A stretch of 64,000 nucleotides of DNA from Squalus acanthias (taxonomy: Eukaryota), in contig CM059432.1 in the NCBI GenBank assembly GCA_030390025.1, positions 14,386,001-14,450,000 on the forward strand. The letters are read 5' to 3'. The translations under genes were made by a program, and so were the position numbers. Of the stretch, positions 1 to 64,000 are shown piece after piece; the stretch's first letter is position 1; the number at the start of each line of letters is the position of its first letter. Under the pieces are notes generated by a model, which worked only from the letters and a program-made list of their open reading frames with translations, did not search any database and was not told the origin of the DNA.

Positions 1-48
1 ACTGAAACAAAGCTGTGTACAGAGTTGCCGATGCAGAGTTTGGCCTAC

Positions 49-279
49 CTCCAATATGTCCTCCCCACCATACTCTATTTTCTTGCCTTGCCTCCAGTGT
101 TTGAGCAGCCATTTAAGTTTGACATAGAAGAGGAAAGTGTTCTGTTTGAACATTCTCATTTCCTGCAGCAGAAGGGTCCTCTCGTGACTCCATGACTTCT
201 GCTCCAGCCTGTTCTGCAAGTTTAGGCTCTGCACTTCGAAGGCTTTCCTCAGCAGGTTCTTCTGGTTTTCCTCTTCAAT
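49..279 (-). CDS. MTCL1: MTCL1 coding exon (77 codons, IEEENQKNLLRKAFEVQSLNLQNRLEQKSWSHERTLLLQEMRMFKQNTFLFYVKLKWLLKHWRQGKKIEYGGEDILE); gene continues beyond window start
   Basis: Manual minus-strand translation; cag acceptor at 282-280 and gtaggc donor from 48; phase 0/0; FLFYVKLKWLLKHWRQGK matches the remembered vertebrate MTCL1 motif FLFYVKLRWLLKHWRQGK. Confidence 0.93.
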
Positions 280-360
280 CTGTGGCACAACAATTTGTGG
301 CAACGAAAACCAATTATTACCAGCACCATCCATTTACCAGAACATAAAGTTTAAGAAAAA

Positions 361-790
361 AAGAAAGGCTTGCATTTATATAGCGCCTTTCACGACCACT
401 GGACGTCTCAGAGCACTTTACAGCCAATGAAGCACTTTTTGAAGTGTAGTCACTGTTGTAATGTGGGAAACGCGGCAGCCAATTTGTGCACAGCAAGCTC
501 CCACAGATAGCAATGTGACAATGACCAGATAATCTGTCTTTGTTATGTTGGTTGAGGGATAAATATTGGCCAGGATACCGGGATAACTCCCCTATACTCT
601 TCTTCGAAATAGTGCCATGGGATCTTTAACGTCTCATCCGAAAGACGGCACCTCCGACAGTGCAGCACTCCCTCAGCACTGCATGGGAGTGTCAGCCTAG
701 CTTTCTGTGCTCAAGTCCCTGGGGTGGGACTTGAACCCACAACCTTCTGACTCAGAGGCGAGTGTGCTACGCACTGAGCCACAGCTGACA
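361..790 (-). mobile_element. tRNA-headed Deu-domain SINE (SacSINE1/AmnSINE1-like), near full length
   Basis: Minus strand has A-box-like TGGCTCAGTGCG, B-box GGTTCAAGTCC, Deu-like core GGTGCCGTCTTTCGGATGAGACGTTAAAGATCCCATGGCAC and L2-like tail AAAGGCGCTATATAAATGCAAG. Confidence 0.85.
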
Positions 791-1064
791 GTAAGTTTCA
801 AATATAACAAATCTTCCAGGATTTACTTAAAGGTGAAAAAAAAGAGTCTGGACCCTATTCTACACCACTCCACCCTAACCCCCGTCCCCACCCCCCCAAC
901 ACACTCAAGAGAAGCTAGAGATTATTTTCAAACTAAACGCAAATTACAGGTATTTGAACACTGAGTGTACACGTAATTTTTGGGAGCCGGGAGAAATGAA
1001 TTTTGTCTCCTCGTGGATTGAAAATCGAACAATTTTAAAAGCTTTTTACACCTAATATCAGCAT

Positions 1065-1352
1065 CAAGCAATTTCAGGCCGCATACAGCACAAGTCAGAA
1101 ACAGCTTTGCACTGCCTCAACGCTATACCCATCTGAGATTTAAGCAGAGGGACACTTACAACTGCCAGCCCTGTGCCAACTGGTGCTGAACGATAGGCTC
1201 CTCTGTGTGGTGGATTTGTTGGAGCTAGGTTAACACTGCCAAAATTCACACAGGCAGCAGAAAGAGAAGACTTTCTTCTCACCAGTTTGACTTGGAATTG
1301 AATCCATCTCAAGATGTAGAAGGGCAGTAAACTAACCCACTGCATTGCCCAC
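1065..1352 (-). mobile_element. Degenerate tRNA-headed SINE, possibly LF-SINE-like
   Basis: Minus-strand head with decayed B-box (GGATTCAATTCC) followed by ...GAAAGTC; resemblance to LF-SINE is from memory only. Confidence 0.3.
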
Positions 1353-1809
1353 AGTTTCCCTCAGACACAGGAAGTTCCTCATCAATTTGGCTATGATTCA
1401 GGCCCTGTATTCTAACCCATTGCATCACCCACTATAAATCAGATCTTGAATAAAATGCTGTATATAATTATAAACCACACTGTGCAAGCATGTAAAAGTA
1501 CGTCTTTAATCACCAATGCAACTGAACCATAATAAAATGCCTGTAGTCATCCTTGGTCCAGTGACCTCAGCTGGCAGGACTTAAAAGATCTGTGTTGGAA
1601 AAGGAGCTATTAGGTTAATGACATTACATTCTAGAAATTAAACAACATTTGTTGCACAAAATAATTATTGCATTTTGTCAAGGGAGCATATTTGTTTTCT
1701 AGGCAATTTTAAAAGTCTCATGATAAATCTGCCTCTATATTTTCCACATGAACACAATCTTCTGCCAATGTTTCTGAACCTCAGTGTGGCTTTGTGAAGA
1801 AGTTCACCA

Positions 1810-2405
1810 GAGGGATAGAATGGAAAAGTAGTGTAGTTATTCTAAACTTGTATCGAACCTTGGTTAGACCACACTTAGAGTACTGCATACAATTCTGGTC
1901 ATCATATTATAAAAAGAATATAGAGGCACTGGAGAGGGTGCAGAGAAGATTTACAAGGATGATACCAGAAATGCGAGGGTATACATATCAGGAAAGGATA
2001 AACAGAAGGCTGAGGGGTGACTCAATTGAGGTCTTTAAAATTATGAAAGGTTTTGATAGAGTGGATACAAAGAGAGTGTTTCCACTTGTGGGGGAAAAGC
2101 ATAACTAGAGGCCATCAATAGAAGATAGTCATCAAGAAATCAAATAGGGAATTCAGAAGAAACTTCTTTACCCAAAGAGTGGTGAGAATGTGGAACTCAC
2201 TACCACAGGGAGTGGTTGAAGCGAATAGTATAGATGCATTTAAGGGGAGGCGAGACAAGCATTTGAGGGAGAAGGGAATAGAGGGTTATGCTGATCGATT
2301 TAGATGAGGAAAGACGGGAGGAGGCTCGTGTGGAGCATAAATGCCGGCATGGACTGGTTGGGCCGAATGGCCTGTTTCTGTGCTGTATATCCTATGTAAT
2401 CCTAT
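1810..2405 (+). mobile_element. CR1 LINE 3' fragment
   Basis: ORF 1794..2108 LYRTLVRPHLEYCIQFWS...LERVQRRFTRMIP is the CR1 ORF2 C-terminus; ends in the CR1 3' UTR and short tail repeats. Confidence 0.9.
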
Positions 2406-2686
2406 GTACCCTTGTCATTTTCTCACCATTGAAGGAACACTATTGCTTCTCCTTTATGCAGTGTGCTGTGGGAAGCATGACAGCGTTGTGGCTGTAAAAT
2501 TCTGCACAGAATCTTGGCTCGGAGCAACATGACATTTATCCATTTTGTTTCGCAGCTGAAATTGTCTGGAAAAGTTTACAGTAAGCCTACCACAAAGCAC
2601 AAGCTCTGGCTACAATGGTAGTATCCTTCCTCGAAGACACTGCATGAAAGACAAGCAATTGCTGCACCACAGCCGTGAGAAAAAAA

Positions 2687-2762
2687 CAAATGCTGCCTGG
2701 CCTGCTGAGTTTTTCCAGCGTTTTCTGTTGTTTCGGATTTCCAGCATCCGCAGTATTTTGCT
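2687..2762 (+). mobile_element. Penelope-like terminal fragment (family B)
   Basis: gcctggcctgctgagtttttccagcgttttctgttg is shared with 38317-38410 and 60135-60456. Confidence 0.6.
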
Positions 2763-2861
2763 GTCGAAATACATTGCAAGATTTCTACACAGCACAACAG
2801 CACATAGATAGTTCAGATCACTTTGGAGAAGACCTGGTATGAGTTAGTGGCTGAATTTTAC

Positions 2862-3630
2862 ACATAGAATCATACAGCAGAGGAGGAGGCCATTCGGCCC
2901 ATCATGCCTGTTTCCAGCTCTTTGAAAAAGCTAACCAATTAGCTTCACTCCACTACTCTTTCCCCGTAGCCCTGCAAATATTTCCTTTTTAAGTATATAT
3001 CCGCATCCCTTTTGAAAGTTACTCTTGAATCCACCTCCACCACTATTTTAAGGAATGCATTCCAGATCATAACAACTTGTTGTGTAAAAAAAAATCTCAT
3101 CATGTTCCCCGCCCCAGCTTTTTTGCCACTTCTCTTTACATGTATGTCAAGTGGAGTCGAGCTCTCTGGATTCTACCATCCTTTTTTTCTACCATCTATT
3201 TTTATCCTATCCAATATCACTGCTACCTCCTCCTTTACTGCTGCATTGGCAGCATCCTCTTCTCTAGTGAAGACCGATACAAAGTGCTCATTTAGTACCT
3301 CAGCCATACCCTCTGCCTCCACAAGAAGATCTCCTTTTTGGTCCCTAATTGGCCCCACCCATTCTTTGACTACCCTTTTACTATTTATGTGTTTATTAAA
3401 GACGTTTGGGTTCCCTTTTAGGTTACCCGCTATTCTATCCTCATACTCTCTCTTTGCCCCTCTTACTCTCTTTTTTAGATCTCCTCTGTATGTTCTATAT
3501 TTAGTTTGGTTCTCTACTGTATTATGACCCTTACAATTGTTATAAGTCTCCTTTTTCTGCCGCATTTTAACCTCTATATCTTTAGTCATCCAGGGAGTTC
3601 TAGCTTTGGATGCCCTTCCTTTTCCCCCTC
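2862..3630 (-). mobile_element. CR1 LINE fragments (3' end joined to an internal ORF2 piece)
   Basis: CR1 3' UTR at 2862-3100; ORF 3173..3589 AEVLNEHFVSVFTRE is the CR1 endonuclease-RT linker motif. Confidence 0.8.
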
Positions 3631-4050
3631 AAGTGGAGCAGAGCTCTCTGCTTTGAACGCAATCAATCTCCACGTTACTTCATCAGGAAAGCAAAGGTCT
3701 GCCTGAATTTTCAAGAACAATATGCTTTCGTCAGGACCATGAGCTACCTATGAGCAAAATGGCAAGTAACCTGCTCCCAGGCCTCCATTTCTACCATTAA
3801 GAGCAGGCTGTCAGGAAGCACGCCCTTCCGCACCAGGGTCTCTCCTTGGTACCTCCCCACAGTACCAATGCCAAGACTGGCGATCCAGAACAGGTGAATT
3901 AAACTTATCTTGCATCACTGACAGGGATGTCCAACTATTTGGAGCTGGGAGCCAGATACAAGCCTCATACATTACAAAAGTGAGACTCCCAATACACAAA
4001 AAAGCAAGATCCCTGCACACACAAAAAGAGAGACCATGCGAGACTCCCAT

Positions 4051-4700
4051 TAGGAACATAGGAATTACCAGACGTAAAAACACCACTGTGCATCTAGTTC
4101 ACCTTCAACCATCCTGGTAGTCGCATGATACAACAATTATGGTGTTATTGAATAATCATGGCAGTCAATCTCTATCAATTAGTCTACAGCGGACCCAGAC
4201 ATGAGGCGAGGAAAACCTCCAGTAATGGAAAGCTTTGGGAACCAGAGGTCCATTCTCCTTTCCTCTTATCGTGCTCATCCTTTCCCCCACCCATCCGCCC
4301 TACTTCACCCCTCATTCTTCTCCCCTTTCCCTCACTCATCCTTCCCCCTTCTTCACCTTATCCCCACCCCCAAAGACTGGTTCTCCTCATTCTTTTATCT
4401 TCCTGCCCACCCACCTCCTTTTAGGAACATAGGAATTGCTAGACTAGAAAAGACCATGGTCCATCTAGTTCGCCTTCTACCATCCTGGTAGATGCATGAT
4501 ACAACAATAAAGGAGTTGTTAACTAATCATAGCAATCAATCTCTATCAGTAAGTCTACAACAGACCCAGACATGATGCAAGGAAAACCCCAGTGATGGAG
4601 AGCTTTGGGAACCATAGGTCCAAAGTCACTTGTTCCTCCCAAGCGCGCTACACTTACCACACGTCACGTCTCAAATTACTCATATACTGTAACCCAAATA
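4051..4700 (-). repeat. Two diverged direct copies (4051-4265, 4422-4700) of a LINE-like 3' end separated by a pyrimidine tract
   Basis: Both start taggaacataggaatt and share catctagttc.ccttc.accatcctggtag..gcatgatacaacaat...gacccagacatga...ggaaaacc.c; the minus strand ends in a CR1-style tatgttccta tail. Confidence 0.65.
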
Positions 4701-5149
4701 GGATATGCAACTATATCTCATTTCCCACATGATGAGCTCTCAATCTCAAGTACACTGTTGAGAGGTGCAAAGTGTAGGCCAGGCCTTTCTTCATAGGGAA
4801 GCGCAGGGAGTGAGAGAGAATTCCTTCCCCTCCTGCCTGGTAAAGGCTGCTCCCTCACTGGTCAAAACCCTCCAATCAGGGAGCAACCTTTCCAGCTCTC
4901 CAGGCTCAGGGATTTTAAGCAGCTTGAAGTGCTGAAGTCGGCTTTCCACACAAGGGAAGGCAGGAGAATCAAAGGCTGGATTAAAGAGGTTTAAGGGGAC
5001 GGAGTAAAGAAGCTCGTGGGCCACATTTGGCCCCGGGGCTATGTCTTGGACATCAGTGCCACAGCATACTGTGCTCATACTCCAACATAACAAAAATCAT
5101 CTCCTCTTACCCATCTTGATTTTTAACCCACCCTTTCCGAAAGAAATTG

Positions 5150-5450
5150 GCTCTTGCTGGTTTATGGTTCCACAGGTGTTGGCGGCCCTCTGGTTCCTCA
5201 GCCAAGTCGCCTTTCTTCATGTGCGAACCTAGACAGTGAGTAGACTATTCAACCACCCTCACCTAATGTCCCAGCCAAGCTCACTGGATAACGATCAGGT
5301 GCAAGAACTTCCCTCGCCTAAAGGCACTGAGACCAATTGCAGTGATCCAAATGCTGACCTAAGTGAGAATAGCCAACTCAGCAGAGGGCAGGGGTCAAAC
5401 TTGGGATTGTACGGCTCTGCGGAACTCCAATCAGCGAGGATACCATTTAA
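5150..5450 (-). mobile_element. Old diverged SINE-like family; related copies near 13040-13250, 18110-18290, 21790-22085, 27110-27240, 27660-27765 and 41100-41330 (+)
   Basis: Recurrent degenerate motif ttcttcatgtg..a.cctagacagtga...ctattcaacca; B-box-like GGTTCGATCTCC in the 41.1-kb copy. Confidence 0.45.
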
Positions 5451-5523
5451 AAAAAAATACATTCTTTGAGGACCTTGCGTTAGCCTACTTCAATAATTTA
5501 CCTCAGCAATTGTCTGTACCCAC

Positions 5524-5646
5524 CTGAATAATCTTGCTGGTGAATTTTTCGTTTTCATCTTCCCGAAGCTGTCTTTCCTGTTCCAGGCGAACCTGTAGCT
5601 CTTCAACAGATAGATTCTGTTCTGGTAAGACATGGGATTCCCTGAG
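5524..5646 (-). CDS. MTCL1: MTCL1 coding exon (41 codons, LRESHVLPEQNLSVEELQVRLEQERQLREDENEKFTSKIIQ)
   Basis: aaacag acceptor, CAG|gtgggt donor, 123 nt, phase 0/0, coiled-coil composition; resembles remembered human LRGPPVLPEQSVSIEELQGQL segment. Different frame from ORF-track call 5490..5723. Confidence 0.9.
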
Positions 5647-6555
5647 CTGTTTTTTCGAGACAAAGGAACATAGTCAGTTGAAGCCATATAAATAAATATC
5701 CCTGTACCAGAACTCCTGCTCAAGCACTTACTACAAAAGTGATAACGAAGCCTTGGATATTAACCACTTGCGTGTGCTTGTGAAATCTAAAAGAAAGACT
5801 ACCCACATTGCTAGTCCAGATGAAAACTTCAGCAGCTCATGTGCTGCAACAGTGGACCAACTAAAGCTTGAGCTGCAATGTAGTCCCTTCTGTACTGGAA
5901 AAGTCAGGGTGGCAACAAAATGGGATTTCCCATTTCACACCAACTTTTCGGTTAAAATTAGTAACAGGAGGAATTTCACCCCAACATTTGGATCAGCTTC
6001 CAGTCCTGTGTTTCAGTATTAAACATGCTAAAATATTTATAGACAGACAGTGCGATCAGTATTGAGCTGCGCCAGTCAAGCCCATTCTCAAAATGCGGGC
6101 TTTTTATTAAACATTATCACCGGCTGTCTCTGAGTAGCGGATCCTGGTGTTTCTAGCTACTATTACCCATTAAAGGGCTTCCTCACCAATAAACAACAGG
6201 AGATTTGACCTTAAGGAAAGCCTATTGCATTAGTACCACACACTCAATTTGTTTCTGGAGCTACTTTCAAACCTTTGCTCACCAACAGCAACATCACAGT
6301 CTGGCTTTAACCCCAGAGGGATTCACACTGCACAATAGAGTGGGAGAACAAAAGTGAATAATGTCTCTCCTTGCTGAACAGGTTAATAAAAAAGGACCAG
6401 AATCGAATTGTATGTACACAACATCTATCTGCTTCTCATCAATCTTCACATCTTAACAACTGTTTTGCACTCTCCGACTCTCCCACCTTTATCCTCTCCT
6501 GTTATTTAGCTTTTCCGCTCTTCCTGCATTCATTCCTGAGTTTTCTCTCTTCCTC

Positions 6556-7115
6556 TAAGAATCATAGAATGTTACAGCACAGAAGGAGGCCTTTCGGCCC
6601 ATCGTGCCTGTGCTGCCTCTTAGGTAGAGCTATCCAACTAGTCCCACTCCCCTGCTCTTTCCCCATAGCCCTGTAATATTTTTCCCCTTCAAGTATTTAT
6701 CCAATTCTCTGTTGAATGTTACTATTGAATCTGCTTCCACCGCCCTTTCAGGCAGCGCATTCCAGATCACAACAACTCGCTGTGTAAAAAATGTTGACTC
6801 ATGTCGCCTCTGGTTCTTTTGCCAATTACTTTAAAACTGTGTCCTCTGGCTACCGACCCTCCTGCCAGTGGAAACCGTTTCTCCTTATTTACTCTGTCAA
6901 ACCCCCCCCCCCCCATAATTGTGAACACCTCTATTAAAACTCTCCATAACCTTCTCTGCTCCAAGGAGAACAATCTCAGCTTCTCTGCTCACCACCACTC
7001 TCTCAAGGGCAGTAAGGGATGGGCAATAAATCCTGGTTTTCTCAGCGACGCCCACATCCCGCAAATGAATAAAAAAAACTCGATCCAACCCATTCATGAT
7101 TTTGAACACCTCGAT
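6556..7115 (-). mobile_element. CR1 3' fragment interrupted by a plus-strand LINE tail (about 6986-7078)
   Basis: ORF 6767..6973 FSLEQRRL...RGHSFKV; the insert ctcaagggcagtaagggatgggcaataaa...cccacatcccgcaaatgaataaaaaaaa recurs at 32725-33025 (-) and 46505-46570. Confidence 0.75.
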
Positions 7116-7119
7116 CCAC

Positions 7120-10100
7120 CCTAATCCCACTTTCCAGCACTTGCTCCGTAGCCTTGTAGGTTACGGCACTTCAAGTGCATATCCTTTTTAAATGTGATGA
7201 GGGTTTCTGCCTCTACCACCCTTTCAGGCAGTGAGTTCCAGACCCACCACCCTCTGGGTGAAAAAAATTCTTCTCAACTCCCCTCTAAACTTCCTACCAA
7301 TTACTTTAAATCTAAGCCCCCTGGTTATTGACCCTTCTGCTAAGGGAAATAGGTCCTTCCTATCCACTCTATCCAGGCCCCTCATAATTTTATACACCTC
7401 AATTAGGTCTCCCCTCAGACTCCTCTGTTCCAAAGAAAACAACCCCTGCCTATCCAATCTTTCCTCATAGCTAAAATTCCCCAACCCAGGCAAGATCCTC
7501 GTAAATCTCCTCTGTACCCTCTCTAGTGCAATCACATCCTTCCAGAAGGTGATCAGAACTGCACACAGCTGCGGCCTAACTAGTGCTTTATACAGTTCAA
7601 GCATAACCTCCCTGCTCTTATATTCTATGCCTCAGCTAACAAAGGCAAGTATCCCATATGCCTTCTGAACCACCTTATCTACCTGTCCTGCTACCTTCAG
7701 GGATCTGTGGACATGCACTCCAAGGTCCCTCTGATCCTCTGCACATCTCAGTGTCCTACCATTTAATGTGTATTCCCTTGCCTTGTTAGCCCTCACCAAA
7801 TGCATTACCTCACTTCTCCGGATTGAATTCCATTTGCCACTGGTCTGCTCACCAGACCAGTCCATTGATATCTTCCTGCAGTCTACAGCTTTCTTCTCAT
7901 TATCAACCACATGGCCAATTTTTGTATCATCTGCAAACTTCTTAATCATACTTCCTACATTCAAGTCCAAATCATTGATATATACCACAAAAACCAGAGG
8001 ACCCAGTACTGAGCCCTGCGGAACCCCACTGGAAACAGCCTTCCAGTCACAAAAACACCCTGCGACCATTACCCTTTGTTTCCTGCCTCTGAGCCAATTT
8101 TGGATCCAACTTGCCACTTTGCCTTGGATCCCATGGGCTTTTACTTTCATGACCAGTCTGCCATGCAGGGCCTTATCAAAAGCCTTGCTAAAATCCATAT
8201 AGACTACATCAAACGCACTACCCACATCGATCCTCCTTGTTACCTCCTCAAAAAATGTAATCAAGTTAGTCAGACACGACCTTCCCTTAACAAATCCATG
8301 CTGACTGTCCCTGATTAATCCGTGTCTTTCTAAATGAAGATTTATCCTGTCCCTCAGAATTTTTTCCAAAAATTTTCCCATCACTGAGGTTAGGCTGACC
8401 GGCCTGTAATTACTCAGTCTATCCCTTTCTCCCTTTTTAAACAACGGCACCACGTTAGCAGTCCTCCAGTCCTCCAGCACCACACCTGTAGCCAGAGAGG
8501 ATTGGAAAATGATGGTCAGAGCCTCTGCTATTTCCTCTCTTACTTCTCTTCACAGTCTGGGATACATTTCATCTGGGCCTGGGGATTTATCCACTTTCAA
8601 AGATGCTAAACCCCTTAATACTTCCTCTCTCACTATGTTTATTTCATCTAATATTTCACACTTCTCCTCCCTGATTGCAATGTCTGCATCGTCCCTCTCT
8701 TTTGTGAAAACAGACGCAAAGTATTCATGAAGAACCATACCCATGTCTTCCGCCTCCACACACAGGTTACCTTCATGGTCCCTAATAGGCCCTACTCTTA
8801 CTTTATTTATCCTCTTGCTCTTAATGTATTTATAAAATATCTTTGGGTTTTCCTTGATTTTACTTGTCAATATTTTTTCATGCCCTCTCTTTGTTTTCCT
8901 AATTTCCTTTTTAATTTCACCCCTGCACTTTCTATACTCCTCTAGGGTTTCAGCAGTATTGAGCCCTCGGTATCTGTCATAAGCTTTCCTTTTTTTTCTT
9001 TATCCTACCCTGTATGCCCCTTGACATCCAGGGAGCTCTAGATTTGATAGACCCACCCTTTTTCTTTAAGGGAACATAGTTGCTCTGAACCCTCACTATC
9101 TCCTCCTTGAATGCCTCTCACTGCTCTGACATTGATTAACCTTCAAGTTTCTGTCTCCAGTCCACTTTGGCTAAATCACATCTCAGCTTAGTAAAATTGG
9201 CTTTTCCCCAATTGAAAACTTTTATTCCTGGTCTATCCTTGTCCTTTTCCATAACTACCCTAAATCTAACTGAATGATGATCACTACCACCAATCTGCTC
9301 TCCTGCTGATACCCTTTCCACCTGCCCAGCTTCATTCCCTAAAACTAGGTCCAGAACCGCCCCTCTCTTGTTGGGCTTGCTACATACTGGCTAAAAAAGT
9401 TCTCCTGAATGCATTTTAAGAATTCTGCTCACTCTATACCTTTCACACTAATTTTATCCCAGTTAATATTAGGGAAGTTGAAATCCCCTACTATTACTGC
9501 CCAATTTATTCACGTCTCAGAAATTTGCCGACATATTTGCTCTTCTATCTCCCTCTGACTGTTTGGGGGTCTATAGTACACTCCCAGCAGTGTGATTGCC
9601 CCTTTTTTGATTTCCGTTCAACCCGTATGGCCTCATTGAATGATCCTTCTAACATATCATCCCTCCTCACAGCTGTAATTGTTTTCTTTAATCAATAAGT
9701 AATTCTTTAATCAATATTGCGACCCCCCCCTCCTTTTTTATCCCCCTCTCTATCTCGTCTGAAAACCCTGTAACCAGGAATGTTGAGCTGCCATTTCTGC
9801 CCTTCTTTCAGCCATGTCTCAGTAATAGCTATAATATCATACTCCCATGTGTCTATCTGTGCCCTCAGCTCATCTGCTTTATTCACTAGACTCCTTGCGT
9901 TGAAGTATATACCATTTAGCGCTGCCAAACTCCCTTGTTATCTATTTTCTAGCCTTTGTTTCCTCTGCCTTCCAAACTCGCTTACTAATTTTCTGCCTTC
10001 CATTTCAAGCTTTGCTTCTCTCTCTTCTGAATCTACTCTCAGGTTCCCATCCCCCTGCCAAGCTAGTTTAAACCCTCCCCAACAGCACAAGCAAACCCTC

Positions 10101-10838
10101 CCGTGAGGATATTGGTCCTGGTCCTGTTGAGGTGCAACCCATCCGGCTTGTCGAGGTCCCACCTCCCCCAGAAACGGTCCCAATCCCTCAGGAATCTAAA
10201 GCCCTCCCTCCTGCACCATCTCTCCAGCCACGCATTCATCTGCTCTATCCTCCTATTTCTATACGCGCTAGCACGTGGCACCTGGAGTAATCCGGAGATT
10301 ACTACCTTTGAGGTCCTACTTTTTAATCTCCTTCCTAGTTCCCTAAACTCTGCCTGCAGGACCTCATCTCTCTTTCTACCTATGTCGTTGGTACCAATAT
10401 GGACCACGACCTTTGACTGTTCACCCTCCCCCCTCAGAATGTCCTGCAGCCGCTCAGTGACATCTTTGACCCTTGCACCAGGGAGGCAACATACCATCCT
10501 GGAGTCACGTCTGCAGCCGCAGAAACGCCTGTCTGCTCCCCTAACTATCGAATCCCCTATGACTACTGCTCTTCCACTCTTCTTCCTCACCCCCTGTGCA
10601 GCTGAGCCACCCATGGTGCCGCGGACTTGGCTCTGGCTGCACTCCCCAGAGGAACCTTCGCCCCCACCAGTATTTAGAACTGAAAACCGGTTAGCGAGCG
10701 AGATGCACTCAGGGGATTCCTGCCCTACCTGCCTGGCCCTCCTCCTCTGCCTGGCGGTCACCCATTCCCTCTCTGCCTGCACACTCTTAAGCTGCGGGGT
10801 GACCACCTCCTGAAACGTGCTATCCACGAAGTTCTCAG
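7120..10838 (-). mobile_element. Near-full-length CR1 LINE: SGNH/GDSL-esterase ORF1 plus frameshifted APE-endonuclease/RT ORF2
   Basis: ORF 10063..10872 has VIGDSIVR, PGAR, HIGTNDIG and DGLHLN (SGNH blocks); 9707..9928 YFNARSL..DIIAITETWL and 9136..9321 SDHH (APE); 7632..8483 SGVPQGSVLGP, KFADDTK (RT); 7224..7604 C-terminus. ORF2 is split over several frames. Confidence 0.95.
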
Positions 10839-11978
10839 CTGGAATATAAACAACCAACGAGGTAGAGGTCACTCAGTGCGTCTAATAAACCACTGCATGT
10901 ACTCCCGTGTCCTATACACACCTAACAAGTGCAAACACGAGGGCCGATCTTCCAACTCTGCACTGCTGGCGGGAAAGCTTGCGCACATTACAAACTCGCA
11001 AAATCGGCCTTCTTTTGAAACTACCGTCACAAATGCATTGAGAATAAAAATCTTTTCCACTGGGGCATTTCCCTATGATTGCAGTGTGTGTATGATTGTG
11101 TGGGACACTGTCTTGCTGATAATAAATCGAATGTTCTGGAAGGTCAGAAAGCTTTCAAAACTGGATGCCAGAAACAGAAAAAAAGAAATTTCTAAAAAGT
11201 AGGGTCATGATTACTCGAGTCACCACCCCACGCTGTGGGTGCAACTTGGATAGACTGTTCACATTTCACAAACACAGAGTCAGTGTGGTTAGACCCCACC
11301 CCTGTGACAGGCCCCAGTATCATTACACAGGCTTTCTGCCTTCACTCTGTCTGTTTCTAGTCCATCTGCATTTTTCTTGTTTCTAATTTCACACTTTCCT
11401 ATTTTCTCCCTCCTCCCCCAGGAGAGAGAGAGAGAGAGAAGATACTTCCATAGACACTCAGTGCTCTCCATTGGTTAACCCCTCAGAGGTTGGCTAAGCA
11501 AGAACAAAAGAAACCAGCCATTCGCCTCATCAAACCCACTCCTTCCACAGACCAGGTACAATTCCACGGACTCTACCCCACCCAGTCGCGTTTCTAAAAG
11601 AAAGCTTTGCATAAATACTCACTGATCCTAAAAGTTAGGTGAGCAAAACTCCAGAATAGTCATAAATGCTCACGCCTCCACTGGTCAACCTTGATCTGCT
11701 GTCCTGCACAGACAACATCCTGATCCCTGCAGCACGAGAAGGGATCCCTTTTTGCCTCCTCTACAGTCCTCCTGCTTATTGATGATCAAAGGCAGATTGG
11801 CAAAGCGAGCCCTAAGGGACAATCCCACATGTTAACATCAGGTAACACAGGGATCTGAACCCATGCCTCCTAATTGGGAACCCAGCTCTGCAGGACTGCA
11901 AATTTCTAGGTCACACAAAGTTCTATCCCTTAAAAAGACACAAAAACAGCATTACTAAAAACTAGCGTCTTGAGTTAC

Positions 11979-12134
11979 CTCTGAACTGAAACAGCTCTCG
12001 TCTTCTGCCCTATATATTTTGTAGTCTCCATCAGCTTTGCGGTTTTGGTCCATAGCGCCTCGAATCTGAAGGGTCTCTTGTTCCTCTCTGTGATCGGGGA
12101 CTAGCTGCCATTCTGGCTGGTCCCTCAGTTTGGA
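11979..12134 (-). CDS. MTCL1: MTCL1 coding exon (52 codons, SKLRDQPEWQLVPDHREEQETLQIRGAMDQNRKADGDYKIYRAEDESCFSSE)
   Basis: Inside ORF 11955..12197; caacag acceptor, GAG|gtaact donor, 156 nt, phase 0/0; resembles remembered MTCL1 SRLKEQLEWQL...CFSLE. Confidence 0.88.
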
Positions 12135-12227
12135 CTGTTGAGTGCATGGGCGATTTAACAAAAACAACAAAGGACAGGGGGGAAATAAAAAAAACAAAAA
12201 TGGGTATAGTAGACGACCAAAAAACTA

Positions 12228-12431
<204 letters not shown>

Positions 12432-13696
12432 TTACAGATCGTAAAAAGAATTTGCTACAAGGTTTGCCTATCCTCGCAGGAGCCATGCAAAAAGCATCAT
12501 CCAGGGGTGGTTCTTTGGCCAGAGGCAAGTACCATCCACAAATCATTGTGCTGCCTGTCCGAGGACACCGTGCGCTCCCTTGCGTAGAGGAACGTTTGAT
12601 TTCACGGTGCGCGCACCTTGTGTCTTTCCATGGATCATTAAGCGAATTGTGTATCCTGAACCGCCTCTGGTATTCTGTAATTCAGCTCATGGAATCGGAT
12701 CCAAGGGATTTGAAGAACTGATAGTGATTGGGACTACTGCCCTTGATCAACGGATAAGCCTACACATTACTGTTGGTGATGTCAGTGGATGAATGACATT
12801 GCTATTTTAACACAGGTGTTTATTTTAAATGGGGTATCACCTCACGACTCTTCTGGACAAATATATTAAACATTTGTCTGCTAACATCACCAATAGTAAT
12901 TTTTACAAAGTCTAGTGACTTTTAGAAACTACTTTGTTCTTAGCCATAACAGTCTCTAAATGTGCCATGGGCAGTGTTGAAGAGGTTAATGTTTTCTACC
13001 TTCATTTCCTATCTGAAGACAGTGGCTCATACTGAGACAGGGTTCCGCCACCTTCCTAAAGTGGCCATTCTTGACATCTGATCCTAGACAGTGATCGTCA
13101 GCGAACTGTTCAACCATGGAAGGCACTGAAGATAAGCTCCAAACGATCCACAATCAACACAACACGAGTCAGCGATCAGTGACCCGGTAATGTTGTTTTC
13201 CCCCTCCATGGCAGAGGAGAGGTGGGGTTCAAGCTAGCAATTTGAAGTTTGTACACACACTTCCTGCTCCGTTTTCCCCCCACCCTGCTTGCCACCATTG
13301 TACACCCAACCCAGGCCACATCGGGGAGGTACAAACAGAATTGTAACCAGTGAGATTCGGCTGTTTGACGCCGGTAGAACAGCGGAGTCTCACAGCTCAT
13401 CAACATGATCTGTTCACACATTTTCAGATCTCCCCAGCCTGCCAATGAAATAGATCAAACTCCTTACCATTTATAGTTATAAATGAATTAAAAATATTAA
13501 TTAAGGTTTGGTATAAATTTTAGTCAGGTACGATGAAAGCATGGCTTCTGATTGCACCAGTAGATGTACAGGCGTAGGCCATTCCGTCATTCAATTAGCT
13601 CATGGCTGATCTGTATCCTAACTCCATGTTCCTGAATACCCTTGCCTAACAAAAATCTATGTATTTATGAGGAGAGTTTTATTAGCTTTATTTCTC

Positions 13697-13900
13697 TACC
13701 CCCAAGGGCTGTGGAGGCTCAGTCGTTGAGTATATTCAAGACAGAGATCGATAGATTTTTGAATATTAAGGGGATCAAGGGATATGGGGATAGTTCAGGA
13801 AAGTGGAGATGAGGTAGAAGATCAGCCATGATCTTAGTGAATGGCGGAGCAGGCTCGAAGGGCCAAATGGCCTACTCCTGCTCCTATTTCTTATGTTCTT
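13697..13900 (+). mobile_element. CR1 3' end
   Basis: ...gaatggcggagcaggctcgaagggccaaatggcctactcctgctcctatttcttatgttcttat; same family as 37545-37862 and 45068-45450. Confidence 0.8.
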
Positions 13901-15412
13901 ATTTAACACTCCATTGTGATGGGCTGAGTGAACCGCAGCAGAACGGAAAATGGGCAGAGTCAACTCGCAGGGTGCACACATCCCCGCTGCAGCCCTGCAA
14001 AATAAAACTGTGTGCCATGGTGCACGCCGGGCTACCTAGCCTAAGGACACTGAAGTCAACCGTAGAGCCCCCACCACTTTCCCCGCTGTGGGAAATAACT
14101 CCGCATAAAGCAGGTGTTGGTCCTGGTTTGTTTGGGTCGGTATCCCATTACTTGGCGCACCTATCCACTGAGCTATCAGGGAGTATGCTTCGTTCCGGAT
14201 TACCCATCCCATTCCGTAACACTAACACCCTCACCATCATGAGCACACTCAAGCTGTGTAAACAAGGTTGCCATATTTTGCAGAGTTCAAAATCAAACGG
14301 GGAGGGGGCGGGGGGGAGCAAGGGTTCCGGTGGGAGGAAAGGTAGGAAAGGGGTTAATCATGGCTTTAAATCTGAGGTGAAGCCAATAAAACTCATCAAA
14401 ATCTTGCATAACCCAAATAATTAATTCGGCATTGTCATGTGGAGAAAAAGCTGGACTTTTATTTCGAGGGCCAGATATTTTAGAAATGTCCCAGCCAGCC
14501 AACTCCAAAAACTGGACTGTAACCAGACAAGCGAGAACCCTACTTTGCTTCAGGAAGCAAGCTGTGAAACATCGCTCACACCAGTATTTCAGTCACACAG
14601 CAGGTTTGAAGCTCACGGCCCACACTCTGAAGGTGCAGCTTCCAATATTTTGGGCAAGTAGTACAGAAAAGAGGAAGAGCACTTGCTTCTCCTTCCCTAG
14701 CCCGGTTAGTATGGACGTGCTCGAGCCCAGGGCTGAAGCAGTTGCATGCTTCCCCTTCCCCCCAATCCCTTAGCCCGACTATTACCCAGAGAACTTGTGG
14801 GCCGCAGCGACAAGCACGACATTTTGCACTGTTGAATTTGCCACTGCACCTGATCCACGATGGCCCTGGAACGCCAGAGGGCGAGTCGACTTGATGGCGG
14901 CACTGCCCTAAAATCTACAAGGGTTAGAAATTCTGTTTCTGCGCCCATTAGCTCGCGGTTTTCTCGAGGGGCCAAGTGGCCTACTCCTGCTCCTATTTCT
15001 TATGTTCTCTGCATTAAAGTGAATGAGCAGAAAATCGCACGCTGGCAAGCACAGAAGCAGAATTTGTACTTTTTTTTTTTAAATGGAAGGGTATGGCCTA
15101 CTGTAAAAAGGCACTTTTATAGTAAACAGAGGTTTTTTAATTTAAAAAAAATCTAGAATTCGAATAGTGCTATACCTTAAATAGTCTAGTTATATTTGAA
15201 CTGGTCGCTATAAGCTTTTGAAACTTGTATGTAAATATTCTCTGCTCAGTAGAATCCAACTTCTGATGGCCTGCCTAGTAGTTGCTTTTGTAGCTTTTCC
15301 ATTTTTGTTTGGAGGCTTCACATCAAAATCCATGAGCTGAGTACAGAATGTATTTAGTAGATGTTTTAGTGCAGCTTGGTTTATGCTTAGTGAAGAAGCA
15401 AAGTGTTATTTA

Positions 15413-16813
<1,401 letters not shown>

Positions 16814-18332
16814 TTAGAAAGATTAACAGGTCATTGAGCTCTACAGAAGTCAATGTTAAAGCGTTCATCACGACTAGAAGGACCAGTCACACCACAGTCT
16901 TCCCATAATTTACCCAAGGATTCAGAATGCACAGTTTCGAAGACCGAACGGAACAGTGATATACTTAAGGACCTCAATGCGTGTAAGGACTGATTCTGCG
17001 GCCGGGCACTCTTAGTGCAGATTGACACTCACAGGGAGTGTTGACTGGGAAGTTGCAGGCTCACCGTGCCTGATTTTCCATTGATTTAAACAGAAGGAAA
17101 ATCAGATACTGCGGATTGGCCAGCGCTGACAGTACCACACCACACCTGGAGTGCCTAACTGTGGATTCTAATACACTTTAAAGGCTGGGCATTGCAAGGT
17201 CTTCCTGTGTTGTGCCAAAGACTCGTACTACAACCTTAACAAATGACCGCACACAATTCTTTCAGTCATAGACCCAAGAAGTCAATCTGCACACAGATCA
17301 AATAACTGAACACAGGCAGGTCTTTCTATGTTGTAACCCAAGTACCCAACACATACAGCGCTACGGCCTTTCCAAATTATTCGCTGGGAGACAGATATGT
17401 ACGTTATTTAAAATAAACTTTCTTTTCACTTTTGAGATTTTAATTATCTGAGACCACTGGTATGGATCACTGAACTCTGAAAGAAAGAAAGAATTGCATT
17501 TATATAACGCCTTTCACGACCACAGGATGTTCCAAAGACTTACAGCCAATTCACACTGCATGTACAGGTCAATTCGTGGATGTGGAATGAATCCATTCCC
17601 ATTTGAGGCTTTGATGGCTGGTGCACACTGTACATGCAAAGCTTTGATGTGGACAATTTATATCAATTTTAATTTGAGCACATTCCAATTAGGTCAACTT
17701 TGAAGGGCGATTAAACAGCTGCAGAGTGCATACCAGGCATCTCCCCACGGGAGAGGGAGGGGGGGAAAGGGATGTAAGTCAGAGGCAAATTGCCCTGCAA
17801 CAAGTATTTGCATTTATATAGCACCTTTAACGTAGTGAAACGTCCCAAGGGGCTTCACAGGAGCGGAATCAGACAAAAGGCCCAAGGCCACATTTGTACC
17901 AGGTTAACAGTACCATTAATGGGGACTGAAAGTAATCTAATGAGATGAAAAATAAACCAATGAAGGGCAGCCGTGTGAAACCCATTTTTCTAATGGAAAG
18001 CTGCAATGCCTCACTAAAGGAATTGTTTCATCTTAAAATCAGAACCTAGAAAGAAACTGGAACCGAGCTTTAACAAAAAGTTCATCGCCTCTCCTGGGAA
18101 TGCTGATCCATTCTATGGTACTGTTCCACAGCTGCCGTTCCTCATGTGTAAGGCTGCAGGCTCTTTAACCATGTGGGGCTTCACAGCAGAGCCTGCTCTA
18201 TCGCCATAGCACGTCACACGAGCAGGGGTCACTGGATAGCCAACCTGGGTGATTTTTCTTTTCCTCCCTACCTAGCCCTGGGGTTGAAGCCAAAACAATT
18301 TTTCATTTGACATGCTGGAGGGCAGGAGCCTC

Positions 18333-19438
18333 AACAACAACAACAACATGTATTTATATAGCACCTTTAACGTAGTAAAACGTCCCAAGGCGCTTCACAG
18401 GAGTATTATAAGACAAAAAATTTGACACCGAGCCACATAAGGATAAATTAGGGCAGGTGACCAAAAGCTTGGTCAAAGAGGTAGGTTTTAAGGAGCGTCT
18501 TAAAGGAAGAAAGAGAGGTAGAGAGGCGGAGAGGTTTAGGCAGGGAATTCCAGAGCTGAGGGCCTAGGCAACTGAAGGCACCAAAGGTTGAGCGATTATA
18601 ATCAGGGATGCTCAAGAGGGCAGAATTAGAAGAGCGCAGATATCTCGGGGGGTTGTGGGGCTGAAGGAGATTACAGAGATAGGGAGGGGCGAGGCCATGG
18701 AGGGATTTGAAAACAAGGATGAGAATTTTGAAATCGAGGCGCTGCTTAACCAGGAGCCAATGTAGGTCAGCGAGCACAGGGGTGATGGGCGAACGGGACT
18801 TGGTGCGAGTTAGGACACGGACAGCAGAGTTTTGGATGACCAAGTTTACGTAGGGTGGAATGTGGGAGGCCAGCCAGGAGTGCGTTGGAATAGTCAAGTC
18901 TAGAGGTAACAAAGGAATGGATGAAGGTTTCAGCAGCGGATGAGCTGAGGCAAGGGCGGAGACGGGCGATATCACGGAGGTGGAAGTAGGCAGACTTTGT
19001 TATGCAGCGGATATGTGGTCGGAAGCTCATTTCAGGGTCAAATATGACACCAAGTTTGCGAACAGTGTGGTTCAGCCTCAGACAGATGTTAGGGAGAGGG
19101 ATGGAGTCAATGGCTAGGGAACGGAGTTTGTGGTGGGGACCGAAAACAATGGCTTCGGTCTTCCCAATATTTAATTGGAGAAAATTTTCGCTCATCTAGA
19201 ACTGTACGTCGGACAAGCAGTCTGACAATTTAGAGACCGTGGAGGGGTCGAGAGAGGTGGTAGTGAGGTAGAGCTGGGTGTCATCAGCGTACATGTGGAA
19301 ACTGACGCTGTGTTTTCGGATGATGTCGCCAAGGGGCAAAATGTAGATGAGAAATAGGAGGGGGCGAAGGATAGATCCTTGGGGGGCACCAGAGGTAACG
19401 ATGCGAGAGCGGGAAGAGAAGCCGTTGCAGGTGATGCC
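18333..19438 (-). mobile_element. L2-clade LINE 3' fragment (about 1.1 kb)
   Basis: ORFs with GAPQGSILRPLLF, FHMYADDTQLY, LQLNIGKTE, SRLDYSNALL and HWL..KQRLDFKIL; (gtt)n tail; frameshifted. Confidence 0.92.
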
Positions 19439-20784
19439 TCCATAGAGGGAGAAAGCTGAAATTGTACCGCAAGTCAATCACTCACAGCCCAGTGTCAGGA
19501 CTGATGTTAGCAGAAGCCTGAGAGCAGGTTTTAATGAGGTGGGTCTATCCTTCACTCTGTGTAAGAGAGAACTGAATACTGGATGTCGGGTCAGCACCAG
19601 GCCACTCTTGATGCATCCTGCTGTCATATTGGTGGAGGCCTAGCAACAGGCTCCATTCCTGTCAGACAAGGGAGGTGCACGGCACACGGCAGATCAGTGA
19701 GAGGAATGTGTCAGGAGGATAATTCTTCTGTGAAAAACATTTGAGCATCACCACTCCAAAACCATTAATTTTTAAGTTCAGCCTGAAAGGTGACTGAAGT
19801 TACAAGTTGCTAAATTGGTCCGCATGGACTGCTTTACTTTGGAAGGAGTGACTAGGGAATTGAGAAATATCACTACCACCGACTTCTATGCTAATTGGTG
19901 AGATTCGACAAATTCATGGCTGTTTAAACATCATCAAGTTGAATAAGAGAACATGACGCAGGGTAAGAGGTGCTGGAATCCTGCTCAGATTGTTGGAGAC
20001 ACTTACCCATCAAATATTTTTACTGTCTCAAAAATGAGACACCAGCACCACTGTAGCATTACACAGCCATTGAGTTAGGCAGGTTTCTGGTCCCAATTAC
20101 ATATGAAAAAAATACACGCAATATAACATTACATTACATTTAAAGAGAAAAATCTAACTCTGCCTGACCTCTGAGCAGGAGATGCTGACACCGGAGCGGG
20201 GGTGGGGGGGGGGCAGCGGGGGAATAGAGGGAATTTTAATCCACTGCGCCCAACGGGAACGGGATGGCTGAGCAGTTAAAATCGCTTCCGAGAACTTATT
20301 CCCACCCGCTGCCGCTTTCACTGGTTCCTTTTCTTTAGGTGGACAAGGCGCCTACCTGACTCAGGTGGAACCTCATCAACACAGGCTAATCGGGGTCGCC
20401 GACCTATGTCCTTTCACCTAAAGAACAGCAGAAGGGCGCAGGAAACAAGCACTTTCCCAATTACTTATCTGCTTCATGACAGTCTTTGTGCCTTTAATAA
20501 TAATTGAAAAAAAAAACACATATTTACCTCATTAAAATTAATCGACGTCTGGGGCAAGTCCCTACTAAATTAATTTGGTGACGTAATTATGACGCTATCT
20601 ATTACAGGGATGTTAGTGTGAAGCTTTCCTGCCTAATCCACTAAAATGATGCTGAGATTCAGCTGTCTCATACTTCTTAATGTTCTCACAGCTGTTTCCC
20701 ATCATGACTTTAGGGAGCACAGAGTGAGACTTGTCTCCACATAGTAGCTGTAATCACCACAATGTCACCAATTGGCAGCAGGCG

Positions 20785-21470
20785 CTCACTTCTAATATTA
20801 AATACTACAGCTCCCGGGGCGCGAGTGCGGCGTGTGGTGGAGAGTCGGGAAGTGCCCATGACGGTACCCGCGTGAGCCAAGGGCTGTTTTAACTCCCGTG
20901 GCATCGTTTCCGTGTTTGAGGATGGACTCCTGGCAGGAATCACAAGGTAGGTGGTGGGCGGGCGGGCAAGAGCGGGGCTTCGCGCGGCCCGGAAACCGCC
21001 CGCCATGACTCAATCGAACGGTCCCCGTCACTAAGCACACCTGCTCCTCCTGACCCACGAGGAAACCGTACAAAAAATAATATTCTAAATTCAAACTTAC
21101 TCGGGGCCTCTTCTGGCCCCGATCCTGCCTGCCGCCAAGTTTCCCCGTGAGCGACTCGCGTAACCCTGGGGTTAAGATCGAGCTGGGCTCCTAATGATGC
21201 CATTGAACCCTGACCATTACAGTTTTAATAAAGCCACGCTACTGCTTGCTGCCAGGTTTCCCTAGCGGGTTGAGCACTGCGCGCGACTTGGGGTCCAAAT
21301 TACATCATCAGACCGCAACCTTTGCAGTTTAATGAGCTCCCACCTCCCCCCCCCCCGCCCGCTTGTGCCAGGCGCCTCTCCCGAAACCAAAATCAGCGCT
21401 GTTAAAATGGTGATGGCGCGAATGTGTCGAGAGCAAGTGCCTGACTCGACGGGCAGGGTTAAAATTGGTC
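20785..21470. mobile_element. GC/CpG-rich non-autonomous DNA-transposon (MITE-like) copy
   Basis: Shares ggcctcttctggcccc and cctgctcctcc..cccacgaggaaa with elements at 47.0, 48.0-48.5 and 49.9-50.6 kb; ends gttaaaattggtcc. Confidence 0.55.
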
Positions 21471-22789
21471 CTCATACATTTTATACGGTGCATATTTATA
21501 ATTGTTTATGTATACTGATACAGACTTGCCCCTTTCATGACCTCAGGACGTCCCAAAGTGCTTTACAGCCAACTTTTGAAGTGCAGTCACTGTTGTAATT
21601 TCGTGCTAAAGGCAAAAGACAAACTATAAAGGGACATGCATGTGGGAAAGTAATTATTCCTTAAGGTTTTTTATCCCCTATAAGATGGCTTCAGACCCAG
21701 GGTGACGCAATCGCCACACGGCTGTACTTTTCCTGGCGATTTTCTACCTTGAAGGTGTCAGCTCCTTGTTGGAATATGATTCCATGGGGTACTCATCGCC
21801 CAAGCAGCTAATCCTCACGTGTGCGCTAAGATGGCGAGTGTCAGTGCACAGCCTACGTTTGTCTTCACTCAATGTCCACACATGTACTATTCCAGCTGAG
21901 GTTAATGTGGCAATCGGGAGTGAGATTCTCCTCATTTTTCCCCTTCCTAATCAGGGACAGTGAGTCCAGCTATAGTGCGCTCACCTACATGTGGCTGAGA
22001 TCAGGCTGCTCGGTGCAGACTCGGGGTCAAACCTGAGACGTTCCTGGACTGTATGACTCAGCCTTAAATAGTTGAGCCATCAGGTAGCCAACAACAAATC
22101 AACAATCATCCTTCCAATTTATAGATAAATATGTAAACGTCTACATTTGGTTATTAGTCAAAAATAATTCCCAATAATTTAATTATTGTGTTACTATTTC
22201 AGAATGTTCCTCGAGCCAAAAATACTCTGCCTTTACAGTGGAAGCCACAATGATTTGCACTCCCATCATCTGCGACAATTTTTTGCCCGTGGATAGGAGC
22301 TCAGTGCGATTGCAGCTGTCGGCATTTTACTTTGTTTCAGAATAGGAGGACCTTTAAAAAAAAAATAAACAGCTCCGCTGATTTTCGAGTAGTCAGTTCT
22401 GCTGAGATCAGCGTGGTGAAGTGCGGCTGACAGGATCACTGGAGGTGAGCACGTGCTCCCTTTAGCCCTCAAATCTCTAGCTGGGGAGTTATGCTTGGCA
22501 TTGGAGAAACATTTCTAGAGTGGGCAGCTGTCATCATAGGCGGATTCGAGTGGAGGAGGCGGGGTGGGGGGGGGGGGGAGCAGTGAGCCAGCAGATCAGC
22601 TGATGGTGAGGATTGAGACGAGCAGGTGGGGCGAGGCAGAGCTTACCAGCAGCGTACAGTAATTTGGGGACTTGCGATTATCCAGTAATTTAAGAATGTA
22701 GGAAAGCCGAGAATGAGAAAAAAGACACGACTCATCAACCACACTCCTTGCAAGGCACCACAAGCTTCAGAACAGACACCTTGTCCTCT

Positions 22790-24288
22790 ACACTAAAGTC
22801 TGGGAACATGAAACTGTGCCACGGGGTTTCAAAGATGCAAACCATGTGCATTTCTACAAGCGTGGGTTGTCACGTCTATCGGTAGCGGGTAAAATTCTCG
22901 CCTCTATCATCCTCTGCCGACCGAACGAACAACTAGTGGAAAATATTTCTTCCAAAAATCCAATATGGTTTCGGACCGGTCGTGGAACATCCAGCATGAT
23001 TGCTTAGCCCGCCAAGTCCAGGAAAAGTGTAGAGACGAGCATCAGGATCTGCGCGTTTTTTTTGTTGACTTGACAAAGGCATCCAATTCGTGATGTACTG
23101 TGGGAGATTCTTCTAAAGTTCTGATGGCCCGGCAGATTCAAGAACATGGTTTGCCAATTACATGGTGACATGATGGTCCGAGTAATAGATCATGGTCACA
23201 TGTCATCACCATTTGCAGTCACTAATACCATCAAACAAAGATGTGTTCTAGCCCCAACCCTCTTTAGCGCACTGTTTGCTGCAGAACTGCTCGAGGGGGG
23301 TTTCAAGAACTGTGGCAGGAATCTATATTTGATAACACTCGCTGTGTAAACTTGCACATGAAGAATGCAGAAAACATGCTCTTTGCCCAGGACTGCATGT
23401 TACTCGCCTACTCTCTTGAGGACATCCTGTTGCTCTCCAGCTGCTTTGCTCGGGCAGCACAGCGCTTTGTCCTTACAACCCAATAAACAAAGACTGTAGT
23501 CATGGTCCAGCTCATACTCCACCAACCAGCCACACCCCCCTGTGGCTTCGATCAATAACTTACCACTTAAGATCACGGACAAATTCTGCTACCTCGGTTG
23601 CTTTCCCTCACAGAATGCCACAATCGGCCAGGGCCAGCTCTGCCATTGGCAGACTCGAGCGGAGACTCTTATAGGAACGAGGGGTTAGCCTGCCGACAAA
23701 AGTCAGTGTAGACCAAGCTGTTGCCCTCACCACCCGACCAGAGGGATCGGAGTCGCGGATCTGCTACTGCCATAACATCAAGCGACCTGACCATTTCCAC
23801 TTGCGAAGTATCACTGGCATCAAGCGGAAGGACAGGTGGCCGAACACTGATGTCCTCAAACGCTGCAATAGAACTGGAATTGAGGCCACGATCAAAAAGG
23901 TACAGTTGCGTTGTTCTGGGCACGTCGCTCGCATGCCTGATTATAGAATTCCCAAAGCCATCTTCTACGGTGATCTGTAATCCGGATATCACAATAGAGG
24001 TGGGCAGATGAAACGCTTTAAAGACACACTAAAGGCCACCGTAAAATCTTGCAACATTAAGCCCAACACCTGTGGTCACGATGGCGTCACGTCTGCCAGG
24101 TCCTTGTGAATGATTTTGAGGTTGCGAGATCCGGTGCCAAGCGCCCAGGACAACCGATCGACCCGCCTCAACGGGCTTTCCATGCAATCGACGCGGCTGT
24201 AACTGTTCGACCAGGACCGGGCTCTTCTCCCATCAGCTCACCCACTACAACTGAGACTCATCCGTTGATCCAACGGGAGACTCCAGCA
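22790..24288 (+). mobile_element. Old, degraded RTE (BovB-like) LINE
   Basis: Fragments FKDA..., SVAGKILASIIL, FRTGRGTSSMI, FVDLTKA and IKQRCVLAPTLFS with many stops and frameshifts. Confidence 0.85.
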
Positions 24289-24290
24289 TC

Positions 24291-25213
24291 TCTTAGACAG
24301 TCCCTCGGAACCGAGGATGACTTGCTTCCACATTAGAAATGAGTTCGCAGGTGACTGATGAGTCCAATGCGGGACCTACAGTCTCTGTCACAGGTGGGGC
24401 AGACGGTGGTTGAAGAGGCGGGTGGGTGGGGTGCTTGGGTTGACGTGCGCTCCTTGTGCTGCTTGCGCTTGGGTTCCGCTTGCTCCCGGCGAAGAGACTC
24501 GAGGTGTTCGGCGCCTTCCCGGATGCTTCGCCTCCACTTTGTGTGGTCTTGGGCCAGGGATTCCCAGGTGTCGGTGGGGATGTTACACTTTTTCAAGGAG
24601 GCTTTGAGGGTGTCCTTGAAGCATTTCCTCTGCCCACCTGGGGCTCTCTTGCCGTGCCGGAGCTCCGAATAGAGCACTTGTTTTGGGAGTCTCGTATCGG
24701 GCATGCGGACAATGTGACCCGTCCATCGGAGCTGATTGAGCGTGGTCAAAGCTTCGATGCCGGGGATGTTGGCCTGAGCAAGAACACCGACGTTGGTGCG
24801 CCTATCCTGCCAATGGATTTGCAGGATCTTGCAGAGGCAGCGTTGGTGGTACCTCTCCAGTGCTTTGAGGTGCCTGCTGTACATGGTCCATGTCTCTGAG
24901 GCATACAGCAGGGCGGGTATCACTGCTGCTCTGTAGACCATGAGCTTAGTGCCGGGTTTGAGGTCCTGGTCTTCAAACACTCTCTTCCTCAGGCGACCGA
25001 AGGCTGCACTGGCACACTGAAGGTGGTGTTGGACTTCGTCGTCAACGTCTGCCCTTGTTGACAGTAGGCTCCCGAGGTATGGAAAGTGGTCCACGTTGTC
25101 CAAGGCCTTGTCGTGGATTTTGATAATCGGGGGGCAGTACTGTGTGGCGGGGGCAGGTTGGTAGAGGACCTTTGTCTTACGGATGTTTAGTGTAAGGCCC
25201 ATGCTCTCGTACA
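24291..25213 (-). mobile_element. Younger RTE (BovB-like) LINE 3' fragment with an open frame of about 290 codons
   Basis: ORF 24333..25235: GLTLNIRKTKV, FPYLGS, LLYASETWT, LRWTGHIVRM, RLPKQVLY and C-terminal CPTCDRDCRSRIGLISHLRTH; short 3' UTR. Confidence 0.93.
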
Positions 25214-26032
25214 TGCATGGAAAAGGTGTATCCAATTAATGACTTCAAACTGAGCGGCAAGAGTAGGACAAGGGGACACTGCTTCAAACTGGTTAACGGC
25301 TCATTTAGCAGTGAGATCAGGAATTGCTTCTTCACGTAAAAAGTGATCAGAATGCACTTTCTGGTAGAGTTGCAGAGGCGAAAACCCTGGAAGTATTTAA
25401 GAAACAACTGGATGACGCAATGTGGGAAGTGTAGGGTCTTTCTGGATGGAGCAAATAAGATGGGCCAGATGGCTTTCCTTCTCCATATTCAGCGTGCGAC
25501 CTTGTAACCAGGGGCTTGCCCTCCCCCACCCAAGATCTCCATACTCTGTTCCTTTTTCTATTATCTACCAGGATACTTCGCTGGCTAAAGTGGTTAAGTG
25601 AATCTCGCAATTGCTGTCATTTGTGTTTGTGAAATATTGCTGTAATTAATTTTCCTGCTGCTGTCGAACAGTTGGGACAATAACTGCTTCCGTCCCTCCC
25701 ATCTCCTCCCTCCCACCCCTCCCCCCCCCGCCCCATTCCCTGATTGATTCACCAGCACTCACCATTCACACAAAAAACATACACGAGGAAGTCATGAATA
25801 AACCTAGGAATAAAAAGGTTAAAATTAAAAATGAGTTTATTTTTTTTAATATACGGCAGAGACTCTTCAAAAAAATGAAGGACTGTTAAATTAAATCATC
25901 ACAGTGACAAGTCAGCCTAATGGCATCTGCACCAAAAGAAGCAGGAATTGAATCAAACACGCATGGTCAAGTGAGCTCATTACTGTGGAGTGGGCCCCCC
26001 CCCACCCCCCGCCCCGAGTGCTCATACATTAC

Positions 26033-26092
26033 CTGAGTAGCACTTTTCTTATCCTTGTAAAGCTCTCGGCTCCCTCTTCTCTTCAAAGAGCT
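26033..26092 (-). CDS. MTCL1: MTCL1 short coding exon (20 codons, SSLKRRGSRELYKDKKSATQ)
   Basis: ttacag acceptor, CAG|gtaatg donor, 60 nt, phase 0/0; splices in frame to the EDSADLK exon; matches remembered SSLKRRSTREMYKEKK. Confidence 0.9.
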
Positions 26093-27920
26093 CTGTAATA
26101 CACAAAAGCCAAAGTGCTATTGTGAAAAAAAGATAAGAGATAACATAACAATGGGAGGGAAAAGTCAAAATCATCACTCACTTCTAAAAAGGTTTAAAAT
26201 AAACAGCTTAGCACCTCAGTTAAAATGGTCGGCAAGTGTCAGAGGAACATGTTAAGTGTTTGCACGCTAACAGTCATTTTTAGATTTGTATAATAATTGT
26301 ACCGGTGAACAATGACACGACACTCTTTTCAGCAGCACTGCAGCTTTTATACAACAATTGTAAACATTCTTCGTTCTGTAATGCTTTGAGCGCTGAAACC
26401 CATTCCAGCAAAATAACCTTCCTGACATGTCTGTCGAATGGTTTTCATCTCAGTTCTACAGCCTGACTAGTCGTCAGCTTTATCTGGGTGCAGATGGACG
26501 CCTGCTGCCCTCAGGCAGGTTATCGATGGAAGCTGATACCGTTCAGATGACCTTTGTCTTAAGACTCCATTCCTTTTTAAAAGCCACCATTAATCACAGT
26601 CCTCCTCTGCTTTTAACAGCTAACTCTTTAACGCATTAGCTCCCACTGTGTTAACCGATTTTTCTTCTTCCTTTTTTGGCACAGAATTACTGCGTAGCGG
26701 GTTCAGGTGCATCGTGCTAAACCAGCAGGCTGGTGGAAGCACCATACATTTACAGGTAGATTTTCCTGTTATTCAGCTTGGAGGCATTGGATCACCTGGG
26801 AGTTGTTCACTGAGGAAAAGTGGATGGGGTGGAATGTTTGATTTACCGTCCATTTAAAGTTAATTGGGCAGGCAATGCTATGCAATTACATTGCTGCTCA
26901 CTTGATATTCCTCAATGCCCTGTATCTCAGTGATCCAATACACACAAGTGCAATAACAGGAAAATCTTTTAAAAGTTTTGAAATAGCACGTTTATTTAAC
27001 TTTCGTATTTTTTTTTTAAAAAACCACAAATTAAATTGTGACATTCTGAAAGGATTTGATTTTTAGCTTTTTCCACCAATATTTCTCTCCTCCCCCTTGG
27101 AGGATGCAGACTCCTTTCAACTCCCGATCGCCATTCTTCACCCGAGACTGTTAACGGTGGCGGGCTATTTAATTACGGCGTGCATCACAACCAAGCCCAA
27201 ATGTGGCCTCATCTGAGGGCCTTAGACATGCACTTTTCAGGAGCGTTCACCTGATACCACCTGATACTTGTTGGGAGTTATCTGCAGAACCTTCATCCAT
27301 TTGGCACATTTCCATTTCAAGTCAGCATAAAGGCCGAGAATTTCGTCCGCTATCCTGCCCCAAATCAGGTGGGATAACGGTGGAGAAAAGCTGGGAAAAT
27401 CGACAATAGTTCCTGATGTAAGAAAACTACTAGGCACTTGGTCTGAGCGTTAAACAAAGATTTAATCAACTGTTTTACAACATGGAGGTCTAGTTGTGTC
27501 CTTCACTAGTTCCTGTTAAAGAATGTCCTGAGCAAGCTGGGCCCATGCCCGAGTATTTATACTCTCCCTGGACAGCGCCACCAGCAGGCCGCCCAGTATT
27601 ATGTCATAAGTCATGAATGACAAGATTCATGTCAGTTCCTCTCTGGGGGTAAGGCAGGGGAACTCAGTCAAAATCAACTAACTCAGCACAAACAAGGCAT
27701 CCAAACAGGGAGCCTTCCTGGTTGATAGGCTCAGCTACTTGTTGGTTTACCCAGCTGAGCCATTGGGGGAGTTTTTCCACTATAACGAGACAGATTTTCC
27801 TGCTAATTTTGGGCTGGATTTTCCATTTCCTGCCTCTACAGGGTCGGACGGGTCATCTTTCTGGCGCCTCGACCCCGCCATGACCTCAGGCCATTTTCTT
27901 GGGTATTGGGACATTATATA

Positions 27921-28198
27921 GGGGGAAATTTTAACTGGGAGCAGATCTCGGGCGGGATCCTTCCGGCCCCAGAAAGATAGGTTTATAACTTACCTTTGAA
28001 GGCCCCTGTTTCTTCACCGACTGCCTCAGCTGCCTAAAAAAAAAGATTTGTTAAAAGGCTTTAAAGTGGCCTTTCAAAGACGGTTAAACTGGCGACGGGC
28101 TGAAATGAAACGGGAAGCAGGCGGTAGGTTTTCCGAGGCGATTTTAACTGCATGGCCGCCCCAATCCCAGCGGGCGGGGCTCGGTTAAAATCGCCCCC
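27921..28198. mobile_element. Small MITE with imperfect terminal inverted repeats (TIRs)
   Basis: gggggaaattttaac ... gttaaaatcgccccc termini; CpG-rich interior. Confidence 0.65.
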
Positions 28199-28775
28199 AT
28201 GCAATGTTCCCTTTAAGCAGCCGCGCAGCTCTCTGCACCTCGGCGATCGCCGGCTTTTCAACGCGAAAAACCGCGCATGCGCATTATTTTGGTTGGCCCG
28301 CGCACCCCCCAAAAAAAATCGTTAATGGGAACATTGCCCTCTGTATTCACGGCGAGCCCTCCCCGACACCCCCACCCACCGCCCTCAGCAAGTGGTGAGC
28401 GTCCAGCGTCCAGAGGCCAGGATACGCATGGTGGGACCGTCGCGGCAACACCAGGACTGAAAACAGCACCAATTCTATAACTGAAGGCCTTGGCTGAGAC
28501 CTGGCAGGTAAGGGACTGGAGTGAAATGGGCAGGGAGCGGCCGGACATTCCACCGGGGGGGGGAGGGATGGCCAGCAGCTGTCCCAGCAGGTGCGGAGCG
28601 GGAAAAGTGAGGCCAGGCTGAGGAGGCGGCTGCAGGTGTCACCACCCTCTGCTACTCCCCCCCGCTTTTCCCAGCGTTTGATGTGGGAATGTGTCAAGTT
28701 GATGTGGATAAATTTTGCTTTTGTCTATTTATATCCCTTATGAAGGTGGCATTTAAAATTAAAATAATGTATGTT

Positions 28776-29160
28776 AGGGTGGCCTGATAGAGGTCTTTAA
28801 GATTATGAAAGGGCTTGATAGGGCAGAAGATGTTGCCACTTGTGGGGGAGACAAGAACTGTGGGCCATAAATATAAAATAGTTATTAATAAATCCAATTG
28901 GGACTTCAGGAGAAAGTTCTTTACCCAGAGTGTGGTTAGAATGTGGAACTCGTTACCACAAGGAGTAGTTGAGGTGAATAGCACAGATACATTTAAGGGG
29001 AAGCTAGATAAACAAACACATGAGGGAGAAAGGAAAAGAAGATGTTGATGGGGTGAGATGAAGAGGGGTGGGAGGAGGCTCGAGTGGAGCATAAACACCA
29101 GCACGGGCCTGTTGGGCCGAATGGCCTGTTTCTGTGCTGTTAATGCTATGTAATACTATA
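28776..29160 (+). mobile_element. CR1 3' end
   Basis: RRKFFTQSVVRMWNSLPQGVVE; same family as 1810-2405 and 61555-62352. Confidence 0.85.
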
Positions 29161-29289
29161 ATTGATGTGATAACACAAAGATTCTTTCCCTCTCCAGCAC
29201 AAAGAAAATTGGCCATACCTACATAACAACAGCACTTTAAAGTAATTCATTGTCTGCAAAGTGCGTTGGGATGACGATGGCAACTTCAC

Positions 29290-29585
29290 AGGGGAAGGCA
29301 GCAAGAGAAGCCGAGTCTTTGTGGAGCAGTTAAGGTGAGCCAGCCACTCGGCCACAGAGATGTTCTCAGGAGGTTTAGGGAGGGAGTTCCAGAGAATAGA
29401 TCGACAGCAGGTTTTGCCACGGATGGTGGAGCAAGGGGGGTTGAGGTGCAAAGAGAACAACAGTCAGAGGACCAGAGGGAATGGGCGTGAGAAGATTGCA
29501 AGGTAGAGTGGGGTGAGGCCATGGGGGGATATATTGACAAGAATGGGGATTTTACATTCCATGTATCGGGGGCAGGGGGCCGTGT
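29290..29585 (-). mobile_element. Degraded L2 3' fragment
   Basis: Diverged match to 18333-18780 (ggtttagggagggagttccaga, gaggccatgg). Confidence 0.55.
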
Positions 29586-30767
29586 CGTTCGTGGCAAGAT
29601 ATAATATAAAATGCAATTTGTCTTTCTGTCTAATCCTATTTAAAGTACTGCAGTATATAACAGTGTTTAAGATGAAAATCTGAGCCTAGTATTTTGTATT
29701 TTGCTTTATTTTTAAGTCATTATCAAGCTTTCAATTATACTGCTCTCTCAGTTAGAGAGGGTTACTGACGCTTGGCTCTGTACATTTTCTGGTTACATTC
29801 TTTGCGGTTATGATATGTTCCAGTTTCGCACCTCATTACGATGCAGGGAATATTTGGCCTCCAAGGGTCATGTTCTAATGAAGACGCAACATGTAAAATA
29901 CCAGCGGCATTAATTTCCACACCGGTTCTCCATCTACGCCATTTCTCCAGGGTCTCCGTGGATCTTTCACTGAAGTTAAAACGGTCGATTGGGAGAAATT
30001 CAACCCTCAGTCCTGCTTCAACTTGTGAAGAAAGCCTTTCGAACTTTAGAATTTGTTGCTCATGCACCATGCTGCCTTTTTCCAAGCAACCCATCTGTAG
30101 AACTGGTACAACCCACAGCTTCAGAGAGATTTGTTTCGCTTTAAAATTCGTACTGGAAAGTAGACAGACTGCTTTATGGCCTCAGAGCAGGAACATGCAA
30201 AGGGGGCTCCCCAAGGGCTAAAATTTTAATGATTGCTCTTCCCCTATTTTGCCTCCCCTCTTTTAATGCATTACACTGGACTGGAAAGGTGGCCAGGCAA
30301 CACTGCTCCATGGACAGTGCAAAGGCCTAACTGTAGTTGACCTCTAAGAGATATGCCAGAACGCCCTGTGTTGACTTCAGTTTTCCCTTCTGTTGCTAGG
30401 CAGATACGTGTGGCTTACACTCAGCTCCTCCCTGGCAGTCAGGTTGAGATCATGAACTTGACATGTGGGGAATGCTCGGGATTCCTTCACACTTCCACTG
30501 ACTGCCAATGCGCATACAGAAAAGAATGTGCGCTGGCAGGTTGTCACAACATAATATATCCTTACGTCCCTCAGTCTTCCCTTTTCTCCTACAATGTACT
30601 TGGCATTTAAAACCCCAATTTTAACATCACTACTCACTACCTCTTGATTTACTTTGCCTTTCTCCTGCTGTTTCAAATTTGCTGGCGTCCGTACTGCAGA
30701 CTCTGAACCTAATTTCCCTTTATGGATAGAGATGTCAGGGCCTTCAACATAATGAAGCCTTAGACAA

Positions 30768-31320
30768 TCATAGAATCATCGAATCATAGAAAGTTACAGC
30801 ACGGAAGGAGGCCATTTCGGCCCATCGTGTCCGCGCCGGCCAACAAAGAGCTATCCAGCCTAATCCCACTTCCCAGCTCTTGGTCCGTAGCCCTGCAGGT
30901 TACAGCATCACAAGTGCACATCCAAGTACTTTTTAAATGTGATGAAGGTTCCCGCCTCTACCACCCTTTCAGGCAGTGAGTTCCAGACCCCCACAACCCT
31001 CTGGGTGAAGAAATTTCCCCTCAAATCCCCTCTAAACCTTCCCCCAATTACTTTAAATCTGTGCCCCCTGGTTTTTGACCCCTCTGCTAAGGGAAATAGG
31101 TCCTTTCTATCCACTTTATCTAGGCCCCTCATAATTTTATACACCTCAATAAGGTCTCCCCTCAGCCTCCTCTGTTCCAAGGAAAACAGACCCAACCTGT
31201 CCAGTCTTTCCTCATAGCTAAGATTCTCTTCTCCCGGCAACATCCTTGTAAATCTCCTCTGTACCCTCTCTAGTGCAATCGCATCTTTCCTGTAATGTGG
31301 TGACCAGAACTGCACGCAAC
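30768..31320 (-). mobile_element. CR1 3' fragment, same family as 7120-10838
   Basis: ORF 30908..31447 CVQFWSPHYRKD..LERVQRRFTRMLPG...FFTQRVVGVWNSLP; (attctatg)n tail. Confidence 0.92.
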
Positions 31321-31942
31321 TCGGAGCTTTGCTGATGCAGAGGCTAAGCAACGCCCAGATTAAATTTACAGCTTTGTGCAGCGTTGGTTCATACTTGAAA
31401 GTGCATCTTATGCCCTGATATTTAACTATTCTTAGGATCCTGGCCACATATTAGACAAATACCATGTACTGTACATGGTTATAAATAAACTAAGTCCAGC
31501 ATGTCATACACCATTTTACCCTCACAGGTGAAACCAATAATTTCACCAGCAAGAGGTCAAGGTCACAACGTTGAACGATGAGCAATCCTGAACTGCAGTA
31601 TGAAATGTGTGGCTGTGTGATTGCTCACGGATGTGGGTGAGAGTGCACAGCAGAGACACTGTGAGACCCGTGGTGCTTTTATTGCATTCCTTCTGAATCC
31701 TATTTTGTCTCGTGTGAGCATGTAGGAGGGGACGACAATCTCCAAGCTCACAGAGCAGCCCTGTGCTTAATCTTCCCTTGTATTCTTGCAGACCTTGATC
31801 TGTGGCAATGCCCACAGCTGGTTCCAGCCTTCATGATGTGTTGCTGTCTATTGCTGATAAATCAGAAATATTTGCCACAAAAACAGGATTGCGCTGTTTA
31901 GATAACTGAAAATCAGAGAATTCCTCACCATTGATAAAGGAA

Positions 31943-32320
31943 AAAAGAAAGACTTGCATTTATGTAGCGCCTTCCATGACGTCCCAAAGCACTTTACAGC
32001 CAATGAAGTACTTTTTGAAGTGTAGTCACTGTTGTAATGTAGGAAACGCGGCAGCCAAAATTGCGCACAGCAAGCTCCCACAAACAGCAACGTGATAATG
32101 ACCAGATAATCTGTTTTAGTGATGTTGACCTGGGAGAGCAGACGGGGCCTCAGTTTAACGTCTCATCCGAAAGATGGCACCTCCGACAGTGCAGCACTCC
32201 CTCAGCACTGCACCGGAGTGTCAGCCTAGATTTTTGCGCTCAAGTTCTCTGGAGTGGGACTTGAACCCACAACCTTCTGACTCAGAGGGGTGGGTGCTAA
32301 AAACTGAGCCACAGCTGACA
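31943..32320 (-). mobile_element. Deu-domain SINE with internal deletion
   Basis: Co-linear with 361-790; A- and B-boxes intact. Confidence 0.85.
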
Positions 32321-32724
32321 CTAGTACACCAAGCCAGTAACACGCATCAAGGATATTATATTAGTGTACAGTTTATTTTTGAGACGCCCTTTTCATATTT
32401 TGCAGGTTCATAACAAAGGATCTGACATATTAGAGAGTTTTACAGAGCAGGCTGGGGGCAGGTTTCTCTCTTAGTGAGAGAGCCATGAACAATGTGACTT
32501 GAATCCTGCTGTGGAACTCAAAGCATTACAATAAGAGCTTTTACTTGGCATTTTACAAATGGGAATTTTATTGAGATTTGTCAAAGGGTGTGTTACAAAT
32601 ACGTTTTCCAGAGCATATACAGTGCAGCAGGGGGTATTTTATAGGGTGCGTACATTACGGAGAGGGGCATATTACAGATAGATGTGTTTTACAGAGAATA
32701 TACTTTGCAGCCAGGAGTATTTAT

Positions 32725-33025
32725 TTTTATTTGTTTGTGGGATGTGGATGTCGCTGGCAAGGCCAGCATTTATTGCCCATCCCTAATTGCCCTCGAGAAG
32801 GTGGTGGTGAGCCGCCTTCTTGAACCGCTGCAGTCCGTGTGGTGAAGGTGCTCCCACAGTGCTGTTAGGTAGGGAGTTCAAGGATTTTGACCCAGCGACG
32901 ATGAAGGATCGGCGATATACTTCTAAGTCAGGATGGTATGTAACTTGGAGGGGAACTTGGAGGTGGTGGTGTTCCCATGCGCCTGCTGCCCTTGTCCTTC
33001 TAGGTGGAAGAGGTCATGGGTTTGG
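32725..33025 (-). mobile_element. LINE 3' end (family distinct from the CR1/L2 copies)
   Basis: Reverse complement of the tail at 6986-7078, extended upstream. Confidence 0.65.
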
Positions 33026-34033
33026 CGGGGGGGGGGGTCTACCTTACAGAGAAGGGTGTATTACATAGAGAGGAGTTTTACAGTGGAAATACATTGCACA
33101 GAGAGACATTTTATATGCTTTACAAACTGGTGTGCAGAGAGGGGTGCATTCAGAAGTGCATTCAGAAGTGTCTCTGTTAATGAGGGAACTGTTTTAAAAA
33201 AATGCATCGTACACAAGGTTATGGTGTATCAGAGTGTGGTGTACTGAGGAGACTACAGTACTGAAACTTCAGACAGGGTTGATTAATCTTCAGCGAAGAA
33301 CATGAAAAAGCCTTTTGTAAAACTTAAGGGTATGATACTGGAGTCACAAACTAGCTTGTAGCTCACATTCTCTGCATTGCTGTAACCCTACTCTTCACAG
33401 TGGTTGAACTGGCTGCATATGTTATACGTTTTGAAGATGCCACTGAACTACTGAGCATATGATGCTCAGTTAAACTGTCAGATACTGCAAGGCAACCCAG
33501 CCTGGGGCAAGTACTATAAAGTAGCTATCTCCTGCTGAGGTAACTTCACCTCCTGATGGCTCGAGTCCAGCAAATAGCCAGTGTTGGTAATCCAAGAGCC
33601 CATGTCGCTCTCAAGTTTCCAGCCAGCTGCATGGATGCATGGAGACAAGCAGCTAAAAATACTGGGGAACGAACAAAAAGAAAGCAATTGGACAAAGCCC
33701 AGGAGATATGGGGCCCCTTCCTAAAGACCAGCCTCCTACTGACCCCAAGCACCTCAGCCACCAGCCCCTCTGAGCAGTAACGAGCTGGGCCCAGTATCGA
33801 GCAACTCTACTCCAGTATACAGTTATTTAGTATTTTACATGACCTCAATGTATGTAACCGTGTAATTCGTAACATAGCATGTACTCTATCAAACCATCAC
33901 CTGAGACAACGTTTTGCTGTCGGCAAGGAGATATGCCCACTGGGAACACACGCTCGAAATTTAGGCGTGCAAAATTCCGGTTGGGAAATTGTGCACAGCA
34001 CTTCCCCAAATTTCTAACGTACATTCCTGATGC

Positions 34034-34598
34034 CAAGTCTCTCCGCCAACGTTGCAAGGTCGGAAAGTGACCGCAAGTCTCCCTGCCAACGTCGCAAGGT
34101 CGGAAAGTGACCGCAAGTCTCTCCGCCAACATTGCAAGGTCGGAAAGTGACCGCAAGTCTCCCCGCCAACATTGCAAGGTCGGAAAGTGACCGCAAGTCT
34201 CTCCGCCAACATTGCAAGGTCGGAAAGTGACCGCAAGTCTCCCCGCCAACATTGCAAGGTCGGAAAGTGACCGCAAGTCTCCCCACCAACAGTGCAAGGT
34301 TGGAAAGTGACACCAGGTCTCCCCACCAACAGTGCAAGGTTGGAAAGTGACACCAGGTCTCCCACGCCAACAGTGCAAGGTCGGAAAGTGACACCAGGTC
34401 TCCCCACCAACAGTGTAATGTCAGAAAGTGACCGCAAGTCTCCCCGTCAACATTGCAAGGTCGGAAAGTGACCGCAAGTCTCCCCGCCAACATTGCAAGG
34501 TCGGAAAGTGACCGCAAGTCTCCCCACCAACATTGCAAGTTCGAAAAGTGACACCAGGTCTCCCCCCCCAACAGTGTAATGTCGGAAAGTGACCGCAA
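34034..34598. repeat. Minisatellite, 40-bp unit, about 14 copies
   Basis: Unit caagtctccccgccaacattgcaaggtcggaaagtgaccg in direct tandem, with two subtypes. Confidence 0.95.
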
Positions 34599-35624
34599 GG
34601 TGTAAACTTCTTGTAAAAATAAAGGAAAGGGATAATGTTAATCTATTAAAGGCTGCACTGACCTGAGACAATGAATCGCCTTCAACTGCATACACTTTTG
34701 AGGTATGTGTGAGCTGCCAATTTGTTTTTCGCATTAGTATCCACGTGAAAGTTGGCAGCTAGCGAAGTGTCCTGATCAGTGGGTTTCAAAAACACAACTG
34801 ACGTTTCAAGGATATTAAACCCCTTTCATCCCTGAGGTAATTTAAAAAAAAAATTAAAATCAAAAAAATAATAAAAATCTAGTTTGGTATTTTGTTGGTA
34901 CATTCTGATGGAATTTGTTTTGGTCTCATTCCGAAGTGGCCTCAAATTGGTTTCAGTGTCAATAAGCCGCACAGACTGACACAGCACAGCAAACACGCTG
35001 AGCAGGGTCTGATCATCACTGAGAAAGATTCACATTTGTCCTGGGTAACAATGACGTGACAAAGAGTATACTGGGAATTTTGGGTCCAGTTTCTTAAAGT
35101 TTCTGGGACCAATGATGGGACCAACTGGATGGCTTTTCGAAAGAGTCGCCGCAGACTCGGTGGGCCGAATGGTCTGCTTCTGTGCTGTACTACTCTATGA
35201 TTCTATGTTATTAATAATTTAAAACAAGAACAAATTATTTCTTCCGGACCCAAAATGGCTCCCACAGATATTATCCGAAGCACAGGGTTAGCTAACCTGG
35301 GTTTAGTAAGCTGCAAGGAAGTTGTGCGAGGGGAGTTGCATTCTTTTGTAAGATTACATTCTTTTAAATGATGTTCTCATCGCTATCTCAATTATGGTGA
35401 AGCATCCCATGGTCTAATAGCCCTCAGTTCAAGTACCTTCCTTCCAGTGAGAATCTTCGGTCTCTGTCCCCTTGTTCTCCATTCTCCCAACAGTGTTTAT
35501 TCACAGTAAAGTCCCCAGGTTTCATTCACACTTCACTGGATGCTCCTCTCACTGCGCTGCTCCCACTCATCACGTTGCTGCTGCTACTCCCGGTTCTGCA
35601 GAAAATGCTGGCCCCTACGCCAAC

Positions 35625-36685
35625 CCCATTACTCAGTCTCCCTCTCTCCACCCTGCTCGAGCCCCAATCCTCCGACCCCCAGTCTCCCTCTCTCCCATCC
35701 CCCGACCCCCATTCCCCAGTCTCCCTGTGTCCCCATCCCCTAAACTCCACCCCCACTCTCCATTCTCCCTCTCTCCCCATCCCCTAAACTGCAACCCCCA
35801 ACACCCATTCTCCCACTCTCCCTGACCCCATTCCCCCTTCTCCCTCTGTCCCCGACCCCCATTCCCCAGTCTCCCTCTCTCCCCATCCCTAAACTCCACC
35901 CCCGAACTCCATTCTCCCTCTCTCCCCGACTTCCATTCTCCATCTCTCCCTGACCCACATTCCCCAGTCTCCCTCTGTCCCCATCCCCCATGACCATTCC
36001 CCAGTCTCCCTCTCTCCCCGACCCCCATTCCCCCTTCTCCTTGTCCCCGACCCGATTCCCCAATCTCCGTGTCCCTATCCCTAAACTGCAACCCCCAACC
36101 CCCATTCGCCCTCTCTCCCTAACCCCATTCCCCCTTTGTCCCCATCGCTAAACTGCAACCCCCAGCCCCCATTCGCCCTCTCTCCCTGACCCCATTCCCC
36201 CTTCTCCCTCTGTCTCCATCCCTAAACTCCATCCCCCGACCCCCATTCTCCCTCTCTCCCCGACCCCCATTCCACCTTCTCCCTGTCGCCGACCCCCATT
36301 TCCCAGTCTCCCTCTCTCCCCATCCCCTAAACTCCATCCCCCGACCCCCATTCTCCCTCTCTCCCCGACCCCCATTCCATCTTCTCCCTGTCGCCGACCC
36401 CCATCCTTTAAACTCCATCCCCCGACCTCCATTCTCCCTCTCTCCCGACCCCCATTCTCCATCTCTCCCTGACCCCCATTCCCCAGTCTCCCTCTCTCCC
36501 CATCCCCATGACCATTCTCCAGTCTGCCTCTCTCCCCATCCCCCATGACCATTCCCCAGTCTGCCTCTCTCCCCATCCCCCATGACCATTCCCCAGTCAC
36601 CGTCTCTCCCCATCCTCTAAACTTCTTCCCCAACCCCCATTCGCCCTCATCCCCCATTCCCTAGTCTCCTTCTCTCTCCCCGACT
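35625..36685. repeat. C-rich complex tandem repeat (G-rich on minus strand), about 1.05 kb
   Basis: Shuffled modules ccccattccccagtctccctctctccccatcccctaaactcc and ccgacccccattc. Confidence 0.9.
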
Positions 36686-36989
36686 GCCAAGCCCTTCGTG
36701 ACATCAGAGCCCCCTCATGACTCCCGAATGTTCCTGGCACACCAGCCGATCCCGGCTCTCTGTGGTGGTAGTGTGTGTGGGGGGTATGGGGGAGCAGGGA
36801 GGTGACATCATCGAGCCGGAAATTTAAAGCACGAAGATCTCCCAGGCTGCTAGCAACAGTGCCCGGAAAATCCATGCCTCATTCCGGGAGACTTCTGAGC
36901 TTTCTGGGATGGTTGGCAACTTTAGTTCCACCTTCAGCTGCACATCAAGACCCAAATCCAATCCATCATCAAGACTGCACAATCTGAAT

Positions 36990-37940
36990 ATTGCCTACAG
37001 CAAATTGGGTTTTATAAATGAGAACACAGAGTGTAAGAGTATTGAAGTAATGATAAATTTGCACAAAAAAGTGGTTAGGCTACAGAGTATTATGTGCAGT
37101 TTTTAGATACCCTATTATAAAAAGTATATTATAGCCATAGAGAGCATACAGTGTAGATTCACCAGAATGATGCCAGGGATGGAAAACTGTAGTTAGGAGA
37201 AGAGACTTGAGATGTTGGGACTATTTCTAATGGAGCAGAGAAGGCTAAAAGAGATTTAGTAGAGGTTTCTAAAATTATGTAGGATTTTTATAGAGTACAT
37301 AGGGAAATGCTATTTCTTCTGGTTGGGGAGTCAGCGACAAAGGGATATCATATTAAAATTGTCACTAAGAGAATGGGCAGAGACGTTAGAAGAAATGTCT
37401 TTACTCAGAGGGTTGTTGGAGCATGGAATGCTTCACCACAGGGAGTGATTCAGGCAGATACATCTTTTAAGGGAAAGTTAATTGAATAGTTGAAGCAGAG
37501 AAAGATACAGGACTACGGGGAGAGAGCAGGCAGTGGGATTACATACAAACATGAGAAATAGGAGCAGGAATAGGCCATTCAGCCCCTTGAGCCTGCTCCG
37601 TCATTCAATCAAATCATGGCTGAACTACATCAACTCCACTTTCCTGCTTGATCCCCATATCCCTTGATTTCCCTTAGTGCCCAAAAATCTATCGATCTCT
37701 GTCTTGAATATACTCATCGACTGAGTCTCCACAGCCCTCTGGGGTAGAGAATTCCAAAGATTCACAACTCTCTAGAGTGAAGATATTTCTCCTCATCTCA
37801 GTCTTAAATGGCCGACCCCTTATCCTGAGACTATGACCCCTAGTTCTAGACTCTCCAGCCAGTATTGCTTTGCATTGCTCCAACAAAATGCCAGGATAGA
37901 CGGATGGACCGAATGGGCTACTTCGGTGGTTCTATGGTTT
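36990..37940 (+). mobile_element. Degraded CR1 3' fragment (+) with a younger CR1 3' end (-) inserted at about 37545-37862
   Basis: RNVFTQRVVGAWNASPQ on plus; SRTRGHSLRIRGRPFKTEMRRN on minus; the plus-strand 3' UTR resumes at about 37863. Confidence 0.8.
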
Positions 37941-38316
37941 TAAGCTGAGAGACACAGACAAACACGAGAGAGAGAAAGAGAAAGAGAGAGAAAGAAAGAG
38001 TGAGAGATGCGCATTCCTATTGTCTATATTTACAATTTGAAAACAAATGCCTGTTCTCAGATTTGTTTATCCATTTGCATGGTGGGTGAGACATTAATTA
38101 TTTGCTGTTGAGTGGCGATCTCAGTGTACATTTTTATCCGGAAACAATAATAAAACTCAGAATTCAATGTCTGCAGAGATCTCTTAGCAAATTACAAACC
38201 AGTGCTGCCAGACTTGTGCCCTAGTCTCTCCCACCGGCCCACGCAGTGCTGAAAGACCCCCCAAAAATCTAGCCGTGTGCCAAAACCCACACACCACCAA
38301 TCAATTAGGCCAAACA

Positions 38317-38410
38317 AGGGTTTCGAGCTGAAACGTTAACTCTGTTTCTCTCTCCACGGATGTTGCCTGGCCTGCTGAGTTTTTCCAGCGTTTTCTGTTG
38401 TTGTTCCAGG
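38317..38410 (+). mobile_element. Penelope-like terminal fragment (family B) with partial hammerhead motif
   Basis: aagggtttcgagctgaaacgttaactctgtttc...cctgctgagtttttccagcg; homologous to 60360-60456. Confidence 0.6.
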
Positions 38411-38904
38411 TTCCACTCACTGTGTAAACTAACACGTGACGCTCACATACTGCAGTACCTCAGCAAGGTTCAGCGGAGGAAGGAAGAAGGAAGTCGGGGG
38501 GGGGTTGGGAGAATTCTAGTTTCCCTGCAGGTCATTTACAGACAGAAATCCAGGGATTAATCTTCACTGGCTGATAATGGGGTGCGATCATATGATAACG
38601 GGAGCCTGATGCACTTCAGGGATTATTAAGCCAAACACATCTGTACAGGATGAGACCCAACAGCCAATAATATCAGTGCATCGAGCTCGCACTCTCTGGG
38701 ACATTGGCCACAGAGGCCTGCAGTGCTGGAGGAGCTCTGGGCGTCTCCCGGTGTGGATGGTGAACGCAGAAGGAGCTTGACGACAGCACACAACTTCTGC
38801 ACTGGGCTTGTTCGACCACTGGCTTTCATTTAAATTAAGTGCTTGAGCAATGCTTCAAGCCGCACAGTACCCATTTGGAATTTATGCGGAAGGGAGGCTA
38901 ACTT

Positions 38905-39362
38905 TAAATTTAAACATTGGCTCCCGGTTAAGCAGCACCTCGATTTCAAAATTCTCATCCTTGTTTTCAAATCCCTCCATGGCCTCGCCCCTCCCTATCT
39001 CTGTAATCTCCTCCAGCCCCACAACGCCCCCCCCCCCCACCCCGAGATATCTGCGCTCCTCTAATTCTGCCCTCTTGAGCATCCCTGATTATAATCGCTC
39101 AACCATTGGTGGCCGCGCCTTCTGTTGCCGAGGCCCTAAGCTCTGGAATTCCCTGCCTAAACCTCTCCATCTCGCTACCTCTCTTTCCTCCTTTAAGACG
39201 CTCCTTAAAACCTATCTCTTTGACCAAGCTTTTGGTCACCTGCCCTAAGTTATCCTTATGTGGCTCGGTGTCAAATTTTTTGTCTTTAAAATACTCCTCT
39301 GCAGCGCCTTGGGACATTTTACTACGTTAAAGGCGCTATATAAATACAAGTTGTTGTTGTTG
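38905..39362 (+). mobile_element. L2 LINE 3' end
   Basis: HWLPVKQHLDFKILILVFKSLHGLAPPYL...KTYLFDQAF; (gtt)n tail. Confidence 0.9.
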
Positions 39363-39706
39363 TAAACAAAAAGCCGGCTCCTTTGCTCTTTGTCTCCCTC
39401 GCACCCAAACCCCCAGTGCCGGGTACTTACTATGCTTCCTCTGAACTTTGACCCCAAACACCTCCCCCAAGCCTCTGGGAAAGGTGAACGGGCAGCAGGA
39501 AGCCCTTCGCTAGCCTTGTTAATCAGGCCCTGACATTCTCGGCATGCTGCGAGAGGAGCTCAGGATGAACTATCGTCCCGATTTTCTTCAGTCAATCATA
39601 ATTTGTTCAGATTTTTGGCTTGACTGTAATGAAACGTTATTGGTCAGGTGCCAGTGAGTTACTTTTGGACACAGCAGGTGCTCTCAGATGACATCTGCTG
39701 TTGATG

Positions 39707-40160
39707 TGCGGTTCACCCATCATCCCTGTGCTCGTTGACCTACATTGGCTCCCAATCCGGCAACGCCTCGATTTTAAAATTCTCATCCTTGTTTTCAAAT
39801 CTCTCTATGGCCTCGCCCCCCCCTCCCTATCTCTGTAACCTCCTCAAGCCCTATAACCCTCCAAGGTCTCTGCGCTCCTCCAATTCTGGCCTCTTGCACA
39901 GCCCCAATTTTTATCGCATCACCACTGGCGGCTGCCTAGGCTCTAAGCTCTGGAATTCCCTCCCTAAACCACCTGGCTCTCTACCCCTCTCTCCTCCTAT
40001 AAGACGCTCCTCAAAACCTACCTCGTTAACCAAGCTTTTGATCACCTGTCCCAATATCTCCTTGTGACTCGATGTCAAATTTTATTTGATAACGCCCTGT
40101 GAAGCGCTTTGGGACATTTTACTACGTTAAAGGCATTATATCAATGCAAGTTGTTGTTGA
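39707..40160 (+). mobile_element. L2 LINE 3' end
   Basis: Co-linear with 38905-39362, more diverged. Confidence 0.85.
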
Positions 40161-41551
40161 TGGACCATGGGCACGATTTTATTTCCAAGGTGTGATTAAC
40201 TTGCTGAGAGCTTAAGAAAGGCCAACCTTTCCTACATTACAACAGTGACTCCACTTCAAAAGTACTTCATTGGCTGTAAAGCACTTTGGGACATCCTGAG
40301 GTTGTGAAAGGCACTATATAAATGCAAGTCTTTCACTCCCATCATCATAACTAACAGCAAGAGCAAAAAACTGCAGACTCCACCGTGGCTTCAACCTGAT
40401 AAATGGCGTGGGGAGCTCTTGGGAAGCCAAGACTGTTTCAATTTAATCTTGGATGGAGAACAGGTACGATTATCTGTCAAGTTGTACAATATATTTGTCT
40501 ATCAACTGTCACAAGATATTTACTGGAATAAATATCCAACTATTTCTTTGACAAGGTAGAATGAAATCCTTGTCACGTCCCTGAATCCGACACTGGGCCG
40601 TCACAGTCTGGTGGAAAGTTTACTTCCAGCATTCCCCCACTCAATAATCCTTTAGCTCTGATTTAACTCCAGTAGTGAACAGGTGGAATGTATCCCAAAT
40701 ATCGGAGTGGTGGCCACTGCTGTACTGTGACAGGCAGTACTAATCACAGTAAAATGTGACACTGTTGAATGGCTGCTGCTCTGAAGTGGTCGGCTTGAGC
40801 ACCAAGTCAGAACATTCCCCTGGCTGGAGCGAGCCACCACTTCCATCTTGATGCTAGTTAATTAAGACTTTCTCAAGACAGCTACGTAACTGCGTGTGCA
40901 GTTAGATAAGGGACTAAATGAACCTGGAGTCTTTATAGTACGGAATTCGGGAGAGAAATGGGGCTTTGCTGCATTCAGGGGGCTTTCACAGGATATCTCC
41001 TTATAGAAAGGACCACCACCTCCTCCCGTGCCCCCCACCACTAAAAAAAAAAGAAATGCAGGAAACACAATAGTCATACATATAAACATAAAGCCACTTT
41101 ACCAATGGTTCAGTGCGGAACTCAGTGGGATAAAGTCCAGGTTCGATCTCCAGGTTACACTGACTAACCTGATCTCAGGCAGGGCAGCACTCGGCACACT
41201 ACACTTGTCCCAGTACCCCTGGGTCTGGTGTGGATTCCCCATTCACTGTCTGGACTCACGCTTGGTCGAGGTACCAGATTGTGGCTAATGCCTGTGGAAT
41301 CGTACCCCAGCGTGAGTTAGCAGCTTCAGAAGAAGCAGAAAGATAAATGCAGACTTGAGTGGCGGCGGGCGGCGGGGGGGAATAAAAACAACATCTTAGC
41401 AGAATTCTTCCGAGAATTTGTTTGAATGTCTCTAGACATTGGCTAGAATCAATAATAGGGCTGAGAGCAGCATTTAAAAGAAACAACCTTACCTTATACT
41501 AACACATTTTAATTGAGAAAGCATGCCAATTATTTAGTAAAAACGATGTGC

Positions 41552-42523
41552 CGAACACCTCGGGCTGGATTTTCAATGACCCATGGAGTCGGGTTTGGAG
41601 GCGTGTGGGGGGTTAAAGTTGCAGATTCGGGGGTCCCGACCCCATCCCGCCTCCACGCAATTTTGATAAAATTGTGTGCGGTGTTCCCGACTCCGTCCCG
41701 CCTCCAAGAGGCAGGAGAGGCCATTAAAGCCCTTAACAAGCCCTAAATTGGCTCTGTAATGCCATTTTGAAACATTTTAGCTAGTTTAACCCTTTTCCGA
41801 CGTGAAGCACGCCTGATGTGAAACACGCCAGTGAAACCTGGCGGGAGCACAAGTGGATAGCTGACTATCAGCTGCAAGTCCACTATTACAACGGAGATGT
41901 GATGAAGGTAGCAGTAGTATTAGGTCTGAAAGTCGCCTCTGATGCTGCTGCATTGAATGTCTTCAGAGACTGCCTGGCCTTTGCTGTGAGAGGACCTGGA
42001 TGCAAAAAAAATTCTCTCTCTCTCTCTCTCTCCTTAGAGCTGCTGCTCATTTTGCATCCAGGTCCTCTCACAGCAAAAGCCAGGCAGTCTCTGACCTGAC
42101 CTGCAATGCTGCAGCAATGATGACATCATCAGAGGCGACTTTCAGACTGAAACCACTAATTAGTTCATGGGTTCCCACATGCTGGAACTCAATTGCCCAA
42201 TTAAGTGAAAATAGCATCAATCTCCCACATCCAAATGCAGTCGGGTGGATAACACGAAATGCGGATGACACGACCCCAACTCGCCCCAGTATCAAAATCC
42301 AGCCCCTCGAGTCTCTTCGCCGGGAGCAAGCAGAAGCAAAGCGCAAACAGCGGGAGCAGCGCACGACAACCCAAGCACCCCACCCACCCACCCCTTCAAC
42401 CACCGTCTGCCCCACCTGTGACAGAGACTGTAGATCCCACATTGGACTCATCAGTCACCTGAGAACTCATTTTTAGTGTGGAAGCAAGTCATCCTCGGTT
42501 CCGAGGGGCTGCCTAAGAAGAAG
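41552..42523 (+). mobile_element. Short RTE 3' end (13-bp TSD) split by a MITE
   Basis: aaaaacgatgtgc at 41539-41551 and 42524-42536; RTE sequence ccgaacacctc|gagtctcttcgccggg matches the uninterrupted copy near 24485-24515; aagaag tail. Confidence 0.88.
41562..42305. mobile_element. MITE, PIF/Harbinger-like, 12-bp TIR, 3-bp TSD, large internal hairpin
   Basis: TIRs gggctggatttt / aaaatccagccc; CTC duplicated at 41559-41561 and 42306-42308. Confidence 0.85.
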
Positions 42524-45067
42524 AAAAACGATGTGCTAAAGTGTGGTAAAATTTCACGAACATTAATAATAGGAAAATATTGATTATTTTGGGCAATCCA
42601 ATAATACTAGCGTCACACTTTAATAATCTAAAATAGGAGATTGTACTCTCATTCCACTGAAATACTAAGCAGAGCAAAATATTTAATGCCAAATGAATGA
42701 CATGTCTCTCAGAATTCCAGCCTTTATTTGCTCAGACTTTTTGGAAGCATCATCCGGAGGGGCAGCTTGAATCCTGTGAGGACCAGGTTACCATTAGAAA
42801 CCATAACAAATGTCACACTGTGAGAATGTCCTCTACACGAAATAAATAATCCCCTGGCTGTAATACCTCACTGCTCTAACGTTTTGCTTTTTTTTCCCCT
42901 ATGGGATTGAGAATAAAAGGTCCGGGTGTTTTGCAAGGTATATCTAAAGCTACTTATAAAAGGTTTCCAATTACAAGAACAATTGCACAGCTACAGTTGC
43001 CTTCCAGGATATCGTGCCTGGATTAAAGATTCCCATCAAACGTTTATAACACCGAAAGATTTATTGCAGAGCTGCACTCTATGAAAAATAGGCAGCCCAC
43101 AGTTTGTTTTCACGACATGATGGACTGCTGACGAAAACAATGCAGCATTCAACCGAGTGAATCCAGCCAAGCCAACCTGTGTGCACCTCAGATGTAAGGA
43201 AATCCCAACTGTCTGTAAGTCTCCCTCACCAGTCTCAGCTCGTTGACATTAATCCGAGCACAGATGCAGCTGTGTGTTAGACGTGCTATTGTATACAGGT
43301 CCCGACTGTGTGAAAGCAACCCCCACCCCCTCCTCACAAATTAAACGCCTTTCCAAGATTTGTTTGCAATGCTGTCTACATGTCATGGTTCTACAATCCC
43401 TGTCCAGTCCTCTTTATCAGCGAACCACATCGTCTCCGACAAGACTGCTCCTGTTTTAGCACTCACTGCAAGCACAGTGATTGGAAATGGGATATGAATG
43501 ACGAGTTTTACTACGGGAATCTGCCCAAGAACATGGAGAGATTGGATCAAATAAAATCTGAAGGAAAACAACGGGCTTGATGTTAAAAAAAATTTTTATT
43601 GCAGTAGTTTCATAAATCATGAACCAGTGCAAGCCAACTATAAACTCAACAATCCAGCTAACAAGGTCAACCTGATCTGTTAATACAGCAGTCAGCTGTA
43701 TATGGCCATCAGGATGAACGCTCGCTCCCATTGCTGACATCTTTTGGGTATCTATCAAAATCCAGAATGTAGAATTTCTTGGCTTTGCCCAGGCACTATT
43801 GGTGCAGCGGGCCAGTGCTTCAACGAGCTGCACAATGGACCAATAAAATGGCTGCATAGAGTGACACCACTATTCCCGGCTAGAATGGATCATACATTCC
43901 CTACTCAGAAGTGAAATTTCCATGACATCCTCAATGTCTGGAGTTGTGTTGACCAGAAAAAAAAGATTTTTCTGAACTTGAGCGGTAACTTCAGTTATTG
44001 GTGCAGGGATTCACCTGAGTTAGCGAGTGTGACATCTATTCTCTTGGCGGAGTTGCAGTCGATGCTCCTTTGCTGGAAAACTGACCCAATACAGATTGCA
44101 ATACCCCAAAGGATGAAGTGATCTTTGCTCTGGTGGCAGATGCTGCTGGTGTTGAAGATCAAGAAAAAGATTGAGAGAGTCACGCGGGGCATGATGCTTT
44201 CTCCCTAACCGTACAAATTAATGTCGAATGTGTCTCAGAAATTGCTTTCCAGGCACTGTAGAATTACTCGCAGCATCCAACAACTGATTCTCAGTCTGAG
44301 CACTCAGTGCCTGTGCTTCTTGCTCTTTGAATTAACTAGATTTCAAGGCCTTAGTGGTGGAATGTGGGAGACTGAGTGACATCATCCTTTCTTCCAGGAT
44401 CATTTTCCGCCATCTCACAATGAGCCTTCTTTGATCGTTTGGAACAGGCCCTGCACTATGAAAAGACAGCATGTCACTGTGCATTGCTGAAAAGATTCGA
44501 TAACAGGATGTGAAGCGTTTGGAATATGAAAACTGGCATCGATTAATGCAGTCCTCAGGATGAACCTCATCAAAACAATGACGCTCATTAGCACACATTT
44601 TGAATGAAGGACTTAAATGTGGAAGTTTAAGATTGCACTGAAACCTTTCGGCATCGACATTAAGAATTGAGACGTCAAATAGGAAAGAAAATCCTACAAA
44701 CGAATCCCAAGAATTTTAACCAACGGTCTTGCACAGTGTAATGGTCCTTTTTCTGCTGCCCCCTGGCGTGGGTGGTTCCTCGGAAACTTGTTTCACACAC
44801 GTTGCACCCAGAATTGAATTTGCAAACCAACAATCACGTGGAGGGTAAACACGGGCCGAACGGCCTGTATTCCAACTTCTCTGTATTTCTATGATCAAGT
44901 CGGCTGGAATACACTTCAACTCATTACAAAGTAACTTAGTGAGACATGCAATTGGAGTGTTCCACTTTCAATCATAGAATTAGGGCATAAGTCAGCTATT
45001 GAATGAATTAATAACACAATTAATGAAAGGAAAGGTCAGCATAACTGGTGAGTGGAAGAACTTTGCT

Positions 45068-45450
45068 AACATAGAAACATAGAAAAATAGGAGCAGGAGT
45101 AGGCCATTCGGCCCTTCGAGCCTGCTCCGCCATTCAATATGATCATGGCTGATCCTCCATCCCAATACCATATTCCCGCTCTCTTCCCCATACCCCTTGA
45201 TGCCTTTTGTGTCTAGAAATCTATCTATCTCCTTCTTAAATATATTCAGTGACTTGGCCTCCACAGCCTTCTGTGGTCGAGAATTCCACAGGTTCACCAC
45301 CCTCTGAGTGAAGAAATTTCTCCTCATCTCAGTCCTAAATGTCCTACCCCGTATCCTGAGGCTGTGACCCCTCTTGCTAGACCCCCCCAGCCAGGGGAAA
45401 CATCCTCCCTGCATCCAGTCTGTCTAGCCCTGTCAGAAATGTATACGTTG
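45068..45450 (-). mobile_element. CR1 3' end
   Basis: ORF 44992..45414 RGHSLRIRGRTFRTEMRRNFFTQRVVNLWNS; (tttctatg)n tail. Confidence 0.9.
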
Positions 45451-45482
45451 GAACATCACTAAAGAGAGATATGAAGAAAAGA

Positions 45483-45900
45483 AGGGGGTTATTTTAGTGA
45501 AAGGGTGAAAACAAGTGTTCAATGGGTGCTGTGCTAATAAGACGTGCCTGTTTGAAAGTCTGGTTTTAACCTGCAATTTTGGGGCTAATTAACGACTGCC
45601 ATGATTTAAACGTGCCCGGATGCGCGAAAACAGACACCTGCGGGTTTAGTACTCAAGCGCTGTTTAAGAAGCAATTTTTGTGGAGTATGGAATATGCAGC
45701 CTCCGTGCGCCCGCTTCCACTGAAGGGGTGGAGTGCGCTGGCCGACGCACAACGGAACGTTTCAGGGTGGCTCAGGGATCGAGGGGGGAGGGCGCACAGG
45801 TGCTCGGATGCGGCACTGGAGGTCCTGGAGGAGGAGGTGTCAACAAGGGGTGGACCTCAGCAAGAACCCGGGAAGATATCCAGAAGGTTTACAACTTGAA
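45483..45900 (+). mobile_element. Probable Harbinger-derived fragment containing the start of a Myb/SANT-like ORF
   Basis: Begins gggggttattttag (TIR-like); 45789-45839 reads RAHRCSDAALEVLEEEV, resembling the RAPRFS..ELEVLVEEV start of Harbinger Myb-like proteins. Confidence 0.5.
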
Positions 45901-46776
45901 AAGGAGCGCCAAAGTAAGGCAAGAATATTAGCCTGTCTTAATGTGGAGATGAAGGGCAGATGTGGGGAGTGCATTTGTGTTAAAACACCAACGAGAAGAA
46001 GCTGAACTCACCCACCTTGGTGGATGATTTCCCAGTTGCAAAGTCAGACGCTCTTAATATGGAAACAAAGGGCACACATCTTGAAGTGCATCATTCTTTC
46101 ATTGTACAGATAATAGACTTTTTTTCTCCAAAATAACACAAACTAAACATATGCATCTCTTCGCTAAAAGATAAACAGGAAAAGCAACGAGCAGTTAGTT
46201 CGTTACCTGACTGAAAATACATCTAATGGAAAGTCACGGTACATTCACACGTTTAAAAAAAAGGGCTCTGAGGTGATAGGTAGTTAAGATGCTAATGGAC
46301 TAATGTCGGCTGTTTCCTCATAGACTATAAATAACTGCATCAGCAATCAAAAAAATACCTCACACCCATTGTGTGGGAAAGTTTTGATCCCTTTTCTCTG
46401 GCTGTGAACAGCATGAGATAAAACACAATTAGGTTGCTGAAACAGAATGCTTCGAGGCAGTCAGGCTCGAGGCGGCAGGAGAGACTGCAGCGCTTCGAGA
46501 AGAAGTCCCACCTTCACTTTCTGAAGGGCAACTGGGGATGGACGATAAATGCCAGCCTTGCCAGCGACCACTACCCAGGGAATTTATTTTTGAGAAAATT
46601 CCATTAACAAGTATATTTTTGGCGTTGGGCGGGGGTTAAGACTCAGCAGCAGGTAAAAGGGAAGAACATTCTGTTACCACTGGTCTTGGACATCGATGGA
46701 ATAATATTCCTTCCTACTGAAGTGTGCCACAGGATTTTTGCCAGGCACTTGAATGGTTGCATATGTACAGTCAATG

Positions 46777-47165
46777 GGGTAGAAATTAATCTCTGGCGAT
46801 AACGCTAATCAGGCGCTATGACATTGGCCGCCTGTTATACGCCCCGCTTGATATTCAGTTTTGTTGAAGTGAATGGAACTGGATATCCGGCGGGCAGGTA
46901 TGACAGACAGTCGGTGCAGATTTTGGGCAGTCTCGGGGACATCGAAGGCTAAGGGAGGGGGAAGTGGGGTTAGGAGTCGCAGTCAAGGGAGGGAGGCCTA
47001 AAATCTCCTTGTGGAGCATGAAGGCGCTCTCCCGCTCCTCCTGTTCCACTTTTCTGGGCCTCTTCTGGCCCCGGATCTGCTTGCCGCCAGATTTTACTGG
47101 TGAGTCCGGCACTGGGCAGGACGGCCCTGATTTTTTTTAGTTAAAATGGCATTGAGGACCTAATT
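46777..47165. mobile_element. GC-rich MITE-like fragment
   Basis: ggggtagaaatt start; contains the family motif gggcctcttctggccccggatctgc. Confidence 0.5.
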
Positions 47166-47169
47166 GCAT

Positions 47170-47750
47170 CGTGTCTGGGGTAGATGCCAAAGCAGAAAGT
47201 AATCAGTCCTTCTAATGGAGAGGATATGGGGTCTGAACTCAGCTCAAGGTTGAACAGGGTTCCAATGCTGCAAACGGTTCAGCCTGAGACAGTGGCTGGG
47301 GAGGGAAATCAAATCGGTGGCAAGGGGGCAGCATGTGTGGTAGGAACCGAAGACGGTGTTCCTCATGTTGAGTTGGAGGACTTATCCAAGACTGGATGTT
47401 GGGAAAAACAATCTGACAACACAAAGGCAAAGTGTCAAGGTGTTGGTGGAGAGGTAGAGCTGAGTGTCGTCGGGATACATGTGAAAACTGAACTTGGGCC
47501 TTCGGATGATGTCACTGAAGGGCAGCATGCAGATGAGGAAGAGGAAAGCCAAGGATAGATCCTGTGGAGACTCCACAGGGGAGGGTACACGGGCGGAATG
47601 AGACGCAATTGCAGAAATGCACAGGCATGATCGGTAGGAATGGAACATGTGAGGGCAGCCCCGTGAGCTGGACAATGGAGGAGAATGGTGCGGTCAACCA
47701 TGAATAATGCTACGTGGAGGATTGAGGAGGGATAATGTCGCTGTCACAAA
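47170..47750 (-). mobile_element. Degraded L2 RT fragment
   Basis: ORF 47382..47675 FLICMLPFSDIIRR..FSFHMYPDDTQLY. Confidence 0.75.
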
Positions 47751-48014
47751 CGATGATGTTCTCATGTCAACAGGTCTACATTCAGTGTTGTTTTTGAAAT
47801 GTCAGCTTTTTTAACAGCTGTGTAAAATTATTTTTAAGCTTTTCTGCAGCTGTTAGTCAACCTTTGCTGGTTTTCTGGGTTGGCATGTATGCATTTGGTG
47901 TGATGAATTGTGAATAAGCCAAGTTTGATTGCACCCCAGAAAGCATAGCTACAACAAACCAGCTGTGCTTTTTAAATCATTGGCATCACAGTAAAGTCAA
48001 AGAAAAAGAGTTAA

Positions 48015-48468
48015 GGGGCGATTTTAATCCTACCCGGCAGGAACCGGGCAGGCGGGGGGTGGGGGGGGCGGGAGGGCTTACTGGCCAATGTCCTGCGCCA
48101 TTCCTGTTGTCTTCTATTTAACATGCTCTTCTGAGCAGGCGGCAAAGACACCCGCCTGAAGCCAGCAGGGTCCTTCCTTAAATATATGGATCAGGGTCCA
48201 ATTACATCATCGTGCCCCGACTGCAATTTTAACCGGTGGCCTGACCGGGGCAAGCGCAAGCGTTGTGGCTTTCCCACCAGATGAAGATGTCAAGAAGAGG
48301 AGCTGGAGCCAGAAGAGGCGCAAAGAGATAAGTTTTTCTAAACTTTTTTTAACTTTCCTCGTGGGGCCGGGAGGTGCAGGGCTTCACTCTGCCGAGATCG
48401 GCGGGGGAGGGTTTGGCACTGGCCTCGGCACCGCTCGCCCAATTCCCACTCCGGGTTAAAAGCGGGCC
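48015..48468. mobile_element. MITE-like element
   Basis: ggggcgattttaa ... gttaaaagcgggcc termini; family internal motifs present. Confidence 0.65.
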
Positions 48469-48750
48469 TTTAGTGAAAGCCGGTAAGGAGGTACAAGTGC
48501 ATTTAATGGATGAATATGGCTAAACCCTATAATCACTGTGAGTTTAGAGTCATCAATGTATTTAATATTGGTTGTGTAGTGTTTTGCATCTTTGTTGTTT
48601 TAAAGGGAAGTGTAAAATACAAATAGCAACTAGGGGGTGCACGAACAGAGAGACCTGGGGTATGTGTGCACAAATCGTTGAAGGTGGCAGGGCAGGTTGA
48701 GAAAGCAGTTAAAAAGGCTTACGGGATCCTGGGCTTCATAAATAGAAGCC

Positions 48751-48955
48751 ATGATGTGGAGATGCTGGTGTTGGACTGGGGTGGACAAATGTGAGAAGTC
48801 GCACAACACCAGGTTATAGTCCAACAGCTTTATTTGAAATCACAAGCTTTCGGAGCGCTGCTCCTTCGTCAGGTGACGAAGGAGCAGCGCTCCGAAAGCT
48901 TGTGATTTCAAATAAAGCTGTTGGACTATAACCTGGTGTTGTGCGACTTCTCACA
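48751..48955 (-). mobile_element. Penelope-like hairpin insertion (family A) with TSD
   Basis: 84-bp perfect inverted arms 48788-48871 / 48874-48957, an unpaired tail of about 37 nt (48751-48787), and ttcataaataga duplicated at 48735-48746 and 48956-48967. Confidence 0.85.
48840..48876 (-). ncRNA. Minimal type-I hammerhead ribozyme motif
   Basis: Minus strand UCAC-CUGACGA-A-GGAGC-AGC-GCUCC-GAAA-GC-UU-GUGA: both core boxes, stem I, stem II and palindromic AAGCUU stem III. Confidence 0.7.
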
Positions 48956-49924
48956 TTCATAAATAGAGGTACAGAGTACAAAAGTGTGGAAATTATGATG
49001 AACCTGTATAAAACACTGGTTTGGCTCCAACTGGAGTATTGTGTCCAATTCTGGGCACCACACTTTAGGAAGGATGTGAAGGCCTTAGAGAGGGTGCAGA
49101 AAAGACTTACGAGAACGATTCCGGGAATGAGGGGCTTCAGTTATGTTGATAGACTGGAGAAGCTGGGGTTGTTCTCCTTGGAGCAGAGAAGATTGAGAGG
49201 AGATTTGATAGAGGTGTTCAAAATCATGAGGGATCTGGACAGAGTAGATAGAGGGAAACTGTTCCCATTGGCAGAAGGGTCGAGAACCAGAGGACACAGA
49301 TTTAAGGTGATTGGCAAAAGAACCAAAGGCGACGTAAGAAAAAACTTTTTTACGCAGCGAGTGGTTAAGATCTGGAATCCCAAGCCTGAAAGGGTGGTGG
49401 AGGCAGATTCAATCTTGGTTTCAAAGGGGAGTTGGATAAGTATCTGAAGGAAAGAAAGTTTCAGGGCTATGGGGAAAGGGCGGGGGAGTGGGACTAGCTG
49501 AAGTGCTCTTGCAGAGAGCCGGCACGGGCTCGAGGGGCCAAATGGCCTTCTTCCGTGCTGTAACCATTCTATAATTCTATGAACTCAAAATTCCAGAGCA
49601 GATAAAGTTAAAGGGAGATCTAACAAAAGTTTTCAAAATTTTGAGAGGGTTTGAGTGTAAATAGTGAAAAGATTATTTCCACTGATCAGTAAATCAGTAA
49701 CAAGGGGGCATAAATTTAAGATTAGTACTAGAAGCATAAAAAGGGAGGTTAGAAAGAATTTTTCACGCAAGAGGTTATTAAAATAAGTCTATTAAAACTC
49801 ACTCAATCAGGACATTTAAGAAGGAATTAAATAAACAATTGAAGAGAAATTTTGAACGGTATGGGCAACAAGTAGGAAATTAGAGCAGATAGCTCCGATG
49901 TGGAATTAGCAGCACAGTCACAAT

Positions 49925-50627
49925 GGGTGGAATTTGAAATTCCCCACCGCTCAGCGAGAATGGGATAGACGGTTGGTTAAAATGGCGGTCGGGCGCTACC
50001 CACTGAATTCCTGACACGCTCGTTCACGCCCAGCGCCATTTTAACTGTCGGGTATTCGGCAGCATCAGGGCCGCGAGCCACATCAATTATTTAAATGTTG
50101 GGGTACGGTGACGTCATTCGGACCTTGATGCCAATCGCGGCAGAGACGCTCAGTGCCTGACCATCAGTGTAACCTACTGGAAGGCAGGATTATGGCCAGA
50201 AGAGGCCCAGGTAAATCATTTTTGATAGTTTCCTTGTGGGCCCAGGTGGAGCAGGAATGCCCTTCCGAACTCCAACAGGACCTCCCTTGCCCCGGAATTC
50301 CCTCCTCCTCCCCGAACGCAATTGCCTCCGGACGTCCCCCCCCACCCCCACCACCCCCCCCCCCCCCCCCCCCCCCCACCCCACCCCCCAACCACCTACC
50401 TAATGCTGGGGACCGTTTGCTCGGGTCTCTGGCGACGGCCTCCTGCCGCTCGAAAACCCTCCCGCCCCCTCCCATTGGTCTCCTCAGCATTCCCGCCGGG
50501 ATTGATTCCTGCAAGTTGGTAATGAGGCCCGGCTATTAAAATTGGCTGGGTCTCCCAGCTGCTACTCCCAGACAGGCCAGCCGCTCTCGCTAGGCCGCGT
50601 TCCCGCCCGGGAGTTAAAATCGACCCC
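49925..50627. mobile_element. MITE-like element with an internal poly-C tract
   Basis: gggtggaattt ... gttaaaatcgacccc termini; ggccagaagaggcccaggtaa family motif. Confidence 0.65.
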
Positions 50628-51377
50628 GATGATCAAATGGCCTCTTTCAGCACTAATATTTTTATGGAGGAAATTTTTAACTTTGGCTGCGGAGAAAACT
50701 GGCAACCCTTCGATGAATTACGGCCATGCAACATGCTGCCACCTGTGTGTTAGTCTCTATGTAATATACACTAGCTGCCTAATACTTGGTAAACTAATGT
50801 GGGAAGAAAAACAGAAAAGGACCCGTATTATATTCACCTATGATGGTATTATTCCATATTACTGTTGACGCAAAGCCAATTGATACCCTTTCTTGAAGTT
50901 CTCACAATATTGCGTCTTTTAGCACCTAGGTTCTAATGGAATGAGTTCCCAATTTTTACTTTGAAAATATTGCTAATGTACAATCACATAAAGTAACATG
51001 AAAGTGGACGGAGAGAAACACTGTAATTCAAAGCCTTGTGAATCTAATGAGGTTCATAAATGCTCCATCAATTCAGTGACAGCCTTGCGATGAGCTCCAT
51101 ATCAATCACTATGATCAATGCAGCCTTGGGAGTTCCTAGACAATTTATGACTATCATAAGCCAGTGAAATTTCAGTTTTCACAGTGAGTCAGAGCAGGAA
51201 GAGCAGTATAAATCTATCTTGATGCTGCATATTTGACTGCAATTGTTGACAAAATCTGACATTCTGAGGGCTTCGCACTAGTTGCAGTACAACAGCAGCT
51301 AGAGTGAACCAATCTTTTAAATCTTATTTATCATATATTAAAAATGGTGTGTCAAAATAGTAAACTCTGCTGACGGT

Positions 51378-51867
51378 GTCCTAACTCGCACCAAGTCCCG
51401 TTCAACCTTCACCCCTGAGTTCGCTGATCTATATTGGCTCACGGTTAAGCAACACCTTGATTTTAAAATTCCCATCCTTGTTTTCACATCCCTGCATGGC
51501 CTCGCCCCTCCCTATCTCTGTAACCTCCTCCAGCCCGACAATCCTCAGAGATATCTGCGCTCCTCTAATTCTGGCCTCCCTCTTGAGCTTCCCCGATTTC
51601 AATCGCTCCACCATTGGCGGCCGTGCCTACAGCCTCCAAGGCCCCAAGCTCTGGAACTCCCTCCCTAAACCTCTCTAACTCTCTACCTTTCTTTCCTCCT
51701 TTAAGATGCTCCTTAAAACCTACCTCTTTGACCAAGCTTTTGGTCACCTGCCCTAATATCTCCATTGTGACTCGTTGTCAAATTTTATTTGATAACGCTC
51801 CTGTGAAGCGTCTTGGGACGTTTTACTATGTTAAAGGTGCTATATAAATACAAGTTGTTGTTGTTGG
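51378..51867 (+). mobile_element. L2 LINE 3' end
   Basis: Co-linear with the other L2 3' ends; (gtt)n tail. Confidence 0.88.
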
Positions 51868-53374
51868 TATTGCACCTGCAGCTGACATTGTGAGCGTAAC
51901 GTTACATGACTCATTAACTTAATTGGAACTCCTCAACATTACGTGGTCTCTTCTACCATTCATACATTCAAAATTGGCGTGTATTTTGAGAATCCATAAT
52001 GACCTTACTATTTAGAACCTTCAATGTAATTCTCTTACCTTATTTTGTATAAAACCAGCTGAAAACTAAAACACAAGTTGTTCCCAGAGGCAATTTATCC
52101 AGACAAAAGTGGAAAGTGGAAGTGGGAAGAGTCATTCGCAGTGGCACCAGCATTAAACAGCTCCGATGGCCAGAGCTTGAAATTTTCCTTAAAAAAAAGT
52201 TCTCTTTAAAGTTCCGGGAATGTAAATGGCCTAGTTTATAATCATTACTTCCAAAGTGAAATCCTGACCACTCACTGATATGGACTCTTCCAACCCCAGC
52301 CGCCCTCATAGTTCCAAATCCCAATGTACCTCAGAGCACCAGTACTAGCAACATGCAGGAATTCTGGTAATTATCAGTGGGGGAAGGAGACAAATCCAGT
52401 AAAGTCATTGATCAGTGACTGAAATGCGCAGCAATAGCTATGGACCGGCGATCTATCAACAAAGCAGTCGGCCCCATTCATAGAACATACAGCAGCAGTC
52501 AACACCCAGCCATATCTGAAACAGCCTAATCAACTTCCTTCCCCTCCCACAGTACGGTAAACTCTTGCACACTCTCCTCAAACTGAGCAAAAGAATAAGG
52601 CCCGGGTAAATCTTCCTACCTTTCTCTCTTCTCTCCTCTGCCTCTCTCCCTCCCCTACCATCCCCAGCACCTTCACCCCATCTCCATCAGCCTTTCCTAC
52701 TCATCCCTGTCTCCCACCTTCTCTGCACGCTACCTTCCTACTGCTTCCCTTTTCCCTCCTTCCCCCTCCCATCTGTCTTTTTCTTCCTCCCTCTTCCCGG
52801 TCTTGGTCCAATTATATTCTCACCCTGTATCTCTGCTTGATCTAAATAGTATCCTTGGTCTTGATTCCTGGGTGCAACACCATGGGAGACTGACTAGACA
52901 AGTTTTTTCTTGAAATTACAGAATGCTGGGACACAAATGCAATTCCAAAATAGCTGATGAGGGCCATAGTGCAGAAGCCAGGGAGTTCCCACATGTAAGA
53001 AAATTAAAGGGAGTCACCTTGGGCTATATTTAGGCCTCTTAGTGTCAAGCTCAGAGCAATACTTCTGATGGCCTATTTGTCCTTTCATCTGCACTTGGTG
53101 TACGGCCTGGAGATACCAGACAGGCATAAAAATCAAAAGAAAAATACAGCATATTTACCTCTTCAAAGTAAAAAAAAGTAATCTGGATCTAGGTTAAAGC
53201 TGCGTCTACAGTGCCCGGCAATGTCCCCACTCCCAACCCCAGAGAACTCCCATCAGCTATCATTTAGGCTTCTCTGAGTGAGATGATCAATTTAGTGCCA
53301 AATTATGGCCTATTTTGTGTTGTGTGTTCACACTGACTAGGAACTGAGCAAACAATGGACAACTGTAATATATT

Positions 53375-53700
53375 TAGTACAGTACTGTGGGAGTGCTGCA
53401 TTGTCAGAGGTGGCGTAATTTGGATGTGACATTGAACCGAGGCCCCATCTGCTCTCTCATGAGCATAAAAGATCCCAGGGCACATTTTTAGAAGAGATGG
53501 GGAAATCCTCCCAATGTCCTGGCCAACATTTATCATCTCAATCAACATCACCATGGGAGCTTGCTGTGTGCAAATTGGCTGCTGCGTTTCCCTACATTAC
53601 AACAGCGACTACACTTCAAAAGTATTTCAGTGGCTGTGAAGCGCTTTGGGACATCCTGAGGCCGTGAAAGGCAGCATATAAATGCAAGTTCTTTCTTTCT
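53375..53700 (+). mobile_element. Deu-domain SINE (5'-truncated, diverged)
   Basis: Deu-like core and tail aaatgcaagttctttctttct. Confidence 0.8.
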
Positions 53701-54621
53701 ATTATACTTAGGAGCCAACAGCTAGCGGAGCGAACGGTCCTGTTCCAGCTGGCTGTGGTAGATTTGAAATGAGATCCCAGTAGGGGAAGGAGAGTGCTTT
53801 AAGTCATGCACTGTCCAGCCCCACGGCAGTACACTCTACACGGAATGATTAGAGACTGAAAGCACAAGTGGGAGAAGTGAATTCATTTTACCATTTTGGT
53901 CACTGCAGGAACTGAAGCTTAACAAGCCACAACATAAAAATGGGATAAGAACAGGCCATGTGGCCCCCACTGAAGCTTCTCTCGCTGATAGTCTAATTCT
54001 CTAATGATAGCAGCCAGCTGCATTTTGAACGCTTTTTGTTTCTCCTATTCTGGCAGATTACTTCAACCATTTATCACTCTTGGAGGATCTGTTTTAAATT
54101 TACTTCTCAACCCTTTAAAGTTATGTTCTCTGGTCTCACTCCACCACTTCAAAGTTAGGATTCTGGGACGATCTTCTCTGTCATTTAATATTTTATAAAT
54201 CTCGGCGAGGTCTTTGCTTTAAAGAAAGAACTTTTCTTATTTGTTTCCAGGATGTGGGTGACACTTGCAGGACGGCATTTATTGCCCATCCAGTTTTAAA
54301 ACGGAATGGCTTGTTACACCACTTCAGAGGGCATATTTAAGAGTCACCCACACAGTGTGGGACTGGAGTCACATGTAGGCCAGATCGGGAAAGTTCCCTT
54401 CCCTGAACGACGTTAGTGAATCAGTTGGTTTTTTACAACAATCCAGCAGTTTTCATGGTGATTTGTTTCTGATGCAAGTCTATAAATGACCATATTTATT
54501 GAACTCAATTCCACAATTTGCTAAAGTGGGATTATGACCTCTTGACCTCTGAGTTGCAAGTCTCGTGCCTTTCATATCATCAGGACATCCCGAAGTGCTT
54601 CGCAGACACTTTTTTGATGTA

Positions 54622-55110
54622 TCCTAACTCGTACCTAGTCCCGTTCACCCACCACCCCTGTGCTCGCTGACCTACGTTGGCTCCCAGTCTGGCAACACCT
54701 CCATTTTAAAATTCTCATCCTTGTTTTCAAATCCATCCATGGCCTGGCCCCTCCCTATCTCTGTCACCTCCTCCAGCCCTAAAACCCTCCCGAGATATCT
54801 TGCGCTCCTCCAATTCTGGCCTCTTGAGCATCCCCAATTTTAATCGCTCCACCATTGGCGGCCGTGCCTTCAGCTGCCCAGGGCCTAAGCTCTGGAATTC
54901 CCTCCCTTAACCTCTCTGCCTCTCTGTCTCTCTCTGCCTCTCTCTCCTCCTTTAAGACACTCCTTAAAACCTACCTCTTTGACCAAGCTTTTGGTCATTT
55001 GTCCTAATATCTCATGTGGCTCGGTGTCAGATTTTGTTTGATAACGCTCCTGTGAAGCACCGTGGGACATTTTACTACGCTAAAGGTGCTACAGAAATGC
55101 AAGTTGTTGC
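54622..55110 (+). mobile_element. L2 3' end inserted into a minus-strand Deu-SINE tail fragment
   Basis: L2 body; SINE sequence ttttttgatgta|...|tgtagtcactgtt flanks it on both sides. Confidence 0.82.
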
Positions 55111-56044
55111 TGTAGTCACTGTTATACAGGCAACTATGGCAAGCAATCTCCACACAAGTTCCAGCAAACAGCAATGACTAATTAATCTGTTCTTGGTGGT
55201 TTAATCACTTTTATTCTTGACTGTACAGTCCGCGAGCATCTAATCTTTCTTCACAGCTCATTCCATTTGCACTTGGGGAATCAGTCTTGTTGCTCTTTTC
55301 TGCGCTCTCTCCAATGCAGGTATGTTTTTATGGCACGGTGATCAGAATTGAGTACAGTTAATCTCACATACAGCCGGACCTTGTTTTGCCCCAGTCAGCC
55401 AACTGCTCTTATTCAAGGCAGGAGTTCCCTTTGTGTCAATACTGACCCCTACCCACCCCCACAAAACCAATACCACCATAAAAATTAATGGTCATTCATC
55501 TTGTTGCTGTTTTGAGCGATCTTAGTGTGCAAAATGGCTGCTATGTTTGCCTACTTAGCAAATGTCTGCATTTTGAACTAATTAATTGTACAAGACACAC
55601 TTTAAGATGTCTTTGAAAGATGTGATGAAGCTATACATAAAAGGCAAGTTTTTCTTTCTTTCTTGGTGCTTTAAACCTACTTGTGCTCCTTCACTACAAG
55701 CTTCTGTTATATATATATAAAATCTCCACTTCTGCTCCACAAGGAGAGAAGTAAGGTCTATACCAGGAGCATTTTCACTCAGCTCGCTACCTCCTGAGTA
55801 CACCAAGCAATCACAGACAGGCACTTTGCAACATCGCAAATACAATTCATGTTAAAAGGTCCCAAGGAACCTGTACTTTTCCACATCAAAACTGCCACGG
55901 TTGAACTCCAGAGATTTAGAGAAGCTGTAGCTGTCTCGTACACAAACCTAGTAAGGCAGGAACTTCACAGGGGGCGGGGGAGGGGGAGGGGGAGGGGGAA
56001 GGGAGGAACTGATAGGGAATCGGTTTTTCATCAGCTATACAAGA

Positions 56045-56160
56045 AGAAAGACTTGCATTCATGAGCTCAAGACATCCCAAAGCGCTTTACAGCCAATGAA
56101 GTACTTTTGAAGTGTAGTCACTGTTGTAATGTAGGAAACGCGGCAGCCAAATGCACACAG
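56045..56160 (-). mobile_element. Deu-SINE tail fragment (others near 17483-17550, 21525-21598, 40228-40333, 59264-59378)
   Basis: acagccaatgaagtacttttgaagtgtagtcactgttgtaatgtaggaaacgcggcagcc. Confidence 0.8.
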
Positions 56161-56381
56161 GGAATTGGGAGCCAAAGTCTGGATTCGAGCTGGAGCCAAC
56201 CAAATTAAATTCCAAATTGAAGTTTAACATTAACAGCCGCTCCTGAGTAACCATCATTGTTAAAGCTTCTGATCTTTGAGTTTCAGTCTTCCCCCTGAAT
56301 TCGGATCAAAAATTTGGGTGAAACCAGCTGGAGAAAATACTTCTCAAAATGAAAACTGGACACGCATCATCAGGAAACTTT

Positions 56382-56884
56382 GGGCTAGAAATTGGGTTGC
56401 TTTGCGCCTCTCGTTAGCGCCCCCGGGGGCGCAAATGCCCTATCGCCCGGGCACGGTGCCGCTGACGCCTCCCGCAAAATTCAGTGGGAGGTCAGCGGCG
56501 GCGGTAGCCGGTAGCGCCCCGCACCGCTGCACCGGCGATGACTTCCCTTGCGCCCCCTGCCCTATCACCAGGCGATATGTGCGACAGGATCAGGGGGCGG
56601 TTTTGCAGAGGCAGAAGCGGGCAGCGGCGCAATTTAAAGGGCAGGTGTCGGGCAGCCATTTTTATTTTGGCCGACTGCCAGCCCCTGTCCCCCTTTCACA
56701 TTTGTATGCGGGGTGCCGGCCGCGATCGAGTTAATTCAGTCGTAGCGCCTCAAGGAGGGGGAGCACTTCCAGTTGCGCTTCTTGGAGTGCTACTACTGAA
56801 TTTATGGGGCAGGGGCGCTAGCTTAAAAATTAGCGCCCCGGCCAGGTTAGCGCCTCAAAATGGGCGCTATCCAATTTTTCCCCC
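56382..56884. mobile_element. CpG-rich MITE with imperfect TIRs and possible TTT TSD
   Basis: gggctagaaattgg ... ccaatttttccccc; ttt on both flanks. Confidence 0.7.
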
Positions 56885-58029
56885 TTTGGGTTTAATGCGC
56901 AGTTTTGGAAGGAAGAAATAAAATACAAATAAGTAAGAAATTTACAACTGTCTCCACAGAGTATAACGATAAAAAGAGTTGATCTATCGTTAGCTGCATC
57001 CCCAGCAGCTCCGCCCTCGTGGAACAGTGTACGACAGTGGCCACTGAAGGTATGCTCAATCTCAGTGCTGCCTATCTCCACTCAGAGAGGTCGAAGATCT
57101 CGCTGTGCTGAACAGGGAAAACTATATTCTGTACTGCACCAGAATCGCAAAAAGGCAACATTGATGCGTTCGGGTTTTATTAAATATAACCCTGATTTCA
57201 GAATTCACACTTCACCGATTAACCATCAGGTGTAACGGTAAAATCAGATGGTTTGATCATTGAAGCAGTCCACGCTAATTTTCAGAGTAGCTACATATTT
57301 GTATTTCTTTTTACAGGGTAAGGGAAGGTGAATTTTTGCACTCAAAGAGGCAAGGTATGTTCCCAGGGTCCCGGGCTGCGGTCTTCAGTCGGCAAATTCC
57401 CGCTCCCTCCCGCCAGCCAGGTAGCGAATCTGGTTGGGTGGGACTCCGGGAACTTTTATTGAACTGAGGCCCTGTGCCTCCCTTTTAAAATCGCTGCCCG
57501 AGTGTCCACACTTCCACAGATTTACGTTGCAGTCATATCTCAGCTAATTCAAATGAGATTTTCTTCCTCTTTTTTCGAGTGTAAAGAGGAAAGAATTTAT
57601 GTGGCCACATATGGTGCTGATGCTCAGAAGGCATTCTGAAGGCAGCTGGACAACATAAGTGCGAGCTAAAAAATAGGTAAAGCCTTAAAAAGGAAATACA
57701 TTCTCCTGAACGGCCCCGTAAGCATTAATGTAATAAAGGGAGATGTGTGGCTACTTTTTGGCCTCTGTCGGACAATATTTGTCGCTCTGGTTATACTTTA
57801 GACCTGCTGGTTAGAAGTAGCTGCCATTTTGTGTAGAATCGTTCCCATGGCATCAGAAATTCCCAACTTGGCATTAAGAAAGGGGAAAATCCACTGCCCT
57901 GTTCATGGTGCCAAACGAGAAGAAGCTCTGCACAACATATGTCTCTGACCCCCTGCAGTTTCAAAGCATAAAACAGATGAATGAGGAAAAAAACTTACAT
58001 TTATATAATAAAAATGCTTACATTTATAT

Positions 58030-58300
58030 GAGAAGTCGCACAACACCAGGTTATAGTCCAACAGCTTTATTTGAAATCACAAGCTTTCGGAGCGCTGCTC
58101 CTTCGTCAGGTGAAGTGAAGAAATACATATGGGCACAGCATATATAGTCAGAGAACAATGCCAGACGACTACAGTTAATCTTTCTAACTGCCCTTTATCA
58201 CACCTCGGCAGAGAGACAATCACGGCAATCAAAGGTGTGGATGGTGTCCAACCAGGTCACATTTATATGGAGCCTGATCGTGTCACCAGAATGTCTCAAA
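58030..58300 (-). mobile_element. Penelope-like fragment (family A), single arm with an intact hammerhead motif at 58077-58113
   Basis: Matches the left arm of the 48.8-kb hairpin, then continues into about 190 nt not present in the hairpin copies. Confidence 0.75.
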
Positions 58301-58307
58301 GGGCTTT

Positions 58308-58773
58308 ACCCTGTGCTCGCTGACCTACATTGGCTCCCGGTTAAGCAACGTCTCGATTTTAAAATTCTCATCCTTGTTTTCAAATCCCTCCACGGCCTCG
58401 CCCCCCTCCCTATCTCTGTAATCTCCTCCAGCCCCACAACCCCCGCCCACCCCGAGATATCTGCGCTCCTCTAATTCTGCCCTCTTGAGCATCCCTGATT
58501 ATAAATCGCTCAACCATTGGTGGCCGTGCCTTCAGCTGCCTCGGCCCTAAGCTCTGGAATTCCCTGCCTAAACCTCTCCGCCTCTCTCCCTCTCTATCCT
58601 CCTTTAAGACGCTCCTTAAAAACCTACCTCTTTGACCAAGCTTTTGGTCACCTGCCCCAATTTCTCCTTATGTGGCTCGGTGTCAAATTTTTCGTCTTTT
58701 AATACTCGTGTGAAGCGCCTTGGGACGTTTTACTACGTTAAAGGCGCTATAGCAATACAAGTTGTAGTTGTTG
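58308..58773 (+). mobile_element. L2 LINE 3' end
   Basis: PVLADLHWLPVKQRLDFKIL...KTYLFDQAFGHLP; (gtt)n tail. Confidence 0.9.
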
Positions 58774-59747
58774 TAAATTGCTGTTGGGAGTGTATCACTA
58801 GCTGCGCAGGTGGATGAGTACACAGTTATCTGCTTATATAACATTTAGGATTGTGGTTCGATTTAGAAGAATGCGCTTTCCCCTTTAACCTTGATTTATT
58901 TTATATTGGGAAGACAGTGCATTTCATTTCTGCTCAACTCGTAAAAAACAATGGCTTCAAGAACAGAATCAATTCTTCTCAGTTCCGACCTACTTTTTGT
59001 TTTTCTAAGTGTGATTTACACAAGATCCACGTAATATAACAGACAAAAAAAAGACAGACTGAAATGGCATTTTGCCCTCTTAAGCGTTTGTAGTGTTTTC
59101 CTGGCGAAGCTAAAACTCATAAATCAAAATTATTTTAAACAGTAAAGACGGCAGCCGTTTTCTATGCCTTAATATGGGCAGCACAGCCAACAGTACCAAG
59201 CACAGCAGCCACTGTGAGAATAGATTTATCAACATATTTTGGTTTAGTCTCGTTTGGTTTCGCTCCCTACATTACAACAGTGACGACACTTCACAAGTAC
59301 TTCATTGGCTGTAAAGCACTTCGGGACATCTTGAGCTCATGAAAGGCGCTATATAAATGCAACTGCTTTTGTCTTTCTAATCATAGAATCTTACAACACA
59401 GGAGGAGGCCATTCAGCCCGTCATGCCTGTGCCGGCTCTTTGAAAGAGCTGTCCAATTTAGTCCCGCACCCCCAGCCTTTTCCCCATAACCCTTGTAAAT
59501 TAGTCCTCTTCAAGTGCATGTCCAACTGCCTTTTGAAAGTTCCAATGGAATCTGACTCTACCACCCTTGTGTTCCAGGTCTTAACAGCACTCTGTGTGAA
59601 AAAAAATTCTCCATATTCTCCCTCTAGTTCGATTGCCAATTATTTAAATCTATAACCTCTGGTTACCGACTCACTTGCCAGAGGAAACAGTCGCTCCCTA
59701 CTTGCTCTATCAAAGCCCCTCATAATTTTGAATACCTCTATTAGGTC

Positions 59748-60543
59748 TTGGCTCAGTGGGTAGCGCACTCACCTCTGAGTCAGAAGGTTGTGGGTTCATA
59801 GTCCCACTCCAGGGACTTGAGCACATAAAGCTAGGCTGACACTCCAGTGCTAGTACTGAGGGAGTGCTGCACTGTCGGAGGTGCCGTCTTTCGGATGAGA
59901 AGTTAAACCGAGGCCCTGTCTGCTCTCTCAGGTGATGTAAAAGATCCCATGGCACTATTTCGAAGAAGAGCAGGGGAGTTCTCCCGGTGTCCTGGCCAAT
60001 ATTCATCTCTCAACTAACACAACAAAAACAGATTATCTGATCATTATCACATTGCTGTTTGTGGGAGCTTGCTGTGTGCAAATTGGCTGCTGCGTTTCCC
60101 GCATTACAACAGAGACTACACTTCAAAAGTACTTTTCTCTCTCTCCCCCACAGCAGCTGTCTTTCATTCTGCCAGCATTTCACACTTCACACTTCTGAGC
60201 CATCTTTTGTTTCTTAACCTGTCCTATTACCATCTCGTCTTGCCTTGAGCATCTCTTAATGTCTCTACTTACCATAGACCACCCCTTTTGTTCTTTTATT
60301 CCTCCTCCCAGCCTCCCACTTGCTTTTTTATCTGTTTCAATTCCTGCTTTTTTCTCAGTTCTGACAAAGGGTCTTCGACCTGAAACGTTAACTCTGTTTC
60401 CATCTCCACGGATGTTGCCTGGCCTGCTGAGTTTTTCCAGCGTTTTCTGTTGTTGTTTCAAAAGTACTTCATTGGCTGTAAAGCACATTGAGATGTCCGG
60501 TGGTTGTGAAAGGCGCTATATAAATGCAAGTCTATCTTTCTTT
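59748..60543 (+). mobile_element. Deu-domain SINE, near full length, split at 60134/60457
   Basis: A-box TGGCTCAGTGG, Deu-like core ggtgccgtctttcggatgag; the tail resumes after the insert. Confidence 0.88.
60135..60456 (+). mobile_element. Penelope-like terminal fragment (family B) with 13-bp TSD and degenerate hammerhead (60357-60393)
   Basis: ttcaaaagtactt at 60122-60134 and 60457-60469; AGUU-CUGACAA-A-GGGUC-UUC-GACCU-GAAA-CG-UU-AACU. Confidence 0.72.
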
Positions 60544-61554
60544 CTCCCTTTAACCTTCTCTTCTCTAAGCAGAACAATCCCGGCTTCTCCAATCTCTCCA
60601 CATAACTTAAGTTCCACAATCTGGTAAACCGCCTCTGTACCCTCGCCAAGGCCTTGACATCCTTCCTCAAGTGTGGTGCCCAGAATTGTACACAATACTC
60701 CAGCTGAGGCCTAACCAGTGATTTGTAAAGGTTCAGCATGATTGCCTTGGTTTTGTATTCAATGCTCCTATTTACAAAGCCAAACATCCCATACGCTTTC
60801 TTAACCACCTTATCAACTTCCCTGGCCACCTTCAAAGATTTATGAATATGTATCCCCAGGCCGCTCTGCTCTTGCACCCCTCCCCCTCAAAATAGTACTG
60901 TTTAGATTATACTACCTCTTCATGTTGCTCCTCCCAAAGTGTATCACTAAATACAATTAAATTACAATTAAATCACAATTAAATTGCATCTGCCATATGT
61001 CTGCCCATTTTACCAGTCTGTCTATGTCCTCCTGAAGTCCGCTACTATCCTCCTCACTACTTACTACATTGCCACAGTTTGTATCAAGCTCAAACTTCTA
61101 AATTGTACTCCCTATACCCAAGTCCAGGTCATTTATATATAACAAAAAAAGCAATGGTTCAAATACCAACCCCTGCGGGACCTCAATGCATGCTTCTTCT
61201 CTTCAGTCAGAAAAACGTTCATTCACCTCTACTCTCTGCCTCCTATTACAGAAAATTGAAATCATAAGTAAACTAGCTTTTGAAACTTGCTTGTTCTGTC
61301 CCTGGTATCAGTAACCCAACCCTCTGCCATCCTCTCTCATCAGCCAAAACTGGTCTCATTGAAATGGATAGAAACATGAAGTTAACAGCAAGAAAAACAA
61401 AGCATCTGAACACAAATTTTGTGATCTGATTTTTTTCGTTTTTTGGATGTAGCGGGAGAAGGGTTTTTTCTGTGTTCACCAAAGCAGTGTGATGAATGTA
61501 ACACTTTCCATCCCCATGGGCAACCCATATCAAAGTTGCAGAGAAGTCAAGGAG

Positions 61555-62352
61555 GGATAAAACTTGCAATATAGATAAGTGTGAGATGGTGCATTTTGGT
61601 AGGAAAATGGGAGTCTAAATGGGGTCGAGGCGCAAAGGGATCTAGGGGTACAGATTCACAAATCATTAAAAGTAGCGACGCAGGCTAACAAAGCCATAAA
61701 AATGCAAACACAGCACTGGCATTCATTTCTCGAGGAATAGAGTTCAAAAGCAGAGAGGTTATGTTAAACTTGTATAGTACCTTGGTTAGACCACACAAGA
61801 GTATTGTGCACAGTTCTGGTCTCCATATTACAGAAGGATATAGTGCAAAAAAGATTTATGGAGAAAGTGCAAAAAAGATTCAGAAGGACGATACCAGAAC
61901 TGAGAACTAGCAGGAACGACTGGGGCTGGGGCTCTTTTCTCTCGAAAAGAGAAGACTGAGAGGTGACCTGATAGAGGTCTTTAAAATTATGAAGGGGTTC
62001 AATAGAGTAGATGTAGAGAAGATGTTTCCACTTTTGGATGATTCCAAAAATAAGGGCCATAAATATAAGATAGTCACTAATAAATCCAATAAGGAATTCA
62101 GGAGAAACTTTTTTGCTCAGAGAGTGGGTGAGAATGTGGAACTTGCTACCACAGGGAGAGGTTAAGGCAATTAGCATAGATGCATTTAAGGGGAATCTAG
62201 ATAAGTATAAGAAGGAGAAACGAATAGAAGGACATGTTGATAGGGTGAGATGAAGTAAGGTGGGAGGAGGTTCATGTGGAGCATAAACATAGGCATAGAC
62301 TTGATGGGCCGAATGGCCTGTTTCTATGCTGTAAAATCCTATGTAATTCTAT
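61555..62352 (+). mobile_element. CR1 3' fragment (degraded)
   Basis: Co-linear with 1810-2405 and 28776-29160. Confidence 0.85.
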
Positions 62353-62864
62353 GGCTAACCTAGAGATTGCTAGTTTAATGTCAAATGCTGGATTGTTTTG
62401 TTGTGGGTCTGTGCCCACTAGGAATTGTCTGAGACTGCGCAAACTCACTTCATGTACCATCTTTGCAGCCTACAGAGAAACAATATAAAAGACACCTAGA
62501 TTACAATTATTGATCTGCAGACAAGGCCAACATTTTAAACTTCAGAGGATTCAGGGGGGATAGAGCCAGTCCCGCTGCAGAATAAGCAGCGACCTACTTC
62601 CGTGCAGCAAGTCCTCTGACAGAGCTCCAGATTTCATTAGTCCTCTGAGAAATTAGTATGTTAATAAATATAACACACTCTAATCTTCTATTTTAATTAG
62701 CAAGCCCTGTAAAGACTCATCACTGACCTATTTCTATCAGTCTGCCTGTGTATCACGGTGTCTGCAACAGCAAGAAAGAATTAGCGAAACAAAACCTCCT
62801 GTGGTATTGTAAAATAAAAATCAGGTGCTGGATTTGTCAGTCCTCCGTCATCTATCTATTAAGC

Positions 62865-63066
62865 GAGAAGTCGCACAACACCAGGTTATAGTCCAACAGC
62901 TTTATTTGAAATCACAAGCTTTTGGAGCGCTGCTCCTTCGTTCACCTGACAAAGGAGCAGCGCTCCGAAAGCTTGTGATTTCAAATAAAACTGTTGGACT
63001 ATAACCTGGTGTTGTGCGACTTCTCACTTTTGTCCACCCCAGTCCAACACCGGCATCTCCGCATCA
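62865..63066 (+). mobile_element. Penelope-like hairpin insertion (family A) with 12-bp TSD
   Basis: Near-perfect inverted arms of about 75 bp plus a tail of about 40 nt; tatctattaagc at 62853-62864 and 63067-63078; hammerhead core reads CUGACAA. Confidence 0.85.
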
Positions 63067-63465
63067 TATCTATTAAGCAATTAAAAGTCTTGGATATAGT
63101 TTACACTTGCTGTAAGTGTCATGCCTATATCCTGTAACACTGTCCTTACCACATTTTATCCAACATCCTTTGATGATAACACCCCATTGTTATAAAACAG
63201 CACATCCTCTGACTCACTGTTAGCAATGAATAGTGTATAACATTTAAAGAAAAGCTTTACCTCAGTGAGGGAACTACTCCAATTACACACTCATCAGCAC
63301 TCGCTCAAAGAACAGCCCGTTCAATTAACTGCTGCACCCCCATTCACACGTTCATGGAGCCCTGCCTTTCTCACTTTGTAACGCAGTGAACAAGCAGTGA
63401 AGGCATTGTTCCTGCTGCTTCCCATTACTGTGAAATAAAACCTATAGTGCATCCTCGGTAAAGTC

Positions 63466-63552
63466 AGAAAGATTTGCATGTATGTGGCGCCTTCACAACC
63501 TCAGGATGTTCCAAAGCACTGACTCAGAGGTGAGAATGCTACCCACTGAGCC
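63466..63552 (-). mobile_element. Deu-SINE with head fused directly to tail
   Basis: Tail ...ccaaagcact is joined to head gactcagaggtgagaatgctacccactgagcc. Confidence 0.6.
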
Positions 63553-64000
63553 AGGGCCGGCGCCGTATAAACACGTATTAATATATGTGTCTCACCCTTT
63601 CTTGAGAAAGTGAAGGAAAATGAACACTATGGAGACAGGCTTAATAAGGAACGCTTTCTGGCACCATCAATCCTGGGAAAAGCTCTTCGCCCACAGCATT
63701 TTTTGCTTTCTCTGGCTTTGCAATGAGAGAAAGCAAAGTCGCACTGAAAACCAGGACTTACTGACACAGTGTAGGTGGGGCTAAATTCAGTCTGAGGGCC
63801 CAACACAGGTTCCCAAGGTTGGCCTGTAGCCCATATAATGCGTAGGTCTGAATTACACAAAGTATAAGTACTCTAACTTTCACACCGTACGGTGTAATTT
63901 CATTCAAAACCTGCCATGCGTCTAGAGTCTATAATGAAACTATCTCAGACGAAGCACTTAGCATGATGCATCTTTATCTACCAAAAACATAGCGAGTGTC

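What the first reader, a model, noticed from the sequence alone, without database searches (positions are those of the whole stretch)
48735..48967. 205-bp perfect-hairpin mobile element carrying an intact minimal hammerhead ribozyme in the host pre-mRNA sense
Seen: 84-bp perfect inverted arms with a 2-nt loop, an unpaired tail of about 37 nt, and a 12-bp duplication of the host CR1 sequence. The minus strand, which is the MTCL1 transcript strand, reads UCAC-CUGACGA-A-GGAGC-AGC-GCUCC-GAAA-GC-UU-GUGA. Established: Penelope-like elements have inverted truncated pseudo-LTRs, short tails and minimal hammerheads whose palindromic stem III forms in dimers. Inference: a very young non-coding, ribozyme-bearing insertion. 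Its own antisense arm would sequester the ribozyme as long dsRNA, a possible built-in off-switch and an ADAR/Dicer substrate in an intron.
Basis: partly seen in the sequence, partly recalled or inferred. Interest (0 to 1): 0.75.

Follow-up and report, generated by a model that had tools for sequence, protein, structure and literature searches.

The report
Back-to-back Penelope retroelement ends in shark
The hairpin is real, but it is a leftover of a known kind of jumping gene (a Penelope-like retroelement): two short back-to-back copies of its ribozyme-bearing end, laid down in a pattern already described, so it is mostly ordinary.

Summary
Observation confirmed with small corrections. The 84-nt arms are perfect and the 12-bp duplication is real, but the insert is 209 bp and the tail 41 nt. 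The minimal hammerhead motif lies on the minus strand, the strand of a shark MTCL1 gene (intron inferred). Two more copies lie in the window, and contigs of public runs show a very abundant family with variable inversion junctions. Inverted end, one-sided tail, AT-rich duplication and minimal hammerhead are the published signature of endonuclease-positive Penelope-like elements; this scan has noted the pattern on other shark DNA too. The parent RT/GIY-YIG ORF was not seen here. Added here: a third copy shows a TATA box and initiator, and both hairpin tips lie 2-3 nt from that predicted start. Arm ends fall in two clusters matching the two priming sites shown in vitro for an anole element. The best reading is two cDNAs run off the RNA 5' end and joined at a short palindrome. 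The 'off-switch' is a geometric by-product: an unmasked intact copy sits in the same gene, same orientation. Low interest.

The parts
48735..48746 (.). Target-site duplication, left copy (12 bp, 83% AT)
   Evidence: uninterrupted LINE form
48747..48787 (-). 41-nt one-sided 'tail' (AC-rich); ends in ATG-GCT, a possible ORF start (unverified); end is +120 from hammerhead A9
48788..48873 (-). Sense arm: pseudo-LTR segment from just after the predicted transcription start to the tail
48840..48876 (-). Minimal type I hammerhead motif: stem I 4 bp, CUGACGA, extra A, stem II 5 bp with 3-nt loop, GAAA, palindromic AGCU, U17; predicted cut between 48844 and 48843
   Evidence: features as in PMC4209133; cleavage untested; no Rfam match
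48869..48876 (.). Hairpin tip: quasi-palindrome TCA-GG-TGA, 3-nt microhomology joining the two arms; 3 nt downstream of the predicted transcription start
48874..48955 (+). Inverted tail-less arm; its core reads GUGACGA (no C3), so not a ribozyme; ends at +77 (+79 with 2 nt shared with the duplication)
48956..48967 (.). Target-site duplication, right copy
48634..49578 (+). Host LINE 3' fragment interrupted by the insertion (CR1-type label recalled; a related window copy carries an RVT_1 domain)
58031..58258 (-). Family copy 3: non-inverted, tail-less (ends +75), intact hammerhead motif (C3 at 58109), TATA box at 58146 and initiator A at 58116 exactly 30 nt later; 11-bp duplication at 58020 and 58259
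62865..63067 (+). Family copy 2: same tail-plus-hairpin build in the opposite orientation; junction differs by 1 nt; core mutated (G8 to A); ends +116 and +73; 12-bp duplication at 62853 and 63067
15470..26101 (-). Nearest MTCL1 exons downstream on the minus strand (26033-26101 and 15470-16810), fixing host orientation

Best explanation
A dead-on-arrival insertion of an abundant endonuclease-positive Penelope-like retroelement (PLE), made of two short cDNAs of the pseudo-LTR end set head to head. Proposed steps: (1) the element's GIY-YIG endonuclease nicks both strands of an AT-rich site 12 bp apart (duplication shown; enzyme inferred). (2) Each nick primes reverse transcription inside the RNA, at one of two sites about 75 and about 118 nt downstream of the hammerhead; the stretch between them is the tail (ends shown; two-site priming shown in vitro for another PLE; inferred here). 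(3) Priming was on the pseudo-LTR at the 5' end of the RNA, so both cDNAs ran off at the transcription start after about 90 and 130 nt (start site predicted from TATA plus initiator; inferred). (4) The two 3' ends annealed through TCA/TGA and were repaired into a perfect hairpin (microhomology shown; joining inferred). The hammerhead is the ordinary PLE passenger; in host pre-mRNA it is buried in the hairpin and most likely never cuts. The copy has no ORF and no TATA box. Confidence: PLE-derived by-product about 0.9; steps 2-4 in this exact form about 0.45.
For: Anatomy matches the published one: inverted 5'-truncated copy plus 30-40 bp tail at one end (PMC8557442); palindromes at inverted junctions, 8-10 bp duplications, AT-rich targets, TATA 20 bp before TCACT (PMC3846280); minimal hammerhead pairs on opposite strands (PMC4209133). 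Three of three window copies have 11-12 bp duplications of 75-83% AT against 54% for the window. Tail-less ends at +73, +75, +77 and tail ends at +116, +120 from A9; the anole element starts at +111-118 from the same anchor and cuts and extends both strands (PMC11167929). The inverted arms end where the non-inverted copy 3 ends, as expected if each is primed separately. Copy 3 has TATA with an initiator A at +30 (only 6 such pairs for 117 TATAWA sites in the window); the two hairpin tips lie 3 and 2 nt from it. Public contigs continue past the tip as copy 3 does (47 contigs in X1, 79 in X6) and show 8 other arm-to-arm junctions among the 15 joints shown of 197.
Against: Only two hairpins and one plain copy underlie the geometry. 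The transcription start is predicted, not mapped, and the Drosophila virilis Penelope promoter is TATA-less (PMC2377424). The 8 other junctions lie away from the predicted start, so run-off cannot explain all inversions; they rest on 21-26 letters a side, which the tool flags as weak. Rfam did not recognise the motif. Covariation of stems I and II was not shown.
Confidence: 0.85

Rival explanations
1. Same PLE origin, but one cDNA only: its 3' end folds back at TCA/TGA and self-primes second-strand synthesis, which stops about 41 nt short and leaves the tail (cDNA version of the self-priming idea of PMC3846280).
For: Perfectly identical arms; palindrome at the tip in 2 of 2 hairpins; self-priming was proposed in print for such junctions.
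Against: Gives no reason why the inverted arm should stop at +73 and +77, the place where the non-inverted copy 3 ends (+75). The anole protein primes at two sites and extends both strands. Identical arms are also expected from two near-identical young templates.
Confidence: 0.3
2. The hairpin is a non-autonomous element that is transcribed and re-mobilised as a unit (a master hairpin copied by the PLE enzymes).
For: Two of three window copies have almost the same build and tip, differing by 1 nt.
Against: All four ends differ between the two copies; other junctions vary; the copy lacks the TATA box seen in copy 3; an 84-bp duplex would hide the priming sites; in the anole element the protein needs RNA sequence running 172 nt into the ORF, which these copies lack.
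Confidence: 0.07
3. One reading: the antisense arm is a selected off-switch that lets a sense-orientation ribozyme be tolerated in an intron, and feeds ADAR or Dicer.
For: Computed pairing of stems I and II falls to 0.00 in the full insert, and the antisense arm is transcribed first on the host strand. Retrozymes are reported as depleted in introns of Xenopus (bioRxiv 10.64898/2026.07.22.740005).
Against: Copy 3 carries the intact motif unmasked, same strand, 9.2 kb away in the same gene. Copy 2 has the same hairpin with the ribozyme on the other strand, where no switch is needed. Single minimal hammerheads showed no cleavage in vitro; the anole one needs its protein.
Confidence: 0.04
4. A miniature inverted-repeat (foldback) DNA transposon or a microRNA-type hairpin gene.
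For: Long perfect inverted repeat with a duplication; Rfam microRNA models match the hairpin (52.8 bits).
Against: Repeats are not terminal on the tail side; ends vary; the arm continues into a longer element (copy 3); microRNA scores are far below gathering (93 and 80).
Confidence: 0.02

Closest known systems
Complex insertions of canonical EN+ Penelope-like elements (PMC3846280, passages read; PMC8557442, passages read)
   Same: Head-to-head inverted truncated pseudo-LTR, palindrome at the junction, one-sided tail, short duplication at an AT-rich site, TATA about 20 bp before TCACT.
   Different: Here no ORF lies between the repeats: only two pseudo-LTR ends of about 85 and 127 nt. Duplications are 11-12 bp against 8-10 bp in the rotifer.
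Minimal hammerheads of metazoan PLEs (Cervera and De la Pena 2014, PMC4209133; parts 1-2 of 4 read)
   Same: Core CUGANGA/GAAA/UH, extra base between 9 and 10.1, G10.1-C11.1, palindromic 15.2-16.2, 4-bp helix I; pairs on opposite strands were already noted.
   Different: Helix II is 5 bp (7-8 bp in Schistosoma); cleavage site is UU; sharks are not named in the parts read.
Poseidon element of Anolis carolinensis, PAc (Frangieh et al. 2024, PMC11167929; parts 1-3 of 4 read)
   Same: Tail bounded by two internal priming sites in an AC-rich region at a similar distance from the hammerhead (+111-118 against +116/+120 here); AT-rich targets.
   Different: PAc has its ATG inside the hammerhead; here no ATG lies there and a possible one ends the tail. 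Clade of the shark family not determined. The text read does not treat inverted copies.
Non-LTR retrozymes (bioRxiv 10.64898/2026.07.22.740005; parts 1-2 of 5 read)
   Same: Non-coding, PLE-related, type I hammerhead; reported in one cartilaginous fish.
   Different: Retrozymes are head-to-tail tandems with at least two hammerheads; this is head-to-head with one intact motif.

Membership tests
EN+ Penelope-like element | Parent ORF with telomerase-like RT and GIY-YIG endonuclease | not testable with these tools
   No genome held; none in window; 0 hits
EN+ Penelope-like element | Hammerhead motif in the pseudo-LTR | tested here: met
   2 hits in 64 kb, both in this family, 0 in 40 shuffles
EN+ Penelope-like element | Adjacent inverted 5'-truncated copy, palindrome at junction | tested here: met
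   2 of 3 window copies
EN+ Penelope-like element | 30-40 bp tail at one end only | tested here: met
   41 nt here, similar in copy 2, absent in copy 3
EN+ Penelope-like element | Short target-site duplication at AT-rich site | tested here: met
   12, 12 and 11 bp; 75-83% AT against 54%
EN+ Penelope-like element | Partial tandem (direct pseudo-LTRs flanking the ORF) | tested here: inconclusive
   Not in window; one X1 contig joins a tail-less end to a new hammerhead start (48788 to 48876)
Minimal type I hammerhead | Core, extra base after A9, G10.1-C11.1, palindromic 15.2-16.2, short helix I | tested here: met
   against PMC4209133
Minimal type I hammerhead | Covariation in helices I and II among copies | tested here: inconclusive
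   Window copies are identical in the stems; none of 40 substitution rows shown (10 hidden) falls in the motif, 1-nt insertions fall in loop II; conservation, not covariation
Minimal type I hammerhead | Match to a curated Rfam hammerhead model | tested here: not met
   None among 13 hits at E<=10
Minimal type I hammerhead | Self-cleavage (dimer- or protein-assisted) | not testable with these tools
   Needs an in vitro assay
Non-LTR retrozyme | Head-to-tail tandem with two or more complete hammerheads | tested here: not met
   Head-to-head; inverted arm lacks C3
MITE or foldback DNA transposon | Terminal inverted repeats at both fixed ends | tested here: not met
   One-sided tail, variable ends, plain longer copy

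The most novel reading that the evidence does not exclude
The shortest perfect-hairpin copies are in vivo footprints of a complete double-priming event: a PLE enzyme dimer primes two cDNAs from the two nicks at the two tail-bounding sites of the 5' pseudo-LTR, both run off at the transcription start, and they are joined through a palindrome that doubles as stem I plus core of the hammerhead. Hairpin tips would then map the element's start site, and thousands of shark copies would settle how inverted pseudo-LTRs arise, a step left open in PMC3846280 and PMC11167929. I did not find this reading in two searches of the held library (listings only).
Probability: 0.4. Interest if true: 0.45.

Novelty: new member of a known kind. 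Interest (0 to 1): 0.2.

Why it matters
As a locus it matters little: one of very many truncated copies of a known class, and a pattern this scan has already noted in sharks. Its use is mechanistic. How PLEs make inverted ends is unresolved, and these minimal, very young copies give sharp end positions (two priming sites, one run-off point) that can be counted genome-wide to decide between double priming and fold-back. Long perfect intronic hairpins could be editing or small-RNA substrates, but that holds for any inverted repeat and was not shown.

Tried and rejected
Rfam scan at E<=10: no hammerhead model; only sub-threshold microRNA matches caused by the hairpin. No genome held, so no copy count and no parent search. 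Pattern scans of viral (1), metagenome (2) and prokaryote genome (1) collections: 0 hits each, as expected for a shark repeat. PLE-type protein motifs in six frames: 8 regex hits, none credible; Pfam on 8 chosen frames of the 217 listed found only RVT_1 in a LINE. Run search: no RNA holder listed. The one run guessed to be RNA (X15) holds the family as contigs; it shows 7 A>G places against 6 in a DNA run, which cannot test editing. Raw-read run X21 gave only 18 reads; its loose end beyond the tail (3 reads, agreement 0.76) shows an ATG-GCT ten bases further on, too weak to link an ORF. Whether this very site is empty in other individuals or species could not be decided, as the flanks are themselves a repeat. 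Summed contig depth over the element is 0.6-3.8 million against 16 on the unique flank in X1; the tool warns this is no copy number, so I use it only as 'very abundant'. An apparent shared target between copies 1 and 2 was rejected: the duplications differ and share only AT richness. Look-ups of earlier findings by sequence gave nothing. Supplements of PMC11167929: 3 files searched as text, no hits; its figures S1-S2 could not be seen and may bear on start sites and inverted copies. Shark-specific literature searches (listings only) showed no description of this family; Repbase and Dfam were not available.

Full report
Observation. The sequence is as described, with small corrections. Arms 48788-48871 and 48874-48957 are 84 nt and fully complementary, and a 12-nt direct repeat lies at 48735-46 and 48956-67. 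The insert between the repeats is 209 bp and the unpaired tail 41 nt. The hairpin is far beyond chance (z -25.6, 0 of 200 shuffles). With the insert removed, the flanks align without a break to other LINE copies in the window, and contigs of two public runs carry the 221-base skip with 12 ambiguous letters, so the repeat is a target-site duplication. Those contigs may come from other LINE copies, so they do not date this site.

Host context. The frame at 15410-16813 (minus) has SOGA domains and is 97% identical to a shark MTCL1. Five exons map between 26101 and 40, all on the minus strand. The first has a splice acceptor, and residues 1-436 have no credible match in the window. The insertion therefore most likely lies in a long intron whose upstream exon is outside the window; this is inferred.

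The ribozyme motif. The minus strand at 48876-48840 has a 4-bp stem I, CUGACGA, an extra A, a 5-bp stem II closed by G10.1-C11.1, GAAA, palindromic AGCU and U17. These are the features listed for minimal PLE hammerheads (PMC4209133, parts 1-2 of 4 read). My descriptor finds 2 hits in 64 kb, both in this family, and 0 in 40 shuffles. Rfam has no hammerhead match among 13 hits. In one search, none of the 40 substitution rows shown (10 hidden) falls in the motif, while 6 rows fall in the arm and tail beside it, and 1-nt insertions fall in loop II. That is conservation, not covariation. Cleavage is untested; in print single minimal motifs did not cut and dimers cut weakly, and the anole motif cuts only with the element's protein and is not needed for insertion in vitro (PMC11167929).

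It belongs to a family. Two more copies lie in the window. Copy 2 (62865-63067) has the same tail and hairpin in the opposite orientation, a junction that differs by one base, and a mutated core. Copy 3 (58031-58258) is a plain copy without tail or inversion that runs 145 nt further upstream and keeps an intact motif on the host strand. Duplications are 12, 12 and 11 bp and 75-83% AT against 54% for the window. In public contigs the family is very abundant in at least two organisms; loose ends past the tip continue as copy 3 does (47 contigs in X1, 79 in X6), and 8 of the 15 joints shown (of 197) are other arm-to-arm junctions at different places, each resting on only 21-26 letters a side. The arms are thus the end of a longer element and inversion points vary.

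Comparison with print. An inverted 5'-truncated copy and a 30-40 bp tail at one end are given as typical of PLE insertions (PMC8557442, passages). Palindromes at inverted junctions, 8-10 bp duplications, AT-rich targets and a TATA box 20 bp before TCACT are described for rotifer PLEs, with self-priming proposed and the mechanism left open (PMC3846280, passages). Minimal hammerhead pairs on opposite strands were noted in 2014. The anole protein nicks and extends both strands and starts reverse transcription at two internal sites that bound the tail, one at +111-118 (PMC11167929, parts 1-3 of 4). The defining RT plus GIY-YIG ORF could not be linked here, so membership rests on non-coding anatomy.

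Mechanism. Counting from A9 of the hammerhead, which is also where the anole ORF numbering begins (by my reading of the template printed), tail ends are at +116 and +120 and tail-less ends at +73, +75 and +77. The inverted arms end where the plain copy ends, which favours separate priming of each arm over fold-back of one cDNA. Copy 3 has a TATA box at 58146 and an initiator A at 58116, 30 nt later and 7 nt before C3; such pairs occur for 6 of 117 TATAWA sites in the window. The two hairpin tips retain sequence to within 3 and 2 nt of that point. I infer that both cDNAs were primed on the pseudo-LTR at the 5' end of the RNA, ran off at the start site and were joined through TCA-GG-TGA. Against this: three copies only, an unmapped start site, a TATA-less promoter in the fly element (PMC2377424, passages), and many junctions away from the start site.

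The off-switch idea. In the full insert stems I and II have pairing probability 0.00, against 0.39-0.58 in the arm plus tail, so the motif is indeed buried. Nothing suggests selection for this: copy 3 is unmasked in the same gene and orientation, copy 2 has the hairpin where no switch is needed, and a lone minimal motif is not expected to cut. Editing and small RNAs could not be tested.

Earlier notes of this scan (AI notes, unchecked) report the same pattern in other shark windows, and one reports an intact PLE with paired minimal hammerheads in this genome; I could not check that it is the same family. I had reached my reading before seeing them.

Verdict. Real, correctly spotted, and a new member of a known kind. 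The only step beyond print is the geometry linking hairpin tip, predicted start site and two priming sites, which is testable with a whole assembly. Interest 0.2.

Noticed in passing
window 58031-58258: Plain family copy with intact hammerhead motif, TATA box and initiator, on the MTCL1 strand and unmasked; the better candidate if any copy here affects the host transcript.
   Followed up: partly
window 62865-63067: Second hairpin copy; arm differences include CG-to-CA type changes that hit core positions in both arms.
   Followed up: partly
window 41963-42094: Unrelated inverted repeat, 45-nt arms, 98% complementary, around a 42-nt spacer with an A run and a CT run; possibly a small DNA transposon or local inversion.
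   Followed up: no
window 48747-48830 (minus): The AC-rich tail can pair with the GU-rich part of the arm (predicted -20.4 kcal/mol), recalling the AC-rich stem-loop at the anole priming site; no shuffle control run.
   Followed up: partly
joint 48788 to 48876 in run X1: One contig joins a tail-less end to a new copy starting at the hammerhead, a possible head-to-tail mini-tandem in which a ribozyme dimer could form.
   Followed up: no
window 34033-34599: Tandem array of about 80-bp units, 87-90% alike.
   Followed up: no
window 10063-10872 and 7224-8999 (minus): Long, broken LINE copy with an upstream frame (esterase-like ORF1 by recall) and an RVT_1 frame.
   Followed up: partly
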